The position numbers and the translations under genes are program-made. Below the pieces are notes generated by a model, which searched no databases, was not told where the DNA came from, and saw nothing but the letters and a program-made list of their open reading frames with translations. Source: Escherichia virus Lambda_4B5. Taken from it: a stretch of 48,141 nt of DNA. The DNA is taken from the sequence record LR595863.1, one strand, 5' to 3'. Positions 1 to 48,141 of this stretch are shown one piece after another (positions within the stretch are counted from its first letter, which is position 1; every line of letters begins with the position of its first letter).

Positions 1-190
1 GGGGCGGCGACCTCGCGGGTTTTCGCTATTTATGAAAATTTTCCGGTTTAAGGTGTTTCCGTTCTTCTTCGTCGTAACTTAATGTATTTATTTAAAATAC
101 CCCCTGAAAAGAAAGGAAACGACAGGTGCTGAAAGCGAGCTTTTTGGCCTCTGTCGTTTCCTTTCTCTGTTTTTGTCCGTGGAATGAGCA
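1..190. other. cos: Left cohesive-end region (cosN half-site plus terminase-binding cosB) of a lambda-type genome
   Basis: Window opens with g-GGGCGGCGACCT followed by sequence matching the lambda left end as I remember it, directly upstream of nu1. Confidence 0.85.
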
Positions 191-710
191 ATGGAAGTCA
201 ACAAAAAGCAGCTGGCTGACATTTTCGGTGCGAGTATCCGTACCATTCAGAACTGGCAGGAACAGGGAATGCCCGTTCTGCGAGGCGGTGGCAAGGGTAA
301 TGAGGTGCTTTATGACTCTGCCGCCGTCATAAAATGGTATGCCGAAAGGGATTCTGAAATTGAGAACGAAAAGCTGCGCCGGGAGGTTGAAGAACTGCGG
401 CAGGCCAGCGAGGCAGATCTCCAGCCAGGAACTATTGAGTACGAACGCCATCGACTTACGCGTGCGCAGGCCGACGCACAGGAACTGAAGAATGCCAGAG
501 ACTCCGCTGAAGTGGTGGAAACCGCATTCTGTACTTTCGTGTTGTCGCGGATCGCAGGTGAAATTGCCAGTATTCTCGACGGGCTCCCCCTGTCGGTGCA
601 GCGGCGTTTTCCGGAACTGGAAAACCGACATGTTGATTTCCTGAAACGGGATATCATCAAAGCCATGAACAAAGCAGCCGCGCTGGATGAACTGATACCG
701 GGGTTGCTGA

Positions 711-736
<26 letters not shown>
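191..736 (+). CDS. nu1: Terminase small subunit
   Basis: 181-aa ORF starting MEVNKKQLADIFGASIRTIQNWQEQGMPV matches remembered lambda gpNu1. Confidence 0.95.
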
Positions 737-4417
<3,681 letters not shown>

Positions 4418-4437
<20 letters not shown>

Positions 4438-5737
4438 TCTCCCGCATATTGCCAGTATGGCCTTTAATGAGCCGCTGATGCTTGAACCCGCCTATGCGCG
4501 GGTTTTCTTTTGTGCGCTTGCAGGCCAGCTTGGGATCAGCCGCCTGACGGATGCGGTATCCGGCGACAGCCTGACTGCCGGAGAGGCACCCGCGGCGCTG
4601 GCGTTATCCGTTGATGATGACGGACCACGACAGGCCCGCAGTTATCAGGTCATGAACGGCATCGCCGTGCTGCCGGTGTCCGGCACGCTGGTCAGTCGGA
4701 CGCGAGCGCTGCAGCCGTATTCGGGGATGACCGGTTACAACGGCATTATCGCCCGTCTGCAACAGGCTGCCAGCGACCCGATGGTGGACGGCATTCTGCT
4801 CGATATGGATACGCCAGGCGGGATGGTGGCAGGGGCATTTGACTGCGCTGACATCATCGCCCGTGTGCGTGACATAAAGCCGGTATGGGCGCTGGCCAAC
4901 GACATGAACTGCAGTGCAGGTCAGTTGCTTGCCAGTGCCGCCTCCCGGCGTCTGGTCACGCAGACCGCCCGGACAGGCTCCATCGGCGTCATGATGGCTC
5001 ACAGTAATTACGGTGCTGCGCTGGAGAAACAGGGTGTGGAAATCACGCTGATTTACAGCGGCAGCCATAAGGTGGATGGCAACCCCTACAGCCATCTTCC
5101 GGATGACGTCCGGGAGACACTGCAGTCCCGGATGGACGCAACCCGCCGGATGTTTGCACAGAAGGTGTCGGCATATACCGGCCTGTCCGTGCAGGCTGTG
5201 CTGGATACCGAGGCTGCAGTGTACAGCGGTCAGGAGGCCATTGATGCCGGACTGGCTGATGAACTTGTTAACAGTACCGATGCGATCACCGTCATGCGTG
5301 ATGCACTGGATGCACGTAAATCCCGTCTCTCAGGAGGGCGAATGACCAAAGAGACTCAATCAACAACTGTTTCAGCCACTGCTTCGCAGGCTGACGTTAC
5401 TGAGGTGGTGCAAGCGACGGAGGGCGAGAACGCCAGCGCGGCGCAGCCGGACGTGAACGCGCAGATCACCGCAGCGGTTGCGGCAGAAAACAGTCGCATT
5501 ATGGGGATCCTCAACTGTGAGGAGGCTCACGGACGCGAAGAACAGGCACGCGTGCTGGCCGAAACCCCCGGTATGACCGTGGAAACGGCCCGCCGCATTC
5601 TGGCAGCTGCACCACAGAGTGCACAGGCGCGCAGTGACACTGCGCTGGATCGTCTGATGCAGGGGGCACCGGCACCGCTGGCTGCAGGTAACCCGGCATC
5701 TGATGCCGTTAACGATTTGCTGAACACACCAGTGTAA
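4418..5737 (+). CDS. C: Head maturation protease / scaffold
   Basis: GTG at 4418 preceded by GAGGAGGAG; product begins (M)TAELRNLPHIASMAFNEPLMLEPAYARVFF as in lambda gpC; the longer tool ORF from 4304 is an upstream extension. Confidence 0.9.
5132..5737 (+). CDS. nu3: Scaffolding protein, in-frame internal start within C
   Basis: Internal ATG at 5132 giving MDATRRMFAQKVSAYTGLSVQ, matching lambda Nu3 nested in C. Confidence 0.8.
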   Translation: MDATRRMFAQKVSAYTGLSVQAVLDTEAAVYSGQEAIDAGLADELVNSTDAITVMRDALDARKSRLSGGRMTKETQSTTVSATASQADVTEVVQATEGENASAAQPDVNAQITAAVAAENSRIMGILNCEEAHGREEQARVLAETPGMTVETARRILAAAPQSAQARSDTALDRLMQGAPAPLAAGNPASDAVNDLLNTPV

Positions 5738-5746
5738 GGGATGTTT

Positions 5747-6079
5747 ATGACGAGCAAAGAAACCTTTACCCATTACCAGCCGCTGGGCAACAGTGACCCG
5801 GCACATACGGCAACCGCGCCCGGCGGATTGAGTGCGAAAGCGCCTGCAATGACCCCGCTGATGCTGGACACCTCCACCCGTAAGCTGGTTGTGTGGGATG
5901 GCACCACCGACGGTGCTGCCGTTGGCATTCTGGCGGTTGCTGCTGACCAGACCAGCACCACGCTGACGTTCTACAAGTCCGGCACGTTCCGTTATGAGGA
6001 TGTGCTCTGGCCGGAGGCTGCCAGCGACGAGACGAAAAAACGGACCGCGTTTGCCGGAACGGCAATCAGCATCGTTTAA
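5747..6079 (+). CDS. D: Head decoration protein
   Basis: [12 protein letters not shown]... ending [10 protein letters not shown], matches lambda gpD; start taken at the internal Met of the tool ORF. Confidence 0.93.
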
Positions 6080-6134
6080 CCTTACCCTTCATCACTAAAG
6101 GCCGCCTGTGCGGCTTTTTTTACGGGATTTTTTT

Positions 6135-7160
6135 ATGTCGATGTACACAACCGCCCAGCTGCTGGCGGCAAATGAGAAGAAATTTAAGTTTGATCCGCTG
6201 TTTCTGCGTCTCTTTTTCCGTGAGAGCTATCCCTTCACCACGGAGAAAGTCTATCTCTCACAAATTCCGGGACTGGTAAACATGGCGCTGTACGTTTCGC
6301 CGATTGTTTCCGGTGAGGTTATCCGCTCCCGTGGCGGCTCCACCTCTGAATTTACACCGGGATATGTCAAGCCGAAGCATGAGGTGAATCCGCAGATGAC
6401 CCTGCGTCGCCTGCCGGATGAAGATCCACAGAATCTGGCGGACCCGGCTTACCGCCGCCGTCGCATCATTCTGCAGAACATGCGAGACGAAGAGCTGGCC
6501 ATTGCTCAGGTCGAAGAGATGCAGGCCGTTTCTGCCGTGCTTAAGGGCAAATATACCATGACCGGTGAAGCCTTCGATCCGGTTGAAGTGGATATGGGCC
6601 GCAGTGTGGCGAACAACATCACGCAGTCCGGCGGTACGGAGTGGAGCAAGCGTGACAAGTCCACGTATGACCCGACCGACGATATCGAAGCCTACGCGCT
6701 GAACGCCAGCGGTGTGGTGAATATCATCGTGTTTGATCCGAAAGGCTGGGCGCTGTTCCGTTCCTTCAAAGCCGTCAAGGAGAAGCTGGATACCCGTCGC
6801 GGCTCTCATTCCGAGCTGGAGACAGCGGTAAAAGATCTGGGCGAAGCGGTGTCCTATAAGGGGATGTATGGCGATACGGCGATCGTCGTGTATTCCGGAC
6901 AGTACGTGGAAAACGACGTCAAAAAGAACTTCCTGCCGGACAACACGATGGTGCTGGGGAACACTCAGGCACGCGGTCTGCGCACCTATGGCTGCATTCA
7001 GGATGCGGACGCACAGCGCGAAGGTATTAACGCCTCTGCCCGCTACCCGAAAAACTGGGTGACCACCGGCGATCCGGCGCGTGAGTTCACCATGATTCAG
7101 TCAGCACCGCTGATGCTGCTGGCTGACCCTGATGCGTTCGTGTCCGTACAACTGGCGTAA
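6135..7160 (+). CDS. E: Major capsid protein
   Basis: MSMYTTAQLLAANE... matches lambda gpE (341 aa); start at internal Met of the tool ORF. Confidence 0.95.
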   Translation: MSMYTTAQLLAANEKKFKFDPLFLRLFFRESYPFTTEKVYLSQIPGLVNMALYVSPIVSGEVIRSRGGSTSEFTPGYVKPKHEVNPQMTLRRLPDEDPQNLADPAYRRRRIILQNMRDEELAIAQVEEMQAVSAVLKGKYTMTGEAFDPVEVDMGRSVANNITQSGGTEWSKRDKSTYDPTDDIEAYALNASGVVNIIVFDPKGWALFRSFKAVKEKLDTRRGSHSELETAVKDLGEAVSYKGMYGDTAIVVYSGQYVENDVKKNFLPDNTMVLGNTQARGLRTYGCIQDADAQREGINASARYPKNWVTTGDPAREFTMIQSAPLMLLADPDAFVSVQLA

Positions 7161-7201
7161 TCATGGCCCTTCGGGGCCATTTTCTCTCTGTGGAGGAGTC
7201 C

Positions 7202-7597
7202 ATGACGAAAGATGAACTGATTGCCCGTCTTCAGGTGCTGGGTGAGCAACTGAACCGTGATGTCAGCCTGACGGGGACGAAAGAAGAACTGGCACTCCGT
7301 GTGGCAGAGCTGGAAGAGGAGCTTGATGACACGGATGACGCTGCTGGTCAGGACACATCTGTCAGCCCGGAAAATGCGCTGACCGGACATGAAAATGAGG
7401 TGGTATCAGCGCAGCCGGATACCGTGACTGATACGGCTGATCTGGTCACGGTTGTGGCACTGGTGACGCTGCATACTGATGCACTTCACGCCACGCGGGA
7501 TGAGGCTGTGGCATTTGTGCTGCCGGGAACGGCGTTCCGTGTCTCTGCCGGTGTGGCAGCTGAAATGACAGAGCGCGGCCTGGCCAGAATGCAATAA
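7202..7597 (+). CDS. FI: DNA packaging protein FI
   Basis: MTKDELIARL... ending MTERGLARMQ, matches lambda FI; internal start. Confidence 0.88.
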   Translation: MTKDELIARLQVLGEQLNRDVSLTGTKEELALRVAELEEELDDTDDAAGQDTSVSPENALTGHENEVVSAQPDTVTDTADLVTVVALVTLHTDALHATRDEAVAFVLPGTAFRVSAGVAAEMTERGLARMQ

Positions 7598-7608
7598 CGG
7601 GAGGCGCT

Positions 7609-7962
7609 GTGGCTGATTTCGATAACCTGTTCGATGCTGCCATTGCCCGCGCCGATGAAACGATACGCGGGTACATGGGAACGTCAGCCACCATGACATC
7701 CGGTGAGCAGTCCGGTGCTGTGATACGTGGTGTTTTTGATGATCCTGAAAATATCAGCTATGCCGGACAGGGCGTGCGCGTTGAAGGCTCCAGCCCGTTC
7801 CTGTTTGTCCGGACTGATGATGTGCGGCAGCTGCGGCGCGGCGACACGCTGACCATCGGTGAGGAAAACTTCTGGATAGACCGGATTTCGCCGGATGATG
7901 GCGGAAGCTGTCATCTCTGGCTTGGGCGGGGCGTACCGCCTGCCGTTAACCGTCGCCGCTGA
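7609..7962 (+). CDS. FII: Head-tail connector protein FII
   Basis: 117-aa ORF MADFDNLFDAAIARADETIRGYMG matches lambda FII. Confidence 0.93.
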   Translation: MADFDNLFDAAIARADETIRGYMGTSATMTSGEQSGAVIRGVFDDPENISYAGQGVRVEGSSPFLFVRTDDVRQLRRGDTLTIGEENFWIDRISPDDGGSCHLWLGRGVPPAVNRRR

Positions 7963-7973
7963 AAGGGGGATGT

Positions 7974-8552
7974 ATGGCCATAAAAGGTCTTGAGCAGGCC
8001 GTTGAAAACCTCAGCCGTATCAGCAGAACGGCGGTGCCCGGTGCCGCCGCAATGGCCATTAACCGCGTTGCTTCATCCGCGATATCGCAGTCGGCGTCAC
8101 AGGTTGCCCGTGAGACAAAGGTACGCCGGAAACTGGTAAAGGAAAGGGCCAGGCTGAAAAGGGCCACGGTCAAAAATCCGCAGGCCAGAATCAGGGTTAA
8201 CCGGGGGGATTTGCCCGTAATAAAGCTGGGTAACGCGCGGATTGTCCTGTCCCGACGCAGGCGTCGTAAAAAGGGGCAGCGTTCAGCCCTGAAAGGTGGC
8301 GGCAGCGTGCTTGTGGTGGGAAACCGTCGTATTCCCGGCGCGTTTATTCAGCAACTGAAAAATGGCCGCTGGCATGTTATGCAGCGTGTGGCCGGGAAAA
8401 ATCGTTACCCCATTGATGTGGTGAAAATTCCGATGGCGGTGCCGCTGACCACGGCGTTTAAACAGAATATTGAGCGGATACGGCGTGAGCGTCTTCCGAA
8501 AGAGCTGGGCTATGCGCTGCAGCATCAACTGAGGATGGTAATAAAGCGATGA
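7974..8552 (+). CDS. Z: Tail completion protein Z
   Basis: 192-aa ORF in lambda Z position and size. Confidence 0.9.
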   Translation: MAIKGLEQAVENLSRISRTAVPGAAAMAINRVASSAISQSASQVARETKVRRKLVKERARLKRATVKNPQARIRVNRGDLPVIKLGNARIVLSRRRRRKKGQRSALKGGGSVLVVGNRRIPGAFIQQLKNGRWHVMQRVAGKNRYPIDVVKIPMAVPLTTAFKQNIERIRRERLPKELGYALQHQLRMVIKR

Positions 8553-8944
8553 AACATACTGAACTCCGTGCAGCCGTACTGGATGCACTGGAGAAGCATG
8601 ACACCGGGGCGACGTTTTTTGATGGTCGCCCCGCTGTTTTTGATGAGGCGGATTTTCCGGCAGTTGCCGTTTATCTCACCGGCGCTGAATACACGGGCGA
8701 AGAGCTGGACAGCGATACCTGGCAGGCGGAGCTGCATATTGAAGTTTTCCTGCCTGCTCAGGTGCCGGATTCAGAGCTGGATTCGTGGATGGAGTCCCGG
8801 ATTTATCCGGTGATGAGCGATATCCCGGCACTGTCAGATTTGATCACCAGTATGGTGGCCAGTGGCTATGACTACCGGCGCGACGATGATGCGGGCCTGT
8901 GGAGTTCAGCCGATCTGACTTATGTCATTACCTATGAAATGTGA
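8549..8944 (+). CDS. U: Tail terminator protein U
   Basis: 131-aa ORF, overlapping start/stop with Z, lambda U size. Confidence 0.9.
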
Positions 8945-8951
8945 GGACGAT

Positions 8952-9692
8952 ATGCCAACACCAAATCCTCTGGCACCGGTGAAAGGGGCCGGGACCACAC
9001 TGTGGGTTTATAAGGGGAACGGTGACCCTTATGCGAACCCGCTTTCAGACGTTGACTGGTCGCGTCTGGCTAAAGTTAAAGACCTGACGCCCGGCGAACT
9101 GACCGCTGAGTCCTATGACGACAGTTATCTCGATGATGAAGATGCGGACTGGACCGCGACCGGACAGGGGCAGAAATCTGCCGGAGATACCAGCTTCACG
9201 CTGGCGTGGATGCCCGGAGAGCAGGGGCAGCAGGCGCTGCTGGCGTGGTTTAATGAAGGGGATACCCGAGCCTATAAAATCCGCTTCCCGAACGGCACGG
9301 TCGATGTGTTCCGCGGCTGGGTCAGCAGTATCGGTAAGGCGGTGACGGCGAAGGAAGTGATCACCCGCACGGTGAAGGTCACCAATGTGGGCCGTCCGTC
9401 GATGGCAGAAGATCGCAGCACGGTGACGGCGACAACCGGCATGACGGTGACACCCGCCAGTGCTTCCGTAGTGAAAGGGCAGAGCACCACGCTGACCGTG
9501 GCATTCCAGCCGGAGGGCGCAACCGACAAGAGCTTCCGTGCGGTGTCTGCGGATAAAACAAAAGCCACCGTGTCGGTCAGTGGTATGACCATCACCGTGA
9601 AAGGTGTTGCTGCAGGCAAGGTCAACATTCCGGTCGTATCCGGTAATGGTGAGTTTGCTGCGGTTGCAGAAATCAACGTCACCGCCAGTTAA
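8952..9692 (+). CDS. V: Major tail tube protein
   Basis: [22 protein letters not shown]... matches lambda gpV including the C-terminal Ig-like region; internal start. Confidence 0.93.
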
Positions 9693-9707
9693 TCCGGAGA
9701 GTCAGCG

Positions 9708-10130
9708 ATGTTCCTGAAAACCGAATCATTTGAACATAACGGTGTGACCGTCACGCTTTCTGAACTGTCAGCCCTGCAGCGTATTGAGCATCTCGCCCTG
9801 ATGAAACGGCAGGCAGAACAGGCGGAGTCAGACAGCAACCGGAAGTTTACTGTGGAAGACGCCATCAGAACCGGCGCGTTTCTGGTGGCGATGTCCCTGT
9901 GGCATAACCATCCGAAGAAGACAAAGCTGCCTTCCATGAATGAAGCCGTTAAACAGATTGAGCAGGAAGTGCTTACCACCTGGCCCACAGAGGCAATTTC
10001 TCATGCTGAAAACGTGGTGTACCGGCTGTCCGGTATGTATGAGTTTGTGGTGAATGATGCCCCTGAACAGGCAGAGGACGCCGGGTCTGCAGAGCCTGTT
10101 TCTGCGGGAAAGTGTTCGACGGTGAGCTGA
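9708..10130 (+). CDS. G: Tail assembly chaperone G
   Basis: 140-aa ORF in the lambda G position upstream of the tape measure gene. Confidence 0.9.
   Translation: MFLKTESFEHNGVTVTLSELSALQRIEHLALMKRQAEQAESDSNRKFTVEDAIRTGAFLVAMSLWHNHPKKTKLPSMNEAVKQIEQEVLTTWPTEAISHAENVVYRLSGMYEFVVNDAPEQAEDAGSAEPVSAGKCSTVS
10106..10112 (+). other. Slippery heptamer GGGAAAG for the programmed -1 frameshift producing G-T
   Basis: GGGAAAG sits near the 3' end of G where the overlapping -1 frame (T) opens, as in lambda. Confidence 0.8.
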
Positions 10131-10546
10131 GTTTTGCCCTGAAACTGGCGCGTGAGATGGGGCGACCTGACTGGCGCGCCATGCTTGCCGGGATGTCATC
10201 CACAGAGTATGCCGACTGGCACCGCTTTTACAGTACCCATTATTTTCATGATGTTCTGCTGGATATGCACTTTTCCGGGCTGACGTACACCGTGCTCAGC
10301 CTGTTTTTCAGCGATCCGGATATGCATCCGCTGGATTTCAGTCTGCTGAACCGGCGTGAGGCTGACGAAGAGCCTGAAGATGATGTGCTGATGCAGAAAG
10401 CGGCAGGGCTTGCCGGAGGCGTCCGCTTTGCCCCGGACGGAAATGAAGTTATCCCCGCTTCCCCGGATATGGCGGGCATGACGGAGGATGACGTAATGCT
10501 GATGACAGTATCAGAAGGGATCGCAGGAGGAGTCCGGTATGGCTGA
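10112..10546 (+). CDS. T: Tail assembly protein T, expressed as G-T fusion by -1 frameshift
   Basis: 144-aa ORF in the -1 frame overlapping the G 3' end and running to the H start. Confidence 0.85.
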   Translation: MFDGELSFALKLAREMGRPDWRAMLAGMSSTEYADWHRFYSTHYFHDVLLDMHFSGLTYTVLSLFFSDPDMHPLDFSLLNRREADEEPEDDVLMQKAAGLAGGVRFAPDGNEVIPASPDMAGMTEDDVMLMTVSEGIAGGVRYG

Positions 10547-13118
10547 ACCGGTAGGCGATCTGGTCGTTGATTTAAGTCTGGATGCGGCCAGATTTGACGA
10601 GCAGATGGCCAGAGTCAGGCGTCATTTTTCCGGTACGGAAAGTGATGCGAAAAAAACAGCGGCAGTCGTTGAACAGTCGCTGAGCCGACAGGCGCTGGCT
10701 GCACAGAAAGCGGGGATTTCCGTCGGGCAGTATAAAGCTGCCATGCGTATGCTGCCTGCGCAGTTCACTGACGTGGCCACGCAGCTTGCAGGCGGGCAAA
10801 GTCCGTGGCTGATCCTGCTGCAACAGGGTGGTCAGGTGAAGGACTCCTTCGGCGGGATGATCCCCATGTTCAGGGGGCTTGCCGGTGCGATCACCCTGCC
10901 GATGGTCGGGGCCACCTCGCTGGCGGTGGCGACCGGTGCGCTGGCGTATGCCTGGTATCAGGGCAACTCAACCCTGTCCGATTTCAATAAAACGCTGGTC
11001 CTTTCCGGTAATCAGGCGGGACTGACGGCAGATCGTATGCTGGCCCTGTCCAGATCCGGGCAGGCGGCAGGGCTGACGTTTAACCAGACCAGCGAGTCAC
11101 TGACGGCGCTGGTGAATGCCGGTGTGCGTGGTGGTGAGCAGTTTGAGGCAATCAGCCAGAGTGTGGCGCGTTTCTCCTCTGCATCCGGCGTGGAGGTGGA
11201 CAAGGTCGCTGAAGCCTTCGGGAAGCTGACCACTGACCCGACGTCTGGGTTGACGGCGATGGCGCGCCAGTTCCATAACGTGACGGCGGAACAGATTGCG
11301 TATGTTGCTCAGTTGCAGCGTTCCGGCGATGGGGCCGGGGCATTGCAGGCGGCGAACGAGGCCGCAACGAAAGGGTTTGATGACCAGACCCGTAAACTGA
11401 AAGATAACATGGGTACGCTGGAGACCTGGGCAGACAAGACTGCACAGGCATTCAAATCCATGTGGGATGCGGTGCTGGATATTGGTCGCCCGGACTCCTC
11501 TGCAGATATGCTCGCCAAAGCTGAAAAGGCTTTTGATGAAGCGGATAAAAAATGGCAGTGGTATCAGAGCCGAAGCCACCGGCGCGGTAAAACGTCAGCA
11601 TTTCTTGCCAATCTCCGGGGGGCATGGGAGAAGAGAGAGAATGCGCGACTTGGGCTTTCAGCCGCCACGTTGCAGGCAGATCTTGAAAAGGCCAGTGAGA
11701 TGGCAGCAAAAGATCGGGCCGAGTCTGAGGCATCACGGCTGAAATATACCGAAGAGGCGCAGAAGGCTTACGAACGCCTGCAGACACCGCTGGAGAAATA
11801 TACCGCCCGCCAGGAGGAACTGAATAAGGCACTGAAAGACGGAAAAATCCTGCAGGCAGATTACAACACGCTGATGGCGGCGGCGAAAAAGGACTATGAA
11901 GCGACGCTGAAAAAGCCGAAGCAGTCCGGCGTGAAAGTGTCTGCGGGCGATCGTCAGGAAGACAGTGCTCATGCTGCCCTGCTGACGCTTCAGGCAGAAC
12001 TCCGGACACTGGAGAAGCATGCCGGAGCGAATGAGAAAATCAGCCAGCAGCGCCGGGATTTGTGGAAGGCGGAAAGTCAGTTCGCGGTACTGGAGGAGGC
12101 GGCGCAACGTCGCCAGCTGTCCGCACAGGAGAAATCCCTGCTGGCGCATAAAGATGAGACGCTGGAGTACAAACGCCAGCTGGCTGCACTTGGCGATAAG
12201 GTCACGTATCAGGAGCACCTGAACGCGCTGGCGCAGCAGGCGGATAAATTCGCACAGCAGCAACGGGCAAAACGGGCAGCCATTGAGGCGAAAAACCGGG
12301 GGCTGACTGACCGGCAGGCAGCGCGGGACGCCACGGAACAGCGCCTGAAGGAACAGTATGGCGATAATCCGCTGGCGCTGAATAGCGTCATGTCAGAGCA
12401 GAAAAAGACCTGGGCGGCTGAAGACCAGCTTCGCGGGAGCTGGATGGCAGGCCTCAGGTCAGGCTGGAGTGAGTGGGAAGAGAGCGCCACGGACAGTATG
12501 TCGCAGGTTAAAAGTGCAGCCACGCAGACCTTTGATGGTATTGCACAGAATATGGCGGCGATGCTGACCGGCAGTGAACAGAACTGGCGCAGCTTCACCC
12601 GTTCCGTGCTGTCCATGATGACAGAAATTCTGCTTAAGCAGGCAATGGTGGGGATTGTCGGGAGTATCGGCAGCGCCATTGGAGGTGCTACCGGTGGCGG
12701 CTCATCAGCGTCAGGTGGTGCAGCCATTCAGGCCGCTGCGGCGAAACTCCATTTTGCGACCGGAGGATTTACGGGAACCGGCGGCAAATATGAGCCAGCA
12801 GGGATTGTTCACCGTGGTGAATTTGTCTTCACGAAGGAGGCAACCAGCCGGATTGGCGTGGGGAATCTTTACCGGCTGATGCGCGGCTATGCCACCGGCG
12901 GTTATGTCGGTACACCGGGCAGCATGGCGGACAGTCGGTCGCAGGCGTCCGGGAAGTTTGAGCAGAATAACCATGTGGTGATTAACAACGACGGCACGAA
13001 CGGTCAGATAGGGCCACAGGCGCTGAAGGCGGTTTATGACGTAGCCCGTAAGGCGGCAATGGATGTTGTGACCGGGCAGATGCGTGATGGTGGTCTGTTC
13101 TCCGGAGGTGGACGATGA
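10539..13118 (+). CDS. H: Tail tape measure protein
   Basis: 859-aa ORF, coiled-coil-rich with a Gly-rich C-terminal region, lambda gpH position. Confidence 0.93.
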   Translation: MAEPVGDLVVDLSLDAARFDEQMARVRRHFSGTESDAKKTAAVVEQSLSRQALAAQKAGISVGQYKAAMRMLPAQFTDVATQLAGGQSPWLILLQQGGQVKDSFGGMIPMFRGLAGAITLPMVGATSLAVATGALAYAWYQGNSTLSDFNKTLVLSGNQAGLTADRMLALSRSGQAAGLTFNQTSESLTALVNAGVRGGEQFEAISQSVARFSSASGVEVDKVAEAFGKLTTDPTSGLTAMARQFHNVTAEQIAYVAQLQRSGDGAGALQAANEAATKGFDDQTRKLKDNMGTLETWADKTAQAFKSMWDAVLDIGRPDSSADMLAKAEKAFDEADKKWQWYQSRSHRRGKTSAFLANLRGAWEKRENARLGLSAATLQADLEKASEMAAKDRAESEASRLKYTEEAQKAYERLQTPLEKYTARQEELNKALKDGKILQADYNTLMAAAKKDYEATLKKPKQSGVKVSAGDRQEDSAHAALLTLQAELRTLEKHAGANEKISQQRRDLWKAESQFAVLEEAAQRRQLSAQEKSLLAHKDETLEYKRQLAALGDKVTYQEHLNALAQQADKFAQQQRAKRAAIEAKNRGLTDRQAARDATEQRLKEQYGDNPLALNSVMSEQKKTWAAEDQLRGSWMAGLRSGWSEWEESATDSMSQVKSAATQTFDGIAQNMAAMLTGSEQNWRSFTRSVLSMMTEILLKQAMVGIVGSIGSAIGGATGGGSSASGGAAIQAAAAKLHFATGGFTGTGGKYEPAGIVHRGEFVFTKEATSRIGVGNLYRLMRGYATGGYVGTPGSMADSRSQASGKFEQNNHVVINNDGTNGQIGPQALKAVYDVARKAAMDVVTGQMRDGGLFSGGGR

Positions 13119-13444
13119 AAACCTTCCGCTGGAAAGTGAAACCGGGTATGGATGTGGCTTCGACTCCTTCCGTCAGGGAGGTGCGCTTTGGTGATGGCTA
13201 TTCCCAGCGAGCGCCTGCCGGGCTGAATGCCAACCTGAAAACGTACAGCGTGACGATTTCTGTCCCCCGTTGGGAGGCCACGGCGCTGGAATCGTTTCTG
13301 GCAGAGCACGGAGGCTGGAAAGCCTTTCTGTGGACGCCGCCTTATGACTGGCGGCAGATAAAGGTGACCTGCGCAAAATGGACGTCGCGGGTCAGTATGC
13401 TGCGTGTTGAGTTCAGCGCAGAGTTTAAACAGGTGGTGAACTGA
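13115..13444 (+). CDS. M: Tail tip protein M
   Basis: 109-aa ORF in lambda M position. Confidence 0.9.
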   Translation: MKTFRWKVKPGMDVASTPSVREVRFGDGYSQRAPAGLNANLKTYSVTISVPRWEATALESFLAEHGGWKAFLWTPPYDWRQIKVTCAKWTSRVSMLRVEFSAEFKQVVN

Positions 13445-14142
13445 TGCAGGATATCCGGCAGGAAACACTGAATGAATGCACCCGTGCGGAGCAGTCGGCC
13501 AGCGTGGTGCTCTGGGAAATCGATCTGACAGAGGTCGGTGGTGAACGTTATTTTTTCTGTAATGAGCAGAACGAAAAAGGTGAGCCTGTCACCTGGCAGG
13601 GGCGGCAGTATCTGGCGTATCCCATTCAGGGGAGTGGTTTTGAACTGAATGGCAAAGGCACCAGTACGCGCCCCACGCTGGCAGTCTCTAACCTGTACGG
13701 CATGGTCACCGGGATGGCGGAAGACCTGCAGAGTCTGGTCGGCGGAACGGTGGTCAGGCGTAAGGTTTACGCCCGTTTTCTGGATGCGGTGAACTTCGTC
13801 AACGGAAACAGCGATGCCGATCCGGAGCAGGAGGTGATCAGCCGCTGGCGCATCGAGCAGTGCAGCGAACTGAGCGCGGTAAGTGCCTCCTTTGTACTGT
13901 CCACGCCGACGGAAACGGATGGTGCTGTTTTTCCGGGGCGCATCATGCTGGCCAACACCTGTACCTGGACCTATCGCGGTGATGAGTGCGGTTATAGCGG
14001 TCCGGCGGTCGCGGATGAATATGACCAGCCGACGTCCGATATCACGAAGGATAAATGCAGCAAATGCCTGAGTGGCTGTAAGTTTCGCAATAATGTCGGC
14101 AACTTTGGCGGCTTCCTTTCCATTAACAAACTTTCGCAGTAA
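13444..14142 (+). CDS. L: Tail tip protein L
   Basis: 232-aa ORF in lambda L position, Cys-rich C-terminus. Confidence 0.9.
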   Translation: MQDIRQETLNECTRAEQSASVVLWEIDLTEVGGERYFFCNEQNEKGEPVTWQGRQYLAYPIQGSGFELNGKGTSTRPTLAVSNLYGMVTGMAEDLQSLVGGTVVRRKVYARFLDAVNFVNGNSDADPEQEVISRWRIEQCSELSAVSASFVLSTPTETDGAVFPGRIMLANTCTWTYRGDECGYSGPAVADEYDQPTSDITKDKCSKCLSGCKFRNNVGNFGGFLSINKLSQ

Positions 14143-14147
14143 ATCCC

Positions 14148-14891
14148 ATGACAGAGACAGAATCAGCGATTCTGGCGCACGCCCGGCGATGTGCGCCAGC
14201 GGAGTCGTGCGGCTTCGTGGTGAGAACGCCGGAGGGGGAAAGATATTTTCCCTGCGTGAATATCTCCGGTGAGCCGGAGGATTATTTCCGGATGTCGCCG
14301 GAGGACTGGCTGCAGGCAGAGATGCAGGGTGAGATTGTGGCGCTGGTCCACAGTCATCCCGGTGGTCTGCCCTGGCTGAGTGAGGCCGACCGGCGGCTGC
14401 AGGTGCAGAGTGATTTGCCGTGGTGGCTGGTCTGCCGGGGGGCGATTCACAAGTTCCGCTGTGTGCCGCATCTCACCGGGCGGCGCTTTGAGCACGGGGT
14501 GACGGACTGTTACACGCTGTTCCGGGACGCTTACCATCTGGCGGGGATTGAGATGCCGGATTTTACGCGGGAGGATGACTGGTGGCGTCACGGTCAGAAT
14601 CTCTATCTGGATAATCTGGAGGCAACGGGGCTGTATCAGGTGCCGTTGTCAGCGGCGCAGCCGGGCGATGTGCTGCTGTGCTGCTTTGGTTCATCGGTGC
14701 CGAATCATGCCGCTATTTACTGTGGTGACGGCGAGCTGCTGCACCATATTCCTGAACAACTGAGCAAACGAGAGAGGTATACCGACAAATGGCAGCGACG
14801 CACACACTCCCTCTGGCGTCACCGGGCATGGCACGCATCTGCCTTTACGGGGATTTGCAACGATTTGGCCGCCGCATCGATCTTCGTGTGA
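14148..14891 (+). CDS. K: Tail tip assembly protein K (JAMM/MPN plus NlpC/P60-like)
   Basis: ORF contains an HSHP...S..D JAMM-like motif and a C-terminal region matching lambda gpK; the classical lambda annotation starts about 48 codons later, so the start is uncertain. Confidence 0.85.
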   Translation: MTETESAILAHARRCAPAESCGFVVRTPEGERYFPCVNISGEPEDYFRMSPEDWLQAEMQGEIVALVHSHPGGLPWLSEADRRLQVQSDLPWWLVCRGAIHKFRCVPHLTGRRFEHGVTDCYTLFRDAYHLAGIEMPDFTREDDWWRHGQNLYLDNLEATGLYQVPLSAAQPGDVLLCCFGSSVPNHAAIYCGDGELLHHIPEQLSKRERYTDKWQRRTHSLWRHRAWHASAFTGICNDLAAASIFV

Positions 14892-15460
14892 AAACGGGGG
14901 CTGAAGCTATCCGGGCGCTGGCCACACAGCTCCCGGCGTTTCGTCAGAAACTGAGCGACGGCTGGTATCAGGTACGGATTGCCGGGCGGGACGTCAGCAC
15001 GTCCGGGTTAACGGCGCAGTTACATGAGACTCTGCCTGATGGCGCTGTGATTCATATTGTTCCCAGAGTCGCCGGGGCCAAGTCAGGTGGCGTATTCCAG
15101 GTTGTCCTGGGGGCTGCCGCCATTGCCGGATCATTCTTTACCGCCGGAGCCACCCTTGCAGCATGGGGGGCAGCCATTGGGGCCGGTGGTATGACCGGCA
15201 TCCTGTTTTCTCTCGGTGCCAGTATGGTGCTCGGTGGTGTGGCGCAGATGCTGGCACCGAAAGCCAGAACTCCCCGTACACAGACAACGGATAACGGCAA
15301 ACAGAACACCTATTTCTCCTCACTGGATAACATGGTTGCCCAGGGCAATGTTCTGCCGGTTCTGTACGGTGAAATGCGCGTGGGGTCACGCGTGGTTTCT
15401 CAGGAGATCAGCACGGCAGACGAAGGGGATGGTGGTCAGGTTGTGGTGATTGGTCGCTGA
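14789..15460 (+). CDS. I: Tail tip assembly protein I
   Basis: 223-aa ORF with ubiquitin-like N-terminus and hydrophobic Gly/Ala-rich segment, lambda I position. Confidence 0.9.
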   Translation: MAATHTLPLASPGMARICLYGDLQRFGRRIDLRVKTGAEAIRALATQLPAFRQKLSDGWYQVRIAGRDVSTSGLTAQLHETLPDGAVIHIVPRVAGAKSGGVFQVVLGAAAIAGSFFTAGATLAAWGAAIGAGGMTGILFSLGASMVLGGVAQMLAPKARTPRTQTTDNGKQNTYFSSLDNMVAQGNVLPVLYGEMRVGSRVVSQEISTADEGDGGQVVVIGR

Positions 15461-15520
15461 TGCAAAATGTTTTATGTGAAACCGCCTCCGGGCGGTTTTG
15501 TCGTTTATGGAGCATGACGA

Positions 15521-18500
15521 ATGGGTAAAGGCAGCAGTAAGGGGCATACCCCGCGCGAAGCGAAGGACAACCTGAAGTCCACGCAGCTGCTGAGTGTGAT
15601 CGATGCCATCAGCGAAGGGCCGGTTGAAGGTCCGGTGGATGGATTAAAAAGCGTGCTGCTGAACAGTACGCCGGTGCTGGACAGTGAGGGGAATACCAAT
15701 ATCTTCGGTGTCACGGTGGTGTTCCGGGCAGGTGAGCAGGAGCAGACTCCGCCGGAGGGGTTTGAATCCTCCGGCTCCGAGACGGTGCTGGGTACGGAAG
15801 TGAAATATGACATGCCGATCACCCGCACCATCACGTCGGCAAACATCGACCGTCTGCGCTTTACTTTCGGCGTGCAGGCACTGGTGGAAACTACCTCAAA
15901 GGGGGACAGGAATCCGTCGGAAGTCCGTCTGCTGGTTCAGATACAGCGTAATGGTGGCTGGGTGACGGAAAAAGACATCACCATTAAAGGCAAAACCACC
16001 TCGCAGTATCTGGCCTCGGTGGTGGTGGATAACCTGCCGCCGCGCCCGTTTAATATCCGGATGCGCAGGATGACGCCGGACAGCACCACAGACCAGCTGC
16101 AGAACAAAACGCTCTGGTCGTCATACACCGAAATCATCGATGTGAAACAGGGCTACCCGAACACGGCACTGGTCGGCGTGCAGGTGGACTCGGAACAGTT
16201 CGGCAGTCAGCAGGTGAGCCGTAATTATCATCTTCGCGGGCGCATTCTGCAGGTGCCGTCGAACTATAACCCGCAGACGCGGCAATACAGCGGTATCTGG
16301 GACGGAACGTTAAAACCGGCATACAGCAACAACATGGCCTGGTGTCTGTGGGATATGCTGACCCATCCGCGCTACGGCATGGGAAAACGTCTTGGTGCGG
16401 CGGATGTGGATAAATGGGCGCTGTATGTCATCGGCCAGTACTGCGACCAGTCGGTGCCGGACGGCTTTGGCGGCACGGAGCCGCGCATTACCTGTAATGC
16501 GTACCTGACCACACAGCGCAAGGCGTGGGATGTGCTCAGTGATTTCTGCTCGGCGATGCGCTGTATGCCGGTATGGAACGGGCAGACGCTGACGTTCGTG
16601 CAGGACCGACCATCAGATAAGGTGTGGACCTATAACCGCAGTAATGTGGTGATGCCGGATGATGGCGCGCCGTTCCGCTACAGCTTCAGCGCCCTGAAGG
16701 ACCGCCATAATGCCGTTGAGGTGAACTGGATTGACCCGGATAACGGCTGGGAGACGGCGACAGAGCTCGTGGAGGATACGCAGGCCATTGCCCGTTACGG
16801 TCGTAATGTCACGAAGATGGATGCCTTTGGCTGTACCAGTCGGGGGCAGGCACACCGCGCCGGGCTGTGGCTGATTAAAACGGAACTGCTGGAAACGCAG
16901 ACCGTGGATTTCAGCGTCGGCGCAGAAGGGCTTCGCCATGTACCGGGCGATGTTATTGAAATCTGTGATGATGACTATGCCGGTATCAGCACCGGTGGTC
17001 GTGTGCTGGCGGTGAACAGCCAGACCCGGACGCTGACGCTCGACCGTGAAATCACGCTGCCATCCTCCGGTACCACGCTGATAAGCCTGGTTGACGGAAG
17101 TGGCAATCCGGTCAGCGTGGAGGTTCAGTCCGTCACCGACGGCGTGAAGGTAAAAGTGAGCCGTGTTCCTGACGGTGTTGCTGAATACAGCGTATGGGGG
17201 CTGAAGCTGCCGACGCTGCGCCAGCGCCTGTTCCGCTGTGTGAGTATCCGGGAGAACGATGACGGTACGTATGCCATCACCGCCGTGCAGCATGTACCGG
17301 AAAAAGAAGCCATCGTGGATAACGGGGCGCACTTTGACGGCGACCAGAGCGGCACGGTGAATGGTGTCACGCCGCCAGCGGTGCAGCACCTGACCGCCGA
17401 AGTCACCACAGACAGCGGGGAATATCAGGTGCTGGCGCGATGGGACACGCCGAAGGTGGTGAAGGGCGTGAGCTTCCTGCTTCGCCTTACCGTGGCAGCG
17501 GACGACGGCAGTGAGCGGCTGGTCAGCATGGCCCGGACGACGGAAACCACATACCGCTTCAGGCAACTGGCGCTGGGGAACTACAGGCTGACAGTCCGGG
17601 CGGTAAATGCGTGGGGGCAGCAGGGCGATCCGGCATCGGTATCGTTCCGGATTGCCGCACCGGCAGCGCCGTCGCAGATTGAGCTGACACCGGGGTATTT
17701 TCAGATAACCGCCACGCCCCATCTTGCCGTTTATGATCCGACGGTACAGTTTGAGTTCTGGTTCTCGGAAAAGCGGATTGCGGATATCAGGCAGGTTGAA
17801 ACCACAGCCCGCTATCTTGGCACGGCGCTGTACTGGATAGCTGCCAGTATCAATATCAAACCGGGCCATGATTATTATTTTTACATCCGCAGTGTGAACA
17901 CCGTTGGCAAATCGGCATTTGTGGAGGCTGTTGGCCAGCCGAGTGATGATGCATCCGGCTATCTGGATTTTTTCAAAGGCGAGATAGGGAAAAGCCATCT
18001 GGCTCAGGAGCTGTGGACGCAGATTGATAACGGTCAGCTTGCGCCTGACCTGGCTGAAATCAGGACGTCCATTACGGATGTCAGCAATGAAATCACGCAG
18101 ACCGTCAATAAGAAACTGGAAGACCAGAGTGCGGCAATTCAGCAGATACAGAAGGTTCAGGTTGATACAAATAATAACCTGAACAGCATGTGGGCTGTGA
18201 AGCTGCAGCAGATGCAGGACGGACGCCTTTATATCGCGGGTATTGGTGCCGGTATTGAGAACACCCCTGACGGCATGCAGAGTCAGGTGCTGCTGGCGGC
18301 GGACAGGATTGCGATGATTAATCCTGCGAATGGCAATACAAAGCCGATGTTTGTTGGGCAGGGCGATCAGATATTCATGAACGAAGTGTTCCTGAAATAT
18401 CTGACGGCTCCCACCATTACCAGCGGTGGCAATCCCCCAACGTTTTCACTGACACCTGATGGTCGACTTTCTGCGAGAAATGCGGATATCAGCGGTAACG

Positions 18501-19003
18501 TGAATGCGAACTCCGGGACGCTCAATAATGTCACGATTAACCAGAACTGTCGGATTCTGGGAAAACTGTCAGCTAACCAGATTGAAGGTGATATTGTCAA
18601 AACGGTGGGAAAAGCCTTTCCGAGAAATGGCAGTTATGCCAGCGGTACAATAACGGTCACTGTGTACGATGACCAGGCTTTTGACCGTCAGATAGTCGTC
18701 CCCCCCGTTCTGTTTCGCGGTGGTAAGCATGAAAACTTCAACAGCAACAACCAACAGTCATACTGGTATTCAACCTGTAAGCTGCAGGTGCTGAAGAACG
18801 GACAGGAAATCTTTCAGCAACCCGCGACGGATGTCAGCAGGGTATTTTCATCAGTCATTGATATGCCTGCCGGACACGGCCATGTCACCCTGACTTTCAA
18901 TGTTTCTTCATATGGTGCAAATAACTGGACGCCAACGACCAGTATCAGCGACCTTCTTGTTGTCGTGATGAAGAAATCAACAGCCGGCATCAGTATCAGT
19001 TGA
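15521..19003 (+). CDS. J: Central tail fibre / host-specificity protein J
   Basis: 1160-aa ORF starting [34 protein letters not shown], matches lambda gpJ over most of its length; C-terminal receptor-binding portion diverges from what I remember. Confidence 0.93.
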
Positions 19004-19024
19004 ATTTTAAAACCCAAATTCGGG

Positions 19025-19038
19025 CACCAGAAATGGTG
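19025..19038. repeat. Target-site duplication, left copy (CACCAGAAATGGTG)
   Basis: Identical 14-nt string abuts both ends of the IS4 copy (also at 20465..20478). Confidence 0.8.
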
Positions 19039-20464
19039 TAATGCCAGTCAGTTAAGCAACTGACTGGCTCTTTTTCGGGGCTGTGGGGTATTTCCAGGGC
19101 CTCTCCTTTACCACTCTCGGGAAGGCCCTTTCCCTTCTTGTCGGTAATTTCACAAGTTGTCCCATACTTGCAAGATCGCGCATCAGCTCCGGTATACGTC
19201 CCGGTGAAGCGCCCTGCAATGTCATCAGCATTCTCATCACCATTCCGCATGATTCTGAGAAACTCAGTTGATTCGGCCAGTAACCTTTCAGATGTTCCGC
19301 CATTTTAATCATCTGATATCTCACCAGATTATAAGCCAGTAAGACACCCCACAGCTCTTGCTCCACAAGCTCCGGCTTTTTACTTCTCAGCGTCAGCCTG
19401 CTCCGTTGCATCGTCTGTTTTATCTCCCTGTATCCCAGTTCGATTTCCCAGCGATGACTGTACAGATCCCCCATTTCTCCTCCGGGGAAGCGCATGGCGT
19501 CCGTCATCGACGTCAGCAGATGGCAGACTTTTCCTTTGCGCGTCACGGTCAGCAGGCGGGCAGTCACTTCATTTCCCAGTCCCGGCCACTTTTTTCGTGC
19601 CTGCGGGCTGGTTTTCAGCTTCACCAGATGATCGCCTTTACCCAGTTTTCTGATCTCTTCATATTGCGCTCCCTTTCTGAGAGGTATCATCCAGTGGCGG
19701 TGTTCTCCCGCCAGGCTCCAGGCATTTAACAGTCCCAGTGAGTAATAACCTTTATCCATTAACGTCAGAGTGTTATCGCCGGTTTGTTCTATAAGTTGCT
19801 CAGCAAGCTCATTTTCGCTGTTCTTCATCGTGCCGAAGGCTGCAGCCGTCAGCAGATGGCTGGTCAGTTCCATCTGGCAGACCATTTTGACCTGCGGGTA
19901 GAGCGCCGGGTTCCCGGCATGTGTCTGGCGGGGGAAGGCTGCATCGTTCTCTGGTGTATCCGGTGTGCGCCAGAACACACCATCGATGGCCAGCAGGGTC
20001 AGGCCGCACCAGTGCGGATGCGGCGTGGCGTTATGCCAGAGCTGCGCTGTTTTCGTGAACACGCGGCGGACAGCCTCACTTCCCAGGCGCTGGCGGGCCT
20101 GAATAACGGCACTGGGGGCAACGAAGGGGCGATTGCCCGGCAGCATGATGTCCAGGCGATTCACAATCTGGTGAAGAGGTTCTTTACGCTCAAGCGCCAT
20201 GCCAACAATACACCAGACCATCATTTCGAGGGGAAGACGGCGCTTGCGTAGCGTTACAGTACCTGATTCGGCAAGGCAACGAGAGATGAGTTCGGGGTCG
20301 AGGTAATCCCCCAGAGAAGTCAGTGGGTTACGCAGAGAATCGTAACGGGATACCAGATCAAGAGCCTGTCCAATGTGCATAAAAAAATCCGGAAACAAGT
20401 GAGCGTTTCCGGATTCTTACACAGCCACTGGATCGGTCAACTGATCCTTAACTGATCGGCATTA
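19039..20464 (-). mobile_element. IS4: IS4 insertion sequence (1426 bp)
   Basis: Imperfect 18-bp terminal inverted repeats (TAATGCCAGTCAGTTAAG at left; complement of CTTAACTGATCGGCATTA at right), single transposase ORF, flanking direct repeat. Confidence 0.9.
19052..20380 (-). CDS. insG: IS4 transposase (DDE family)
   Basis: Translation [40 protein letters not shown]... matches remembered E. coli IS4 transposase; start set at the internal Met of the tool ORF. Confidence 0.88.
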
Positions 20465-20478
20465 CACCAGAAATGGTG
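20465..20478. repeat. Target-site duplication, right copy (CACCAGAAATGGTG)
   Basis: See left copy; followed by GCC TTTTTT completing the disrupted terminator hairpin. Confidence 0.8.
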
Positions 20479-20501
20479 CCTTTTTTATTTGTGGAGTGAA
20501 T

Positions 20502-22523
20502 ATGGCAGTACAGATTTCAGGTGTGCTGAAAGACGGTGCAGGAAAACCGATACAGAACTGCACCATTCAGCTCAAAGCAAAACGTAACAGCACCACAGTT
20601 GTGGTGAACACGGTGGCCTCAGAAAATCCGGATGAAGCCGGACGTTACAGCATGGATGTTGAGTATGGCCAGTACAGCGTCGCCCTGCTGGTTGAAGGTT
20701 TTCCGCCTTCACATGCCGGGACCATCACCGTGTATGAGGATTCTAAGCCGGGGACATTGAATGATTTTCTGGGCGCTGCAACAGAAGATGATGTTTGTCC
20801 GGAGGCACTGTATCGTTTTGAAAAGATGGTGGAAGAGGCGGCACGCAACGCTGAAGCCGCCTCTCAGAGCGCAGCGGCAGCAAAGAAATCAGAAACAGCA
20901 GCGGCATCGTCCAGGAACGCGGCGAAAACATCAGAGACGAATGCAGGTAACAGCGCGAAAGCGGCAGCTTCTTCAAAAACAGCCGCACAAAACGCAGCAA
21001 CAGCGGCAGAACGTTCAGAGACAAATGCCCGTGCGTCAGAAGAAGCCTCCGCAGACAGTGAAGAGGCTTCCCGCCGTAATGCAGAGTCAGCCGCTGAAAA
21101 TGCCGGAGTCGCCACCACAAAAGCGCGGGAGGCCGCAGCAGACGCAACAAAGGCCGGGCAGAAAAAGGATGAGGCTCTGTCGGCAGCGACACGAGCTGAA
21201 AAGGCGGCAGACCGCGCAGAAGCCGCAGCGGAAGTGACTGCAGAGCCCTGTGCGAATATAGTGCCGCCGCTGCCTGATGTGTGGATACCGTTTAACGATT
21301 CACTGGATATGATTACGGGTTTTTCGCCATCTTATAAAAAGATAGTTATTGGTGACGATGAAATAACAATGCCAGGCGACAAGATTGTTAAGTTTAAACG
21401 TGCTTCAACAGCAACGTATATTAATAAGTCCGGCCAACTCAAGCTTGCTGAAGTTGACGAACCGCGATTTGAGCGCGATGGCTTATTGATTGAAGGACAG
21501 AGGACAAATTATCTGAGGAACTCAAATAAACCAGACTCATGGACTGTTCATTCCGCACTGAATAAAACATTTGGCACTGATAAACAGGGGTTCAATTATG
21601 CCACGGTGACACCCACGGAAAGTATAGTGGGAACAACAGGTGGCTATACTGTGCATGGTGTGGTTGCAGCAGACAGATTCCCGCTGGCAAGTGGTGAATG
21701 TTTCACTTTTTCGTGCCGGGTTAAAGGCGCTAAAGCACGATGCAGGTTAAGAGTTTCAGTTATTATTGGTGGAACAGATACCTTCTCTGCTGACTCTTAT
21801 CTTGATCTGGATACCCGGATCGCAACAGTAAGCGGTAATACATCCCTTATAACAGCCAAAGCTGAACAACAGGGCGAGTGGACCTACTATGAGGCCACTT
21901 ATACAGCTAATACGGACATTGATACCGTTAACTGTGCTTTTTATATGACAAATAAAATAAGTAATGAGCCATTCTATGATGACTCAACATTAACCATGAC
22001 GACGCCGCAAATTGAACTGGGCAATACGGCATCGTCATTTATTGTAACTACAATGCCAACAACACGCGCAAGTGATGTAGTTACTATCCCATCGCAGAAT
22101 AACCTGTCAACACGGCCTTTTACGGTATTGTGCGAAGTAAGCAGGAACTGGAGTACACCGCCCAATGTTGCGCCAAGGATATTTGATGTTGGAGGGCACA
22201 GTATTGATGATAATTATTTATCGCTGGGGTTTGTTGCAACAGGAAAGATAAGCGCCAACGTAGGAATGGTTCAGCCACAAATTGCCTCAGATGGAGAAAG
22301 GTTCATTGTGGGTGTGAGAGCTAAATCTGATTTATCAGTAAATGCAATATGCAATGGTAATTATACAACAAACCTTAATGGTAAAATATTTGGAGTTACA
22401 GCAACATCGTACCGGTTTGGTGGGCAGACCGCAGCAGGAACGCGTCATTTGTTTGGACACATCAGAAATTTCAGAGTCTGGTTTAAAGAATTAAATGACA
22501 GGCAAATCAAGGAGGCAGTATGA
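20502..22523 (+). CDS. stf: Side tail fibre protein
   Basis: N-terminus MAVQISGVLKDGAGKPIQNCTIQLKAKRNSTTVVVNTV matches lambda Stf; Ala/Ser-rich repeat shaft; distinct C-terminal domain. Confidence 0.88.
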   Translation: MAVQISGVLKDGAGKPIQNCTIQLKAKRNSTTVVVNTVASENPDEAGRYSMDVEYGQYSVALLVEGFPPSHAGTITVYEDSKPGTLNDFLGAATEDDVCPEALYRFEKMVEEAARNAEAASQSAAAAKKSETAAASSRNAAKTSETNAGNSAKAAASSKTAAQNAATAAERSETNARASEEASADSEEASRRNAESAAENAGVATTKAREAAADATKAGQKKDEALSAATRAEKAADRAEAAAEVTAEPCANIVPPLPDVWIPFNDSLDMITGFSPSYKKIVIGDDEITMPGDKIVKFKRASTATYINKSGQLKLAEVDEPRFERDGLLIEGQRTNYLRNSNKPDSWTVHSALNKTFGTDKQGFNYATVTPTESIVGTTGGYTVHGVVAADRFPLASGECFTFSCRVKGAKARCRLRVSVIIGGTDTFSADSYLDLDTRIATVSGNTSLITAKAEQQGEWTYYEATYTANTDIDTVNCAFYMTNKISNEPFYDDSTLTMTTPQIELGNTASSFIVTTMPTTRASDVVTIPSQNNLSTRPFTVLCEVSRNWSTPPNVAPRIFDVGGHSIDDNYLSLGFVATGKISANVGMVQPQIASDGERFIVGVRAKSDLSVNAICNGNYTTNLNGKIFGVTATSYRFGGQTAAGTRHLFGHIRNFRVWFKELNDRQIKEAV

Positions 22524-22798
22524 AAGATTTAACTTTGAAATTTCCTGGTAACAGAGAGTTTAAATCCTTCCTGTCATCTCTTGACTGGGAGGAGGATGAA
22601 GACCTCCAGAATAAACTGTTAGTCGATGAAATTGGTTTCACCTACACAGAAACAGGGGTAACAGAAGAGGGAGAACCTGTCTGTGTCCGGAATGACGGTT
22701 ATTTTGTCAACATTCGCATTCTTGATGACTTGTTTGATGTTTCTGTATTCTCTGATTATGTCGTGGAGCTGGAAACACCGCTTCGGGAATGGAGCTGA
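22520..22798 (+). CDS. Hypothetical acidic protein coupled to stf (possible fibre chaperone or accessory protein)
   Basis: 92-aa ORF whose ATG overlaps the stf stop (ATGA); no resemblance to lambda Tfa that I can see. Confidence 0.55.
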   Translation: MKDLTLKFPGNREFKSFLSSLDWEEDEDLQNKLLVDEIGFTYTETGVTEEGEPVCVRNDGYFVNIRILDDLFDVSVFSDYVVELETPLREWS

Positions 22799-22810
22799 AA
22801 GGAGGAAATA

Positions 22811-23104
22811 ATGGATATAAGCCCCTTACTTCATGCACTTTGTGCTGTGGCTGCGCAGATACTGGTTGGTCTTTTTACCGGAAACTGGGCTTACGGAGCG
22901 ATAGCCGGTTGTACGTTCTTCATTGCGCGTGAACATACCCAGGCAGAATATCGCTGGATTGAAATGTTCGGGCATGGCAAGCGAATGAATATGCCGTGGT
23001 GGGGCGGTTTTGATCCGCGAGCTTGGGATGTGGCAAGCCTGATGGATTTTGCTGTGCCGGTGGTGGCGTGTCTGCTGGTCTGGCTGTTGGTTAATCGTGG
23101 GTGA
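22811..23104 (+). CDS. Hypothetical small membrane protein
   Basis: 97-aa ORF with GGAAA RBS-like sequence upstream and two hydrophobic segments (N-terminal and C-terminal). Confidence 0.55.
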   Translation: MDISPLLHALCAVAAQILVGLFTGNWAYGAIAGCTFFIAREHTQAEYRWIEMFGHGKRMNMPWWGGFDPRAWDVASLMDFAVPVVACLLVWLLVNRG

Positions 23105-23195
23105 AAAAAGGTGAGCTGTATATGCAACGGAGGAAGAAACCCCGTTGCTGGAAGCCAGGAAAAAGTATCGGGTGTTGCTGTCCTCGGATGTTGTG

Positions 23196-24053
23196 CTAAT
23201 TGGGTGATAACAGATCCTGTGTATGGGAGTTTCCCTTTTTGCGTGCGTTGATGCTGGTAACGGCAAACGTCATGATGAACAAAACCGCGAATAAGACGAC
23301 AATCGTCGGAGCTGGTGCGCTGTCGATAAAAAAGGACAACCAGACACCAGTCATTGACACTATTACCGATATGCCAGTCGCCAGTAGGAGCGCAATATGA
23401 AAGCGTTGTGTCAGGAGTACCGCAATGGCGCCAGGCGCAATGAGCAGAGAAATGGAGAGAATGATACCTACCGCTTTCAGCGTCGCCACAATGGTCAGAG
23501 AGACCATGCACAGCAGCCCATAATGCAGCCATCTCGTATGCAAACCGCTTACCTGCGCCTGTTGATAATCAAAGCTGAACAGCAAAAAATCCCGCCATTT
23601 TACGCTAATAACAAGTGTAACCAGCCCGGCAATAATCATCGTCTGGATTATATCGCCGATGGTTATCCCGAGCATGTCGCCGAAAAGAATATGGTCAAGA
23701 TGTACGTCTGGTTTGACTGCAATATACAAGATCAGACCTGCGGCAAACATGCCAGAAAAAACAATCCCCATCACTGTATCTTGCTTGATTCGGCTGTTGT
23801 CTTTCAGGTATCCCGTCGCCACCGCGCAGAATACTCCGGCGACGAATGCCCCTGTAGCCAAAGGTAACCCCAGAATCCAGGCAAGCACGATGCCAGGAAA
23901 AACCGCATGACTCATCGCGTCACCCATCAGTGCCCAACCTTTCAGGACCAGAAAGACCGACAGCAGCGCACAGGGTATGGAAACTACCAGTGAAATCAGC
24001 AGTGCGTGACTCATAAAGGTGAACTGCAGTGGCTCCAGTAATAATGCCATCAT
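23196..24053 (-). CDS. sitD: Mn/Fe ABC transporter permease
   Basis: 285-aa polytopic membrane protein, last gene of a four-gene metal ABC operon; 4-bp overlap with upstream permease. Confidence 0.85.
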   Translation of the reverse strand: MMALLLEPLQFTFMSHALLISLVVSIPCALLSVFLVLKGWALMGDAMSHAVFPGIVLAWILGLPLATGAFVAGVFCAVATGYLKDNSRIKQDTVMGIVFSGMFAAGLILYIAVKPDVHLDHILFGDMLGITIGDIIQTMIIAGLVTLVISVKWRDFLLFSFDYQQAQVSGLHTRWLHYGLLCMVSLTIVATLKAVGIILSISLLIAPGAIAVLLTQRFHIALLLATGISVIVSMTGVWLSFFIDSAPAPTIVVLFAVLFIMTFAVTSINARKKGNSHTQDLLSPN

Positions 24054-24907
24054 GAGCGATCCTCCAGCGCCTTATGCGCACGCCGACGATTTGCCAAAAG
24101 CCCATGGGTGGGCGCAAAGACAAATGCTAAAAGAAACAGCAGTGTCTGCGCCACCACGATGATTCCACCTGTCGCGCCGTCCAGAAAGTAACTGACCCAC
24201 GCGCCGAGGAAACTGGTTACACTGCCAATAGTTACAGCAATCATGAGCAGGCGGGGAAAACGATCGGTTAACAACCATGCTGTTGCACCGGGAGTCACCA
24301 CCAGACAGATCACCAGAAAGGCACCAACCGTTTGCAGCGCCGCAACGGTCGAAACCGACAGCAGGGTGAAGAAGAGGAGTTTTAATCTGCCCGGATGCAA
24401 TCCAATAGCACGGGCGTGATTCTCGTCGAAAAAGGTCACCATAAGATCTTTCCATTTGAAAAAAAGCACGATGATCGAGAGAATGCCAATGATAGTGAGT
24501 TGCAGGATATCCGCCGGATCGATTGCCAGAATATTGCCCAGGACGATGGTCTGAATGTTCACAGATGTCGGGTTCAATGACACCATAAACAGCCCCAGGC
24601 CAAAAAAGGACGAGAAGATCAGACCGATGATGGCATCTTCTTTTAAGCGGGTGCGTTGGTTAAGAAACAGCATGCTGCCCGCAGCCAGTCCGCCGGAAAA
24701 GAAGGCTCCCAGAGAAAACGGAAGCCCCAGCATATATGCCCCCGCAACACCCGGGACAATAGAGTGCGACAACGCATCGCCAATCAGCGACCAGCCTTTT
24801 AGCATCAGATAGCATGACAGGAAAGCGCAGAGACCGCCGACCATCGCCGAGACCCACATCGCATTGAGCATATATTCATAGCTGAAGGGTTCCAGTAGCA
24901 CGTTCAT
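24050..24907 (-). CDS. sitC: Mn/Fe ABC transporter permease
   Basis: 285-aa polytopic membrane protein of the same family, overlapping neighbours by 4 bp. Confidence 0.85.
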
Positions 24908-25731
24908 CTTTCTTCCCTCTGCACCGCTGACGGTCGATGAGCCACAAAAGGGCGTTCATCGTCAGTAATAATGCTTTCTTCCGAGCCGTTAAGTGTGACA
25001 TGGCGCAGTACGCCGCTAAAAGCCAGCTCTAGGTTCTCGGCTGTAAAAGTGGTGTCTGTCGGCCCGCTTGCCAGGACGGTGCCTTTGACCATGACCGTAT
25101 AATCGCAAAATGTCGTGACGGATCCGAGATTGTGTGTTGAGACAAGCATCGTTTTGCCTTCCGCGCGTAACTCCCTCAACAGGCTGATGATTTTGGCTTC
25201 GGTTTTCACATCAACGCCAGTAAAAGGTTCATCCAGCAGGATCACATCACCCTGCTGTGCAATCGCTCTCGCCAGAAAGACGCGTTTCTTTTGTCCACCG
25301 GAAAGCTCGCCGATTTGTCGATGGCGAAAATTCACCATATCGACACGTTCCAGCGCATCGGTGACAATTTGACGATCCCTCTTTTTGGCGATACGCAACA
25401 TACCCATATGCCCATAGCGGCCCATCATCACCACATCTTCCACCAGTACAGGAAATGACCAGTCAACATCTTCTGACTGAGGGACGTAGGCAACCAGGTT
25501 TTTCTGTAACGCCTGTCGCGTGGGAATACCCAGAACAGATATCTTTCCGCTGGTCAGACGCACAAATCCCATAATCGCTTTAAACAACGTCGATTTTCCG
25601 GAACCGTTTACCCCAACCAGAGCGGCAATAGATCCACTTGGTACTGTGAAGGATGCATCGCGCAGTGCTGTGTGCCCGTTACGCCAGGTGACAGTAACAT
25701 CATTAACGACAATGCCTGCAGATTGCATCAT
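24904..25731 (-). CDS. sitB: Mn/Fe ABC transporter ATP-binding protein
   Basis: Walker [13 protein letters not shown] signature LSGGQKKR, Walker B ILLDEP. Confidence 0.9.
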
Positions 25732-26645
25732 TATTTCTCCCTTTTCCCAGCTTTAATTCCCTGTACCAGCGTACTGGTAGTAACCTTAAGAAGGTCGATA
25801 TACGTCGGTACCGGGCCGTTTTCTGTGCTCAGGGAATCGACATAGAGCACACCGCCGTAGTGTGCGCCGGTTTCACGCGCAACCTGACGCGCTGGTTTAT
25901 CGGAAATCGTACTCTCGCTAAAGACTGCCGGGATATGATTTTTCTTAACTATATCAACAACCTTACGTACCTGCTGCGGTGTTCCTTGTTGATCGGCATT
26001 AATCGGCCACAGATAAAGCTCTTTTAGCCCCAAATCGCGTGCGAGATAAGAAAAAGCCCCTTCACTGGTGACCATCCATCGCTGATTCTCAGGGAGTTCC
26101 GTAATCTGCTTACGCAGGGGGGCAAGGGTTTGGGTAATCTTGGCTTTATAAGTATCGGCATTGCGTTGGTAGGTTTGTGCATTTGCCGGATCGTATTTTA
26201 TCAACGCATCACGAATATTATCGACGTAAATCAGAGCATTATCTGGCGACATCCATGCATGGGGGTTAGGTTTGCCCTCATAGGGTCCTTCGGTGATCCC
26301 TACAGGCGTCACACCCGAAGAGACAATTACTTCTGGAACCCCATTGAGATGCTGGTAAAAGCGTTGGAACCACAATTCCAGATTCATACCATTGGCGAGA
26401 ATCAGTTGTGCCCCCTGCGCACGTTTAATATCGCCAGGGGTAGGCTGATACTCATGAATTTCTGCACCAGGCTTGGTTATGGATGAGACTTCTGCAGCAT
26501 CTCCCGCCACGTTTTTGGCCATATCCGCGATGATGGTAAATGTTGTAATGACCTTGAATTTTTCAGTTGCACTTGCCTGAAATGCGATCGAGCAGGTGAG
26601 TGCGAGCCCCCCCAAGAGCATGGTTACTTTTTTTATCGAGTGCAT
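25731..26645 (-). CDS. sitA: Periplasmic metal-binding protein (cluster A-I solute-binding protein)
   Basis: 304-aa protein with N-terminal signal peptide, His/Glu metal-ligand pattern of SitA/YfeA/MntC-type binding proteins. Confidence 0.88.
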
Positions 26646-26677
26646 AATTTAGTACCTATAGTGAGCAAAATTAGAAC

Positions 26678-26699
26678 AAACATAGCAACGGCTATGTTT
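26678..26699 (-). promoter_or_regulatory. MntR box (Mn-responsive repressor site) in the sitA promoter
   Basis: Near-perfect palindrome AAACATAGC-AACG-GCTATGTTT about 35 bp upstream of sitA ATG, matching the E. coli MntR operator as I remember it from mntH. Confidence 0.7.
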
Positions 26700-26718
26700 T
26701 ATAGCACAGCCTATACAA

Positions 26719-26738
26719 AATGAAAATGATTATCATTA
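26719..26738 (-). promoter_or_regulatory. Fur box in the sitA promoter
   Basis: AAAATGAAAATGATTATCATTAG resembles the Fur consensus GATAATGATAATCATTATC. Confidence 0.65.
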
Positions 26739-27038
26739 GCAGCTTTGAGGCCCAAAACAGGGATTAGGTTGTTTCCTGCTGGCGACGCGTTATTGAGGAA
26801 AAAAGTAAGGCAGCTAGTAGGCTTTGAAATAACGTTTTGCGGTTGGCTGATGCAATTTCGAGAGTGCATGTATTGAATGATTTCTAGCCGTTACTGATTT
26901 TCGTATTTTTTGTATGGGAGGATTTGCACCTCCCCCCACCGAGCCTCCATGACTTTACTCCACTGTCTCTAGGGCTGCTGTGTGCCAGGAGCGGAAGCAG
27001 GGGGGGCCAGAGACTCCTTAAAAGTTGATAGCTCGTTT

Positions 27039-27136
27039 TGCAGGGAGACTTACACGGTAAGCGTTATTCCGAAGAGCTTAAAATTGAAGCAGTCAAACGG
27101 GTTGTTGAGCGTGTTTATGCGCTGCCATCTGATTAA
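27039..27136 (+). pseudogene. Remnant of an IS3-family transposase OrfA N-terminus
   Basis: Short frame translating ...GKRYSEELKIEAVKRVVERVYALPSD* resembles the conserved N-terminus of IS3-family OrfA proteins; truncated at both ends. Confidence 0.35.
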
Positions 27137-27332
27137 TCGACGGAAGCAGTTCCGTTTGGTCTATGATGCAGTTGTCCGGCAGGCGCTCTGTGACGCAAAA
27201 GAACGATAGGAGTAGCATTGAAGTGAACGAGGTTATGCTTGTCTTATATTATCCTCTATTTTAAAAACATCAGCTGGTTGTGTAAGAGTTTTTATTGTTT
27301 TATCTTGTTGACTTTGCTTTTATGAAAACAGA

Positions 27333-28103
27333 GTGATTGATACAATGAAAACCTTAAGTGGGAAAGAGTTTAGGAAATTATTTAATCGTTATGAGACAGG
27401 ATTCTATCTAAGTGAGTTTGAATACTTAAAGGACTTTGATCCTTTGTTTCCTGAATGCGTAGGGAAAGAATTAAAGTTGGGTTATAAACGAAAAGTTGAT
27501 GTATGGTGCGAAGAGGATGCTGCGCTATATGCAGAATTTATAGCTACAAAAGAAAGGCTGAAAAGAGGCCGGTTAATCCTAAAAATAAACCAAGTGTGGT
27601 CGCGTGTATATCCTGCTTATATTTATGCAATTGAAGAAAGAATAAATGTCAGGGCAAAGGGGAGAGAGTCATTTAAGTATGAAACTGTGCAAGAAAAACA
27701 ATGTAAACTTTCCATAATGTTAGATGGTCTGAAAGACCTTGAATGTGAAATAGCTATGATTTCAAGTGAGTTTGAAATTGAAAAACACTCTATGCACTAT
27801 TTTTATATGATTTTTGATATTGAACGCTATATAAATGACTGCAGTTACTTTGTTTTTTCTGCTGCTAAAGTTGTTAAAGGCGTGATTCAATGCATTGGTT
27901 ACATTGACAAAAATAACAAAGCAAGTTGCGATGAATTTTATTCAGGCAGCTATGAATGCTTGGATGATGATCAGGAAACACTGAACTATTTAAATGAATC
28001 ATGCGCAGAGGGTATAGACGCTGATAAAGATCTCATCAGGAAGAATGAGTTATTAGCCTTATCCCTGAAGGAATTGTATCAACTTCTCGTTTCAAAAAAA
28101 TAA
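27333..28103 (+). CDS. Hypothetical protein, AT-rich orphan
   Basis: 256-aa ORF in a markedly AT-rich segment between the sit operon and attP; no family recognised. Confidence 0.7.
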   Translation: MIDTMKTLSGKEFRKLFNRYETGFYLSEFEYLKDFDPLFPECVGKELKLGYKRKVDVWCEEDAALYAEFIATKERLKRGRLILKINQVWSRVYPAYIYAIEERINVRAKGRESFKYETVQEKQCKLSIMLDGLKDLECEIAMISSEFEIEKHSMHYFYMIFDIERYINDCSYFVFSAAKVVKGVIQCIGYIDKNNKASCDEFYSGSYECLDDDQETLNYLNESCAEGIDADKDLIRKNELLALSLKELYQLLVSKK

Positions 28104-28432
28104 CAAGTAATACGGCGAGCGATATGACGTGCCATGGGATATCCGCACCCAGCAGCATGTTGTCTCCACGATGTCCGCAGTTCGCTCATAATAGACATTC
28201 ACTACAGTTATAGTAGAAGGTATGCATGCTGCTGAGTGGGGAAAGTGTGAAAGAAAAGAAGACAGCTGCTTTGTTTGTCGTCACGTTTATCTTCATTGGC
28301 TATGCAAGTCGTAATACAAGGCGGGACAAAACTGAGACACATAAGGCCTCGCAATGGCTTGCAAGGCCACACATGTATTGAGATGTTAATAAAATGTAGA
28401 CTTGTAATTTTGATATAAATGGTAGAGAAAAT

Positions 28433-28445
28433 CTTTCCCCAAAAT
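28433..28445 (+). repeat. Putative integrase arm-type site (P arm copy)
   Basis: CTTTCCCCAAAAT, same motif as the triple repeat next to int. Confidence 0.45.
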
Positions 28446-28571
28446 AAAAACGAACGTCAATGAAATCAAACGGTTGAATAAAGTTGATTTTGGCTAATAC
28501 AAAGACAAGAAAATAATATTTATGATTAAATATCAGCGAGTTGAATACATAATTTTTATATACTGTTACGC

Positions 28572-28727
28572 CATATGGGCTGGACTGAAGCCGCAGACCT
28601 GATTGTTAAAGGTATGGAAGGCGCAATCAACGCCAAGACTGTAACCTATGACTTCGAACGTCTGATGGAAGGCGCTAAATTGCTGAAATGTAGCGAGTTT
28701 GGCGACGCGATCATCAAGAACATGTAA
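28572..28727 (+). pseudogene. icd: Phage-borne 3' fragment of isocitrate dehydrogenase gene (replacement icd end)
   Basis: Frame translates [51 protein letters not shown], the Icd C-terminus with two substitutions relative to the E. coli sequence I remember; homology stops abruptly upstream near 28563. Confidence 0.85.
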
Positions 28728-28750
28728 TCACTACATGTGTTAAATATTTA

Positions 28751-28779
28751 AACGGGCGTGTTATACGCCCGTTGTTTTA
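28751..28779 (+). terminator. Intrinsic terminator following the icd fragment
   Basis: AACGGGCGT-GTTAT-ACGCCCGTT hairpin followed by GTTTTAT. Confidence 0.7.
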
Positions 28780-28793
28780 TGATGATGTAAAAT

Positions 28794-28830
28794 CTTCCCC
28801 AAAACTTTCCCCAAAACCCTTCCCCAAAAC
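28794..28830 (+). repeat. Three tandem arm-type repeats (P' arm), CTTCCCCAAAAC x3
   Basis: CTTCCCCAAAAC / TTTCCCCAAAAC / CCTTCCCCAAAAC in direct tandem immediately downstream of int stop. Confidence 0.6.
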
Positions 28831-28840
28831 TGGCTATTTT

Positions 28841-29983
28841 CTATGCTGTTTTGATATCTACGATAACCCAGTCTTTACCACGATCATCATTGTATCGGTC
28901 GGTCATTTTTCTGGATTTATGGCCTAACAACTTTTGCGTATCCAGACCCTGTTCCCGATATAACCGTTCTGACAGAGATCGCTGCTCATGAAATGTGGGC
29001 GCAGTTCCTTGCTCCCATTTTATGCCACATTTTTCCCTGGCCTTTTTAAAAGCCGTTGTCAGAGTATTTGCAGAAACCTGGTCTCCTCTGTTTGCTTGAG
29101 AGGTAGTGTGACGGTAATGGACCAGATATTTACTAACAACAGCATCCCTGCACTGAGATATAACTTCACGAAGGGTAATATTCAGAGCATCGCATTTCAG
29201 GTTAAGCGGAATAGCAAGTTTTGAACCGGTTTTTTCCTGAGTAATGTGCAACATGTCGTCCCAGATATCAGAGAATTTCAAATTGCAGATATCACCTAAA
29301 CGTTGTCCAGTAACAAGAGCAAGTAGCATGCCGCATTTTAAATAGGGCTGCCGTCTGCTTACGCTTTCAAATATTGCCTGCCATTCGGGCAGTGACAATC
29401 TTTGGCGGTTTACTCGATTTCGCGGTTGTTTTGTTGCCTGCGCTGGGTTAAATCCTGGCGGAACATGTCCTGCGTGTTGTGCTTCTTTGAAGACGTCGAT
29501 CAACACCATTCTCACGACTTGCGCCATCCTGTTATGACCTTCAGCCTTTACAGCATCAATTATTTCGGCAATATCAAGTGCGGTAATATCCTTGAGGTGT
29601 TGCATTCCACAATGCTCACGGAAAAGACGAATGGGTTTGCCTTTTTGCCGATAGGAGTTGGGTCTTAGTTCATTATGTTGCAGCCTGTCCTCCTGGATAG
29701 AAATATATTTATCAAGCCATTCTGTCACCGTAATTTCTGAGCGCCTGCCTTTCATTCTTTCCAGACGCTCATTGACGCTTAATATTTGTCGGGTACGTTG
29801 TTCAGCAATAATGGTATTTGCTTCAGTAGCAACTTGTTTTGCTTCATTCTCATCAGTTCCTAAGCTATGAAAACGACCGGATAGTGGATGTTTGTATTGC
29901 CAATATACCTTTCCGGTTCGCTTATCTAATTTGCAATATAAATTGGGTATAGAGATTTTGTGAGATCGGGGTCTAGCAGCCAT
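28841..29983 (-). CDS. int: Tyrosine integrase (lambda family, icd-targeting type)
   Basis: 380-aa ORF with C-terminal catalytic region (R...HxxR...Y pattern: LGHKSRKMTDRY), adjacent to attP and xis. Confidence 0.9.
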   Translation of the reverse strand: MAARPRSHKISIPNLYCKLDKRTGKVYWQYKHPLSGRFHSLGTDENEAKQVATEANTIIAEQRTRQILSVNERLERMKGRRSEITVTEWLDKYISIQEDRLQHNELRPNSYRQKGKPIRLFREHCGMQHLKDITALDIAEIIDAVKAEGHNRMAQVVRMVLIDVFKEAQHAGHVPPGFNPAQATKQPRNRVNRQRLSLPEWQAIFESVSRRQPYLKCGMLLALVTGQRLGDICNLKFSDIWDDMLHITQEKTGSKLAIPLNLKCDALNITLREVISQCRDAVVSKYLVHYRHTTSQANRGDQVSANTLTTAFKKAREKCGIKWEQGTAPTFHEQRSLSERLYREQGLDTQKLLGHKSRKMTDRYNDDRGKDWVIVDIKTA

Positions 29984-30209
29984 CAGCGATTATCCGTTGG
30001 AGTTTTGGGTTTGCGTTTATTGGGAGTTGCGGTTCTGCAAGCGTTCCTACAAAACGGGAATTTCGGTCAATCATCCAGTAGCGACCAACTTTTATAGCGG
30101 GTGGGGCCATCATTTTCCCTTGCGCGTATTTTTTCAGAACTCGCTCACTTGGTGCTAAGTCCCCAAATTCTTCTTTAGCCCAGTCCTGTAAAGTGATTAG
30201 TCGAGACAT
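29973..30209 (-). CDS. xis: Excisionase
   Basis: 78-aa ORF overlapping int start, MSRLITLQDWAKEE... with winged-helix-like region similar to lambda Xis. Confidence 0.8.
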   Translation of the reverse strand: MSRLITLQDWAKEEFGDLAPSERVLKKYAQGKMMAPPAIKVGRYWMIDRNSRFVGTLAEPQLPINANPKLQRIIADGC

Positions 30210-30348
30210 TTGTCCTCCTCTTAGCTGCTGAGGGAGTTTGTGACCGATATATCTGACATGATATTAAGCTCATGGCAGGTACATCTCTTGACTGGTCATA
30301 GAGATAAATTTAATGCTGAGAAATGCAGTATTGAATTTATCAATTTTT

Positions 30349-30588
30349 CTATTTCCTGCGTATGGCACGTAACTTCTTAATGTGTTCTGCCGTTTCGATC
30401 TCTTCTGCTATCCGATCTGCATCAGCTTTATTCACAGGTTCAAAGTCATGATTAAAGCGGAACATGCTGGCGATACATGTTCTGCCTTTTCGGATGTAGT
30501 GAACTTTGTTGTAGGTAGAACGCAGGATTTTGCAGGGAGTGCCGTGGTGGTCGACGTACCAGGTGTTAGGAAAAATGATTCTGAGCAT
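30349..30588 (-). CDS. Hypothetical protein
   Basis: 79-aa ORF in early-left accessory region. Confidence 0.5.
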   Translation of the reverse strand: MLRIIFPNTWYVDHHGTPCKILRSTYNKVHYIRKGRTCIASMFRFNHDFEPVNKADADRIAEEIETAEHIKKLRAIRRK

Positions 30589-30635
30589 TTTTACACCTCA
30601 GTTGGACGATGTTGAAATTTGCTGCTTTGAGGCCA

Positions 30636-30854
30636 TCACAATCCCCATTGTTTGTTCTTAAGTTCGATCTCCTCCTGGCAACTTGCACAAGTCCGACAAC
30701 CCTGAACGACCAGGCGTCTTCGCTCATCTATCGGATCGCCACACTCACAACAATGAGTGGCAGATACAGTCTGGTAGTTCAGACGACGCATTTTTATTGC
30801 TGTATTGCGCTGTAATTCTTCGATTTCTGATGCTGAATCAATGATGTCTGCCAT
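30636..30854 (-). CDS. TraR/DksA-family C4 zinc-finger protein
   Basis: 72-aa protein with CxxC...CxxC (CCECGDPID...CRTCASCQ). Confidence 0.7.
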   Translation of the reverse strand: MADIIDSASEIEELQRNTAIKMRRLNYQTVSATHCCECGDPIDERRRLVVQGCRTCASCQEEIELKNKQWGL

Positions 30855-30952
30855 CTTCCATTAATCCCTGAATTGTTGGTTAATACGCTTGAGGGTGAAT
30901 GCGAATAATAAAAAAGGAGCCTGTAGCTCCCTGATGATTTTGCTTTTCATGT

Positions 30953-31252
30953 TCATCGCTCCTTAAAGACGCCGTTTAACATGCCGATCGCCAGGCTTAA
31001 ATGAGTCGGTGTGAATCCCATCAGCGTTACCGTTTCGCGGTGCTTCTTCAGTACGCTACGGCAAATGTCATCGACGTTTTTATCCGGAAACTGCTGTCTG
31101 GCTTTTTTGATTTCAGAGTTAGCTTGACGGGCAATGCTGCGAAGGGCGTTTTTCTGCTGAGGTGTCACTGAACAAGCCCCATGCCGGAAAGCATAAGCAC
31201 ACAGAATATGAAGCCCGCCGCCAGAAAAATGCATTCTGTTGTTGTCATGCAA
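30953..31252 (-). CDS. Hypothetical protein
   Basis: 99-aa ORF, co-oriented with early-left operon. Confidence 0.5.
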   Translation of the reverse strand: MHDNNRMHFSGGGLHILCAYAFRHGACSVTPQQKNALRSIARQANSEIKKARQQFPDKNVDDICRSVLKKHRETVTLMGFTPTHLSLAIGMLNGVFKER

Positions 31253-31436
31253 GCTCTCTCTCGTTTGCCTCTGCTTTCGCCGCCATCATTTCCAGCTTTT
31301 GTGAAAGGGATGCGGCTAACGTATGAAATTCTTCGTCTGTTTCTGCTGGTATTGGCACAAACCTGACTCCAATTTGAGCAAGGCTATGTGCCATCTCAAT
31401 GCTCGTTCTTAACTCAACAGGAGATGCTTTGTGCAT
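31245..31436 (-). CDS. Hypothetical protein
   Basis: 63-aa ORF overlapping the downstream gene start. Confidence 0.45.
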   Translation of the reverse strand: MHKASPVELRTSIEMAHSLAQIGVRFVPIPAETDEEFHTLAASLSQKLEMMAAKAEANERELA

Positions 31437-31587
31437 ACAGCCCCTCGTTTATTATTTATCTCCTCAGCCAGCCGCTGGGCTTTCAGTGGATTTTGGATAA
31501 CAGAAAGGCCGGGAAATACCCAGCCTCGCTTTGTAACGGAGTAGACGAAAGTGATCGCGCCTACCCGGATATTATCGTGAGGATGCG

Positions 31588-32268
31588 TCATCGCCATTGC
31601 TCCCCAAATACAAAACCAATTTCAGCCAGTGCCTCGTCCATTTTTTCGATGAACTCCGGCACCATCTCGTCAAAACTCGCCATGTACTTTTCATCCCGCT
31701 CAACCACGACATAATGCAGTCCTTCACGCTTCATACGCGGGTCATAGTTGGCAAAGTACCAGGCATCTTTTCGTGTCACCCACATGCTGTACTGCACCTG
31801 GGCCATGTAAGCCGACTTTATGGCCTCGAAACCACCGAGCCGGAACTTCATGAAATCCCGGGAGGTAAACGGGCATTTCAGCTCAAGGCCATTGCCGTCA
31901 CTGCATAAACCATCGGGAGAGCAGGCGGTGCGCATACTTTCGTCGCGATAGATGATCGGGGATTCAGTAACATTCACGCCGGAAGTGAATTCAAACAGAG
32001 TTCTGGCGTCGTTCTCGTACTGTTTTCCCCAGGCCAGCGCCTTAGCATTAACTTCCGGAGCCACACCGGTGCAAACCTCAGCCAGCAGGGTGTGGAAGTA
32101 GGACATTTTCATGTCAGGCCACTTCTTTCCTGAGCGGGGCTTTGCTATCACGTTGTGAACTTGTGAAGCGGTGATGACGCCGAGCCGTAATTTGTGCCAC
32201 GCATCATCTCCCTGCTCGATAGCTCTCACGTCGATCCCGGTACGCTGCAGGATAATGTCCGGTGTCAT
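31588..32268 (-). CDS. exo: Lambda exonuclease (Red alpha)
   Basis: [35 protein letters not shown]... matches remembered lambda Exo, 226 aa. Confidence 0.95.
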
Positions 32269-33050
32269 GCTGCCACCTTCTGTTCAGTGGCTTTTTGTTT
32301 CAGGAATCCAAGAGCTTTCACTGCTTCGTCCTGTGTCAGTTCTGACGATGCACGAATGTCGCGGCGAAATATCTGGGAACAGAGCGGCAATAAGTCGTCA
32401 TCCCATGTTTTATCCAGGGCGATCAGCAGAGTGTTAATCTCCTGCATGGTTTCATCGTTAACCGGAGTGATGTCGCGTTCCGGCTGACGTTCTGCAGTGT
32501 ATGCGGTATTTTCGACAATGCGCTCGGCTTCATCCTTGTCATAGATACCAGCAAATCCGAAGGCGAGACGGGCACACTGAATCATGGCTTTATGCCGTAA
32601 CATCCGTTTGGGATGCGACTGCCACGGCCCCGTGATTTCTCTGCCTTCGCGAGTTTTGAATGGTTCGCGGCGGCATTCATCCATCCATTCGGTAACGCAG
32701 ATCGGATGATTACGGTCCTTGCGGTAAATCCGGCATGTACAGGATTCATTGTCCTGCTCAAAGTCCATGCCATCAAACTGCTGGTTTTCATTGATGATGC
32801 GGGACCAGCCATCAACGCCCACCACCGGAACGATGCCGTTCTGCTTATCAGGGAAGGCGTAAATTTCTTTCGTCCACGGATTAAGGCCGTACTGGTTGGC
32901 GACGATCAACAATGCGATGAACTGCGCATCGCTGGCATCACCTTTAAATGCCGTCTGGCGAAGAGTGGTGATCAGTTCCTGTGGGTCGACAGAATCCATG
33001 CCGACACGTTCAGCCAGCTTCCCTGCCAGCGTTGCGAGTGCTGTACTCAT
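32265..33050 (-). CDS. bet: Single-strand annealing recombinase (Red beta)
   Basis: 261-aa [40 protein letters not shown] matches lambda Bet. Confidence 0.95.
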
Positions 33051-33055
33051 CCGTT

Positions 33056-33472
33056 TTATACCTCTGAATCAATATCAACCTGGTGGTGAGCAATGGTTTC
33101 AACCATGTACCGGATGTGTTCTGCCATGCGCTCCTGAAACTCAACATCGTCATCAAACGCACGGGTAATGGCTTTTTTGCTGGCCCCGTGGCGTTGCAAA
33201 TGATCGATGCATAGCGATTCAAACAGGTGCTGGGGCAGGCCTTTTTCCATGTCGTCTGCCAGTTCTGCCTCTTTCTCTTCACGGGCGATCTGCTGGTAGT
33301 GACGCGCCCAGCTCTGAGCCTCAAGACGATCCTGAATGTAATAAGCGTTCATGGCTGAACTCCTGAAATAGCTGTGAAAATATCGCCCGCGAAATGCCGG
33401 GCTGATTAGGAAAACAGGAAAGGGGGTTAGTGAATGCTTTTGCTTGATCTCAGTTTCAGTATTAATATCCAT
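33056..33472 (-). CDS. gam: RecBCD inhibitor Gam
   Basis: 138-aa [39 protein letters not shown] matches lambda Gam. Confidence 0.93.
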
Positions 33473-33570
33473 TTTTTATAAGCGTCGACGGCCTCACGAA
33501 ACATCTTTTCATCGCCAATAAAAGTGGCGATAGTGAATTTAGTCTGGATAGCCATAAGTGTTTGATCCAT
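33427..33570 (-). CDS. kil: Host-killing protein Kil (FtsZ inhibitor)
   Basis: 47-aa product [47 protein letters not shown], internal start of the tool ORF. Confidence 0.85.
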
Positions 33571-33703
33571 TTTTTGGGACTCCTGGCTGATTAAGTATGT
33601 CGATAAGGCGTTTCCATCCGTCACGTAATTTACGGGTGATTCGTTCAAGTAAAGATTCGGAAGGGCAGCCAGCAACAGGCCACCCTGCAATGGCATATTG
33701 CAT
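33539..33703 (-). CDS. cIII: CIII (FtsH/HflB inhibitor stabilising CII)
   Basis: Reverse complement reads ATGCAATATGCCATTGCAGGGTGGCCTGTTGCTGGCTGCCC..., matching lambda cIII DNA as remembered; 54 codons, below the ORF-track threshold. Confidence 0.8.
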   Translation of the reverse strand: MQYAIAGWPVAGCPSESLLERITRKLRDGWKRLIDILNQPGVPKNGSNTYGYPD

Positions 33704-33775
33704 GGTGTGCTCCTTATTTATACATAACGAAAAACGCCTCGAGTGAAGCGTTATTGGTATGCGGTAACGCCGCGC

Positions 33776-34144
33776 TCAGGCGGCTTTGATAGTCATATCA
33801 TCTGAATCAAATATTCCTGATGTATCGATATCGGTAATTCTTATTCCTTCGCTACCATCCATTGGAGGCCATCCTTCCTGACCATTTCCATCATTCCAGT
33901 CGAACTCACACACAACACCATATGCATTTAAGTCGCTTGAAATTGCTATAAGCAGAGCATGTTGCGCCAGCATGATTAATACAGCATTTAATACAGAGCC
34001 GTGTTTATTGAGTCGGTATTCAGAGTCTGACCAGAAATTATTAATCTGGTGAAGTTTTTCCTCTGTCATTACGTCATGGTCGATTTCAATTTCTATTGAT
34101 GCTTTCCAGTCGTAATCAATGATGTATTTTTTGATGTTTGACAT
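33776..34144 (-). CDS. ea10: Ea10 (early-left accessory protein)
   Basis: 122-aa ORF MSNIKKYIIDYDWKASIEIEIDHDVMTEEK matches remembered lambda Ea10. Confidence 0.85.
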   Translation of the reverse strand: MSNIKKYIIDYDWKASIEIEIDHDVMTEEKLHQINNFWSDSEYRLNKHGSVLNAVLIMLAQHALLIAISSDLNAYGVVCEFDWNDGNGQEGWPPMDGSEGIRITDIDTSGIFDSDDMTIKAA

Positions 34145-34162
34145 CTATTCATATCCTCACAG

Positions 34163-34190
34163 ATAAAAAATCGCCCTCACATTGGAGGGC
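34163..34190 (-). terminator. Intrinsic terminator in leftward operon (tL-like)
   Basis: On the - strand GCCCTC-CAATGT-GAGGGC followed by GATTTTTTAT. Confidence 0.65.
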
Positions 34191-34404
34191 AAAGAAGATT
34201 TCCAATAATCAGAACAAGTCGGCTCCTGTTTAGTTACGAGCGACATTGCTCAGTGTATTCACTCGTTGGAATGAATACACAGTGCAGTGTTTATTAGTAT
34301 GCCTGTCTTTTAACCACATCAGGCTCGGTGGTTCTCGTGTACCCCTACAGCGAGAAATCGGATAAACTCTATTCACCCCTACAGAGAGCAAAAGAGAAAC
34401 GCCG

Positions 34405-48141: not shown

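Follow-up and report, generated by a model that had tools for sequence, protein, structure and literature searches.

Insertion of IS4 into the terminator-like hairpin between genes J and stf of a phage-21-like lambdoid genome

An intact IS4 interrupts the short spacer between the tail genes J and stf in the window, i.e. the whole stretch of 48,141 nucleotides of Escherichia virus Lambda_4B5 (LR595863.1) that was analysed, which is a complete phage-21-like (Jouyvirus) lambdoid genome beginning at cos. Our main reading, with a probability of roughly 0.7, is a composite of a simple insertion of IS4 into the J-stf hairpin, a placement driven by the target, and little or only partial polarity on stf. 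The insertion and its surroundings are made up of the following features.

15521..19003, plus strand: gene J (1160 aa) for the tail tip / host specificity protein, with seven gpJ Pfam domains
19004..19038, plus strand: left part of the original J-stf spacer, holding the hairpin's 5' arm and loop and the greater part of its 3' arm (stem from 19022)
19025..19038: left copy of the 14-bp target-site duplication, CACCAGAAATGGTG
19039..20464, minus strand: IS4, 1426 bp, 100% identity to E. coli IS4 copies
19039-19056: IRR, the IS4 end distal to the transposase start (terminal repeats read in the sequence)
19052..20380, minus strand: IS4 transposase InsG, 442 aa from the ATG at 20380
20447-20464: IRL, the IS4 end proximal to the transposase start (terminal repeats read in the sequence)
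20465..20478: right copy of the 14-bp target-site duplication, CACCAGAAATGGTG
20465..20501, plus strand: right part of the original spacer, with a truncated 5-bp hairpin, CC, a T6ATTT run and the stf ribosome-binding site (RBS)
20502..22523, plus strand: stf, side tail fibre, 673 aa, with PF08400 phage_tail_N (2.8e-67) at residues 1-131

IS4 occupies exactly 1426 bp (19039-20464) with the transposase gene on the minus strand, and its ends are 18-bp imperfect inverted repeats starting TAATGCC (TAATGCCAGTCAGTTAAG and TAATGCCGATCAGTTAAG, 16/18 matching). Its coding content is a single ORF for a DDE transposase with an IS4 N-terminal domain, for which the profile search gave Nterm_IS4 PF13006 at 3.1e-33 and DDE_Tnp_1 PF01609 at 3e-31; the InsG gene is intact, without an internal stop, and its open frame reaches a TTG at 20398 (448 aa). 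The element shows 100% identity over 1426 bp to copies at four other loci in E. coli genomes, and 98.2-99.7% identity to additional IS4-annotated copies from E. coli and Shigella. The Y-(2)-R-(3)-E-(6)-K signature of the transposase C1 region is expected from this identity. It is a canonical intact IS4 (IS4 family, IS4 subgroup) with nothing unusual in the element itself, and the case is one of a known element acting in a known way. For annotation, the 1.4 kb between J and stf are host-derived IS4 rather than phage cargo.

IS4 is bracketed by two identical copies of the 14-bp direct repeat CACCAGAAATGGTG (19025-19038 and 20465-20478), and deletion of IS4 together with one repeat copy yields the spacer ...TTCGGGCACCAGAAATGGTGCCTTTTTTATTTGTGGAGTGAATATG. 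This restored J-stf spacer of 58 bp is letter-for-letter that of Lambda_2E9, and it is found in about ten other phage records with flanks of 100% identity. Compared at full length over 46.7 kb, the window without its IS and Lambda_2E9 are told apart by a single substitution and an indel of 1 bp. Chance is excluded because a 14-bp exact repeat brackets a complete IS and relatives have the empty site; that IS4 was inserted into the J-stf hairpin by a simple insertion is virtually certain. An earlier note on this DNA, made from its letters, had described a 1426-bp IS4 with a 14-bp duplication whose removal restores the spacer, and this description is exact to the base, the empty site being present in siblings. 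The comparison with related genomes lacking the IS, which it had proposed, gives the same answer, as about ten siblings share the spacer and the hairpin in unoccupied form. Its distance of 24 bp to the stf start codon is correct for the end of the right repeat copy; measured from where IS4 itself stops, it is 38 bp.

An assembly chimera, in which for example host IS4 reads were joined into the phage contig, would also explain why the siblings lack the insertion, and IS elements are a frequent cause of misassembly. However, the element is complete and carries a perfect 14-bp duplication of a sequence that is single-copy in the siblings, positions 18901-20600 with both junctions were found exactly in 4/4 fetched closed E. 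coli chromosomes, and the left junction is 100% identical in 9/9 carrier genomes. The genome length of 48,141 bp, near the 48.5 kb of lambda, also falls inside the lambda packaging range. An artefact is hardly conceivable in view of these observations.

At the empty site the hairpin consists of an 8-bp stem (GGGCACCA/UGGUGCCU, with a basal G.U and 5 G-C pairs) and a GAAA tetraloop, immediately followed by a U6AU3 run. The 58-bp spacer folds at -18.3 kcal/mol (z -3.2), and a scan of the first 20 kb of the sibling genome gave the J-stf hairpin as the second-listed terminator-like site. The terminator-like hairpin of the earlier note therefore stands as to its site, whereas folding replaces the 6-bp stem and 6-nt loop proposed there by the better 8-bp stem with the GAAA loop. 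In 8 relatives, 35/35 pair cells are paired, and the pair changes among them are a double change from A-U to G-C and a change from C-G to a U.G wobble. As proof of the hairpin, covariation was rejected for too low a diversity: the relatives supply only 5 distinct sequences, and 104/500 shuffles score as high. The record of phage 21 (OL657228.1, 19195-19222) annotates this element as a terminator, the annotation itself being a prediction; position, loop, U-run, downstream RBS and start codon are the same as at the restored site of the window, from whose stem it differs by one compensatory pair. Phage 21 and about 1,187 E. coli genomes have the element intact; in the window, IS4 splits it. Taken together, these sequence features suggest that the native hairpin acts as a terminator.

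Of the 8 bp of the native stem, the insertion leaves 5 bp at either junction. The remnant at the left junction is a 5-bp CACCA/UGGUG hairpin with no U-run behind it. On the right, positions 20465-20478 were scored as a 5-pair terminator-like site in the terminator scan; the minimum-energy fold of the right spacer part omits this 5-bp hairpin (z -0.9). An Rfam search with E values up to 1 over 18500-21000 found no known RNA family in the spacer or the IS ends. J, which is also annotated in phage 21 and the siblings, directly precedes the spacer, and stf, with its ATG at 20502 and a GGAG ribosome-binding site at 20493-20496, is intact and identical to stf of the IS-less siblings, including Lambda_2E9. 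No lom is present between J and stf in the window, as the earlier note had pointed out, and phage 21 likewise has none there.

To describe the target of the element, we surveyed 31 unique IS4 or IS4-like insertions from Enterobacterales, of which only 13 are IS4 proper (at least 98% identity) and the others are relatives of 75-90% identity. The consensus left out 7 of 38 unique full-length IS4/IS4-like copies, all without a duplication; these seven resemble recombinants between copies (e.g. one in IAI39 with flanks near corA and near eno). At the surveyed sites a GC palindrome is framed by an A-tract and a T-tract. The half-site matrix has A in 42-51/62 half-sites at positions -8 to -4 and C in 55/62 at +1, and A and T tracts on both sides are found at 18/30 sites versus 0.4% of 2,999 control positions. 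The cuts are offset from the tracts by 3.1+/-0.6 and 2.9+/-0.7 bp. Classical IS4 sites are galT and the pheST attenuator, and the target of IS4 is pseudo-palindromic AAA-N20-TTT with duplications of 11-13 bp, roughly a helical turn. The surveyed duplications range from 11 to 14 bp (11 bp, n=5; 12 bp, n=15; 13 bp, n=8; 14 bp, n=3), so that the 14 bp of the window lie inside the surveyed range and one base past the classical one.

When the window site is withheld from the matrix, position 19025 with a 14-bp duplication ranks first among 186,636 combinations in the phage genome, and this rank is kept with IS4-proper sites alone or with IS4-like sites alone. The left half-site is weak (score 5.5 versus 16.4 for the right half), its A-tract lying 6 bp away from the cut where about 3 bp are usual. 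The ranking argues that IS4 sits in the J-stf hairpin because this is the best match in the genome to the sequence that the element prefers, and the placement was thus very probably driven by target preference. The target is the dyad-symmetric AAAAA-CGG/CCCC...GGGG/CCG-TTTTT (slashes at the cuts), the DNA form of a bidirectional intrinsic terminator; staggered cuts about 3 bp inside the A and T tracts give duplications of 11-14 bp, and one simple insertion at the top of the conserved terminator-like hairpin has duplicated 14 bp. A duplication length fixed strictly by the spacing of the A and T tracts was rejected: the correlation (r = 0.79 over 13 sites) is partly circular, as the spacing includes the duplication, and some sites of equal tract spacing have different duplication lengths.

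Structured targets are known for other elements, and IS231A selects a palindromic or bent target consensus. The REP-targeting IS1397, ISKpn1, ISPpu9 and ISRm22, together with IS231A, resemble IS4 here in using palindromic or bent targets; the IS4 target, an A-tract, GC palindrome and T-tract in the shape of a terminator, is unlike a REP element. One paper (PMC1525189) describes for such elements how the transposase selects a structured, usually intergenic palindrome, with few genes broken. De Palmenaer et al. discuss IS4 with regard to its marked target selectivity and variable duplication length, and our literature search on IS4 target choice (attenuator, galT and rho-independent terminator sites) found nothing useful. 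The core of terminator-palindrome homing by IS4 is already in the older IS literature. Homing to a terminator-shaped palindrome, combined with end terminators of its own, helps to predict where IS4 lands and to explain why it is tolerated.

Nine of 5,426 complete E. coli genomes have the occupied junction at 100% identity, within an icd-integrated prophage, and the empty junction is found at full length in 1,187 E. coli genomes. Among the carriers, six with records examined are from Switzerland, Australia, China and Ecuador or are wastewater isolates (two). Its presence in these nine prophages makes the allele a single established event rather than a fresh insertion peculiar to the window. It is nevertheless young as judged by sequence, with a perfect repeat, an IS 100% identical to other copies and undiverged flanks. 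The recent in-situ transposition of the earlier note holds in this sense of youth, but the allele is already fixed in the prophages of nine genomes.

Repeated strikes of IS4 at a hot-spot, with the window and the nine genomes as separate events, have to be considered, since the J-stf site is the top-scoring IS4 target in the genome, and IS4 copies are often 100% identical, so that identity of the IS cannot separate events. The allele also lies on two different head-gene backgrounds; this difference, however, is more simply explained by homologous exchange. Moreover, all occupied sites share the orientation and the 14-bp duplication, and a chimeric query found no IS4 in the opposite orientation at the same site in the 5,426 genomes, although the target is nearly symmetric. 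Four fetched prophages show zero differences over 9.6-28.5 kb including the IS, i.e. zero divergence over about 19 kb, and have the same chromosomal flank, and the occupied genomes are few compared with the empty ones. Recurrent insertion is thus improbable. These sequence comparisons instead indicate a single origin of the allele, whose present carriers would form one E. coli lineage. Apart from the insertion, the phage is identical to a widespread sitABCD-carrying Jouyvirus of infant-gut E. coli, and no mention of an IS is made in the paper on the sibling phages (PMC6969025).

The consequences for stf depend on the features inside IS4 and on the late antiterminator.

19043..19075, plus strand: inward terminator-like hairpin at the IRR end, 11-bp stem, AAGC loop, UCUUUUU (scan and fold)
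19119..19134, plus strand: second, weaker terminator-like hairpin in IS4, on the strand of the late transcript; fold not significant at -10.9 kcal/mol and z -1.5
20381..20416, minus strand: hairpin with U7 just upstream of the transposase ATG, -23.5 kcal/mol, z -6.1
20413..20440, minus strand: promoter-like site TTGACC-16-AAGAAT (scan), inward, toward the transposase and away from stf
42466..42843, plus strand: Q antiterminator homologue, 125 aa, PF06530 (2.2e-51), annotated Q in Lambda_2E9

The IRR hairpin (-18.7 kcal/mol, z -3.7) lies about 5 bp inside the J-proximal end of IS4 and is the first structure that transcripts from J encounter. Its sequence is kept in elements of 75-100% identity, which were retrieved with a 30-mer covering it, so that this conservation is partly by construction. 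The hairpin at 20381-20416 shows compensatory changes in IS4-like elements (CCGG/CCGG to CCAG/CTGG, and AAC/GTT to AAT/ATT), and it would, as judged from its fold, block read-through from the stf side into the transposase gene.

The earlier note had raised outward promoter activity of IS4, by which the element would supply or create a promoter driving stf and downstream ORFs, e.g. in the lysogen. Some IS elements do form hybrid promoters at their ends, and a TTAACT hexamer is located 11 bp inside the stf-proximal end. However, the scan of both strands over 18700-20800 found no sigma-70-like promoter toward stf on the plus strand, the sole promoter-like match being the inward transposase promoter on the minus strand. 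No acceptable -10 hexamer follows 16-18 bp past TTAACT (read by eye), and a truncated hairpin and a U-run remain between the IS end and stf. A promoter facing stf is therefore very improbable.

On the transcription that arrives from J, we slightly favour little or only partial polarity. The IRR hairpin and U-run of IS4 would stand in near the position of the native terminator, and unmodified RNA polymerase from J should still stop at nearly the same place because IS4 brings a strong inward hairpin with a U-run. Q-modified polymerase already must read through the native hairpin for stf to be expressed, and should cross IS4 too. As a native hairpin and U-run precede stf, late polymerase would have to be termination-resistant. 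The position of Q relative to the lysis and structural genes, upstream of them, follows the sibling annotation. According to a review (PMC12360218), Q is a polarity suppressor that narrows the RNA exit channel and blocks formation of the terminator hairpin. Read-through of IS4 by late polymerase is thereby suggested by the sequence, and late transcription probably reads through as far as stf, as the spacer is without any promoter-like site. Expression of stf would then be reduced at most partly, and IS4 itself would not drive it.

The opposite outcome is a polar knock-down, in which IS4 blocks late transcription, few or no side fibres are made, and the allele persists as stf is dispensable or its loss advantageous. 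Transcripts from J would meet a strong hairpin and U-run 5 bp inside IS4 (-18.7 kcal/mol), then an untranslated stretch of 1.4 kb that is antisense to the transposase gene, with no promoter-like site between IS4 and stf; with a native spacer of only 58 bp, stf has no other evident source of transcription. Against this, native expression of stf already needs read-through of an 8-bp hairpin and U-run, a Q homologue is encoded and Q suppresses polarity (PMC12360218), and the phage PhiR70_1 appears to tolerate an IS4 that precedes every one of its tail genes. With Q antitermination of late transcription and such a placement of IS4 in PhiR70_1, strong polarity is doubtful, and we consider the knock-down unlikely; the earlier note's "probably polar" finds no support in the sequence. 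The evidence from PhiR70_1 and Q argues against complete polarity and is compatible with a partial one, and the 1.4 kb of untranslated antisense RNA could give some Rho-dependent loss even with Q.

PhiR70_1 (PV340577.1) holds the only other IS4 among 50,697 phage records, with 99.2% identity to that of the window. As in the window, the element is located in a short intercistronic spacer of a lambdoid late operon, just upstream of the next RBS, and inside a GC-rich hairpin that has a tetraloop and a U-rich run behind it; the site differs in being E-FI rather than J-stf and in having a 12-bp duplication. The genes downstream of IS4, FI through J, are essential in PhiR70_1, whereas stf in the window is dispensable. 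The deposited record of PhiR70_1 is that of a complete phage genome and gives E. coli C as the host; other phages of the PhiR panel were used in plaque assays, in a paper that does not name PhiR70_1.

With little or partial polarity, the phage is probably harmed little by the insertion. By analogy, it should stay viable because side fibres are dispensable in lambda, and the viability of the IS4-bearing genome is assumed from its cos-to-cos layout and from its siblings. Hendrix and Duda are said to have described in 1992 that stf of lambda PaPa is frameshifted, and that laboratory lambda reportedly propagates without side tail fibres. In lambda PaPa stf itself is frameshifted, whereas in the window the stf coding sequence is intact and only the upstream spacer is interrupted; by the lambda PaPa case, an insertion lowering stf expression would be tolerable. 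The window and its IS-less siblings form a natural isogenic pair that differs in the IS4 ahead of stf; it could gauge the read-through of an IS by Q-modified polymerase and could show what side fibres contribute to adsorption, if anything, in phages of this group.

More tentatively, and with less than even odds, IS4 and its Enterobacterales relatives may be dedicated terminator seekers, with variable spacing of the half-sites (A-tract-CGG/CCCC) and conserved inward end terminators that would turn terminators into nearly neutral safe havens. If true, the stagger of 11-14 bp would track the size of the target hairpin, implying a flexible or cruciform-extruded target, and the end terminators of IS4 would replace the terminator that it destroys. 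If true and not already worked out for IS4, the window would be a clean natural example, in which the best site in 46.7 kb was struck to the base.

The IS4 transposase gene runs with late transcription in PhiR70_1 and antisense to it in the window, so that PhiR70_1 is no natural test of the 11-bp IRR hairpin, which transcripts meet first in the orientation of the window. The E-FI hairpin, occupied by IS4 in PhiR70_1, is also present in the window at 7162-7179, where it is unoccupied.

The arrangement around the insertion is as follows.

15521-19003, plus strand: J, an open reading frame (ORF).
19025-19038 and 20465-20478: 14-bp exact direct repeat CACCAGAAATGGTG, bracketing IS4.
19039-20464: IS4, 1426 bp.
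19052-20380, minus strand: IS4 transposase ORF, 442 aa from its ATG, with Nterm_IS4 and DDE_Tnp_1 domains; the sole ORF of the element.
20502, plus strand: ATG of stf, the next long same-strand ORF after J, with GGAG upstream.

The element terminates in TAATGCCAGTCAGTTAAG at one end and in the reverse complement of TAATGCCGATCAGTTAAG at the other, with the two ends agreeing at 16 of 18 positions. Several E. coli chromosomes carry IS4 copies that are 100% identical to it; the IS4 of Escherichia phage PhiR70_1 (PV340577.1) is 99.2% identical. On re-reading, the IS4 coordinates, lengths and sequence given in the earlier note are all right. Its structural reading, an insertion with target duplication into a hairpin spacer, is also right, the empty site being seen in sibling phages, and the placement of IS4 within the hairpin is confirmed as real.

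The IS4 flanks are 100% identical in about 10 deposited phage genomes (Lambda_2E9, 2G7a, ev087, ev245, ev058, ev110, ev066, 1H12 and, at 99.9%, ev203); the sibling records lack the 1440 bp present in the window. The Lambda_2E9 spacer, ...TGAATTTTAAAACCCAAATTCGGGCACCAGAAATGGTGCCTTTTTTATTTGTGGAGTGAATATG, is identical to that of the window without IS4 and one repeat copy, and the only genome-wide differences between the window reduced in this way (46,701 bp) and Lambda_2E9 are a single substitution and a 1-bp indel. At its start the window has a lambda-type cos end. The siblings are lambdoid phages carrying sitABCD, nearly identical to one another, that came from infant faeces (PMC6969025); GenBank assigns them to the genus Jouyvirus, as it does phage 21. 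The absence of lom from the J-stf interval, as had been claimed, is borne out and is shared with phage 21 (OL657228.1). In the region of window position 13347 (ORF 13115-13444), Lambda_2E9 has one additional C and a shorter annotated minor tail gene (13114-13410), and the full 330-nt ORF is found in the window and in RefSeq prophages; the Lambda_2E9 record may contain a homopolymer sequencing error here.

RNA of the intact J-stf spacer (59 nt) folds at -18.3 kcal/mol (z = -3.2), with an 8-bp stem (GGGCACCA/UGGUGCCU) and a GAAA tetraloop followed by U6AU3. Among the terminator-like sites of the sibling genome's first 20 kb this hairpin is listed second, and the homologous 28 bp are annotated as a terminator in the phage 21 record; a search of Rfam gave no matching family. 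Across eight relatives, the 58-bp spacer has six variable columns, three of them in the stem, and the stem variants all still pair (a double change from A-U to G-C, and C-G to U.G). These pair-keeping changes are suggestive but statistically indecisive, with only five distinct sequences and 104 of 500 shuffles equalling the real score. We infer that the native hairpin is active as a terminator.

Work on IS4 in the 1980s reportedly described a site at the pheST attenuator, an AAA-N20-TTT target and duplications of 11-13 bp. BLAST matches of the left junction run 18-23 bp past the IS end into unrelated loci, which hinted at alike IS4 targets, and insertions were therefore collected: six from E. 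coli genomes and 120 loci from species-representative genomes scanned with the IS4 end 30-mer. Among 38 unique full-length copies, 31 have a target duplication, of 11 bp (5), 12 bp (15), 13 bp (8) or 14 bp (3). IS4 proper (at least 98% identity) accounts for 13 of these sites, and the others belong to 75-90% identical relatives from Rahnella, Brenneria, Photorhabdus, Buttiauxella, Rosenbergiella and others. The rebuilt targets are closely alike, for example aaaaaaccg/CCATTATCCGG/cggttttttt and aaaaaagcac/CCTGAACATTCCGG/gtgcttttttt. The pooled half-site is AAAAA-C-G-G/C-C-C-C, with A in 42-51 of 62 at -8 to -4 and C in 55 of 62 at +1. A and T tracts flank both sides of 18 of 30 sites but only 0.4% of 2,999 random positions in the same loci, folding energy near the sites is below that of controls (P = 1e-5), and the cut lies 3.1±0.6 and 2.9±0.7 bp within the tracts. 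IS4 therefore favours DNA shaped like a bidirectional intrinsic terminator; this selectivity is in accord with the 1980s work and with De Palmenaer et al.

Elements 75-90% identical to IS4 with exactly the same terminal 30-mer, whose targets are likewise terminator-shaped, were seen in the species-representative scan in Rahnella, Brenneria, Kosakonia, Budvicia, Rosenbergiella, Photorhabdus, Buttiauxella and other genera; they are abundant in some genomes, with at least 15 loci in Rahnella sp. PCH160. No target duplication accompanies seven full-length copies of IS4 or IS4-like elements (in E. coli IAI39 and SCU-172 and at five further loci), and each of these has a left flank from one locus and a right flank from another, such as the corA side and the eno side in IAI39, indicating chromosomal rearrangements mediated by IS4.

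The window was left out of a weight matrix derived from the other sites, and this matrix was applied to every position of the IS-less phage genome in combination with duplications of 11-14 bp. The actual event (cut at 19025, 14 bp) ranks first among 186,636 combinations, and keeps this rank with IS4-proper sites alone or IS4-like sites alone. The sole other IS4 among 50,697 phage records, that of PhiR70_1, again lies inside an intercistronic hairpin with a U-rich tail: it splits ATGGCCC-TTCG-GGGCCAT in the E-FI spacer and has a 12-bp duplication. The same hairpin, followed by TTTCTCTCTG, is also present in the E-FI spacer of the window (7162-7179), where there is no IS4. The placement of IS4 is thus due to the known kind of IS4 target selectivity, which is quantified here. 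The spacer directly before the major capsid gene (about 6090-6130) contains aaaggCCGCCTGTGCGGcttttttt, another terminator-like hairpin between late-operon genes and the fourth-best predicted IS4 target genome-wide (predicted cut 6102).

After insertion, both junctions retain a 5-bp CACCA/UGGUG hairpin. That on the left lacks a U-run; that on the right still has CC-U6 and is unused in the best fold of the stretch. Two hairpins lie inside the element.

19043-19075, late-transcript (plus) strand: 11-bp stem followed by UCUUUUU; -18.7 kcal/mol, z -3.7.
20381-20416, minus strand: hairpin with U7, abutting the transposase ATG; -23.5 kcal/mol, z -6.1.

Both occur in IS4-like elements, the conservation of the first being partly by construction as it lies inside the retrieval 30-mer. 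The second shows compensatory base changes across these elements, which suggests selection for a block to read-through or for translational control of the transposase. This is a canonical IS4 acting in its known manner. The one thread meriting specialist attention is its possible terminator-seeking design, with a variable stagger and self-supplied end terminators, and even this may already be in the older literature.

Because IS4 brings the 19043-19075 hairpin and its U-run, unmodified polymerase from J should still terminate, at most about 35 bp from the original terminator. Scans of the empty and occupied states found no promoter-like site upstream of stf, so its expression must already rely on terminator-resistant late transcription; an outward promoter from IS4, as had been proposed, is unsupported. 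The window phage encodes a Q homologue. According to PMC12360218, which cites Forbes and Herskowitz 1982, Q proteins make the RNA exit channel narrower, keep terminator hairpins from forming and relieve polarity. PhiR70_1, for which the deposited record gives E. coli C as host, has its IS4 ahead of the genes FI through J, which argues that IS4 would be no barrier to Q-modified polymerase, at least in the PhiR70_1 orientation. Other members of the PhiR panel are used in plaque assays. In view of the Q homologue and PhiR70_1, complete polarity on stf is unlikely and a partial fall in its expression is possible; the functional speculation of the earlier note, probable polarity included, is weak. 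Laboratory lambda can do without side fibres, so reduced and unreduced stf expression would both be tolerated.

Of 5,426 complete E. coli genomes, 9 contain the left junction at 100% identity and none has IS4 in the opposite orientation at the J-stf site; 1,187 contain a full-length empty junction, with 468 records reaching at least 99% identity. Four carriers were fetched (Switzerland, Australia, China and Galapagos seawater), and all four have the prophage at icd with a common chromosomal flank and contain window 18901-20600, the entire IS4 with both junctions. In two carriers, 1-2 substitutions separate the prophage from the window across the 28.7 kb compared, plus 8 differences adjoining the attachment site. 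The prophages of the other two, L137 and L138, show 223 mismatches, all at about 1-9.6 kb and mainly in head genes, and zero from 9.6 to 28.5 kb. The simplest reading of these alignments would be a single insertion, later homologous exchange with a second head module, and clonal carriage. The transposition is young in sequence terms, as had been argued from the intact duplication, but the allele is shared with the nine E. coli genomes. Carrier genomes have 5-7 places matching the junction query, mainly other IS4 ends, and these other copies are likely donors. L137 and L138, compared with window 1000-7500, illustrate mosaic exchange, having a different head-gene module in otherwise identical prophages.

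Downstream of stf are the following features.

22520-22798 and 22811-23104: two small unannotated ORFs between stf and sitDCBA, with no Pfam match.
23196-26645, minus strand: sitDCBA iron/manganese ABC transporter operon, transcribed toward the tail genes.

The operon is a known moron in this phage group (PMC6969025). The intact 673-aa stf ORF (equivalent to window 20502-22523) is split by PGAP into two pseudogene fragments, named "prophage tail fiber N-terminal domain" and "phage head spike fiber domain", in three of the four prophages fetched; for L139 the latter part is called an intact CDS. Empty sites, such as that of Nissle 1917, also receive the N-terminal pseudogene call, and the split seems to be an annotation artefact of a chimeric fibre, with no real disruption.

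Follow-up and report, generated by a model that had tools for sequence, protein, structure and literature searches.

The two small genes that follow the side tail fibre gene stf in Escherichia virus Lambda_4B5 seem to us to perform different jobs, a reading that we rate slightly above an even bet: the first, encoding a 92-aa protein (ORF92), would specify a cognate partner of the fibre and the second, encoding a 97-aa protein (ORF97), an independent membrane protein. For ORF92, the most likely role is that of an assembly factor dedicated to, or a small partner of, the type of fibre tip recognized by the NCBIfam model NF048003, and it probably represents a novel type of helper in fibre assembly. 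The analysis covered a window of 48,141 nt, the entire stretch of DNA in record LR595863.1, and followed up an earlier note on the same sequence.

The locus and its two small genes

The arrangement given in the earlier note, in which stf is joined through ATGA to an acidic 92-aa ORF that is followed by a 97-aa ORF and an opposite-strand sit operon, was confirmed by the coordinates (Table 1) and by the pI of ORF92 (4.05; 22 D+E versus 8 K+R residues). The TGA stop of stf overlaps the ATG of ORF92, a gap of 12 nt separates ORF92 from ORF97, and the sit genes converge on the pair from the right. The same convergent arrangement is annotated in the record of phage 21. No promoter-like or terminator-like sites were found downstream of stf as far as the ORF97 stop codon, and no RNA elements were found by Rfam within 18500-27500. 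On the left, an IS4 insertion, matching 'transposase InsG', parts stf-ORF92-ORF97 from the late genes upstream; it is bounded by the direct repeat CACCAGAAATGGTG (19025-19038 and 20465-20478), and the site is uninterrupted in phage Lambda_2E9 and its relatives.

Table 1. Features of the stf region and its borders (window coordinates)
Feature	Position	Strand	Description
IS4 (InsG transposase)	19039..20464	-	Between J and stf; 14-nt direct repeat either side
stf, side tail fibre	20496..22523	+	675 aa; PF08400, NF048003, phrog_1419
Shine-Dalgarno AAGGAGG of ORF92	22509..22515	+	Within 3' end of stf, ATG 4 nt on; read from sequence
ORF92	22520..22798	+	92 aa, acidic alpha/beta, cytoplasmic; coupled to stf via ATGA
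Shine-Dalgarno AAGGAGG of ORF97	22799..22805	+	ATG 5 nt on; read from sequence
ORF97	22811..23104	+	97 aa, small polytopic inner-membrane protein (predicted); phrog_1443
sitDCBA iron/manganese ABC transporter	23196..26645	-	Convergent cargo operon, sitD ending at 23196; right-hand border, outside the module; ORF list

Both ORFs are real genes and not chance reading frames, because they have full-length matches to phage protein families, hundreds of homologues, and low dN/dS. Residues 1-91 of ORF92 matched positions 1-91 of 92 in phrog_1361 (1.6e-39) and residues 1-96 of ORF97 matched positions 1-96 of 97 in phrog_1443 (2.4e-58); PHROG labels each family 'unknown function'. Purifying selection was evident on both, with dN/dS between alleles of 0.16-0.41 overall (0.27-0.41 for ORF92; 0.16-0.34 for ORF97). 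Each was already present in the databases as a hypothetical protein, phage 21 included. Neither matched any NCBIfam model, any PADLOC-DB model at E up to 1, or any PDB sequence in a profile search. We found no characterization of either ORF in the literature on phage 21, lambdoid stf chaperones, or LtfA/LtfB of phage DT57C, nor in that on the BASEL collection, the tail-fibre structure atlas, or rV5 proteomics.

ORF92 and the fibre tip

Judged by its family matches, Stf is lambda-like at the N-terminus only, and its distal part is a different receptor-binding module. Residues 3-133 correspond to PF08400, the lambda-like N-terminal attachment domain (Pfam, 2.8e-67), and residues 331-525 to NF048003 (GTA_spike_fiber; 3.5e-18), with a score of 66.8 bits against a curated NCBIfam cut-off of 36 bits. 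The fibres of IrisVonRoten, tonn, and Comamonas L032 likewise scored above it. The protein further matched phrog_1419 (1.5e-294) and, weakly, CBM_4_9, while the Pfam scan detected no S74 domain in it. It ends in a conserved motif, GTRHLFGHIRNFRVWFKELNDRQIKEAV, common to fibres of T1-like, T5-like, Dhillonvirus, Seuratvirus, and rV5-like phages. The description of stf as lambda-type is thus accurate for the N-terminus but not for the distal part. Likewise, the idea that the usual tfa had been replaced is too narrow: with only the N-terminus of Stf lambda-like, the entire distal module, and not tfa alone, differs from lambda.

ORF92 has no hydrophobic segment, carries a conserved C-terminal tail (P-L-R-E-W), and gave a confident AlphaFold2 model. 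Besides phrog_1361 it matched phrog_18574. A Pfam search with both proteins at E up to 1 returned chance matches only (LUD_dom at 0.1; PhoR at 0.037) and no match to PF02413 (Caudo_TAP), and no fibre chaperone was among the fold matches listed for ORF92. Using Foldseek against viral models, ORF92 resembled only uncharacterized phage proteins of ~65-120 aa (E down to 3.6e-5). In sequence and in fold, ORF92 is similar to none of the known fibre chaperones.

The linkage between fibre and ORF92 was invariable among the loci examined. All 86 Escherichia prophage loci retrieved had stf followed by ORF92 with a 4-nt overlap (ATGA or GTGA). Homologues were located by tblastn in 143 phage records, and each annotated row listed adjoins a gene for a tail fibre or tail protein. 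An NF048003-type fibre gene directly followed by an ORF92-like small ORF was observed in 10 of 10 annotated phage records examined, comprising lambdoid phages (phage 21, 2G7b, and 1H12/Lambda_2E9, the last identical to the window at this locus) and virulent phages (IrisVonRoten, tonn, KarlBarth, KurtStettler, FFH1, EmilHeitz, and SA126VB). The virulent loci (7/7 with this gene order) include T1-like, T5-like, Dhillonvirus, Seuratvirus, and rV5-like phages. Fibres of the window, IrisVonRoten, and tonn were scanned with NF048003 directly, and those of the other records were assigned by tblastn similarity over the C-terminal 200 aa. Although divergent, the small ORFs in EmilHeitz and FFH1 are homologues of ORF92 (hhalign, 98.3% and 97.9%; phrog_1361); the ORF of SA126VB was counted by position and size only. 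A prophage of Comamonas thiooxydans encodes a 401-aa NF048003 fibre and then, across an ATGA overlap, a 188-aa protein, residues 1-91 of which matched phrog_18574 (3.6e-12). A direct hhalign comparison of this protein with the ORF92 alignment was not significant; since both match phrog_18574, the protein appears to be a remote ORF92 relative in the same post-fibre position.

Sequence identity of ORF92 tracked that of the fibre, with Spearman coefficients of 0.75 for the last 60 residues and 0.63 for the last 400. ORF92 nevertheless held 90-93% identity where the 400-aa receptor-binding region dropped to 40%, which fits recognition of the conserved C-terminal motif better than recognition of the part that determines specificity, though recombination with a breakpoint close to the 3' end of stf could have caused the same pattern. 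A role for ORF92 as a specificity-determining adhesin was rejected, given that 90% identity is kept while the receptor-binding region is at 40%.

From gene order we consider it quite likely that ORF92 is a partner dedicated to the fibre, and from the same evidence the chances that it is specifically a chaperone are about even. The protein would be synthesized in step with Stf by ATGA stop/start coupling and would act in the cytoplasm as a folding or oligomerization factor for the distal GTA-head-spike-fibre-type module, possibly remaining on the fibre as a small subunit. The role that Tfa plays for lambda-type tips would then have been taken by an unrelated protein.

ORF97 and its genomic settings

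AlphaFold2 predicted three helices in ORF97 (4-23, 26-52, and 74-96; pLDDT 92.7), and therefore two hydrophobic regions, the first of them kinked; the two hydrophobic segments reported earlier are recovered as regions, but not as a count of helices. The family has an invariant core, AREHTQAEYRWI...G.G.R.NMPWWGGFD.R.W; H8, R40, E41, Q44, and E46 are among its invariant residues. The conserved loop is cytoplasmic by K+R count and periplasmic according to the TMHMM annotation that accompanies phage 21. The C-terminal tail is 2-4 residues long, with ~0.4 K+R on average. Clusters of homologues numbered 577 at 90% identity; at 50% there were 440 representatives, and in an exhaustive profile search for domain fusions the best 150 of the 440 were stand-alone proteins of 58-146 aa. 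Identities of ~60% are reached across gamma- and beta-proteobacteria, the family spans four proteobacterial classes, and 1903 of 5426 complete E. coli genomes (about a third) carry ORF97. Nothing significant was detected in a Pfam scan of 53 distant relatives, and Foldseek against viral models found nothing similar.

ORF97 was absent from all seven virulent-phage loci examined that hold the fibre and ORF92, and no T1-like or T5-like records were among the tblastn matches listed for it. Its identity was uncorrelated with that of the fibre (rho 0.03). Homologues occupy a variety of other settings: 3' of tfa in the Halomonas myophage phiHAP-1, which has a P2-like fibre plus Tfa; between a DGR target gene and bAvd/RT; and, in the P22-like phage Gally, after the tailspike gene and a terminator-like hairpin (9-bp stem) and before int. 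A weak promoter-like site precedes the Gally homologue, in a region where promoter counts are not above shuffled expectation. Copies also lie in apparently prophage-free chromosomal surroundings, with synteny conserved across five Aeromonas loci and further examples in Leclercia and sphingomonads; partial homologues are found in some virulent Aeromonas jumbo phages. Because it is absent from the virulent-phage loci examined, lies beside unrelated receptor-binding genes, and occurs in apparently prophage-free loci, ORF97 is very probably dispensable for fibre assembly.

We propose that ORF97 would be the last gene of the receptor-binding module in temperate phages, encoding an independent small inner-membrane protein that would act on the host envelope, with superinfection exclusion and lysogenic conversion as possible examples. 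Such an exclusion or conversion role is put forward tentatively, as somewhat short of an even chance. With no predicted promoter in the window, ORF97 looks late-transcribed and not prophage-expressed, and its conservation across bacterial classes is unusually high for an exclusion protein; both points, like the partial homologues in virulent Aeromonas jumbo phages, count against this reading. A receptor-specific blocker of the Cor/Llp type was rejected, as ORF97 does not co-vary with the fibre.

Alternative readings, known systems, and wider meaning

In all seven virulent-phage loci examined ORF92 is flanked by two fibre genes, and an adaptor role is for that reason equally compatible with the data. 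On this reading, which we consider unlikely as a whole, ORF92 would belong to a branched fibre, seated on the tip of fibre A (Stf) and docking fibre B, and the lineage of the window would have dropped fibre B while retaining the adaptor. The order of fibre A, ORF92-like gene, and fibre B recurs in some prophages, and fibre B proteins with unrelated bodies have a common N-terminal peptide, M-x-T-x-T-x-I-P-x-D-I-x-x-L-K (MATSTVIPDDIKTLK in 2G7b-type prophages), which suggests a docking partner in common; branched lateral fibres are also established for the T5-like phage DT57C (PMC4728585). However, prophages without a second fibre retain ORF92 in three subfamilies, at about 100%, 90%, and 60% identity to the window, with purifying selection and the 4-nt coupling intact, the gene after the ORF92-like ORF of EmilHeitz lacks the docking peptide, and the LtfA of DT57C is of a different type, with an S74 C-terminal domain and no ORF92-like small protein reported (PMC4728585). 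We regard as very improbable the earlier proposal that the two ORFs form one fibre module, a chaperone with a membrane accessory. The ORFs are indeed neighbours in most Escherichia lambdoid prophages, with 6-12 nt between them, the Comamonas order is likewise fibre, ORF92-like gene, ORF97, and in the window both look co-transcribed with stf. Against a joint module, the seven virulent-phage loci have fibre and ORF92 without ORF97; an entire fibre gene may lie inserted between the two; ORF97 homologues turn up behind tailspike, P2-type fibre, and DGR target genes, and at non-prophage chromosomal sites, with no ORF92 present; and the taxon ranges differ, as ORF92 clusters bearing a source name are nearly all from Escherichia/Shigella while ORF97 is found in four proteobacterial classes. 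The single module is thus contradicted, and conservation as a pair extends to most of the Escherichia lambdoid prophages but not to the virulent phages examined; a fibre-linked ORF92, probably a helper, survives from that proposal, and a fibre accessory role for ORF97 does not.

A holin-like or lysis-timing function for ORF97 is improbable. Its size (~100 aa) and three predicted helices would suit one, in Comamonas and Acidovorax prophages it sits directly upstream of a lysis cassette (lysozyme with an N-terminal hydrophobic anchor, Rz/Rz1) and in one case overlaps the next membrane-protein gene, and one distant family member has a weak match to Phage_holin_8 (0.0036). Yet in the window and in phage 21 its neighbours are ORF92 and sitD and no lysis gene, the beta-proteobacterial cassettes each hold another membrane protein as a possible holin, and ORF97 lacks a highly charged C-terminal tail. 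Its strong cross-class conservation, of a kind atypical for holins, its invariant charged loop, and the conserved copies at non-prophage chromosomal sites in Aeromonas also speak against a holin. It is hardly credible that either ORF, or the pair, is a non-functional remnant or an artefact of annotation: no function is annotated for either in the records examined and one E. coli copy of ORF97 has an internal stop, but dN/dS is well below 1 for both, and strong ribosome-binding sites, confident AlphaFold2 models, and occurrence in hundreds of phages or genomes apply to each.

Among known systems, Tfa of lambda, G of P2, and U of Mu (PF02413, Caudo_TAP), together with gp38 of T4, are encoded directly after the fibre gene, as ORF92 is, and are needed solely for the distal part of the fibre, the role that we propose for ORF92. 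ORF92 differs from the Tfa class in being half the size, without a PF02413 match or a chaperone among its listed fold matches, and in accompanying the NF048003 receptor-binding module, whereas the Tfa class accompanies lambda/T4-type fibre tips. Another solution to fibre-tip folding is the intramolecular chaperone of endosialidase-type fibres (Peptidase_S74, PF13884), a self-cleaving C-terminal domain of the fibre, whereas ORF92 is a separate protein; in related prophages, the optional second fibre gene that separates ORF92 from ORF97 encodes an S74 domain. In DT57C the fibres LtfA and LtfB are encoded in tandem, the second being attached via the first (PMC4728585, PMC10713586). This architecture resembles the surroundings of the ORF92 homologues in IrisVonRoten, FFH1, and tonn, but LtfA ends in S74 with no small intervening protein reported, and the window has one fibre gene.

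For ORF97, the working analogy is with HK97 gp15, T4 Imm, and P22 SieA, small polytopic inner-membrane superinfection-exclusion proteins encoded among late or structural genes. No sequence relation to them was found, ORF97 matching only PHROGs of 'unknown function' and no PADLOC model, and the cross-class conservation and chromosomal copies of ORF97 are unlike theirs. Lysogenic-conversion sites lie between tailspike and int (P22 gtrABC, Sf6 oac) and between G and FI (P2 Z/fun), and we take the positions of the ORF97 homologues in Gally and phiHAP-1 to correspond to those sites; ORF97 resembles none of the Gtr, Oac, or Fun proteins.

A broader reading, which we hold to be somewhat unlikely, is that ORF92 founds an unrecognized, widespread class of fibre assembly factors or adaptors and that ORF97 is a new conserved envelope-acting protein. 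The ORF92 class would be specific for the glycan-binding GTA-head-spike-type module and extend over lambdoid, T1-like, T5-like, Dhillonvirus, Queuovirinae, and rV5-like phages; ORF97 might be, for example, a generic superinfection-exclusion factor appended by temperate phages of several morphotypes to any receptor-binding module.

Fibres with an NF048003-type module occur in many coliphages, including those of the BASEL collection, and such lateral fibres in small siphoviruses and T5-like phages are thought to read the O-antigen and other surface glycans (PMC8594841). Should ORF92 prove to be an obligatory helper or adaptor, it must move with the fibre tip when chimeric fibres are constructed for host-range reprogramming, and the few known families of fibre chaperones would gain a new one that is structurally unrelated to them. 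ORF97 is a common E. coli prophage gene that has no Pfam family, and an exclusion or envelope role, if defined, would explain it.

The genes after stf and their provenance

Re-reading of the ORFs and sequence bore out the coordinates and features of the earlier note, which had seen two small genes in place of tfa, the lambda-type tail fibre assembly gene. The side tail fibre gene, stf, is followed by a small acidic ORF (ORF92) and then a hydrophobic one (ORF97). Promoter-like and terminator-like sites were looked for in the window from stf to the end of ORF97 and none was found, so that here the stf transcript seems to end with these two ORFs. The sit operon, convergent to the late operon, lies directly after ORF97; the order is the same in phage 21, which makes sit phage-borne cargo. 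The ORF97 stop is also the exact end of many IMG/VR prophage calls, which leave sit out.

Upstream of stf, an IS4 element lies between two direct copies of the 14-nt sequence CACCAGAAATGGTG; this duplicated target is the stem-loop of a terminator-like hairpin within the J-stf spacer. Lambda_2E9, ev087 and other phages are contiguous across the insertion point. The insertion may cut stf-ORF92-ORF97 off from late transcription in the window prophage.

ORF92 and ORF97 are real genes. Each has hundreds of homologues and matches a PHROG of 'unknown function' over its full length (phrog_1361 and phrog_1443, respectively); dN/dS between alleles was 0.27-0.41 for ORF92 and 0.16-0.34 for ORF97. The sequence itself is not new: positions 21500-23150 are 100% identical to sequenced lambdoid coliphages (e.g. 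Lambda_2E9, 1H12), and the DNA of both ORFs (22520-23104) was matched in 1903 of 5426 complete E. coli genomes. Phage 21 is ~94% identical over ORF92, ORF97 and the last ~100 nt of stf; its record, with sitDCBA next, labels the two ORFs 'hypothetical protein' and 'putative membrane protein'. A literature search found no paper characterising either ORF; the sequences are already catalogued as hypothetical proteins, the functions are not.

Coordinates of the features discussed, in the window or in retrieved loci (L numbers, each locus with its own coordinates)
Feature	Sequence	Position	Remarks
IS4 (InsG transposase)	window	19039-20464	minus strand; inserted between J and stf
IS4 with direct repeats	window	19025-20478	
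stf	window	20496-22523	675 aa
Ribosome-binding site AAGGAGG	window	22509-22515	serves ORF92
ORF92	window	22520-22798	92 codons; ATG overlaps stf TGA as ATGA
Ribosome-binding site AAGGAGG	window	22799-22805	serves ORF97
ORF97	window	22811-23104	97 codons; 12 nt after ORF92
sitDCBA	window; L001	23196-26645; 4785-8234	minus strand; sitD end 92 nt beyond ORF97
Fibre B genes	L002; L006; L152; L154	3298-4002; 4918-5958; 3927-4964; 5289-7013	
Fibre B genes, further	L155; L156; L157; L163	4792-5466; 4270-4566; 4289-5821; 3881-5623	
Regions with Tfa gene fragments	L002; L006; L153	4326-5124; 6522-7112; 5315-5425	Qin-like/DLP12-like prophages
ORF97 surroundings, phage Gally	L159	4260-4788	
DGR regions with ORF97 homologues	L033; L035	~4785-8054	Comamonas nitrativorans; Pigmentiphaga humi
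Aeromonas chromosomal ORF97 loci	L004; L009; L011; L015; L016	around 6001-6300	

ORF92 and the fibre tip

The window Stf is lambda-like at its base only. The prophage tail-fibre N-terminal domain (PF08400) takes up residues 3-133; further out the protein matches NF048003, 'GTA head spike fibre' (NCBIfam; 66.8 bits, cut-off 36), with a weak CBM_4_9 signal, and the C-terminal end is the motif GTRHLFGHIRNFRVWFKELNDRQIKEAV. With a tip of this type a Tfa-type gene is not expected, and none was found beside one in any locus examined. In Qin-like and DLP12-like prophages a Tfa gene fragment follows ORF97, accompanied in the Qin-like ones by a Pin-type invertase, as if an older invertible fibre-tip module of lambda/Mu type had left remnants next to the fibre with NF048003.

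Comparative sequence ties ORF92 to the fibre. Retrieval of ORF92 homologues in Escherichia gave 86 prophage and phage loci; in every one the start of ORF92 precedes the Stf stop by 4 nt (ATGA or GTGA) and the upstream Stf carries the same C-terminal motif as in the window. By tblastn, ORF92 homologues (42-54% identity) were found in 143 phage records, and every match among those listed with annotation adjoins a tail fibre or tail protein gene; virulent carriers include T1-like phages (tonn, tunus, JK16, MatMar), T5-like phages (IrisVonRoten, EC142, VSe12), Dhillonvirus KarlBarth and Seuratvirus KurtStettler. With the C-terminal 200 residues of Stf, matches were found in 204 records, the excess including rV5-like myophages and more T5-like phages. 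In two of these additional records the small ORF directly 3' of the fibre is a diverged, phrog_1361-matching ORF92 homologue (EmilHeitz bas49_0027, hhalign 98.3%; FFH1 gp081, 97.9%). A fibre followed by an ORF92-like ORF was seen in 10/10 annotated phage records, that of SA126VB being called by position and size only; NF048003 was scanned directly in the window, IrisVonRoten and tonn, and other records were assigned by tblastn similarity to the last 200 residues of Stf. Comamonas thiooxydans has a 401-aa NF048003 fibre whose gene overlaps the next one as ATGA; the 188-aa product of that next gene matches phrog_18574 over residues 1-91 (3.6e-12), and the window ORF92 hits this family too (1.2e-5); direct hhalign of the 188-aa protein with ORF92 was not significant. 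Coliphage-type fibre and ORF92 sequences also occurred in a 'Collinsella' MAG contig (L007) and in Campylobacter- or Listeria-labelled phage records (MG065652, MG065692, MG065676, OR848352, OR847733), probably through contamination or mislabelling of public records.

From gene order, the best reading of ORF92 is a dedicated fibre assembly factor: it has a fixed place after one fibre-tip type, is translationally coupled, and is small and acidic (pI 4.05; 22 D+E versus 8 K+R) with no membrane segment. It holds 90-93% identity where the 400-residue receptor-binding region drops to 40%, and its divergence tracks that of the last 60 fibre residues more closely (Spearman 0.75; 0.63 for the receptor-binding region). 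If ORF92 binds the fibre, this points to the conserved C-terminal motif as the probable target, not the specificity-determining part; linkage set by a recombination breakpoint ~110 nt before the stf stop could give the same covariation. A serious rival is that ORF92 is an adaptor within a branched fibre, since in 7/7 virulent-phage loci examined and some prophages it lies between two fibre genes, and the bodies of the second, downstream fibres (fibre B) are unrelated, yet have in common an N-terminal peptide, M-x-T-x-T-x-I-P-x-D-I-x-x-L-K. Such a peptide must dock on something constant, and either the conserved tip of the Stf-type fibre or ORF92 itself could provide that site. Branched fibres are known in DT57C, built from other proteins than those of the ORF92-type loci (PMC4728585). 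Against the adaptor, purifying selection acts on three ORF92 subfamilies, the window's included, that persist in prophages lacking a second fibre. The earlier suggestion of a novel fibre chaperone survives in part: ORF92 is a good candidate for a new fibre partner unrelated to Tfa, and chaperone or adaptor both fit.

The fibre B peptide, common to prophages and to T1-like, T5-like, Dhillonvirus and Seuratvirus phages, seems to serve branched fibres universally for docking. Fibre B genes often end in a Peptidase_S74 chaperone domain, as did both prophage ones scanned.

ORF97, a membrane protein with its own distribution

ORF97 is predicted by AlphaFold2 to form helices at 4-23, 26-52 and 74-96 (pLDDT 92.7). 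Its family comprises 577 clusters at 90% identity and 440 representatives at 50%, the best 150 of which are stand-alone proteins of 58-146 aa; identity is ~60% between E. coli phages and Comamonas or Aeromonas. The near-invariant core is AREHTQAEYRWI...G.G.R.NMPWWGGFD.R.W, plus H8 and Q16 in helix 1. The conserved loop 40-73 holds ~5.3 K+R, each other extramembrane segment <1, which argues for a cytoplasmic loop; going by the TMHMM note that accompanies phage 21, the loop would be periplasmic. A separate 46-aa PHROG, phrog_34165, corresponds to the C-terminal half of ORF97, and partial matches occur in several virulent phages (those of HC6, ST1UNAM, PBM-2 and KFSST3 in unannotated stretches); truncated or split copies may be common.

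The idea that ORF97 is a membrane accessory of the fibre was not borne out. It was present in 0/7 virulent-phage loci with fibre and ORF92, so it is not needed for fibre building; no T1-like or T5-like record was among the tblastn matches listed, and its identity did not track that of the fibre (rho 0.03). ORF97 is instead a separate, widespread small membrane protein. The two genes are neighbours in E. coli lambdoid prophages, and the three-gene order is met again in Comamonas. Linkage breaks in virulent phages and where a different type of receptor-binding protein is present. ORF92 and ORF97 can also be separated by an entire fibre gene.

ORF97 is found elsewhere in varied company. In Halomonas myophage phiHAP-1 it overlaps the end of a Tfa-like gene, with the sheath gene next. 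In P22-like Escherichia phage Gally, the tailspike, a terminator-like hairpin (9-bp stem), ORF97 and int follow in order, with a weak promoter-like site also ahead of ORF97; this looks like a moron layout. Two beta-proteobacterial prophages carry it between a putative variable target gene (383 or 370 aa) of a diversity-generating retroelement (DGR) and bAvd/RT (bAvd: PF22296, 2.4e-32), and the probable template repeat is a 51-aa target-gene-like fragment after bAvd. Prophages of Comamonas and Acidovorax have ORF97 after the last fibre genes and ahead of the lysis cassette. Five Aeromonas loci, with no phage genes nearby, share the chromosomal order PolB, a 210-340 aa protein (gene uncalled in one of the five), pirin and ORF97, and then, on the opposite strand, RIO1 kinase and lipid A acyltransferases; the family may have a host function. 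In Leclercia, ORF97 adjoins metE-like and urtABC-like genes (context assigned by sequence reading) and in sphingomonads ligA-like genes, both non-prophage contexts.

In temperate phages of three morphotypes, ORF97 turns up repeatedly at the end of the receptor-binding module, as its last gene. Between tailspike and int, P22 and Sf6 have genes for O-antigen conversion; the P22-like position of ORF97 (tailspike to int) and the P2-like one (fibre-assembly gene to FI) are both what we take to be known conversion sites. This recurrence and these two positions favour an action on the envelope, such as superinfection exclusion or lysogenic conversion, a reading we hold only tentatively, as possible rather than probable. 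Promoter prediction in the window found none for ORF97 and partial homologues occur in virulent Aeromonas jumbo phages, both of which argue against it; conservation is unusually high, too strong for a typical exclusion protein, and counts against exclusion in particular. A holin-like function is less likely: lysis genes are nowhere near ORF97 in the window and phage 21, the beta-proteobacterial lysis cassettes beside it hold other candidate holins, and it has no charged C-terminal tail.

The comparative pattern defines, in ORF92, a candidate fibre-tip helper of a new type with no relation to Tfa, and flags ORF97 as a common, conserved prophage membrane protein lacking an assigned function.

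Follow-up and report, generated by a model that had tools for sequence, protein, structure and literature searches.

The question raised by this locus is whether the metal-transport operon found in the b-region of this lambdoid genome is a manganese/iron importer carried by a temperate phage, a transporter of some other kind or purpose, or a part of a prophage that has stopped moving. The window, i.e., the whole stretch of DNA that was analyzed (48,141 bp), was studied with respect to gene content, protein family, metal ligands, operators, completeness of the phage, attP structure, and prevalence. The reading that we favor, with a probability of about 0.92, is that sitABCD is an Mn2+/Fe2+ importer and a self-regulated moron in the b-region of an icd-integrating, lambda-like temperate phage. 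For transport, regulation, and expression this reading draws, by analogy, on published work on near-identical loci.

The sit operon is located between the tail-fiber genes and attP/int, antisense to the late genes, and its genes follow each other in the order sitA-sitB-sitC-sitD:

25731-26645, minus strand: sitA, ORF of 304 aa, periplasmic Mn/Fe-binding protein with a Sec-type signal peptide
24904-25731, minus strand: sitB, ORF of 275 aa, ABC ATPase
24050-24907, minus strand: sitC, ORF of 285 aa, inner-membrane permease (Pfam ABC-3)
23196-24053, minus strand: sitD, ORF of 285 aa, inner-membrane permease (Pfam ABC-3)

The overlaps between the window ORFs are 1, 4, and 4 bp. A four-gene metal ABC transporter with overlaps of 1 to 4 bp, placed antisense to the late operon between the tail-fiber genes and attP/int, had been described in an earlier, sequence-only reading of this DNA, and the coordinates and the minus-strand orientation of the ORFs bear out both the gene set and its position.

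The Pfam set of the operon comprises ZnuA, ABC_tran, and two ABC-3 matches (a binding protein, an ATPase, and two permeases, respectively). SitA scores 288 bits against the Pfam ZnuA family, while SitC and SitD score 278.8 and 257.8 bits against ABC-3. SitB passes the NCBIfam equivalog NF011630 (PRK15056; manganese/iron ABC transporter ATP-binding protein) with 592.8 bits at a cut-off of 393, and its Walker A (GVNGSGKS), signature (LSGGQ), and Walker B (VILLDE) motifs are intact. The best solved relative of SitA is YfeA of Y. pestis (E=4e-125), with 64.6% identity over 274 aa. In the sequence alignment, residues H64, H129, E195, and D270 of SitA coincide with H76, H141, E207, and D282 of YfeA, which we take to be the site-1 metal ligands (YfeA structures, 5UXS series). 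As judged from this alignment, SitA keeps the His/His/Glu/Asp metal site of the Mn/Fe type.

Upstream of sitA, the pattern search returned two predicted operators:

26722-26740, minus strand: predicted Fur box GCTAATGATAATCATTTTC, 17 of 19 consensus positions matched
26678-26699, minus strand: predicted MntR-type operator, perfect palindrome AAACATAGC-N4-GCTATGTTT

For the Fur box, the chance expectation over the window is 0.02 matches. The MntR palindrome is a perfect match (chance expectation 0) and is found 32 nt upstream of the sitA ATG, and an upper limit of 26760 for the locus covers the promoter/operator region as well. The identical pair of half-sites, AAACATAGC-N4-GCTATGTTT, is present just upstream of mntH in E. 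coli K-12, where the palindrome is preceded by a Fur-box-like sequence, the same arrangement as in front of sitA. The mntH promoter, however, drives an Nramp-type proton symporter, whereas the operators in the window precede an ABC importer.

The extent of the mobile unit can be described as follows:

23169-26833, minus strand: sit cassette, limits common to plasmid-borne and other chromosomal sit copies

These limits were taken from plasmid matches to query positions 670-4334 of window 22500-28900, and the homology to the sit-less relative ev243 ends at window position 23151. The operon has a predicted promoter and operators of its own and an orientation independent of the phage operons, as is characteristic of a moron. 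The terminator scan revealed no canonical intrinsic terminator downstream of sitD, where a modest hairpin with a distant T-run (z = -1.9) is present, and the 3' end of the cassette is therefore not defined as in a textbook moron.

In a lysogen, the late operon is silent, and sit, on the opposite strand, would be read from a promoter of its own; Fur, responding to iron, and MntR, responding to manganese, both of them host repressors, would control it, so that it would be switched on when these metals are scarce. SitA would capture the metal in the periplasm and SitCD would move it across the inner membrane, with SitB supplying the power. The lysogen would gain metal uptake and peroxide resistance, and the phage would benefit through the fitness of its host, with an operon that can be moved to new strains.

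Published work on Sit describes transport of Mn and Fe, repression by MntR and Fur, and a role in virulence and in resistance to H2O2 (PMC3852070). Four genes arranged in this way, and of these protein families, are also found in sit of Salmonella (SPI-1), Shigella flexneri ("PAI sit"), and APEC/ColV plasmids, as well as in YfeABCD of Y. pestis, where YfeA is 65% identical to the SitA of the window and has the same ligands. The Salmonella and Shigella operons are under Fur and MntR control (PMC3852070), and the window has both operators as predictions. The difference lies in the vehicle, which is an inducible-type lambdoid genome at icd in the window, and SPI-1, a conjugative plasmid, or a decayed island in the others (PMC7545054). 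The sit DNA of the window is 97-98% identical to that of ColV-type plasmids (e.g., NC_007675), and the sit locus together with the phage flanks is present in 740 of 5,426 complete E. coli genomes. The ST131 "tailocin" (PMC9205054), also considered, is a P2-like element unrelated to the window.

The window is a whole lambdoid genome opened at cos, with 99.3% of the lambda length. The features that define its ends and its integration region are:

1-190, plus strand: cos left side, with the 12-nt cohesive end at 2-13 and the cosB region preceding nu1 (191-736)
~47941-48141: cos right side, assigned by similarity to the lambda end
~28564-28780, plus strand: attP region with the phage-borne icd 3' end (stop codon 28725-28727) and a terminator hairpin
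28841-29983, minus strand: phage-21-type tyrosine integrase (Pfam Arm-DNA-bind_1 and Phage_integrase)
29973-30209: xis ORF, following int, with an excisionase annotation

Position 1 corresponds to the last base of the lambda right end and positions 2-13 are GGGCGGCGACCT; both window ends are 97-98% identical to lambda cos. The nu1 and A genes are found at lambda coordinates, and from nu1 to J every head or tail gene position of lambda that was checked is occupied by a full-length ORF. Over the right arm, the window agrees at 100% with Lambda_2E9, an isolated phage whose annotation lists int, xis, exo/bet/gam, an N-like regulator, cI, cro, cII, O, P, Q, S, R, and Rz. On the basis of the ORFs and the identity to Lambda_2E9, the head, tail, lysis, replication, immunity, and integration modules are complete. 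Read in this way, the window is a lambda-like cos-type temperate phage genome carrying sitABCD as b-region cargo, and the ORFs, the cos identity, and the identity to Lambda_2E9 agree with the lambdoid genome with cos and head, tail, lysis, and replication sets that had been recognized earlier.

The int gene of the window is 98.2% identical in nucleotide sequence to M61865, the int record of phage 21. The icd fragment at attP matches the icd of nearly all E. coli genomes at 90-93%. In lysogen 3347558, the attL side is identical to the phage icd copy, and attR contains a displaced host icd remnant with SNPs; from these junctions, the phage icd 3' end is seen to replace the host icd end on integration. 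Both a substitute icd 3' end and a phage-21-related integrase are thus present, as in the phage 21/e14-type integration at icd.

The closest relative, Lambda_2E9, is identical to the window genome-wide, sit included, except for IS4 and two single-base differences, namely a substitution at 8713 and one C (after 13348) that is missing from the window. The extra C truncates gene M in the Lambda_2E9 record, and gene M of the window is intact; a frameshift in a structural gene of the window was considered and dismissed, as the truncation belongs to the other record. Lambda_2G7a, 1H12, Lambda_ev245, ev110, ev066, ev087, and ev203 match the window at a rounded 100% in half-genome searches (the full-length alignment was made for Lambda_2E9 alone). 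Compared with the Lambda_2E9 group of coliphages, the window has an additional 1,426-bp IS4 at 19039-20464. These are temperate coliphages from the infant gut (Mathieu et al. 2020, PMC6969025), placed in Jouyvirus in the GenBank taxonomy, and they come from plaques on E. coli K-12 or C (PMC6969025). In the same study, sitABCD was found on 70% of the plaque-isolated lambda coliphages, and phage-borne sit was already noted to have a fur box upstream (Mathieu et al. 2020, PMC6969025).

Phage 21 (OL657228) and the LF82 prophage Perceval (OV696612) have the same block of sitABCD, flanking gene, attP(icd), and int at 99.3-99.4% identity (99.4% for the Perceval sit locus) and share with the window the icd-replacing integration scheme. 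They are otherwise mosaic, covering 62-85% of each window half at 96-98% identity, and, unlike the window, they have no IS4. Perceval is active and forms plaques, and in the LF82 lysogen the sit genes are transcribed 4-13 fold over the prophage background (PMC9928086). The suggestion that sit is transducible here and not bound to a remnant, made from the letters of the window, has thus been demonstrated for essentially the same genome, as the IS4-free twins were isolated as plaques and Perceval and phage 21 share the locus. Phage-borne sitABCD has been in the literature since 2020 (PMC6969025, PMC9928086) and is very common. Its significance is that temperate phages spread countermeasures to nutritional immunity among commensal and pathogenic E. 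coli, a point already established by the isolation of such phages, by transcriptomes of lysogens, and by surveys of populations. The window adds one more sit copy and a minor structural variant, and is a cleanly annotated, confirmed example rather than a discovery.

The structural variant is the IS4 insertion in front of the side tail-fiber gene:

19039-20464, minus strand: IS4, 1,426 bp, ends read, in the intergenic hairpin between J and the tail-fiber gene; the only large difference from Lambda_2E9
19052-20398: IS4 transposase ORF (Pfam Nterm_IS4 and DDE_Tnp_1)
20496-22523, plus strand: side tail-fiber gene, 675 aa (phrog_1419 / phrog_3279 tail and tail-fiber families, 20496-23104)
22520-22798 and 22811-23104, plus strand: two small genes 3' of the tail-fiber gene, the last late-operon genes before sit

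The element, named "IS4-like element IS4 family transposase" by PGAP, has the termini TAATGCC...GGCATTA and is flanked by a 14-bp target duplication, CACCAGAAATGGTG, at 19025-19038 and 20465-20478. The length of ~1.4 kb, the terminal inverted repeats, the target duplication of more than 10 bp, and the DDE transposase of the IS4 family all identify the element as IS4. The insertion lies 18 bp upstream of the tail-fiber ORF and 24 bp upstream of its likely ATG. The description of the genome as "apparently intact" overlooked this IS4 just upstream of the tail-fiber gene. PGAP splits the tail-fiber gene into two pseudogene pieces in several genomes, and a broken gene was therefore considered; the window ORF is continuous (675 aa) and identical to those of the isolated phages.

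Among 50,697 phage records, no counterpart of the IS4-bearing version was found (best coverage 94%), and the J-IS4 junction occurs only in nine chromosomes, as prophage, FDAARGOS_1291 being one of these strains. Four of the nine IS4 lysogens were examined, and all of them agree in the protein accessions of the host flanks and share a pdeG pseudogene; the host-flank alleles of an IS4-free lysogen are different. This suggests that the four are one clone. Horizontal spread of the IS4-bearing prophage finds no support in the host flanks of these four lysogens, flanks alone not being decisive, and this exact element may now be inherited vertically only.

The alternatives concern the substrate, the beneficiary, and the mobility of the locus. 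A zinc-specific transporter (ZnuABC- or AztABCD-like), or one for another substrate, would make the sit label wrong; the name of the Pfam family of SitA, ZnuA, points in this direction, as do the sizeable scores with the zinc models AztC (197) and AztB (185-186), although these remain below the cut-offs of 350 and 280. The NCBIfam ZnuA model gives 66 bits with the sit proteins at a cut-off of 268 and the ZnuB model 78 bits for SitC and 70.5 for SitD at a cut-off of 284, whereas SitB passes the Mn/Fe equivalog. The equivalog thresholds of ZnuA and ZnuB are thus missed, and where the zinc importer has a metal site with three His, SitA has Glu as the third ligand; a predicted MntR operator is present and the DNA is 97-98% identical to ColV-type plasmid sit. 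Model scores and ligand identity led us to discard the zinc reading, to which we assign a very low probability. By sequence, the genes encode a SitABCD/YfeABCD-type Mn/Fe ABC importer and not ZnuABC, in agreement with the earlier identification as Sit, for which a comparison with SitABCD/YfeABCD had been proposed: SitA is 64.6% identical to YfeA, SitB meets the Mn/Fe equivalog, and the Znu models stay below cut-off. It is also very improbable that sit serves as an auxiliary metabolic gene in the lytic cycle, providing metal for phage replication, and not in lysogenic conversion. Read-through from the late operon or from pL could, in principle, extend into b-region cargo, with nothing direct in favor of this reading, but sit is antisense to the late operon, is preceded by predicted operators of host metal repressors, and is expressed in the uninduced lysogen (PMC9928086), and auxiliary metabolic genes were confined to virulent phages in PMC6969025.

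The distribution of IS4 bears on another possibility, that this copy is a domesticated or crippled prophage whose spread was stopped by IS4 or another defect, with sit as a vertically inherited chromosomal island. The phage records without IS4, the confinement of the J-IS4 junction to nine chromosomes, and the host flanks and pdeG pseudogene shared by the four examined lysogens, but not by the IS4-free one, are in its favor. IS4 lies, however, between genes, and all phage ORFs are intact and identical to those of the plaque-forming twins. The genome length of 48,141 bp (99.3% of lambda) fits the cos packaging limits, and lambda PaPa still forms plaques without functional side tail fibers; Q-antiterminated late transcription may, in addition, read through IS4. 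We consider domestication possible, though not likely. That the IS4-bearing version is still an infectious phage, carrying sitABCD from strain to strain together with a live copy of IS4, is rather doubtful; if it were, it would be a natural vehicle for both. IS4 splits a terminator-like hairpin upstream of the side tail-fiber gene, which could alter fiber expression and hence the host range in comparison with the twins.

On the other side of the operon, next to sitA, lies one further gene:

27333-28103, plus strand: gene of 256 aa with no assigned function (phrog_20520)

A defense role was considered for this gene and for the gene of 299 aa at the position of rex, and was set aside, as neither shows a Pfam match or a credible PADLOC match. 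The 256-aa gene has a GC content of ~36% and travels with sit next to attP.

The four sit genes form an operon on the minus strand, at exactly the coordinates given for them in the sequence-only reading, with consecutive ORFs overlapping by 1, 4, and 4 bp. The ORFs also confirm the placement described there: the operon runs antisense to the phage late operon, between the tail-fibre genes and attP/int.

20496-22523, tail-fibre gene (675 aa), on the late-operon upstream side of sit
ending at 23104, two small genes between the tail-fibre gene and sit
23196-24053, minus strand, sitD, ORF of 285 aa
24050-24907, minus strand, sitC, ORF of 285 aa
24904-25731, minus strand, sitB, ORF of 275 aa
25731-26645, minus strand, sitA, ORF of 304 aa
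27333-28103, plus strand, 256-aa gene
about 28564-28780, icd-like attP region, beyond the 256-aa gene
28841-30209, int and xis, past attP

The terminator scan found no canonical intrinsic terminator 3' of sitD. The limits of the cassette follow from plasmid copies, whose homology is confined to 23169-26833, and from the sit-less relative ev243, in which homology ends at 23151. The 256-aa gene between sitA and attP (~36% GC) travels with the sit-attP block; it shows no Pfam family and no credible defence-system match, and belongs to phrog_20520 (function unknown).

SitB scores 592.8 bits (cut-off 393) with the NCBIfam equivalog PRK15056 (manganese/iron ABC transporter ATPase), and its Walker A, signature, and Walker B motifs are all intact. 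In Pfam, SitA falls into a ZnuA-named superfamily, and SitC and SitD are ABC-3 permeases. The zinc-specific ZnuABC family, against which the Mn/Fe assignment had originally been set, scores far under the cut-offs (66 bits with 268 for ZnuA, 70-78 with 284 for ZnuB), and the Sit identity survives; the zinc AztC/AztB models are likewise under cut-off. The closest solved structure to SitA is Yersinia pestis YfeA (E = 4e-125; 64.6% identical across 274 residues), followed by cyanobacterial MntC and a Salmonella SitA fragment, with ZnuA proteins ranked last. Residues H64, H129, E195, and D270 of SitA align to H76, H141, E207, and D282 of YfeA, which we take to be Mn/Fe-type ligands, with Glu replacing the third His of zinc proteins (YfeA and PsaA structures).

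A Fur box (GCTAATGATAATCATTTTC, 26722-26740) is located 5' of sitA and matches 17 of the 19 consensus positions (0.02 chance matches are expected in the window). Nearer to sitA, 32 nt before its ATG, lies a perfect palindrome, AAACATAGC-N4-GCTATGTTT (26678-26699; chance expectation 0). Direct comparison with the K-12 mntH promoter reveals the identical palindrome just ahead of the start codon, preceded by the Fur-box-like tgataatcattctc; in both promoters the Fur-like box is on the upstream side of the palindrome. Repression of both sitABCD and mntH by MntR and Fur is established (review PMC3852070). Given this repression, the Fur box and the MntR-type palindrome indicate that phage-borne sit is wired into the host iron and manganese regulons, with Fur and MntR binding predicted from the sites. 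A further Fur-box-like sequence, CAAAATGATAATAATTATC (3 mismatches; 48093-48111, minus strand), is found about 30-50 bp from the right cohesive end, and the matching site in lambda (~48450-48470) has a better core, GATGATAATCATTATCAC; we know of no reported significance of this sequence.

The ORFs, family scores, and phage context confirm the initial observation and support its interpretation overall. The sitABCD operon is best regarded as a putative lysogenic-conversion cassette (probability about 0.9), in which low Fe or Mn would derepress sit through Fur and MntR, SitA, SitCD, and SitB would import Mn2+ and Fe2+, and the lysogen would gain better growth under metal restriction and peroxide resistance. 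Both benefits have been shown for near-identical sit loci (PMC3852070). A different substrate is extremely improbable, the ZnuA-named superfamily of SitA being set against the family scores and structure ranking. A role as a lytic-cycle auxiliary gene is very unlikely: in the LF82 lysogen, the sit genes of the active prophage Perceval are transcribed 4-13 fold over the prophage background, and that prophage also yielded virions and plaques (Misson et al. 2023, PMC9928086).

The window is an entire genome, cos to cos, with position 1 corresponding to lambda's last base and the cohesive end GGGCGGCGACCT at positions 2-13. Identity to lambda is 97-98% at both ends, nu1 and A are at lambda's own coordinates, and each head/tail gene position checked, from nu1 to J, holds a full-length ORF. 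The isolated phage Lambda_2E9 (LR595860.1) matches all of the window from 20465 onwards at 100% identity; its annotation lists int, xis, exo, bet, gam, kil, sieB, an N-like regulator, cI, cro, cII, O, P, ren, nin genes, rusA, Q, holin, lysozyme, Rz, and bor. The intact lambda-type genome proposed by the sequence-only reading holds in these respects, but an IS4 insertion had been overlooked. Integration is of the classical phage 21/e14 type: the attP region carries a substitute icd 3' end, the integrase gene shares 98.2% identity with the phage 21 int record, and in lysogen 3347558 the phage copy completes icd at attL, with the displaced host remnant (several SNPs) at attR.

Lambda_2E9 matches the whole window except for one insertion and two single-base differences; the window is 1,439 bp longer in total. 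An extra C at 13348 of LR595860.1 (versus window 13349) truncates tail gene M to 297 instead of 330 nt, whereas the window and RefSeq lysogens encode an intact 109-aa M; this probably reflects faulty sequencing or assembly of the record, or a genuine defect of the isolate. The IS4 element (19039-20464; 1,426 bp) has TAATGCC...GGCATTA ends, a minus-strand IS4-family DDE transposase (the PGAP name agrees), and a 14-bp target duplication (CACCAGAAATGGTG, 19025-19038 and 20465-20478). It interrupts no coding sequence, splits a terminator-like hairpin in the spacer between J and the tail-fibre gene, and ends 18 bp short of the tail-fibre ORF and 24 bp short of its likely ATG. In several lysogens PGAP splits the tail-fibre gene into two partial pseudogenes (L003 40756-42777; L006 30502-32523), yet this DNA, as in the window, encodes one continuous 675-aa ORF; the split looks like an annotation artefact from a mosaic fibre protein.

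The insertion was not found in any phage-collection record (best coverage 94%), whereas nine complete E. coli genomes contain its exact junction. Over the window's first 24.9 kb, three of these (FDAARGOS_1291, PS1Phumofeces1, PCP06238) align at full coverage with 100% identity, and the window is therefore the same IS4-bearing prophage. Host flanks were examined in four of these genomes, two of USA origin and two from Chinese cities; in all four, eight neighbouring host genes have matching protein accessions and pdeG is the same pseudogene, whereas an IS4-free sit lysogen differs in its ycgX, bluR, and bluF alleles. Judged on these four, the comparison suggests that the IS4 copy has been inherited vertically within a single widespread clone, and their flanks give no evidence for or against spread as phage. 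The window copy may by now have become an immobile and domesticated prophage, though this is rather unlikely; it would concern mobility only, leaving sit function unaffected. At 99.3% of lambda's length the genome should stay within packaging limits despite IS4, and laboratory lambda can form plaques without side tail fibres. In three chromosomal loci (L003, L008, L009) the IS4 insertion and host flanks are identical, yet the terminase, portal, protease, decoration, and capsid genes differ from the window, as do the tail genes in eco-241; the overall identity of such variants to the window is 99.1% and 98.1%. This indicates that, once IS4 had inserted, head/tail genes recombined with those of other lambdoid prophages.

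Ten deposited phage genomes, among them Lambda_2E9, 2G7a, 1H12, ev245, ev110, ev066, ev087, ev203, and ev058, match the 6.4-kb block between the tail-fibre end and int at 100% identity; in Perceval, ev017, ev207, and phage 21 itself the identity is 99.2-99.4%. The sit operon (at least 80% coverage) occurs in 2,337 of 5,426 complete E. coli genomes, in 1,683 chromosomal and 1,061 plasmid places, and in 1,027 PLSDB plasmids; 740 of the genomes also carry the window's phage flanks. The description of sit as cargo of a lambda-type phage was correct, but phage-borne sitABCD is already known (PMC6969025, PMC9928086). Mathieu et al. 2020 (PMC6969025) reported sitABCD in 70% of lambda phages, in all cases with an upstream fur box; their phages, Lambda_2E9 and the other coliphages of its set among them, came from culture supernatants of infant-gut isolates or directly from viromes and were isolated as plaques, with K-12 or E. 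coli C as the host. For Shigella and E. coli, sit in unstable, island-like chromosomal contexts has been on record since 2009 (PMC7545054 gives a summary). The IS4 variant is the only unreported detail and is of minor interest.

Other cargo is also present. A 299-aa gene (35754-36653, minus strand) between the N-like gene and cI, the position of lambda rexAB, has no Pfam or PADLOC match; it may be a moron for exclusion or defence. SieB is at 34405-34986. Further cargo at 43000-45726 (between Q and the lysis genes) and 47096-47389 (past Rz) comprises a Blc-like lipocalin (minus strand), a YbgA-like protein (2-thiouracil desulfurase and DUF1722), an AraC-type HTH protein, and Bor/Iss. This cargo agrees with the published figure of about four morons per lambda (PMC6969025).

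Follow-up and report, generated by a model that had tools for sequence, protein, structure and literature searches.

Dual repression of the sitABCD operon by Mn-MntR and Fe-Fur was reportedly demonstrated genetically in Salmonella enterica (Ikeda et al. 2005, J Bacteriol 187:912). Reviews and later papers treat the repression of sit by MntR and Fur as established in both Salmonella and Shigella, and for these bacteria dual MntR/Fur control of sit is textbook knowledge. The E. coli gene mntH belongs to the same Fur plus MntR regulatory set as sit; in its promoter a Fur box is followed by an MntR operator, AAACATAGC-AAAG-GCTATGTTT, directly ahead of the start codon. For enterobacterial MntR, the published consensus reads AACATAGCnnnnGCTATGTT (PMC1698941, with reference to Ikeda 2005). 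In E. coli CFT073 (Banerjee et al. 2020, PMC7157518), the icd site holds a lambdoid prophage whose right end carries sitABCD; lambdoid tail genes are followed there by sitDCBA, orf256 and then an icd fragment.

A sit promoter with two operator-like elements is also said to exist in Rhizobium leguminosarum, where Diaz-Mireles and co-workers reportedly found two Mur-responsive sequences upstream of sitABCD in 2005. The Mur/MRS regulon is described in PMC1698941. The R. leguminosarum promoter resembles the arrangement predicted below in that a Mn-responsive repressor acts via two adjacent operators. It differs, however, in using the Fur-family protein Mur instead of the DtxR-family protein MntR, and in its motif; the four alphaproteobacterial sit loci that we checked contained no ATAGC-N4-GCTAT cores.

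The window, i.e. the whole stretch of DNA that was analyzed (48,141 bp; Escherichia virus Lambda_4B5, LR595863.1), is a complete lambda-like phage genome of the Perceval/Lambda_ev type, which starts at cos. The terminase, head and tail genes are on the plus strand and extend up to ~22.5 kb; the sitDCBA block is on the minus strand (23196-26645). The genes and elements that are relevant for the sit operon and its surroundings are the following.

23196-24053, minus strand: sitD, permease (metal ABC permease families; RefSeq annotation)
24050-24907, minus strand: sitC, permease (metal ABC permease families; RefSeq annotation)
24904-25731, minus strand: sitB, ATP-binding subunit (NF011630, manganese/iron ABC transporter ATPase, 592.8 bits versus a cutoff of 393)
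25731-26645, minus strand: sitA, periplasmic Mn/Fe-binding protein, an ORF with its ATG at 26645-26643 (metal ABC substrate-binding families)
27333-28103, plus strand: orf256, a conserved 256-aa ORF (phrog_20520, E = 1e-177) in the interval from the sit promoter to attP, divergent from sitA
28575-28727, plus strand: icd 3' fragment ORF, an alternative 3' end of icd that adjoins attP and ends at a stop codon
28841-29983, minus strand: int
33658-33716, minus strand: lambda cIII thermoregulator element (Rfam)
36783-37490, minus strand: CI-type repressor

The product of sitA is annotated as SitA in the matching E. coli genomes and phages, while orf256 gave no NCBIfam match. Between these two genes lie ~690 bp of non-coding DNA (26646-27332; 43% GC), which include the sit promoter. 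An Rfam scan of the window at gathering thresholds returned only the lambda cIII thermoregulator and no element near sit. The sit cargo is positioned between the tail-fibre genes and attP/int, outside the set of lytic and lysogenic genes; this is the position of a moron. A match to a host genome stops at ~28564, which marks the att junction. The presence of an alternative icd 3' end beside attP means that the phage integrates into icd and rebuilds the gene. The element e14 and phage 21 likewise integrate into icd and restore it.

We conclude that the phage very probably carries a native sitABCD promoter-operator as an autonomous moron in the b-region of an icd-integrating lambdoid coliphage, under the control of Fur and MntR. 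The elements on which this reading is based are listed below; all of them are given on the sit strand.

26678-26699, minus strand: O2, predicted MntR operator, AAACATAGC-CGTT-GCTATGTTT, with the core ATAGC-N4-GCTAT at 26682-26695
26698-26706, minus strand: predicted extended -10 element, TGcTATAAA (TG at 26706-26705, hexamer at 26703-26698), formed by the right arm of O1
26701-26714, minus strand: O1, second MntR-type core palindrome (ATAGGCTGTGCTAT), ATAGG-CTGT-GCTAT, 9/10
26721-26726, minus strand: predicted -35 hexamer, TTTTCA, 4/6 to TTGACA, with a 17-nt spacer to the -10 element
26722-26740, minus strand: Fur box, GCTAATGATAATCATTTTC, 17/19 to the 19-bp consensus GATAATGATAATCATTATC

The first-pass annotation had placed a near-perfect palindrome about 35 bp upstream of sitA. 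The palindrome turns out to be exact. On the plus strand O2 reads AAACATAGCAACGGCTATGTTT (AAACATAGC-AACG-GCTATGTTT), with perfect arms of 9+9 nt around a non-palindromic 4-nt spacer, and it is separated from the ATG of sitA by 32 nt. It is the sole match in the window to AAACATAGC-N4-GCTATGTTT when up to 3 mismatches are allowed; the chance expectation for such a match is 0.02. O2 also matches the MntR inverted repeat AACATAGC-N4-GCTATGTT perfectly, with 10/10 positions in the core, and its arms agree with the mntH operator of E. coli K-12 at 18/18 positions.

A Fur-box-like site had been proposed about 40 bp beyond this palindrome, and the distance from centre to centre is indeed ~40-42 bp. 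The site itself is present, with 17 of 19 positions matching the consensus, but it is best read in a slightly different register. The 19-mer that had been quoted, AATGAAAATGATTATCATT at 26719-26737, is shifted by 3 nt and scores 11/19 to the Fur consensus in that register; the end coordinate was off by one. The box at 26722-26740 has the top Fur-consensus score in the whole window, in which 0.02 matches with no more than 3 mismatches are expected. It is composed of two overlapping 7-1-7 motifs (TGATAATnATTATCA) with an offset of 6 bp, one with 13/14 matches at 26721-26735 and the other with 12/14 at 26727-26741. Hence both elements, the palindrome and the Fur-like box, are confirmed, and their occurrence is far beyond chance. 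Consensus sites for FNR and ArcA were absent from the region 26600-27340 at the thresholds used.

One more site in the window resembles a Fur motif. The second-best Fur-consensus site, at 48092-48106, includes a perfect 14/14 match to the 7-1-7 motif (TGATAATTATTATCA) and is located ~35 nt from the right cos end. We rejected it as a sit-related site, since lambda has TGATAATCATTATCA at the same place and the sequence is hence a conserved cos-proximal one. We take this to be the cosQ area.

The same order of elements is present in the Salmonella operon. In S. enterica sitABCD the order is again Fur box, O1, O2 and ATG, with the same distances. In the locus of S. enterica subsp. arizonae that we examined, O2 has the sequence TAACATAGCAAAGGCTATATTC and is located 35 nt from the ATG, while the Fur-like box is 80 nt from the ATG. 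The boxes in the window are nearer to the consensus than those of Salmonella, with 18/18 versus 15/18 positions for O2 and 17/19 versus 13/19 for the Fur box. A further difference is that the Salmonella copy is chromosomal (SPI1) whereas that in the window is phage-borne. The order of Fur box and MntR operator is also shared with mntH. The latter differs in that it has a single full palindrome with an extra upstream half-site and no 19-bp tandem; it also has an OxyR site and is a core chromosomal gene. The CFT073 promoter is nearly the same as that in the window: only 4 of 160 upstream positions differ, all of them outside the Fur box and the palindrome cores, and the Fur box and the arms of O2 and O1 are identical.

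The near identity with CFT073 allows the Fur box to be linked to data from E. coli. In CFT073 a Fur ChIP-seq peak (height 526) maps to sitA, and the motif under it is GCTAATGATAATCATTTTC (PMC7157518, supplementary tables); the Fur 19-mer in the window is identical to this motif. In the fur mutant of the same strain the expression of sitB rises 20-fold, that of sitC 16-fold and that of sitD 8-fold (PMC7157518). In addition, sitABCD is part of the Fur regulon of two pathogenic strains as determined by ChIP-exo, and a Fur box was reported upstream of all lambda-borne sit operons (Mathieu et al. 2020, PMC6969025). The proposal that the operon is plugged into the iron sensing of the host is supported by the shared 19-mer under the CFT073 peak and by the rise of sitBCD in the fur mutant. 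A search of the window by tblastn found no Fur or MntR homologue encoded by the phage (best E about 1); mntR is a gene of the K-12 chromosome, which means that the host supplies MntR.

Closer inspection of the promoter revealed a second core palindrome, O1, which the first-pass annotation had missed. Its centre is 19 bp upstream of that of O2, and it overlaps the predicted -10 element and the spacer. The resulting tandem has the layout ATAGC-N4-GCTAT, N5, ATAGC-N4-GCTAT, with 19 bp from centre to centre. The consensus of O1, ATAGCCTGTGCTAT, is equal to the core palindrome upstream of K-12 mntS; when the flanks are counted O1 matches only 9/18 positions of the full consensus. A comparison of the phage allele with the allele of plasmid pMHW-2 shows a reciprocal degeneracy of one base: in the phage O1 has 9/10 and O2 10/10 matches, in the plasmid O1 has 10/10 and O2 9/10.

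We examined the conservation of these elements in a set of sitA loci with one genome per species. The set comprises 20 Enterobacterales loci in addition to the window, CFT073 and the plasmid allele from pMHW-2, which makes 23 promoters in total. The ATAGC-N4-GCTAT core is found at the same position in 23/23 of these promoters, and the tandem of O1 and O2 occurs with an invariant spacing of 19 bp in all of them. The tandem pair was absent from 14 sitA loci outside the Enterobacterales, including lineages for which manganese control by Mur or Fur has been reported. A Fur-like box at a fixed distance upstream of O1 is present in E. coli, Salmonella, Klebsiella, Citrobacter, Raoultella and Enterobacter, and it is placed in the same way in Buttiauxella, Phytobacter, Shimwellia, Atlantibacter and Erwinia amylovora; it is absent from most Pantoea sit promoters. 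In ten further E. coli loci with an identical SitA there are few promoter variants, and all of these are outside the Fur box and both cores. The occurrence of the same layout in 20 other Enterobacterales loci means that it is ancestral to the operon. From this alignment it would follow that the phage acquired the promoter architecture together with the sit genes.

The Pantoea promoters deserve a separate description. Four loci (L005, L009, L010 and L011) have kept the tandem MntR cores but not the Fur-like box. What they have in common instead is a GAAGAAACTTCACA-type sequence ~45-25 nt upstream of O1; one of them has TAAGAAACTTCACA. Two more loci (L020 and L021) are also devoid of a Fur-like box and have a different upstream sequence. 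This pattern suggests that Pantoea sit has a different or missing iron input.

The same alignment bears on the question whether the palindrome acts as RNA, for instance as a hairpin, an attenuator or an intrinsic terminator that acts within the sit leader or on incoming transcripts. A terminator scan lists 26699-26678 on the minus strand, where a T-rich tail comes after a stem of 9 bp, and the stem of O2 as RNA folds at -8.7 kcal/mol. The pattern of substitutions in the 23 promoters is nevertheless different from what is seen in an RNA stem. Each of the five core pairs retains its bases and is never replaced by a different Watson-Crick combination. At the four flanking pairs, pairing is lost in 26-48% of the sequences with no compensatory change, and the 4-nt spacer is hypervariable. 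Fixed arm bases, a variable spacer and uncompensated flanks are the signature of an inverted repeat recognised by a protein and not of an RNA stem. Two palindromes at a fixed spacing of 19 bp, with arms like those of the mntH MntR operator, also speak against an RNA function. Furthermore, the predicted start of transcription is inside the left arm, so that the full stem would not be transcribed. Taken together, a role of the palindrome as RNA is hardly credible.

The position of the core promoter can be predicted from the sequence. The -10 and -35 elements listed above are our assignment; the presumed -35 hexamer falls within the Fur box, at its 3' end, and the 17-nt spacer contains the left arm of O1. 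The assignment of the -10 element is supported by the finding that GCTATAWAA is conserved in most of the aligned sitA promoters. A promoter scan of the window called no sigma-70 promoter at Psit; the -10 element was not called because the hexamer TATAAA is without the conserved final T. With these elements transcription would start near 26691-26693, inside O2, and the leader would have a length of ~46 nt. O2 is then predicted to cover ~-8 to +14 relative to the start site. An alternative candidate for the -10 element, GATAAT, is also found inside the Fur box; if it is used, O1 and O2 would be downstream of the start site and act as roadblocks.

From this layout a simple mechanism can be proposed. 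Fe(II)-Fur from the host would bind to 26722-26740, i.e. to the two overlapping 7-1-7 sites, over the -35 region. Mn(II)-MntR from the host would bind to the tandem, with O1 (26701-26714) over the -10 element and O2 (26678-26699) over the start site. Either repressor would occlude RNA polymerase, so that the operon would be fully on only when iron and manganese are both scarce. From the operator sequences and by analogy with the known systems we infer that MntR occupies O1 and O2 in the phage allele; the two operators may be used cooperatively. Part of the conservation of O1 could be due to the -10 element and not to the binding of MntR. We consider it possible, if somewhat doubtful, that a phased pair of MntR operators is a cooperative and previously undescribed feature of Enterobacterales sit promoters. 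If this is true, the tandem would mean that two MntR dimers bind cooperatively, which would result in a steeper Mn switch than that of mntH. The literature that we searched, which did not extend to Ikeda 2005 and RegPrecise, contained no description of tandem MntR operators at sitA, and the operator sequences themselves turned up nothing but primer listings. The dual Fur/MntR arrangement of sit as such is correct and already documented.

The proposed link to manganese sensing of the host is supported by the match of O2 to the consensus, by the identity of its arms with those of mntH and by the conservation in 23/23 promoters; on these grounds MntR probably controls the phage-borne operon. A related observation comes from CFT073, in which a deletion of mntH raises the transcription of sitA 2-fold (PMC13463694, 2026). 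Such a rise is expected if a lower import of Mn relieves repression by MntR.

These data need to be compared with a scenario in which the Fur box alone has a function in E. coli and the MntR-type palindromes are inherited relics in the phage-borne copy. Direct evidence from E. coli, namely ChIP-seq and ChIP-exo, is available for Fur alone. The papers on lambda-borne sit (PMC6969025, PMC9928086) mention Fur and neither MntR nor the palindromes, and the paper on manganese in CFT073 (PMC13463694) never invokes MntR. Against this scenario, O2 is an 18/18 copy of the mntH operator arms, mntR is present in the K-12 chromosome, and both cores are invariant in the sampled E. coli alleles while the adjacent bases vary. 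The phage and plasmid alleles, which are 91% identical overall, each keep one perfect and one 9/10 core. Also the increase in sitA expression upon deletion of mntH argues against an exclusive role of Fur. We therefore regard a promoter with Fur as its only functional regulator as quite improbable, and favor the control by both Fur and MntR.

The first-pass annotation had further implied that the operon follows the metal sensing of the host while the prophage is repressed and that it is not driven by phage promoters. Data from E. coli LF82 are relevant for both statements, since the promoter of its Perceval prophage is identical to that in the window. In the LF82 lysogen sitA-D are transcribed 4-13-fold above the silent background of the prophage, and they were classed as morons (PMC9928086). 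The expression in the lysogen agrees with the first statement. The second one is valid for the integrated prophage, in which att separates sit from pL, and it does not extend to the vegetative circle, in which read-through is possible. The reason for this is the geometry of the genome. In the integrated prophage sit is located at the right end beside attR, where it points inward and is antisense to the late operon. When the vegetative genome is circular, int and the pL operon are upstream of sit and have the same orientation, so that read-through during lytic growth is possible. A single weak terminator-like hairpin (28368-28345) was found between sit and the int/pL side, and a simple scan of 22600-23196 detected no terminator-like site just downstream of sitD that could serve as an insulator.

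The same geometry would fit with a mainly phage-driven expression of sit, by N-antiterminated read-through from pL across int and attP, with the metal boxes having only a modulating effect. The orientation of sit on the minus strand is shared with int, the cIII thermoregulator element and cI, and the weak hairpin at 28368-28345 is the only terminator-like element in between. The leftward genes of the b-region in lambda are similarly co-oriented. But in the integrated prophage the att site (~28564, with the icd fragment at 28575-28727) parts sit from pL, and the LF82 lysogen expresses sit while the neighbouring phage genes are silent. Moreover, the same promoter is present on plasmids and in SPI1-type chromosomal loci without any phage context. 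We consider it very improbable that sit is mainly under the control of phage promoters. In a lysogen the self-contained Fur/MntR promoter would instead make sit independent of the CI/N/Q circuitry of the phage.

This arrangement explains how a transporter operon that is widely spread by phages can benefit the host without being under phage control. Since the operators of the cargo answer to two regulators from the E. coli chromosome, the operon would be shut off as long as metals are abundant and switched on by nutritional immunity. The phage and UPEC papers that we examined treat the operon as controlled by Fur only, and the MntR operators have been overlooked in them. These operators would account for the reported rise of sitA in the mntH mutant.

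The operon is widely distributed. It is carried by 70% of lambda isolates from the infant gut (Mathieu et al. 2020, PMC6969025), and is found in 83% of UPEC genomes versus 33% of faecal genomes (PMC13463694). In the assembly index the exact SitA protein is listed in 36,162 blocks. Among the matches listed, the sit region (23196-26900) has 99.8-100% identity to isolated coliphages such as Lambda_2E9, 1H12, ev207 and Perceval. Over the promoter region (26560-27000) the identity to the E. coli LF82 prophage and to many other E. coli chromosomes is 100%; this region was matched in 2,350 of 5,426 complete E. coli genomes and in 991 plasmid places.

The sitA gene of CFT073 (L083, 9215-10151) is annotated as a frameshifted pseudogene in RefSeq, and it is listed as a pseudogene also in the Fur ChIP-seq paper (PMC7157518). 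The strain has clear sit-dependent growth and virulence phenotypes (PMC13463694). The frameshift could stem from a mistake in sequencing or annotation; alternatively, the frameshifted form may be functional.

The homology between the phage allele and the allele from plasmid pMHW-2 (91% identity over the matched segment of sitA and promoter) reaches ~185 bp upstream of the sitA ATG. This length of shared upstream DNA is consistent with a self-contained module. An identical SitA was also found with other upstream neighbours, namely with acetyltransferase and HTH genes, at a PmrD-adjacent site and at a DarT-adjacent site (loci L098, L099 and L101). The sit module is therefore present at several integration sites or in several elements.

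What the first reader, a model, noticed from the sequence alone, without database searches (positions are those of the whole stretch)
27333..28103. AT-rich orphan ORF beside attP, a typical accessory/defence hotspot location
A 256-aa ORF with no family I can recognise lies in the most AT-rich part of the window, between the sit operon and attP. It has its own upstream AT-rich leader, and an IS3-family transposase fragment lies just upstream (27039..27136). The int-proximal b-region of lambdoid phages is a recurrent site for anti-phage and other moron genes.
Basis: inference. Interest (0 to 1): 0.6.

Follow-up and report, generated by a model that had tools for sequence, protein, structure and literature searches.

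The report
Orphan DNA-binding-like cargo gene of phage 21
The ORF is a real gene of a phage 21-type prophage that is transcribed in the lysogen; it encodes a protein with no detectable relatives outside its own small family, built from an excisionase/MerR-like winged-helix domain and a long four-helix bundle, and its function, including any role in phage defence, is still untested.

Summary
The ORF exists as described (27333..28103, +). The true start is probably ATG 27345, giving 252 aa. The window is a phage 21-type lambdoid genome, and the gene is phage 21 CPT_21_31 (RefSeq WP_001304451, PHROG 20520), annotated "hypothetical" everywhere.

It is a true orphan. There is no Pfam or NCBIfam hit and no credible PADLOC hit. 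A profile search of 1.84 billion protein representatives finds only its own family.

It is nevertheless a real gene:
- dN/dS is 0.16-0.41 across five genera.
- AlphaFold2 gives pLDDT 92.5.
- Published RNA-seq of the LF82 prophage Perceval shows it transcribed at CI-repressor level in DMEM and in macrophages.

The gene travels as a ~960-bp module (conserved promoter region, ORF, 3' flank) among unrelated mobile elements. In one species it sits directly beside the PD-Lambda-4 defence system.

The moron/accessory reading is supported. A defence role is plausible but unproven. My best guess is an oligomeric DNA-binding factor used in conflicts between mobile elements. Two details are wrong: this is not the most AT-rich part of the window, and the IS3 remnant is only weakly supported.

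The parts
27345..28103 (+). Coding sequence: 252 aa plus stop. An alternative annotated GTG start at 27333 would give 256 aa. This is phage 21 CPT_21_31, WP_001304451 and LF82_189/PERCE_30.
   Evidence: ORF list. PHROG 20520 matches residues 5-256 of the GTG form. Homologues begin at MKTLSGK. dN/dS is 0.16-0.41. Phage 21 annotation. RNA-seq.
27345..27509 (+). N-terminal domain (aa 1-55): a beta-alpha-alpha-beta-beta winged helix of the AlpA/Xis/MerR type, with a conserved basic wing (GKELKxGYKRK).
27510..28100 (+). C-terminal ~197 aa: long four-helix bundle (helices 56-110, 115-147, 153-189, 206-251). Invariant residues include M150-H151-Y152, C166, C183, C195 and D207-D209; C205 is nearly invariant.
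27231..27344 (+). Conserved upstream regulatory region that travels with the gene (the core is about 27263-27316). It contains TTGACT at 27308-27313, a TTGT-N6-TTGT 'CII-site' pattern at 27295-27308, and a 4-codon uORF at 27322-27336.
   Evidence: Alignments across 5-7 genera. BLAST module boundaries. In LF82 the ORF just upstream (LF82_188) is low while this gene is high, so transcription must begin in this interval (inference). No consensus sigma-70 site was found by the scan.
28104..28189 (+). Conserved 3' flank of the module: a degenerate half-copy of an ~85-bp palindromic repeat.
   Evidence: Alignment. Boundary listing. nhmmer finds full copies at the equivalent position in L005, L006 and L007. 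The window copy does not fold better than shuffles.
26962..26997 (.). Relic of the same palindromic repeat at the left edge of the imported segment.
   Evidence: nhmmer E 0.003. The motif GTGCCAGGAGCGGA occurs at 26982. Homology to Citrobacter telavivensis L006 starts at 26967.
27048..27135 (+). Remnant of an IS3-family OrfA N-terminus. It lies inside a ~230-bp segment inserted between the repeat and the promoter region, and is shared with C. telavivensis.
   Evidence: Pfam HTH_Tnp_1 E 0.0035, below cut-off. tblastn gives 65% identity to features annotated as transposase. In L005 and L007 the repeat abuts the promoter region directly, without this segment.

Best explanation
This is a self-contained, horizontally mobile accessory gene (a moron) of the phage 21-type prophage. 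It is transcribed from its own conserved upstream region while the prophage is repressed.

Its product is a soluble, mildly acidic ~30-kDa protein. The N-terminal AlpA/Xis/MerR-type winged helix, with a conserved basic wing, most likely contacts nucleic acid. The long four-helix bundle most likely mediates oligomerisation, and possibly sensing through a conserved Cys cluster.

The role I consider most likely is in conflict between mobile elements: an exclusion or defence factor that binds DNA, or a DNA-bound regulator, of an incoming phage, satellite or other element and blocks a step such as excision/activation, replication or packaging. This would happen without an enzymatic effector.

Shown: the gene is real, under purifying selection, expressed in a lysogen, an orphan, has this two-domain fold, and is modular cargo in several kinds of mobile element.

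Inferred: DNA binding, oligomerisation, and the exclusion/defence role.
For: - Real and constrained: dN/dS 0.16-0.41; confident fold.
- Expressed in the lysogen: in LF82 Perceval the log2(fpkm+5) values are 7.1-8.0 in DMEM and macrophages, equal to CI (6.7-8.1), while structural genes sit at 2.3-3. In LB stationary phase the value is 4.4, about 3x the prophage median (PMC9928086).
- Own regulatory region: about 115 bp upstream are conserved with the gene in seven genera or contexts.
- Cargo behaviour: the same ~960-bp module occurs in a prophage, two conjugative elements, three integrase- or TA-bearing islands and small islets, with unrelated neighbours.
- Rare and patchy: 3 of 185,579 species representatives carry it, yet 760 of 5,426 complete E. 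coli genomes do, at >=99% identity.
- AT-rich in every host.
- Defence-type neighbours: PD-Lambda-4 A and a truncated B directly upstream in L009; a T5orf172 protein that hits the PDC-S57 and PD-Lambda-1 models in L006; HNH_2 in L015.
Against: - There is no match to any PADLOC model beyond a 25-residue E 0.0034 stretch.
- There is no nuclease, NTPase, TM or other effector domain.
- The presumed recognition helix (LSEFEYLKAF) carries two conserved Glu, and the domain is nearly neutral. Sequence-specific DNA binding is therefore not assured; the same fold also mediates protein contacts (CbpM and RppC appear).
- Defence neighbours are present in only about 3 of 9 contexts.
- The gene fell below the authors' 5x moron cut-off in LB.
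- The Vassallo functional selection on an E. coli strain library did not report it. That screen was not saturating, and I do not know whether the gene was in the library.
Confidence: 0.35

Rival explanations
1. Lysogenic-conversion transcription factor. A MerR-like architecture (winged helix plus helical dimerisation/sensor module) binds its own conserved promoter region and host or element promoters. The conserved cysteines (C166, C183, C195, C205) would sense metal or redox state.
Against: No MerR or HTH Pfam profile matches, even at E 10. I found no palindromic operator and no 19-20-bp-spacer promoter in the leader. The module travels without sit and without any conserved target gene. Its expression pattern differs from sitA: at 6 h in DMEM sitA is 3.9 and this gene 7.4. 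The putative recognition helix is acidic.
Confidence: 0.27
2. DNA-organising or element-maintenance protein of the 'winged helix plus coiled-coil/helical bundle' type. Analogues are DdrC, RacA, pSK1 Par and KfrA (KfrA named from my own knowledge; it was not a tool hit). It would bind and bridge or coat DNA of the element that carries it.
Confidence: 0.13
3. Counter-defence or anti-satellite factor. An AlpA/Xis-like decoy competes with AlpA-type activators or excisionases of satellites and islands, or with small-terminase-type winged helices, protecting the carrier element rather than the host.
For: The best structural match is an AlpA-family excisionase. Terminase small-subunit and RppC domains also match. 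In C. werkmanii it lies in an island with Antirestrict, RadC and DUF932 genes. Lambdoid phages are helpers of E. coli PICIs, whose master activator is AlpA (established knowledge, not tested here).
Against: This is purely structural analogy, and no target site has been identified. There is no sequence relation to the phage's own Xis. The gene is also found in islets with no mobile-element partner.
Confidence: 0.12
4. Functionless hitch-hiker: a decaying remnant carried along with the sit island.
For: It is flanked by scars: an IS3 remnant and degenerate repeats. It is near-clonal within E. coli. No function is known.
Against: There is purifying selection across genera. The reading frame is intact in 758 of 760 E. 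coli genomes. The fold is confident. The promoter region is conserved and transcription in the lysogen is at CI level. It spreads independently of sit.
Confidence: 0.05

Closest known systems
AlpA / Xis-type excisionases and regulators (for example the GIsul2 excisionase PDB 8c3t, RdfS, mycobacteriophage Pukovnik Xis)
   Different: There is no sequence-profile match. The protein is 252 aa with a ~200-aa helical bundle, against 55-80 aa single-domain proteins. The phage already has its own Xis next to int. The putative recognition helix is acidic.
MerR-family transcription regulators (PbrR, SoxR, BmrR, TipA)
   Same: Both have a winged-helix N-terminus followed by long helices. The conserved cysteines are reminiscent of metal or redox sensor sites.
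   Different: There is no Pfam MerR hit. The C-terminal part is a four-helix bundle rather than one long antiparallel coiled-coil helix plus an effector pocket. No MerR-type promoter was found.
Winged-helix plus helical-bundle or coiled-coil DNA organisers (DdrC, RacA, pSK1 Par)
Prophage morons / single-gene prophage defence proteins (general class; for example HepS of Gifsy-1, PMC13043305)
   Same: It is an independent transcription unit of foreign composition at a variable position of a lambdoid prophage, and it is expressed in the lysogen.
   Different: There is no HEPN Rx4-6H motif (read from the sequence), no hit to any PADLOC model, no effector domain, and no phenotype is known.
PHROG 20520 / phage 21 gp31 (CPT_21_31)
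   Same: This is the same gene: 100% identical protein in 19 phage records.
   Different: That family carries no functional information. The phage 21 annotators also used HHpred and left it 'hypothetical' (PMC9119081).

Membership tests
Prophage moron (autonomously expressed accessory unit) | Transcribed in the lysogen independently of lytic genes | tested here: met
   In the LF82 Perceval RNA-seq table this gene reads 7.1-8.0 log2(fpkm+5) in DMEM and macrophages, against 2.3-3 for structural genes, and 4.4 in LB (3x the prophage median, below the authors' 5x cut-off).
Prophage moron (autonomously expressed accessory unit) | Foreign base composition, own flanking regulatory DNA, and dispensable or variable presence | tested here: met
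   GC is 34% against 50% for the window. The 115-bp upstream region is conserved. The module is found in unrelated elements. No terminator-like site was found after the gene.
AlpA/Xis excisionase family (Pfam HTH_17 / Phage_AlpA / Excisionase-like) | Winged-helix fold of the MerR/Xis type | tested here: met
AlpA/Xis excisionase family (Pfam HTH_17 / Phage_AlpA / Excisionase-like) | Sequence-profile membership | tested here: not met
   Pfam finds 0 families at E<=10 for the whole protein and for residues 1-66. A PDB profile search gives 0 hits. hhalign against the phage's own Xis gives probability 0.1.
AlpA/Xis excisionase family (Pfam HTH_17 / Phage_AlpA / Excisionase-like) | Small single-domain protein acting with a cognate integrase | tested here: not met
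   The protein is 252 aa with a second ~200-aa domain. A separate xis (29973..30209) sits beside int. No integrase is consistently linked in other loci.
MerR-family regulators | MerR HTH profile, plus a long dimerisation helix, plus a promoter with a 19-20 bp spacer and a palindromic operator | tested here: not met
   There is no Pfam hit. The C-terminus is a four-helix bundle. The leader has no inverted repeat and no such promoter. Only the fold of the DNA-binding domain matches.
Known anti-phage defence systems (PADLOC-DB v2.0.0) | Match to a defence-protein model | tested here: not met
   The only hit is PDC-M13C at E 0.0034 over residues 5-29.
Known anti-phage defence systems (PADLOC-DB v2.0.0) | Recurrent co-location with defence genes | tested here: inconclusive
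   PD-Lambda-4 A and a truncated B lie directly upstream in L009. A T5orf172 protein matching the PDC-S57 and PD-Lambda-1 models is two genes away in L006. HNH_2 is adjacent in L015. Other neighbours gave no hits.
Known anti-phage defence systems (PADLOC-DB v2.0.0) | Protection phenotype against phage | not testable with these tools
   This needs phage challenge of strains with and without the gene.
Integron gene cassette | attC site with complementary R''(RYYYAAC) and R'(GTTRRRY) cores at the 3' end, in an array next to intI | tested here: not met
   The flanking ~85-bp palindromes are two inverted self-complementary 24-nt hairpin units. CAAC/GTTG cores are present at only one end or are inconsistent. 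Plasmids mostly carry a single copy per record (56 places in 54 records). This looks more REPIN/BIME-like. intI was not searched for.
HEPN-type single-protein abortive-infection nucleases (for example HepS) | Rx4-6H catalytic motif in a helical bundle | tested here: not met

The most novel reading that the evidence does not exclude
The family is a previously unrecognised single-gene system for conflict between mobile elements. A lysogen-expressed 'excisionase-like decoy' would use its AlpA/Xis-type winged helix to occupy regulatory, att, or packaging sites of incoming phages or satellites. Alternatively it would capture their winged-helix partners. Its Cys-bearing four-helix bundle would assemble it into a blocking oligomer. 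This would be defence without an enzymatic effector, spread as a ~1-kb plug-in module among prophages, ICEs and islands.
Probability: 0.2. Interest if true: 0.7.

Novelty: new variant of a known kind. Interest (0 to 1): 0.42.

Why it matters
The gene sits in a classic laboratory phage (phage 21) and in about 14% of complete E. coli genomes. These include widely used and pathogenic strains: ATCC 25922, APEC O1 and AIEC LF82. In the lysogen it is transcribed as strongly as the CI repressor under host-like conditions, yet it has no homologue of known function.

If it proves to be an exclusion or defence factor, or a regulator, it would explain part of what the sit-carrying icd prophage contributes to ExPEC and AIEC strains. 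It would also add a non-enzymatic, winged-helix-based mechanism to the repertoire.

The experiments are simple because phage 21, its lysogens and K-12 hosts are standard tools. If it has no phenotype, it is just one more hypothetical moron.

Tried and rejected
- Sequence homology. Pfam, NCBIfam and PADLOC gave nothing credible, and PHROGs gave only its own unannotated family. phmmer and profile searches against PDB gave nothing. The 5.8-billion-protein search returned only 23 close relatives. The exhaustive HMM search of 1.84 billion representatives returned only its own family and fragments.
- Conserved partner gene. Rejected: the neighbours are unrelated and differ in every locus.
- Link to sit. 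Rejected: the module is absent from sit-bearing plasmids and travels without sit in other genera.
- CII-activated promoter, as annotated in the phage 21 record. The TTGT-N6-TTGT pattern exists at 27295-27308, but its first half-site is not conserved in the other genera. It is left as a possibility specific to phage 21.
- Sigma-70 promoter or terminator scan. Nothing convincing on the + strand near the gene.
- Rfam. No RNA family in 26600-28900.
- Integron cassette / attC idea for the flanking palindromes. Not supported.
- HEPN/HepS-like nuclease. No motif.
- Relation to the phage's own Xis. None.
- Remainder of PD-Lambda-4_B downstream of the module in L009. Not found, and the contig ends there.

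Full report
**1. Observation**

The window contains the ORF exactly as described: GTG 27333 to the stop at 28103 on the + strand, 256 codons. It lies after the divergently oriented sitABCD operon (sitA 25731..26645, - strand). It lies before a 51-codon ORF, an icd 3' fragment (28575..28727), three TTCCCCAAAA repeats and the integrase gene (28841..29983, -).

The region 26900-28800 is 99% identical to Escherichia phage 21 (OL657228) and 100% identical to several 'Lambda_ev'/1H12-type phages. The window is therefore a phage 21-type lambdoid genome. In the curated phage 21 record the gene is CPT_21_31, 'hypothetical protein', annotated from the ATG that corresponds to 27345.

That ATG is the better start for three reasons:
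- The PHROG profile matches residues 5-256 of the GTG form.
- All homologues begin at MKTLSGK.
- The four preceding codons are not conserved at the protein level.

The locus (GC 0.34) is not the most AT-rich part of the window, because 44.5-45.5 kb has GC 0.31-0.33. The 'IS3 fragment' is only a ~26-residue OrfA-like remnant. Its Pfam HTH_Tnp_1 hit has E 0.0035, below the cut-off, and it is 65% identical to plasmid features annotated as transposase.

**2. It is a real gene**

- Orthologues from five genera give pairwise dN/dS of 0.16-0.41 at dS up to 0.8.
- AlphaFold2 on a 20-sequence alignment gives mean pLDDT 92.5 and pTM 0.84.
- The protein is soluble (maximum 19-residue hydropathy 1.46), has pI 5.3 and nine Cys.

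Published RNA-seq of the AIEC strain LF82 shows expression. Its prophage Perceval is 99% identical here and lists this ORF as LF82_189/PERCE_30 (771 bp, 687 bp from the sitA start). The values in log2(fpkm+5) are:

| Condition | This gene | Comparison |
|---|---|---|
| LB stationary | 4.4 | about 3x the prophage median; below the authors' 5x moron cut-off |
| DMEM (1 h, 6 h) | 7.3-7.7 | CI repressor 7.1-8.1; sitA 3.7-3.9 at 6 h |
| Inside macrophages (1 h, 6 h) | 7.1-8.0 | CI repressor 6.7-7.9 |
| Structural genes (all conditions) | - | floor of 2.3-3 |
| ORF just upstream, LF82_188 | - | 3-4.8 |

These figures are (PMC9928086, S1 Table). The gene is therefore transcribed autonomously in the lysogen. 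By inference, transcription starts within the ~120 bp before it.

**3. It is an orphan**

- Pfam and NCBIfam give nothing at E<=10.
- PADLOC gives only a 25-residue match at E 0.0034.
- PHROGs gives its own unannotated family, 20520.
- The 5.8-billion-protein search finds 23 clusters, all Enterobacteriaceae-like, at 63-99% identity.
- An exhaustive HMM search of 1.84 billion 50%-identity representatives finds one full-length cluster plus fragments.
- Only 3 of 185,579 species-representative genomes carry it.
- By contrast, 760 of 5,426 complete E. coli genomes do, as a single copy at >=99% identity.
- All 19 phage records encode the identical protein.
- The phage 21 authors used HHpred and left it hypothetical.

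**4. Structure**

The model has a small N-terminal alpha/beta domain (strand 3-5, helices 6-13 and 22-31, hairpin 40-55). This is followed by four long helices (56-110, 115-147, 153-189, 206-251).

- MerR-family regulators (PbrR, NmlR, CarA, TipA, BmrR, SoxR)
- RdfS and mycobacteriophage Xis
- RacA, DdrC, BldC and pSK1 Par
- small-terminase and RppC domains

The fold assignment is therefore well supported, but family membership by sequence is not.

The hairpin 'wing' carries invariant or nearly invariant basic residues (K41, K44, K48, R49, K50). The helix that would be the recognition helix (LSEFEYLKAF) carries two conserved Glu. DNA binding is therefore likely but not certain.

In the bundle, M150-H151-Y152, C166, C183, C195 and D207-D209 are invariant, and C205 is nearly invariant. 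I could not inspect the geometry of these residues.

**5. Genomic behaviour**

BLAST against all fetched loci shows one shared module, corresponding to window 27231-28189. It consists of ~115 bp upstream, the ORF and ~85 bp downstream. The neighbours are unrelated. The contexts are:

| Host | Context |
|---|---|
| E. coli | phage 21-type prophage at icd |
| Citrobacter sedlakii | ICE with TraG and TraC |
| Unnamed assembly | second conjugative element (TraG_N, TraU, TraC) |
| C. telavivensis | island with an integrase fragment, T5orf172 and DUF1963 |
| C. werkmanii | island with CbtA/CbeA, RadC, Antirestrict and an adjacent HNH_2 gene |
| Klebsiella variicola | beside an integrase fragment; LmuB_C, CTD7 and MC3 genes about 7 kb away |
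| Mangrovibacter; an Enterobacteriaceae MAG | small islets |
| Intestinirhabdus alba | directly after PD-Lambda-4_A (full length) and a truncated PD-Lambda-4_B |

In I. alba the truncated PD-Lambda-4_B matches residues 1-141 of 303, and its 3' end runs into the module. The T5orf172 neighbour in C. telavivensis matches the PDC-S57 and PD-Lambda-1 models. About three of nine contexts thus have defence-type neighbours. That is suggestive, not decisive.

The module is 34-38% GC in hosts whose loci are 44-54% GC.

**6. Flanking scars**

An ~85-bp palindromic repeat flanks the module on one or both sides in L005, L006, L007, L015 and, partially, in L009 and L011. It consists of two inverted copies of a 24-nt self-complementary unit, GTCCGCT-N10-AGCGGAC. 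It also separates neighbouring unrelated cargo ORFs. The best copy folds into a long hairpin (-19.9 kcal/mol, z -5.1).

The window keeps only relics. One is at 26962-26997 (nhmmer E 0.003). The other is the degenerate 3' flank. Neither folds better than shuffles.

In L005 and L007 the repeat abuts the promoter region directly. In the window and in C. telavivensis a ~230-bp segment holding the IS3-OrfA remnant lies between them.

The repeat gives no BLAST hit in 5,426 E. coli genomes. It occurs, mostly as single copies, on plasmids of Enterobacter, Pantoea, Klebsiella and Citrobacter. I read this as a REPIN/BIME-like element of non-E. coli Enterobacteriaceae. It is evidence that the segment 26967-28189 was imported into the phage 21 lineage from such a host. 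An integron attC interpretation was considered and not supported.

**7. Mechanism**

Shown:
- The gene is an autonomous unit expressed in the lysogen.
- It is an orphan protein with two domains, a winged helix and a helical bundle.
- It is modular, promiscuous cargo of mobile elements.

Inferred:
- The winged helix, with its basic wing, contacts nucleic acid.
- The bundle oligomerises the protein and may sense through the Cys cluster.

The role I favour is an exclusion or defence-type function in conflict between mobile elements, acting without an enzymatic effector (confidence about 0.35). I favour it because of the distribution, turnover, composition, expression in the repressed prophage and partial association with defence genes.

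The rivals, with the evidence and refutation tests given in the structured fields, are:
- a MerR-like lysogenic-conversion regulator (0.27)
- a DNA-organising or maintenance protein like DdrC, RacA or pSK1 Par (0.13)
- an anti-satellite or counter-defence decoy (0.12)
- a functionless hitch-hiker (0.05)

**8. Novelty and verdict**

The gene itself is already in the databases as a hypothetical protein of a classic phage. What this analysis adds:
- the fold assignment
- the demonstration that it is an orphan under purifying selection
- the link to published expression data
- its module structure and scars
- its contexts, including the PD-Lambda-4 adjacency

It is best described as a new variant of a known kind: a prophage/MGE accessory gene with a known DNA-binding fold joined to an unmatched bundle. 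Interest is moderate (0.42). It is easy to test and common in clinically relevant E. coli, but nothing yet shows an unusual mechanism.

Noticed in passing
L005 2871-2946, 8539-8626, 10805-10892, 13757-13844; L006 21-91, 6838-6919, 9575-9658, 10819-10903; L007 8341-8423, 9807-9883, 10970-11051; L015 9595-9660; window relic 26962-26997: A family of ~85-bp palindromic repeats, made of two inverted GTCCGCT-N10-AGCGGAC hairpin units, delimits this module and neighbouring unrelated cargo ORFs in Klebsiella and Citrobacter islands and ICEs. It has no BLAST hit in 5,426 E. coli genomes and occurs mostly as single copies on Enterobacter, Pantoea, Klebsiella and Citrobacter plasmids. It looks REPIN/BIME-like rather than attC-like. 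Whether it mediates module exchange is unknown.
   Followed up: partly
L009 3574-7425, 7471-7941, 7887-8847 (Intestinirhabdus alba): A full-length PD-Lambda-4_A gene is followed by a PD-Lambda-4_B gene truncated after residue ~141 of 303. The module's left boundary lies exactly there, so the module appears to have replaced the 3' half of a validated defence gene. No remainder of B was found before the contig end.
   Followed up: partly
window 27322-27336 and equivalent positions in L003, L005, L006, L007, L009: There is a tiny upstream ORF in the leader. In other genera it encodes a short peptide containing a conserved Trp (ending M-E/V/R-W-A/V/P-R/V) and stops in a TAATG or TAGTG overlap with the main start, which suggests translational coupling. 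In the window a TGG-to-TGA change shortens it to MKTE. The octamer ATGAAAAC is repeated at 27322 and 27345.
   Followed up: no
window 27295-27308: TTGT-N6-TTGT matches the CII-binding pattern annotated at this spot in the phage 21 record, about 13 nt before a TATGAA that could be a -10 element. The first half-site is not conserved in the non-phage homologues, so it may be a phage-specific adaptation or chance.
   Followed up: partly
window 44986-45726 and 43717-44676: The truly most AT-rich stretch of the window (GC 0.31-0.33) holds a 246-aa ORF whose C-terminus looks like an AraC-type HTH (my reading of the sequence). Before it is a 319-aa ORF. Both lie just upstream of the lysis genes, another classic moron position. 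Neither was analysed.
   Followed up: no
window 28226-28381 and 28345-28368: A 51-aa ORF, annotated as a putative membrane protein in phage 21, lies between the gene and icd'. A terminator-like hairpin on the minus strand (GGCCTTGCAAGCCATTGCGAGGCC) overlaps its 3' end. Neither is conserved with the module in other genera.
   Followed up: no
window 28575-28727, about 28793-28829: The phage carries the last ~50 codons of host icd followed by a terminator (28751-28773) and three TTCCCCAAAA repeats, which the phage 21 record annotates as attP subsites. In lysogens an icd fragment followed by iraM sits right after the module (L002). This is the same integration arrangement as e14 (e14 comparison from my own knowledge, not tested here).
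   Followed up: partly
PMC9928086 S1 Table (LF82 Perceval): In the same data set the two small ORFs after the side tail fibre gene (LF82_182 and LF82_183, homologues of phage 21 CPT_21_23 and CPT_21_24) rise from about 3.5-4 to 6-7.3 log2 units specifically inside macrophages. The gene studied here is already high in DMEM alone.
   Followed up: no

Follow-up and report, generated by a model that had tools for sequence, protein, structure and literature searches.

The region between positions 28420 and 28840 of the phage genome analysed here is, with a probability that we put at roughly 0.93, the attP by which a lambdoid phage of the phage 21 type inserts itself into the host gene icd. The window, by which we mean the whole stretch of DNA that was analysed, is 48,141 bp long and is one linear, whole cos-cut lambdoid phage genome with lambda-type cohesive ends. 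An icd-integrating system with a replacement 3′ end is already known from work dating to 1988–1997 and is annotated in the phage 21 GenBank record. Public descriptions of phage 21-type integration into icd exist (PMC4129442, PMC6379469, PMC12803456), with a passage of PMC4129442 that cites Campbell 1992 giving 165 bp as the length of icd 3′ end replaced by phage 21, and an essay by Campbell (PMC3530522) describes phage 21 and e14 as sharing the same site with different specificities that are set on the phage DNA. As the icd strategy was worked out long ago the discovery value is small, and the gain for this genome is a clean annotation comprising the limits of attP, its arm sites and a core interval cut to 10 bp (Table 1). 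The original prediction, made from the letters of the DNA, had recognised the phage 21/e14 strategy of inserting into icd and restoring its 3′ end, and this is borne out by an integrase 99% identical to that of phage 21 and by a lysogen attL with an intact icd.

Table 1. Features of the attP region and of the adjoining recombination genes, with positions in the window
Feature	Position	Strand	Remarks
P-arm candidate arm-type Int site, CTTTCCCCAAAA	28433..28444	+	131 bp left of core; perfect YYTTCCCCAAAA match
IHF consensus match AATCAAACGGTTG, H1-like	28464..28476	+	exact WATCAANNNNTTR; 20 bp right of P-arm site
Putative IHF-like site TATCAGCGAGTTG, H2-like, weak	28531..28543	+	one mismatch; not significant alone
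Common core / crossover interval TGTTACGCCA	28564..28573		icd nt 1088–1097, codons 363–366
Replacement icd 3′ end	28564..28727	+	164 nt, 53 full codons plus stop; 100% identical to tail of intact icd in lysogen 118UI
Intrinsic terminator for restored icd transcript	28751..28780	+	fold; terminator annotated in phage 21
P′-arm candidate arm-type site 1, TCTTCCCCAAAA	28793..28804	+	+229 from start of icd homology
P′-arm candidate arm-type site 2, CTTTCCCCAAAA	28805..28816	+	+241 from start of icd homology
P′-arm candidate arm-type site 3, CCTTCCCCAAAA	28818..28829	+	+254; 12 nt from int stop codon
int, lambda-family heterobivalent tyrosine integrase, 380 aa	28841..29983	-	Pfam, structure alignment
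xis, excisionase, 78 aa	29973..30209	-	overlaps int start; Pfam Exc PF07825 6.7e-06; excisionase in phage 21

The nature of the junction is settled in the first place by the ends of the window, whose first letters are GGGGCGGCGACCTCGCGGGTTTTCGC and whose last letters are CGATCCGACAGGTTAC. Both are lambda-type cohesive-end sequences, so that the window is a free phage genome and the junction within it an attP and not a prophage end. Were the junction instead chromosomal, it would be either a prophage end or a hybrid between tandem prophages at icd, and such structures do exist, as full-length attP-like junctions are present in two E. coli chromosomes (FXCREC028 and FXCREC048) and there are IMG/VR contigs in which a 21-type P arm is joined to an e14-type P′ arm. 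A chromosomal origin is nevertheless extremely improbable, given the lambda-type cos at both window ends, a length equal to one phage genome, collinearity with sequenced free phages at 100% identity (from 20466 onward, to phages 1H12, Lambda_2E9 and the ev series), and the presence to the left of 28564 of phage b-region DNA and not of icd.

With the junction read as an attP, its closest described relative is that of phage 21. The att region of the window is 97.3% identical to the phage 21 records M61865 and OL657228, and phages with a 100% identical att region have already been sequenced. The annotated order in OL657228 runs from SitA through hypothetical genes and CII sites to an ‘ICDH-like’ pseudogene, a terminator, attP, a tyrosine integrase and an excisionase; its attP label, with three subsites P1P2P3 of consensus YYTTCCCCAAAA, covers the three tandem copies together, and pseudogene, terminator and attP match the window feature for feature. 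The two phages have in common the four dodecamers, the icd tail, the terminator, the order b-region/attP/int/xis and the icd target. They differ in two bases of the core, at 28566 and 28568 (TGTTACG in the window, TGCTGCG in phage 21 and most relatives), in 8 of the 164 nt of the icd tail, all synonymous, and in the terminator loop, which is inverted; the rest of the window genome belongs to the 1H12/Lambda_2E9 group.

The integrase itself is identical to phage 21 Int at 376 of 380 residues (99%). Pfam finds an Arm-DNA-bind_1 domain (PF09003, 1.7e-28) over residues 1–71 and a Phage_integrase domain (PF00589, 1.1e-23), and lambda Int structures can be aligned with the protein from end to end (1z1b, 1.3e-55), which puts its catalytic R, H-x-x-R, H and Y residues, seen as TGQR, HEQRS, GHKS and a C-terminal Y, opposite those of lambda Int. 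To judge from this 21-type Int and the YYTTCCCCAAAA consensus of its repeats, the phage would belong to the specificity group of phage 21 rather than to that of e14.

The in-frame copy of icd next to int was correctly foreseen, although its length is 53 codons plus a stop and not the 51 codons first proposed. Complete icd codons occupy 28566–28724 and the stop 28725–28727, and within the tail an ATG-started ORF of 50 aa spans 28575–28727. The segment supplied by the phage is icd nt 1088–1251. Identity between host icd and attP begins at 28564, directly after a position (28563) where the phage has C and the host A, so that the abrupt end of homology expected near 28563 is placed to the base. 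The two residue differences from the host protein that had been noted are likewise real with respect to K-12 Icd, where there are exactly two (D to E and E to K); the reference, however, is a K-12 tail that is itself e14-derived, with K-12’s own original tail (icdC) differing again, and the tail protein shows zero amino-acid differences from either the displaced host tail of 118UI or phage 21. In the phage 21 GenBank record the tail is entered as an ICDH-like pseudogene, the ‘last 53 AA’.

The copy also has its own terminator, as had been claimed, with a 10-bp stem at 28751–28773 that includes 6 G-C pairs and is followed by GTTTTAT (z = -3.2). Its loop reads GTTAT where phage 21, other relatives and the host copy have the exact inverse complement, ATAAC, and what appear to be three substitutions are therefore one hairpin-loop inversion.

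Lysogen genomes supply both prophage junctions. In E. coli 118UI, attL consists of icd nt 1–1087 joined to the window from 28564 onward, with int and xis next to it; no difference from the window occurs between 28564 and 28900, and the icd that it contains is intact (1251 nt, 416 codons). At attR the same strain matches the window without a difference over 28300–28639 and then runs into the displaced icd tail beside iraM. These junctions, read from the genome sequence, are exactly the two halves of attP joined to icd. When the left part of attL and the right part of attR are put together, the resulting 586 bp are found 100% identical in one piece at icd–iraM in at least 40 single-copy genomes, and since the rebuilt attB equals the empty sites exactly, integration is conservative and precise. 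Prophages lie inside icd in 118UI, PapRG-06-3, SCU-152 and EC1, with an intact icd at one end and the displaced tail at the far end. That Int recombines this attP with the icd attB, and that Int plus Xis excise the prophage, is predicted, with indirect backing from natural lysogens whose att arms are the same as those of the phage. A count over 5426 complete E. coli genomes gave 1688 with the icd-tail/arm-site/int junction and 1679 with the int gene; compared as totals, these figures indicate that int is essentially always beside icd. The original prediction had staked itself on lysogens being integrated at icd and not elsewhere, and icd is where they are found.

The position of strand exchange is best defined by E. 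coli SCU-152, which carries an Int identical to that of the window at 375 of 380 residues (99%). Its attL reads GATGA-TGTTACGCCA-CATGGGTTGGGT and its attR TATAC-TGTTACGCCA-TATGGGCTGG, and the two have only the 10 bp at 28564–28573 in common, a block that the window attP and empty attB sites contain as well. As nothing beyond these 10 bp is shared, the exchange made by a phage 21-type Int lies within 28564–28573. For e14 in K-12, the stretch common to attL and attR is no longer than ATGCTGCGCCA, 11 bp equivalent to 28563–28573, and the crossover interval of the window is nested in this e14 core. Alignment with host icd and the SCU-152 junctions thus place the exchange at the 5′ edge of the icd homology, where the core had been expected. 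General homologous recombination anywhere along the 164-bp homology would be a different route to the same outcome, and it could draw on the 118UI junctions, which bound the exchange only to 28564–28639 (moving right, phage and host first differ at 28640, and their tails do so at just three positions in all), and on the mosaic icd-tail haplotypes in the population, which show that homologous exchange shuffles the segment. Against it, the early-differing tails of SCU-152 and of K-12 (e14) leave only 10 and 11 bp shared at the edge of the homology, an int–xis pair adjoins and arm sites are present, which makes homologous recombination as the mode of insertion exceedingly unlikely. Within the interval used in site-specific exchange, our guess for the overlap O is 28564–28570, where a weak core-type inverted repeat, TTTATATAC/TGTTACG/CCATATGGG, would put it. 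As only 4 to 5 of 9 positions of this repeat match by eye, the placement does not count as a finding.

Repeats of a single dodecamer, unlike the core in sequence, lie on both sides of this core. The YYTTCCCCAAAA consensus has exactly four perfect matches in the 48,141 bp, all on the plus strand and all in attP, where about 0.02 per window would be expected by chance (analytically, both strands). The three tandem repeats predicted on the int side exist as exact copies of TTCCCCAAAAC at 28795, 28807 and 28820. On the other side TTCCCCAAAAT stands at 28435, in an AT-rich left arm that carries CTTTCCCCAAAAT at 28433–28445; the single repeat claimed here is present at 28433–28444, with T and not C as its last base. 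None of the four sites varies among phage 21, Perceval, ev017, ev207 and 3W, whereas their flanks do, and 3W keeps all four dodecamers although its left arm diverges nearby. Phage D2 (OM475427), whose record has N runs and left-arm DNA joined to host icd, was left out of this comparison of relatives. The outermost dodecamers span 397 bp, the P′ sites being set much farther from the core than those of lambda by some 230 bp of gene tail and terminator. Wang et al. are reported to have delimited, in 1997, a minimal attP of 366–418 bp bounded by the outermost dodecamers, and the 397-bp span fits this figure for phage 21.

From their sequence, geometry and homology we infer that the repeats are arm-type Int sites, a reading for which comparative support is strong. 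The element e14 has the same geometry with a motif of its own, TTATCAAAA, placed at -127, +234, +245 and +258 relative to the core (-131, +229, +241 and +254 in the window), and with an Int only 60% identical, and this supports the arm-site reading. It could be argued that an aberrant excision long ago left the icd fragment behind as a passive relic and that the TTCCCCAAAAC repeats serve something other than Int arm binding, for example Xis or CII binding or regulation of the int 3′ end: in GenBank the copy in the free phage is labelled a pseudogene that is not expressed, and the three tandem repeats lie immediately beyond the int stop, a position equally open to a regulatory element. We regard this as very unlikely, as in lysogens the fragment is the working end of an intact icd, while the motif occurs on both arms and nowhere else in the 48 kb, e14 repeats the distances with a different motif and a diverged Int, the Int of the window has a lambda arm-binding domain, and the one-plus-three layout by the int stop matches P1 plus P′1–3 of lambda. 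Taking the repeats as candidate arm-type sites, a second P-arm site comparable to lambda P2 was sought at up to 2 mismatches and none was found; the candidates at 28488–99 and 28234–45 (minus strand) have 3 mismatches and are unconvincing.

For IHF, the consensus WATCAANNNNTTR is matched exactly at three places in the 48 kb, and the H1-like match beside the P-arm site is one of them. By reading of the printed sequence, the e14 P arm has AATCAATGAGTTA at a similar offset, and lambda H1 likewise adjoins a P-arm site. One-mismatch matches, the class to which the H2-like site belongs, occur about once per kb in the window. A consensus scan of the P′ arm (about 230 bp between the core and the P′ sites) found no IHF-like site, and a search of 27000–30500 against Rfam found no known RNA family in or beside attP, giving only a chance-level match to L20_leader (E = 0.72).

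Besides phage 21, three kinds of known system can be set beside that of the window. The K-12 cryptic prophage e14 (Brody and Hill 1988; Hill et al. 1989) shares the icd attB, the core interval and a replacement tail with terminator. It differs in its arm motif, TTATCAAAA where the window has TTCCCCAAAA, in its IntE, which is 60% identical to the window Int, in its tail, which encodes D and E where that of the window phage encodes E and K, and in its gene order, the K-12 int being apart from the att site with ymfD, ymfE and lit in between.

In common with the window, lambda has an Int homologous over the full length, including the arm-binding domain, a xis that overlaps int, an IHF consensus match next to a P-arm site, a tandem trio of P′ sites that abuts the end of int and a sib-like hairpin beyond attP. 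The lambda attP measures about 240 bp and keeps its P′ sites to within some 85 bp of the core, whereas the P′ sites of the window are 229–266 bp from the core and no P2-like P-arm site was detected; lambda also integrates between genes, at gal–bio, and carries no gene fragment. Finally, elements that target 3′ ends, such as DLP12 at argU and many tRNA-targeting phages and islands, similarly keep their target functional with a copy of the displaced gene end, a practice of integrative elements that has been described (PMC6379469). The present system differs from these in that the target is protein-coding and the duplicate, at 164 nt plus terminator, is long and differs from the host copy.

Taken as a working model, the assembly at attP might be as follows. 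The N-terminal domain of Int would occupy four dodecamers in all, the single arm-type site of the P arm at -131 and the tandem trio of the P′ arm at +229 to +254, with its core-binding and catalytic domains at the core, and IHF would probably bend the P arm at 28464–28476. Strand exchange between attP and attB occurs within 28564–28573, as the lysogen junctions show. The phage-borne icd nt 1088–1251 and the terminator, which lie between the core and the P′ sites, allow attL in lysogens to read as an intact 416-codon icd, and the host’s own icd tail stays behind as a pseudogene at attR beside iraM.

The surroundings of attP also resemble those in phage 21. A strong minus-strand hairpin (28368 to 28345) lies just beyond attP, downstream of int, with a 101-nt fold of -25.3 kcal/mol (z = -2.9). 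Two CII-type TTGYN6TTGY motifs are present within 28316–28368, at 28316–29 and 28351–64, and the hairpin overlaps one of them; across the window this motif is not enriched, with 9 found and 10.9 expected. Phage 21 has a sib-like stem-loop with downstream cII sites (Campbell, PMC3530522), which the hairpin and the CII-type motifs match, and in the prophage the sib-like hairpin would be parted from int. The b region also holds, on the minus strand (22891–26645), an operon of four genes, the last of which encodes a SitA-like periplasmic binding protein of 304 aa. Like its counterpart in phage 21, this cargo specifies a manganese/iron ABC transporter of the sitABCD type. Two plus-strand ORFs, of 256 aa (27333–28103) and 51 aa (28226–28381), lie between this operon and attP, and neither has a Pfam match; both are conserved, and in phage 21 they are labelled as hypothetical or as a putative membrane protein. 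The prophage sRNA co293/svsR (PMC12803456) was followed up and judged not relevant here, as svsR is located in cI, far from attP.

The abundance of such elements in E. coli bears mention. Some 31% of complete genomes (1679–1688 of 5426) have a 21-type int beside icd. Most E. coli genomes contain two or more copies of the icd tail, which indicates that a large share of strains have some element sitting in icd. Four IMG/VR contigs carry a 21-type P arm, core and icd tail followed by three copies of the e14-type TTATCAAAA, and these hybrid junctions, together with the two chromosomes that have attP-like junctions, point to tandem elements stacked at icd.

The core itself exists in two forms, on phage and host alike. 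Among 19 IMG/VR junctions only the TGTTACG and TGCTGCG haplotypes were seen, with a search pattern that admitted four. Two pattern scans of IMG/VR aimed at pairing attL with attR alleles had no contig in common. Host icd has the same synonymous dimorphism at Leu364, 1847 of 5426 genomes having TTA at the junction and 2569 having CTG, and attR sites with a left arm of the window type have TTA in 108 genomes and CTG in 630. Position 28568 falls inside any overlap of at least 6 bp that fits the 10-bp block. In the lysogens sampled, both junctions carry TTA in 118UI, EC1 and SCU-152 and both carry CTG in DSM 30083 and ZJ3920, while PapRG-06-3 has CTG at attL and TTA at attR; the alleles therefore match in five of six lysogens, whose lineages are not independent. 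The PapRG-06-3 prophage is a sister of that in SCU-152, with 3 differences in 1.5 kb of which two are in the core, and its combination of TGCTGCG at attL with TGTTACG at attR is not predicted by simple exchange between identical overlaps. This discordance looks like either a rare heterologous-overlap integration or a later conversion.

By analogy with lambda, phages and hosts with mismatched cores should recombine poorly. We can only tentatively suggest, and judge it somewhat improbable, that the two bases by which the cores differ define a functional att allele and do not reflect neutral drift, such that each allele would lysogenise efficiently only those hosts with a matching icd. The core dimorphism is a mildly new point, a lead rather than a result, and it poses a small, testable question on the relation of overlap identity to lysogenic host range. 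If the suggestion were true, E. coli would be split into two integration-compatibility groups.
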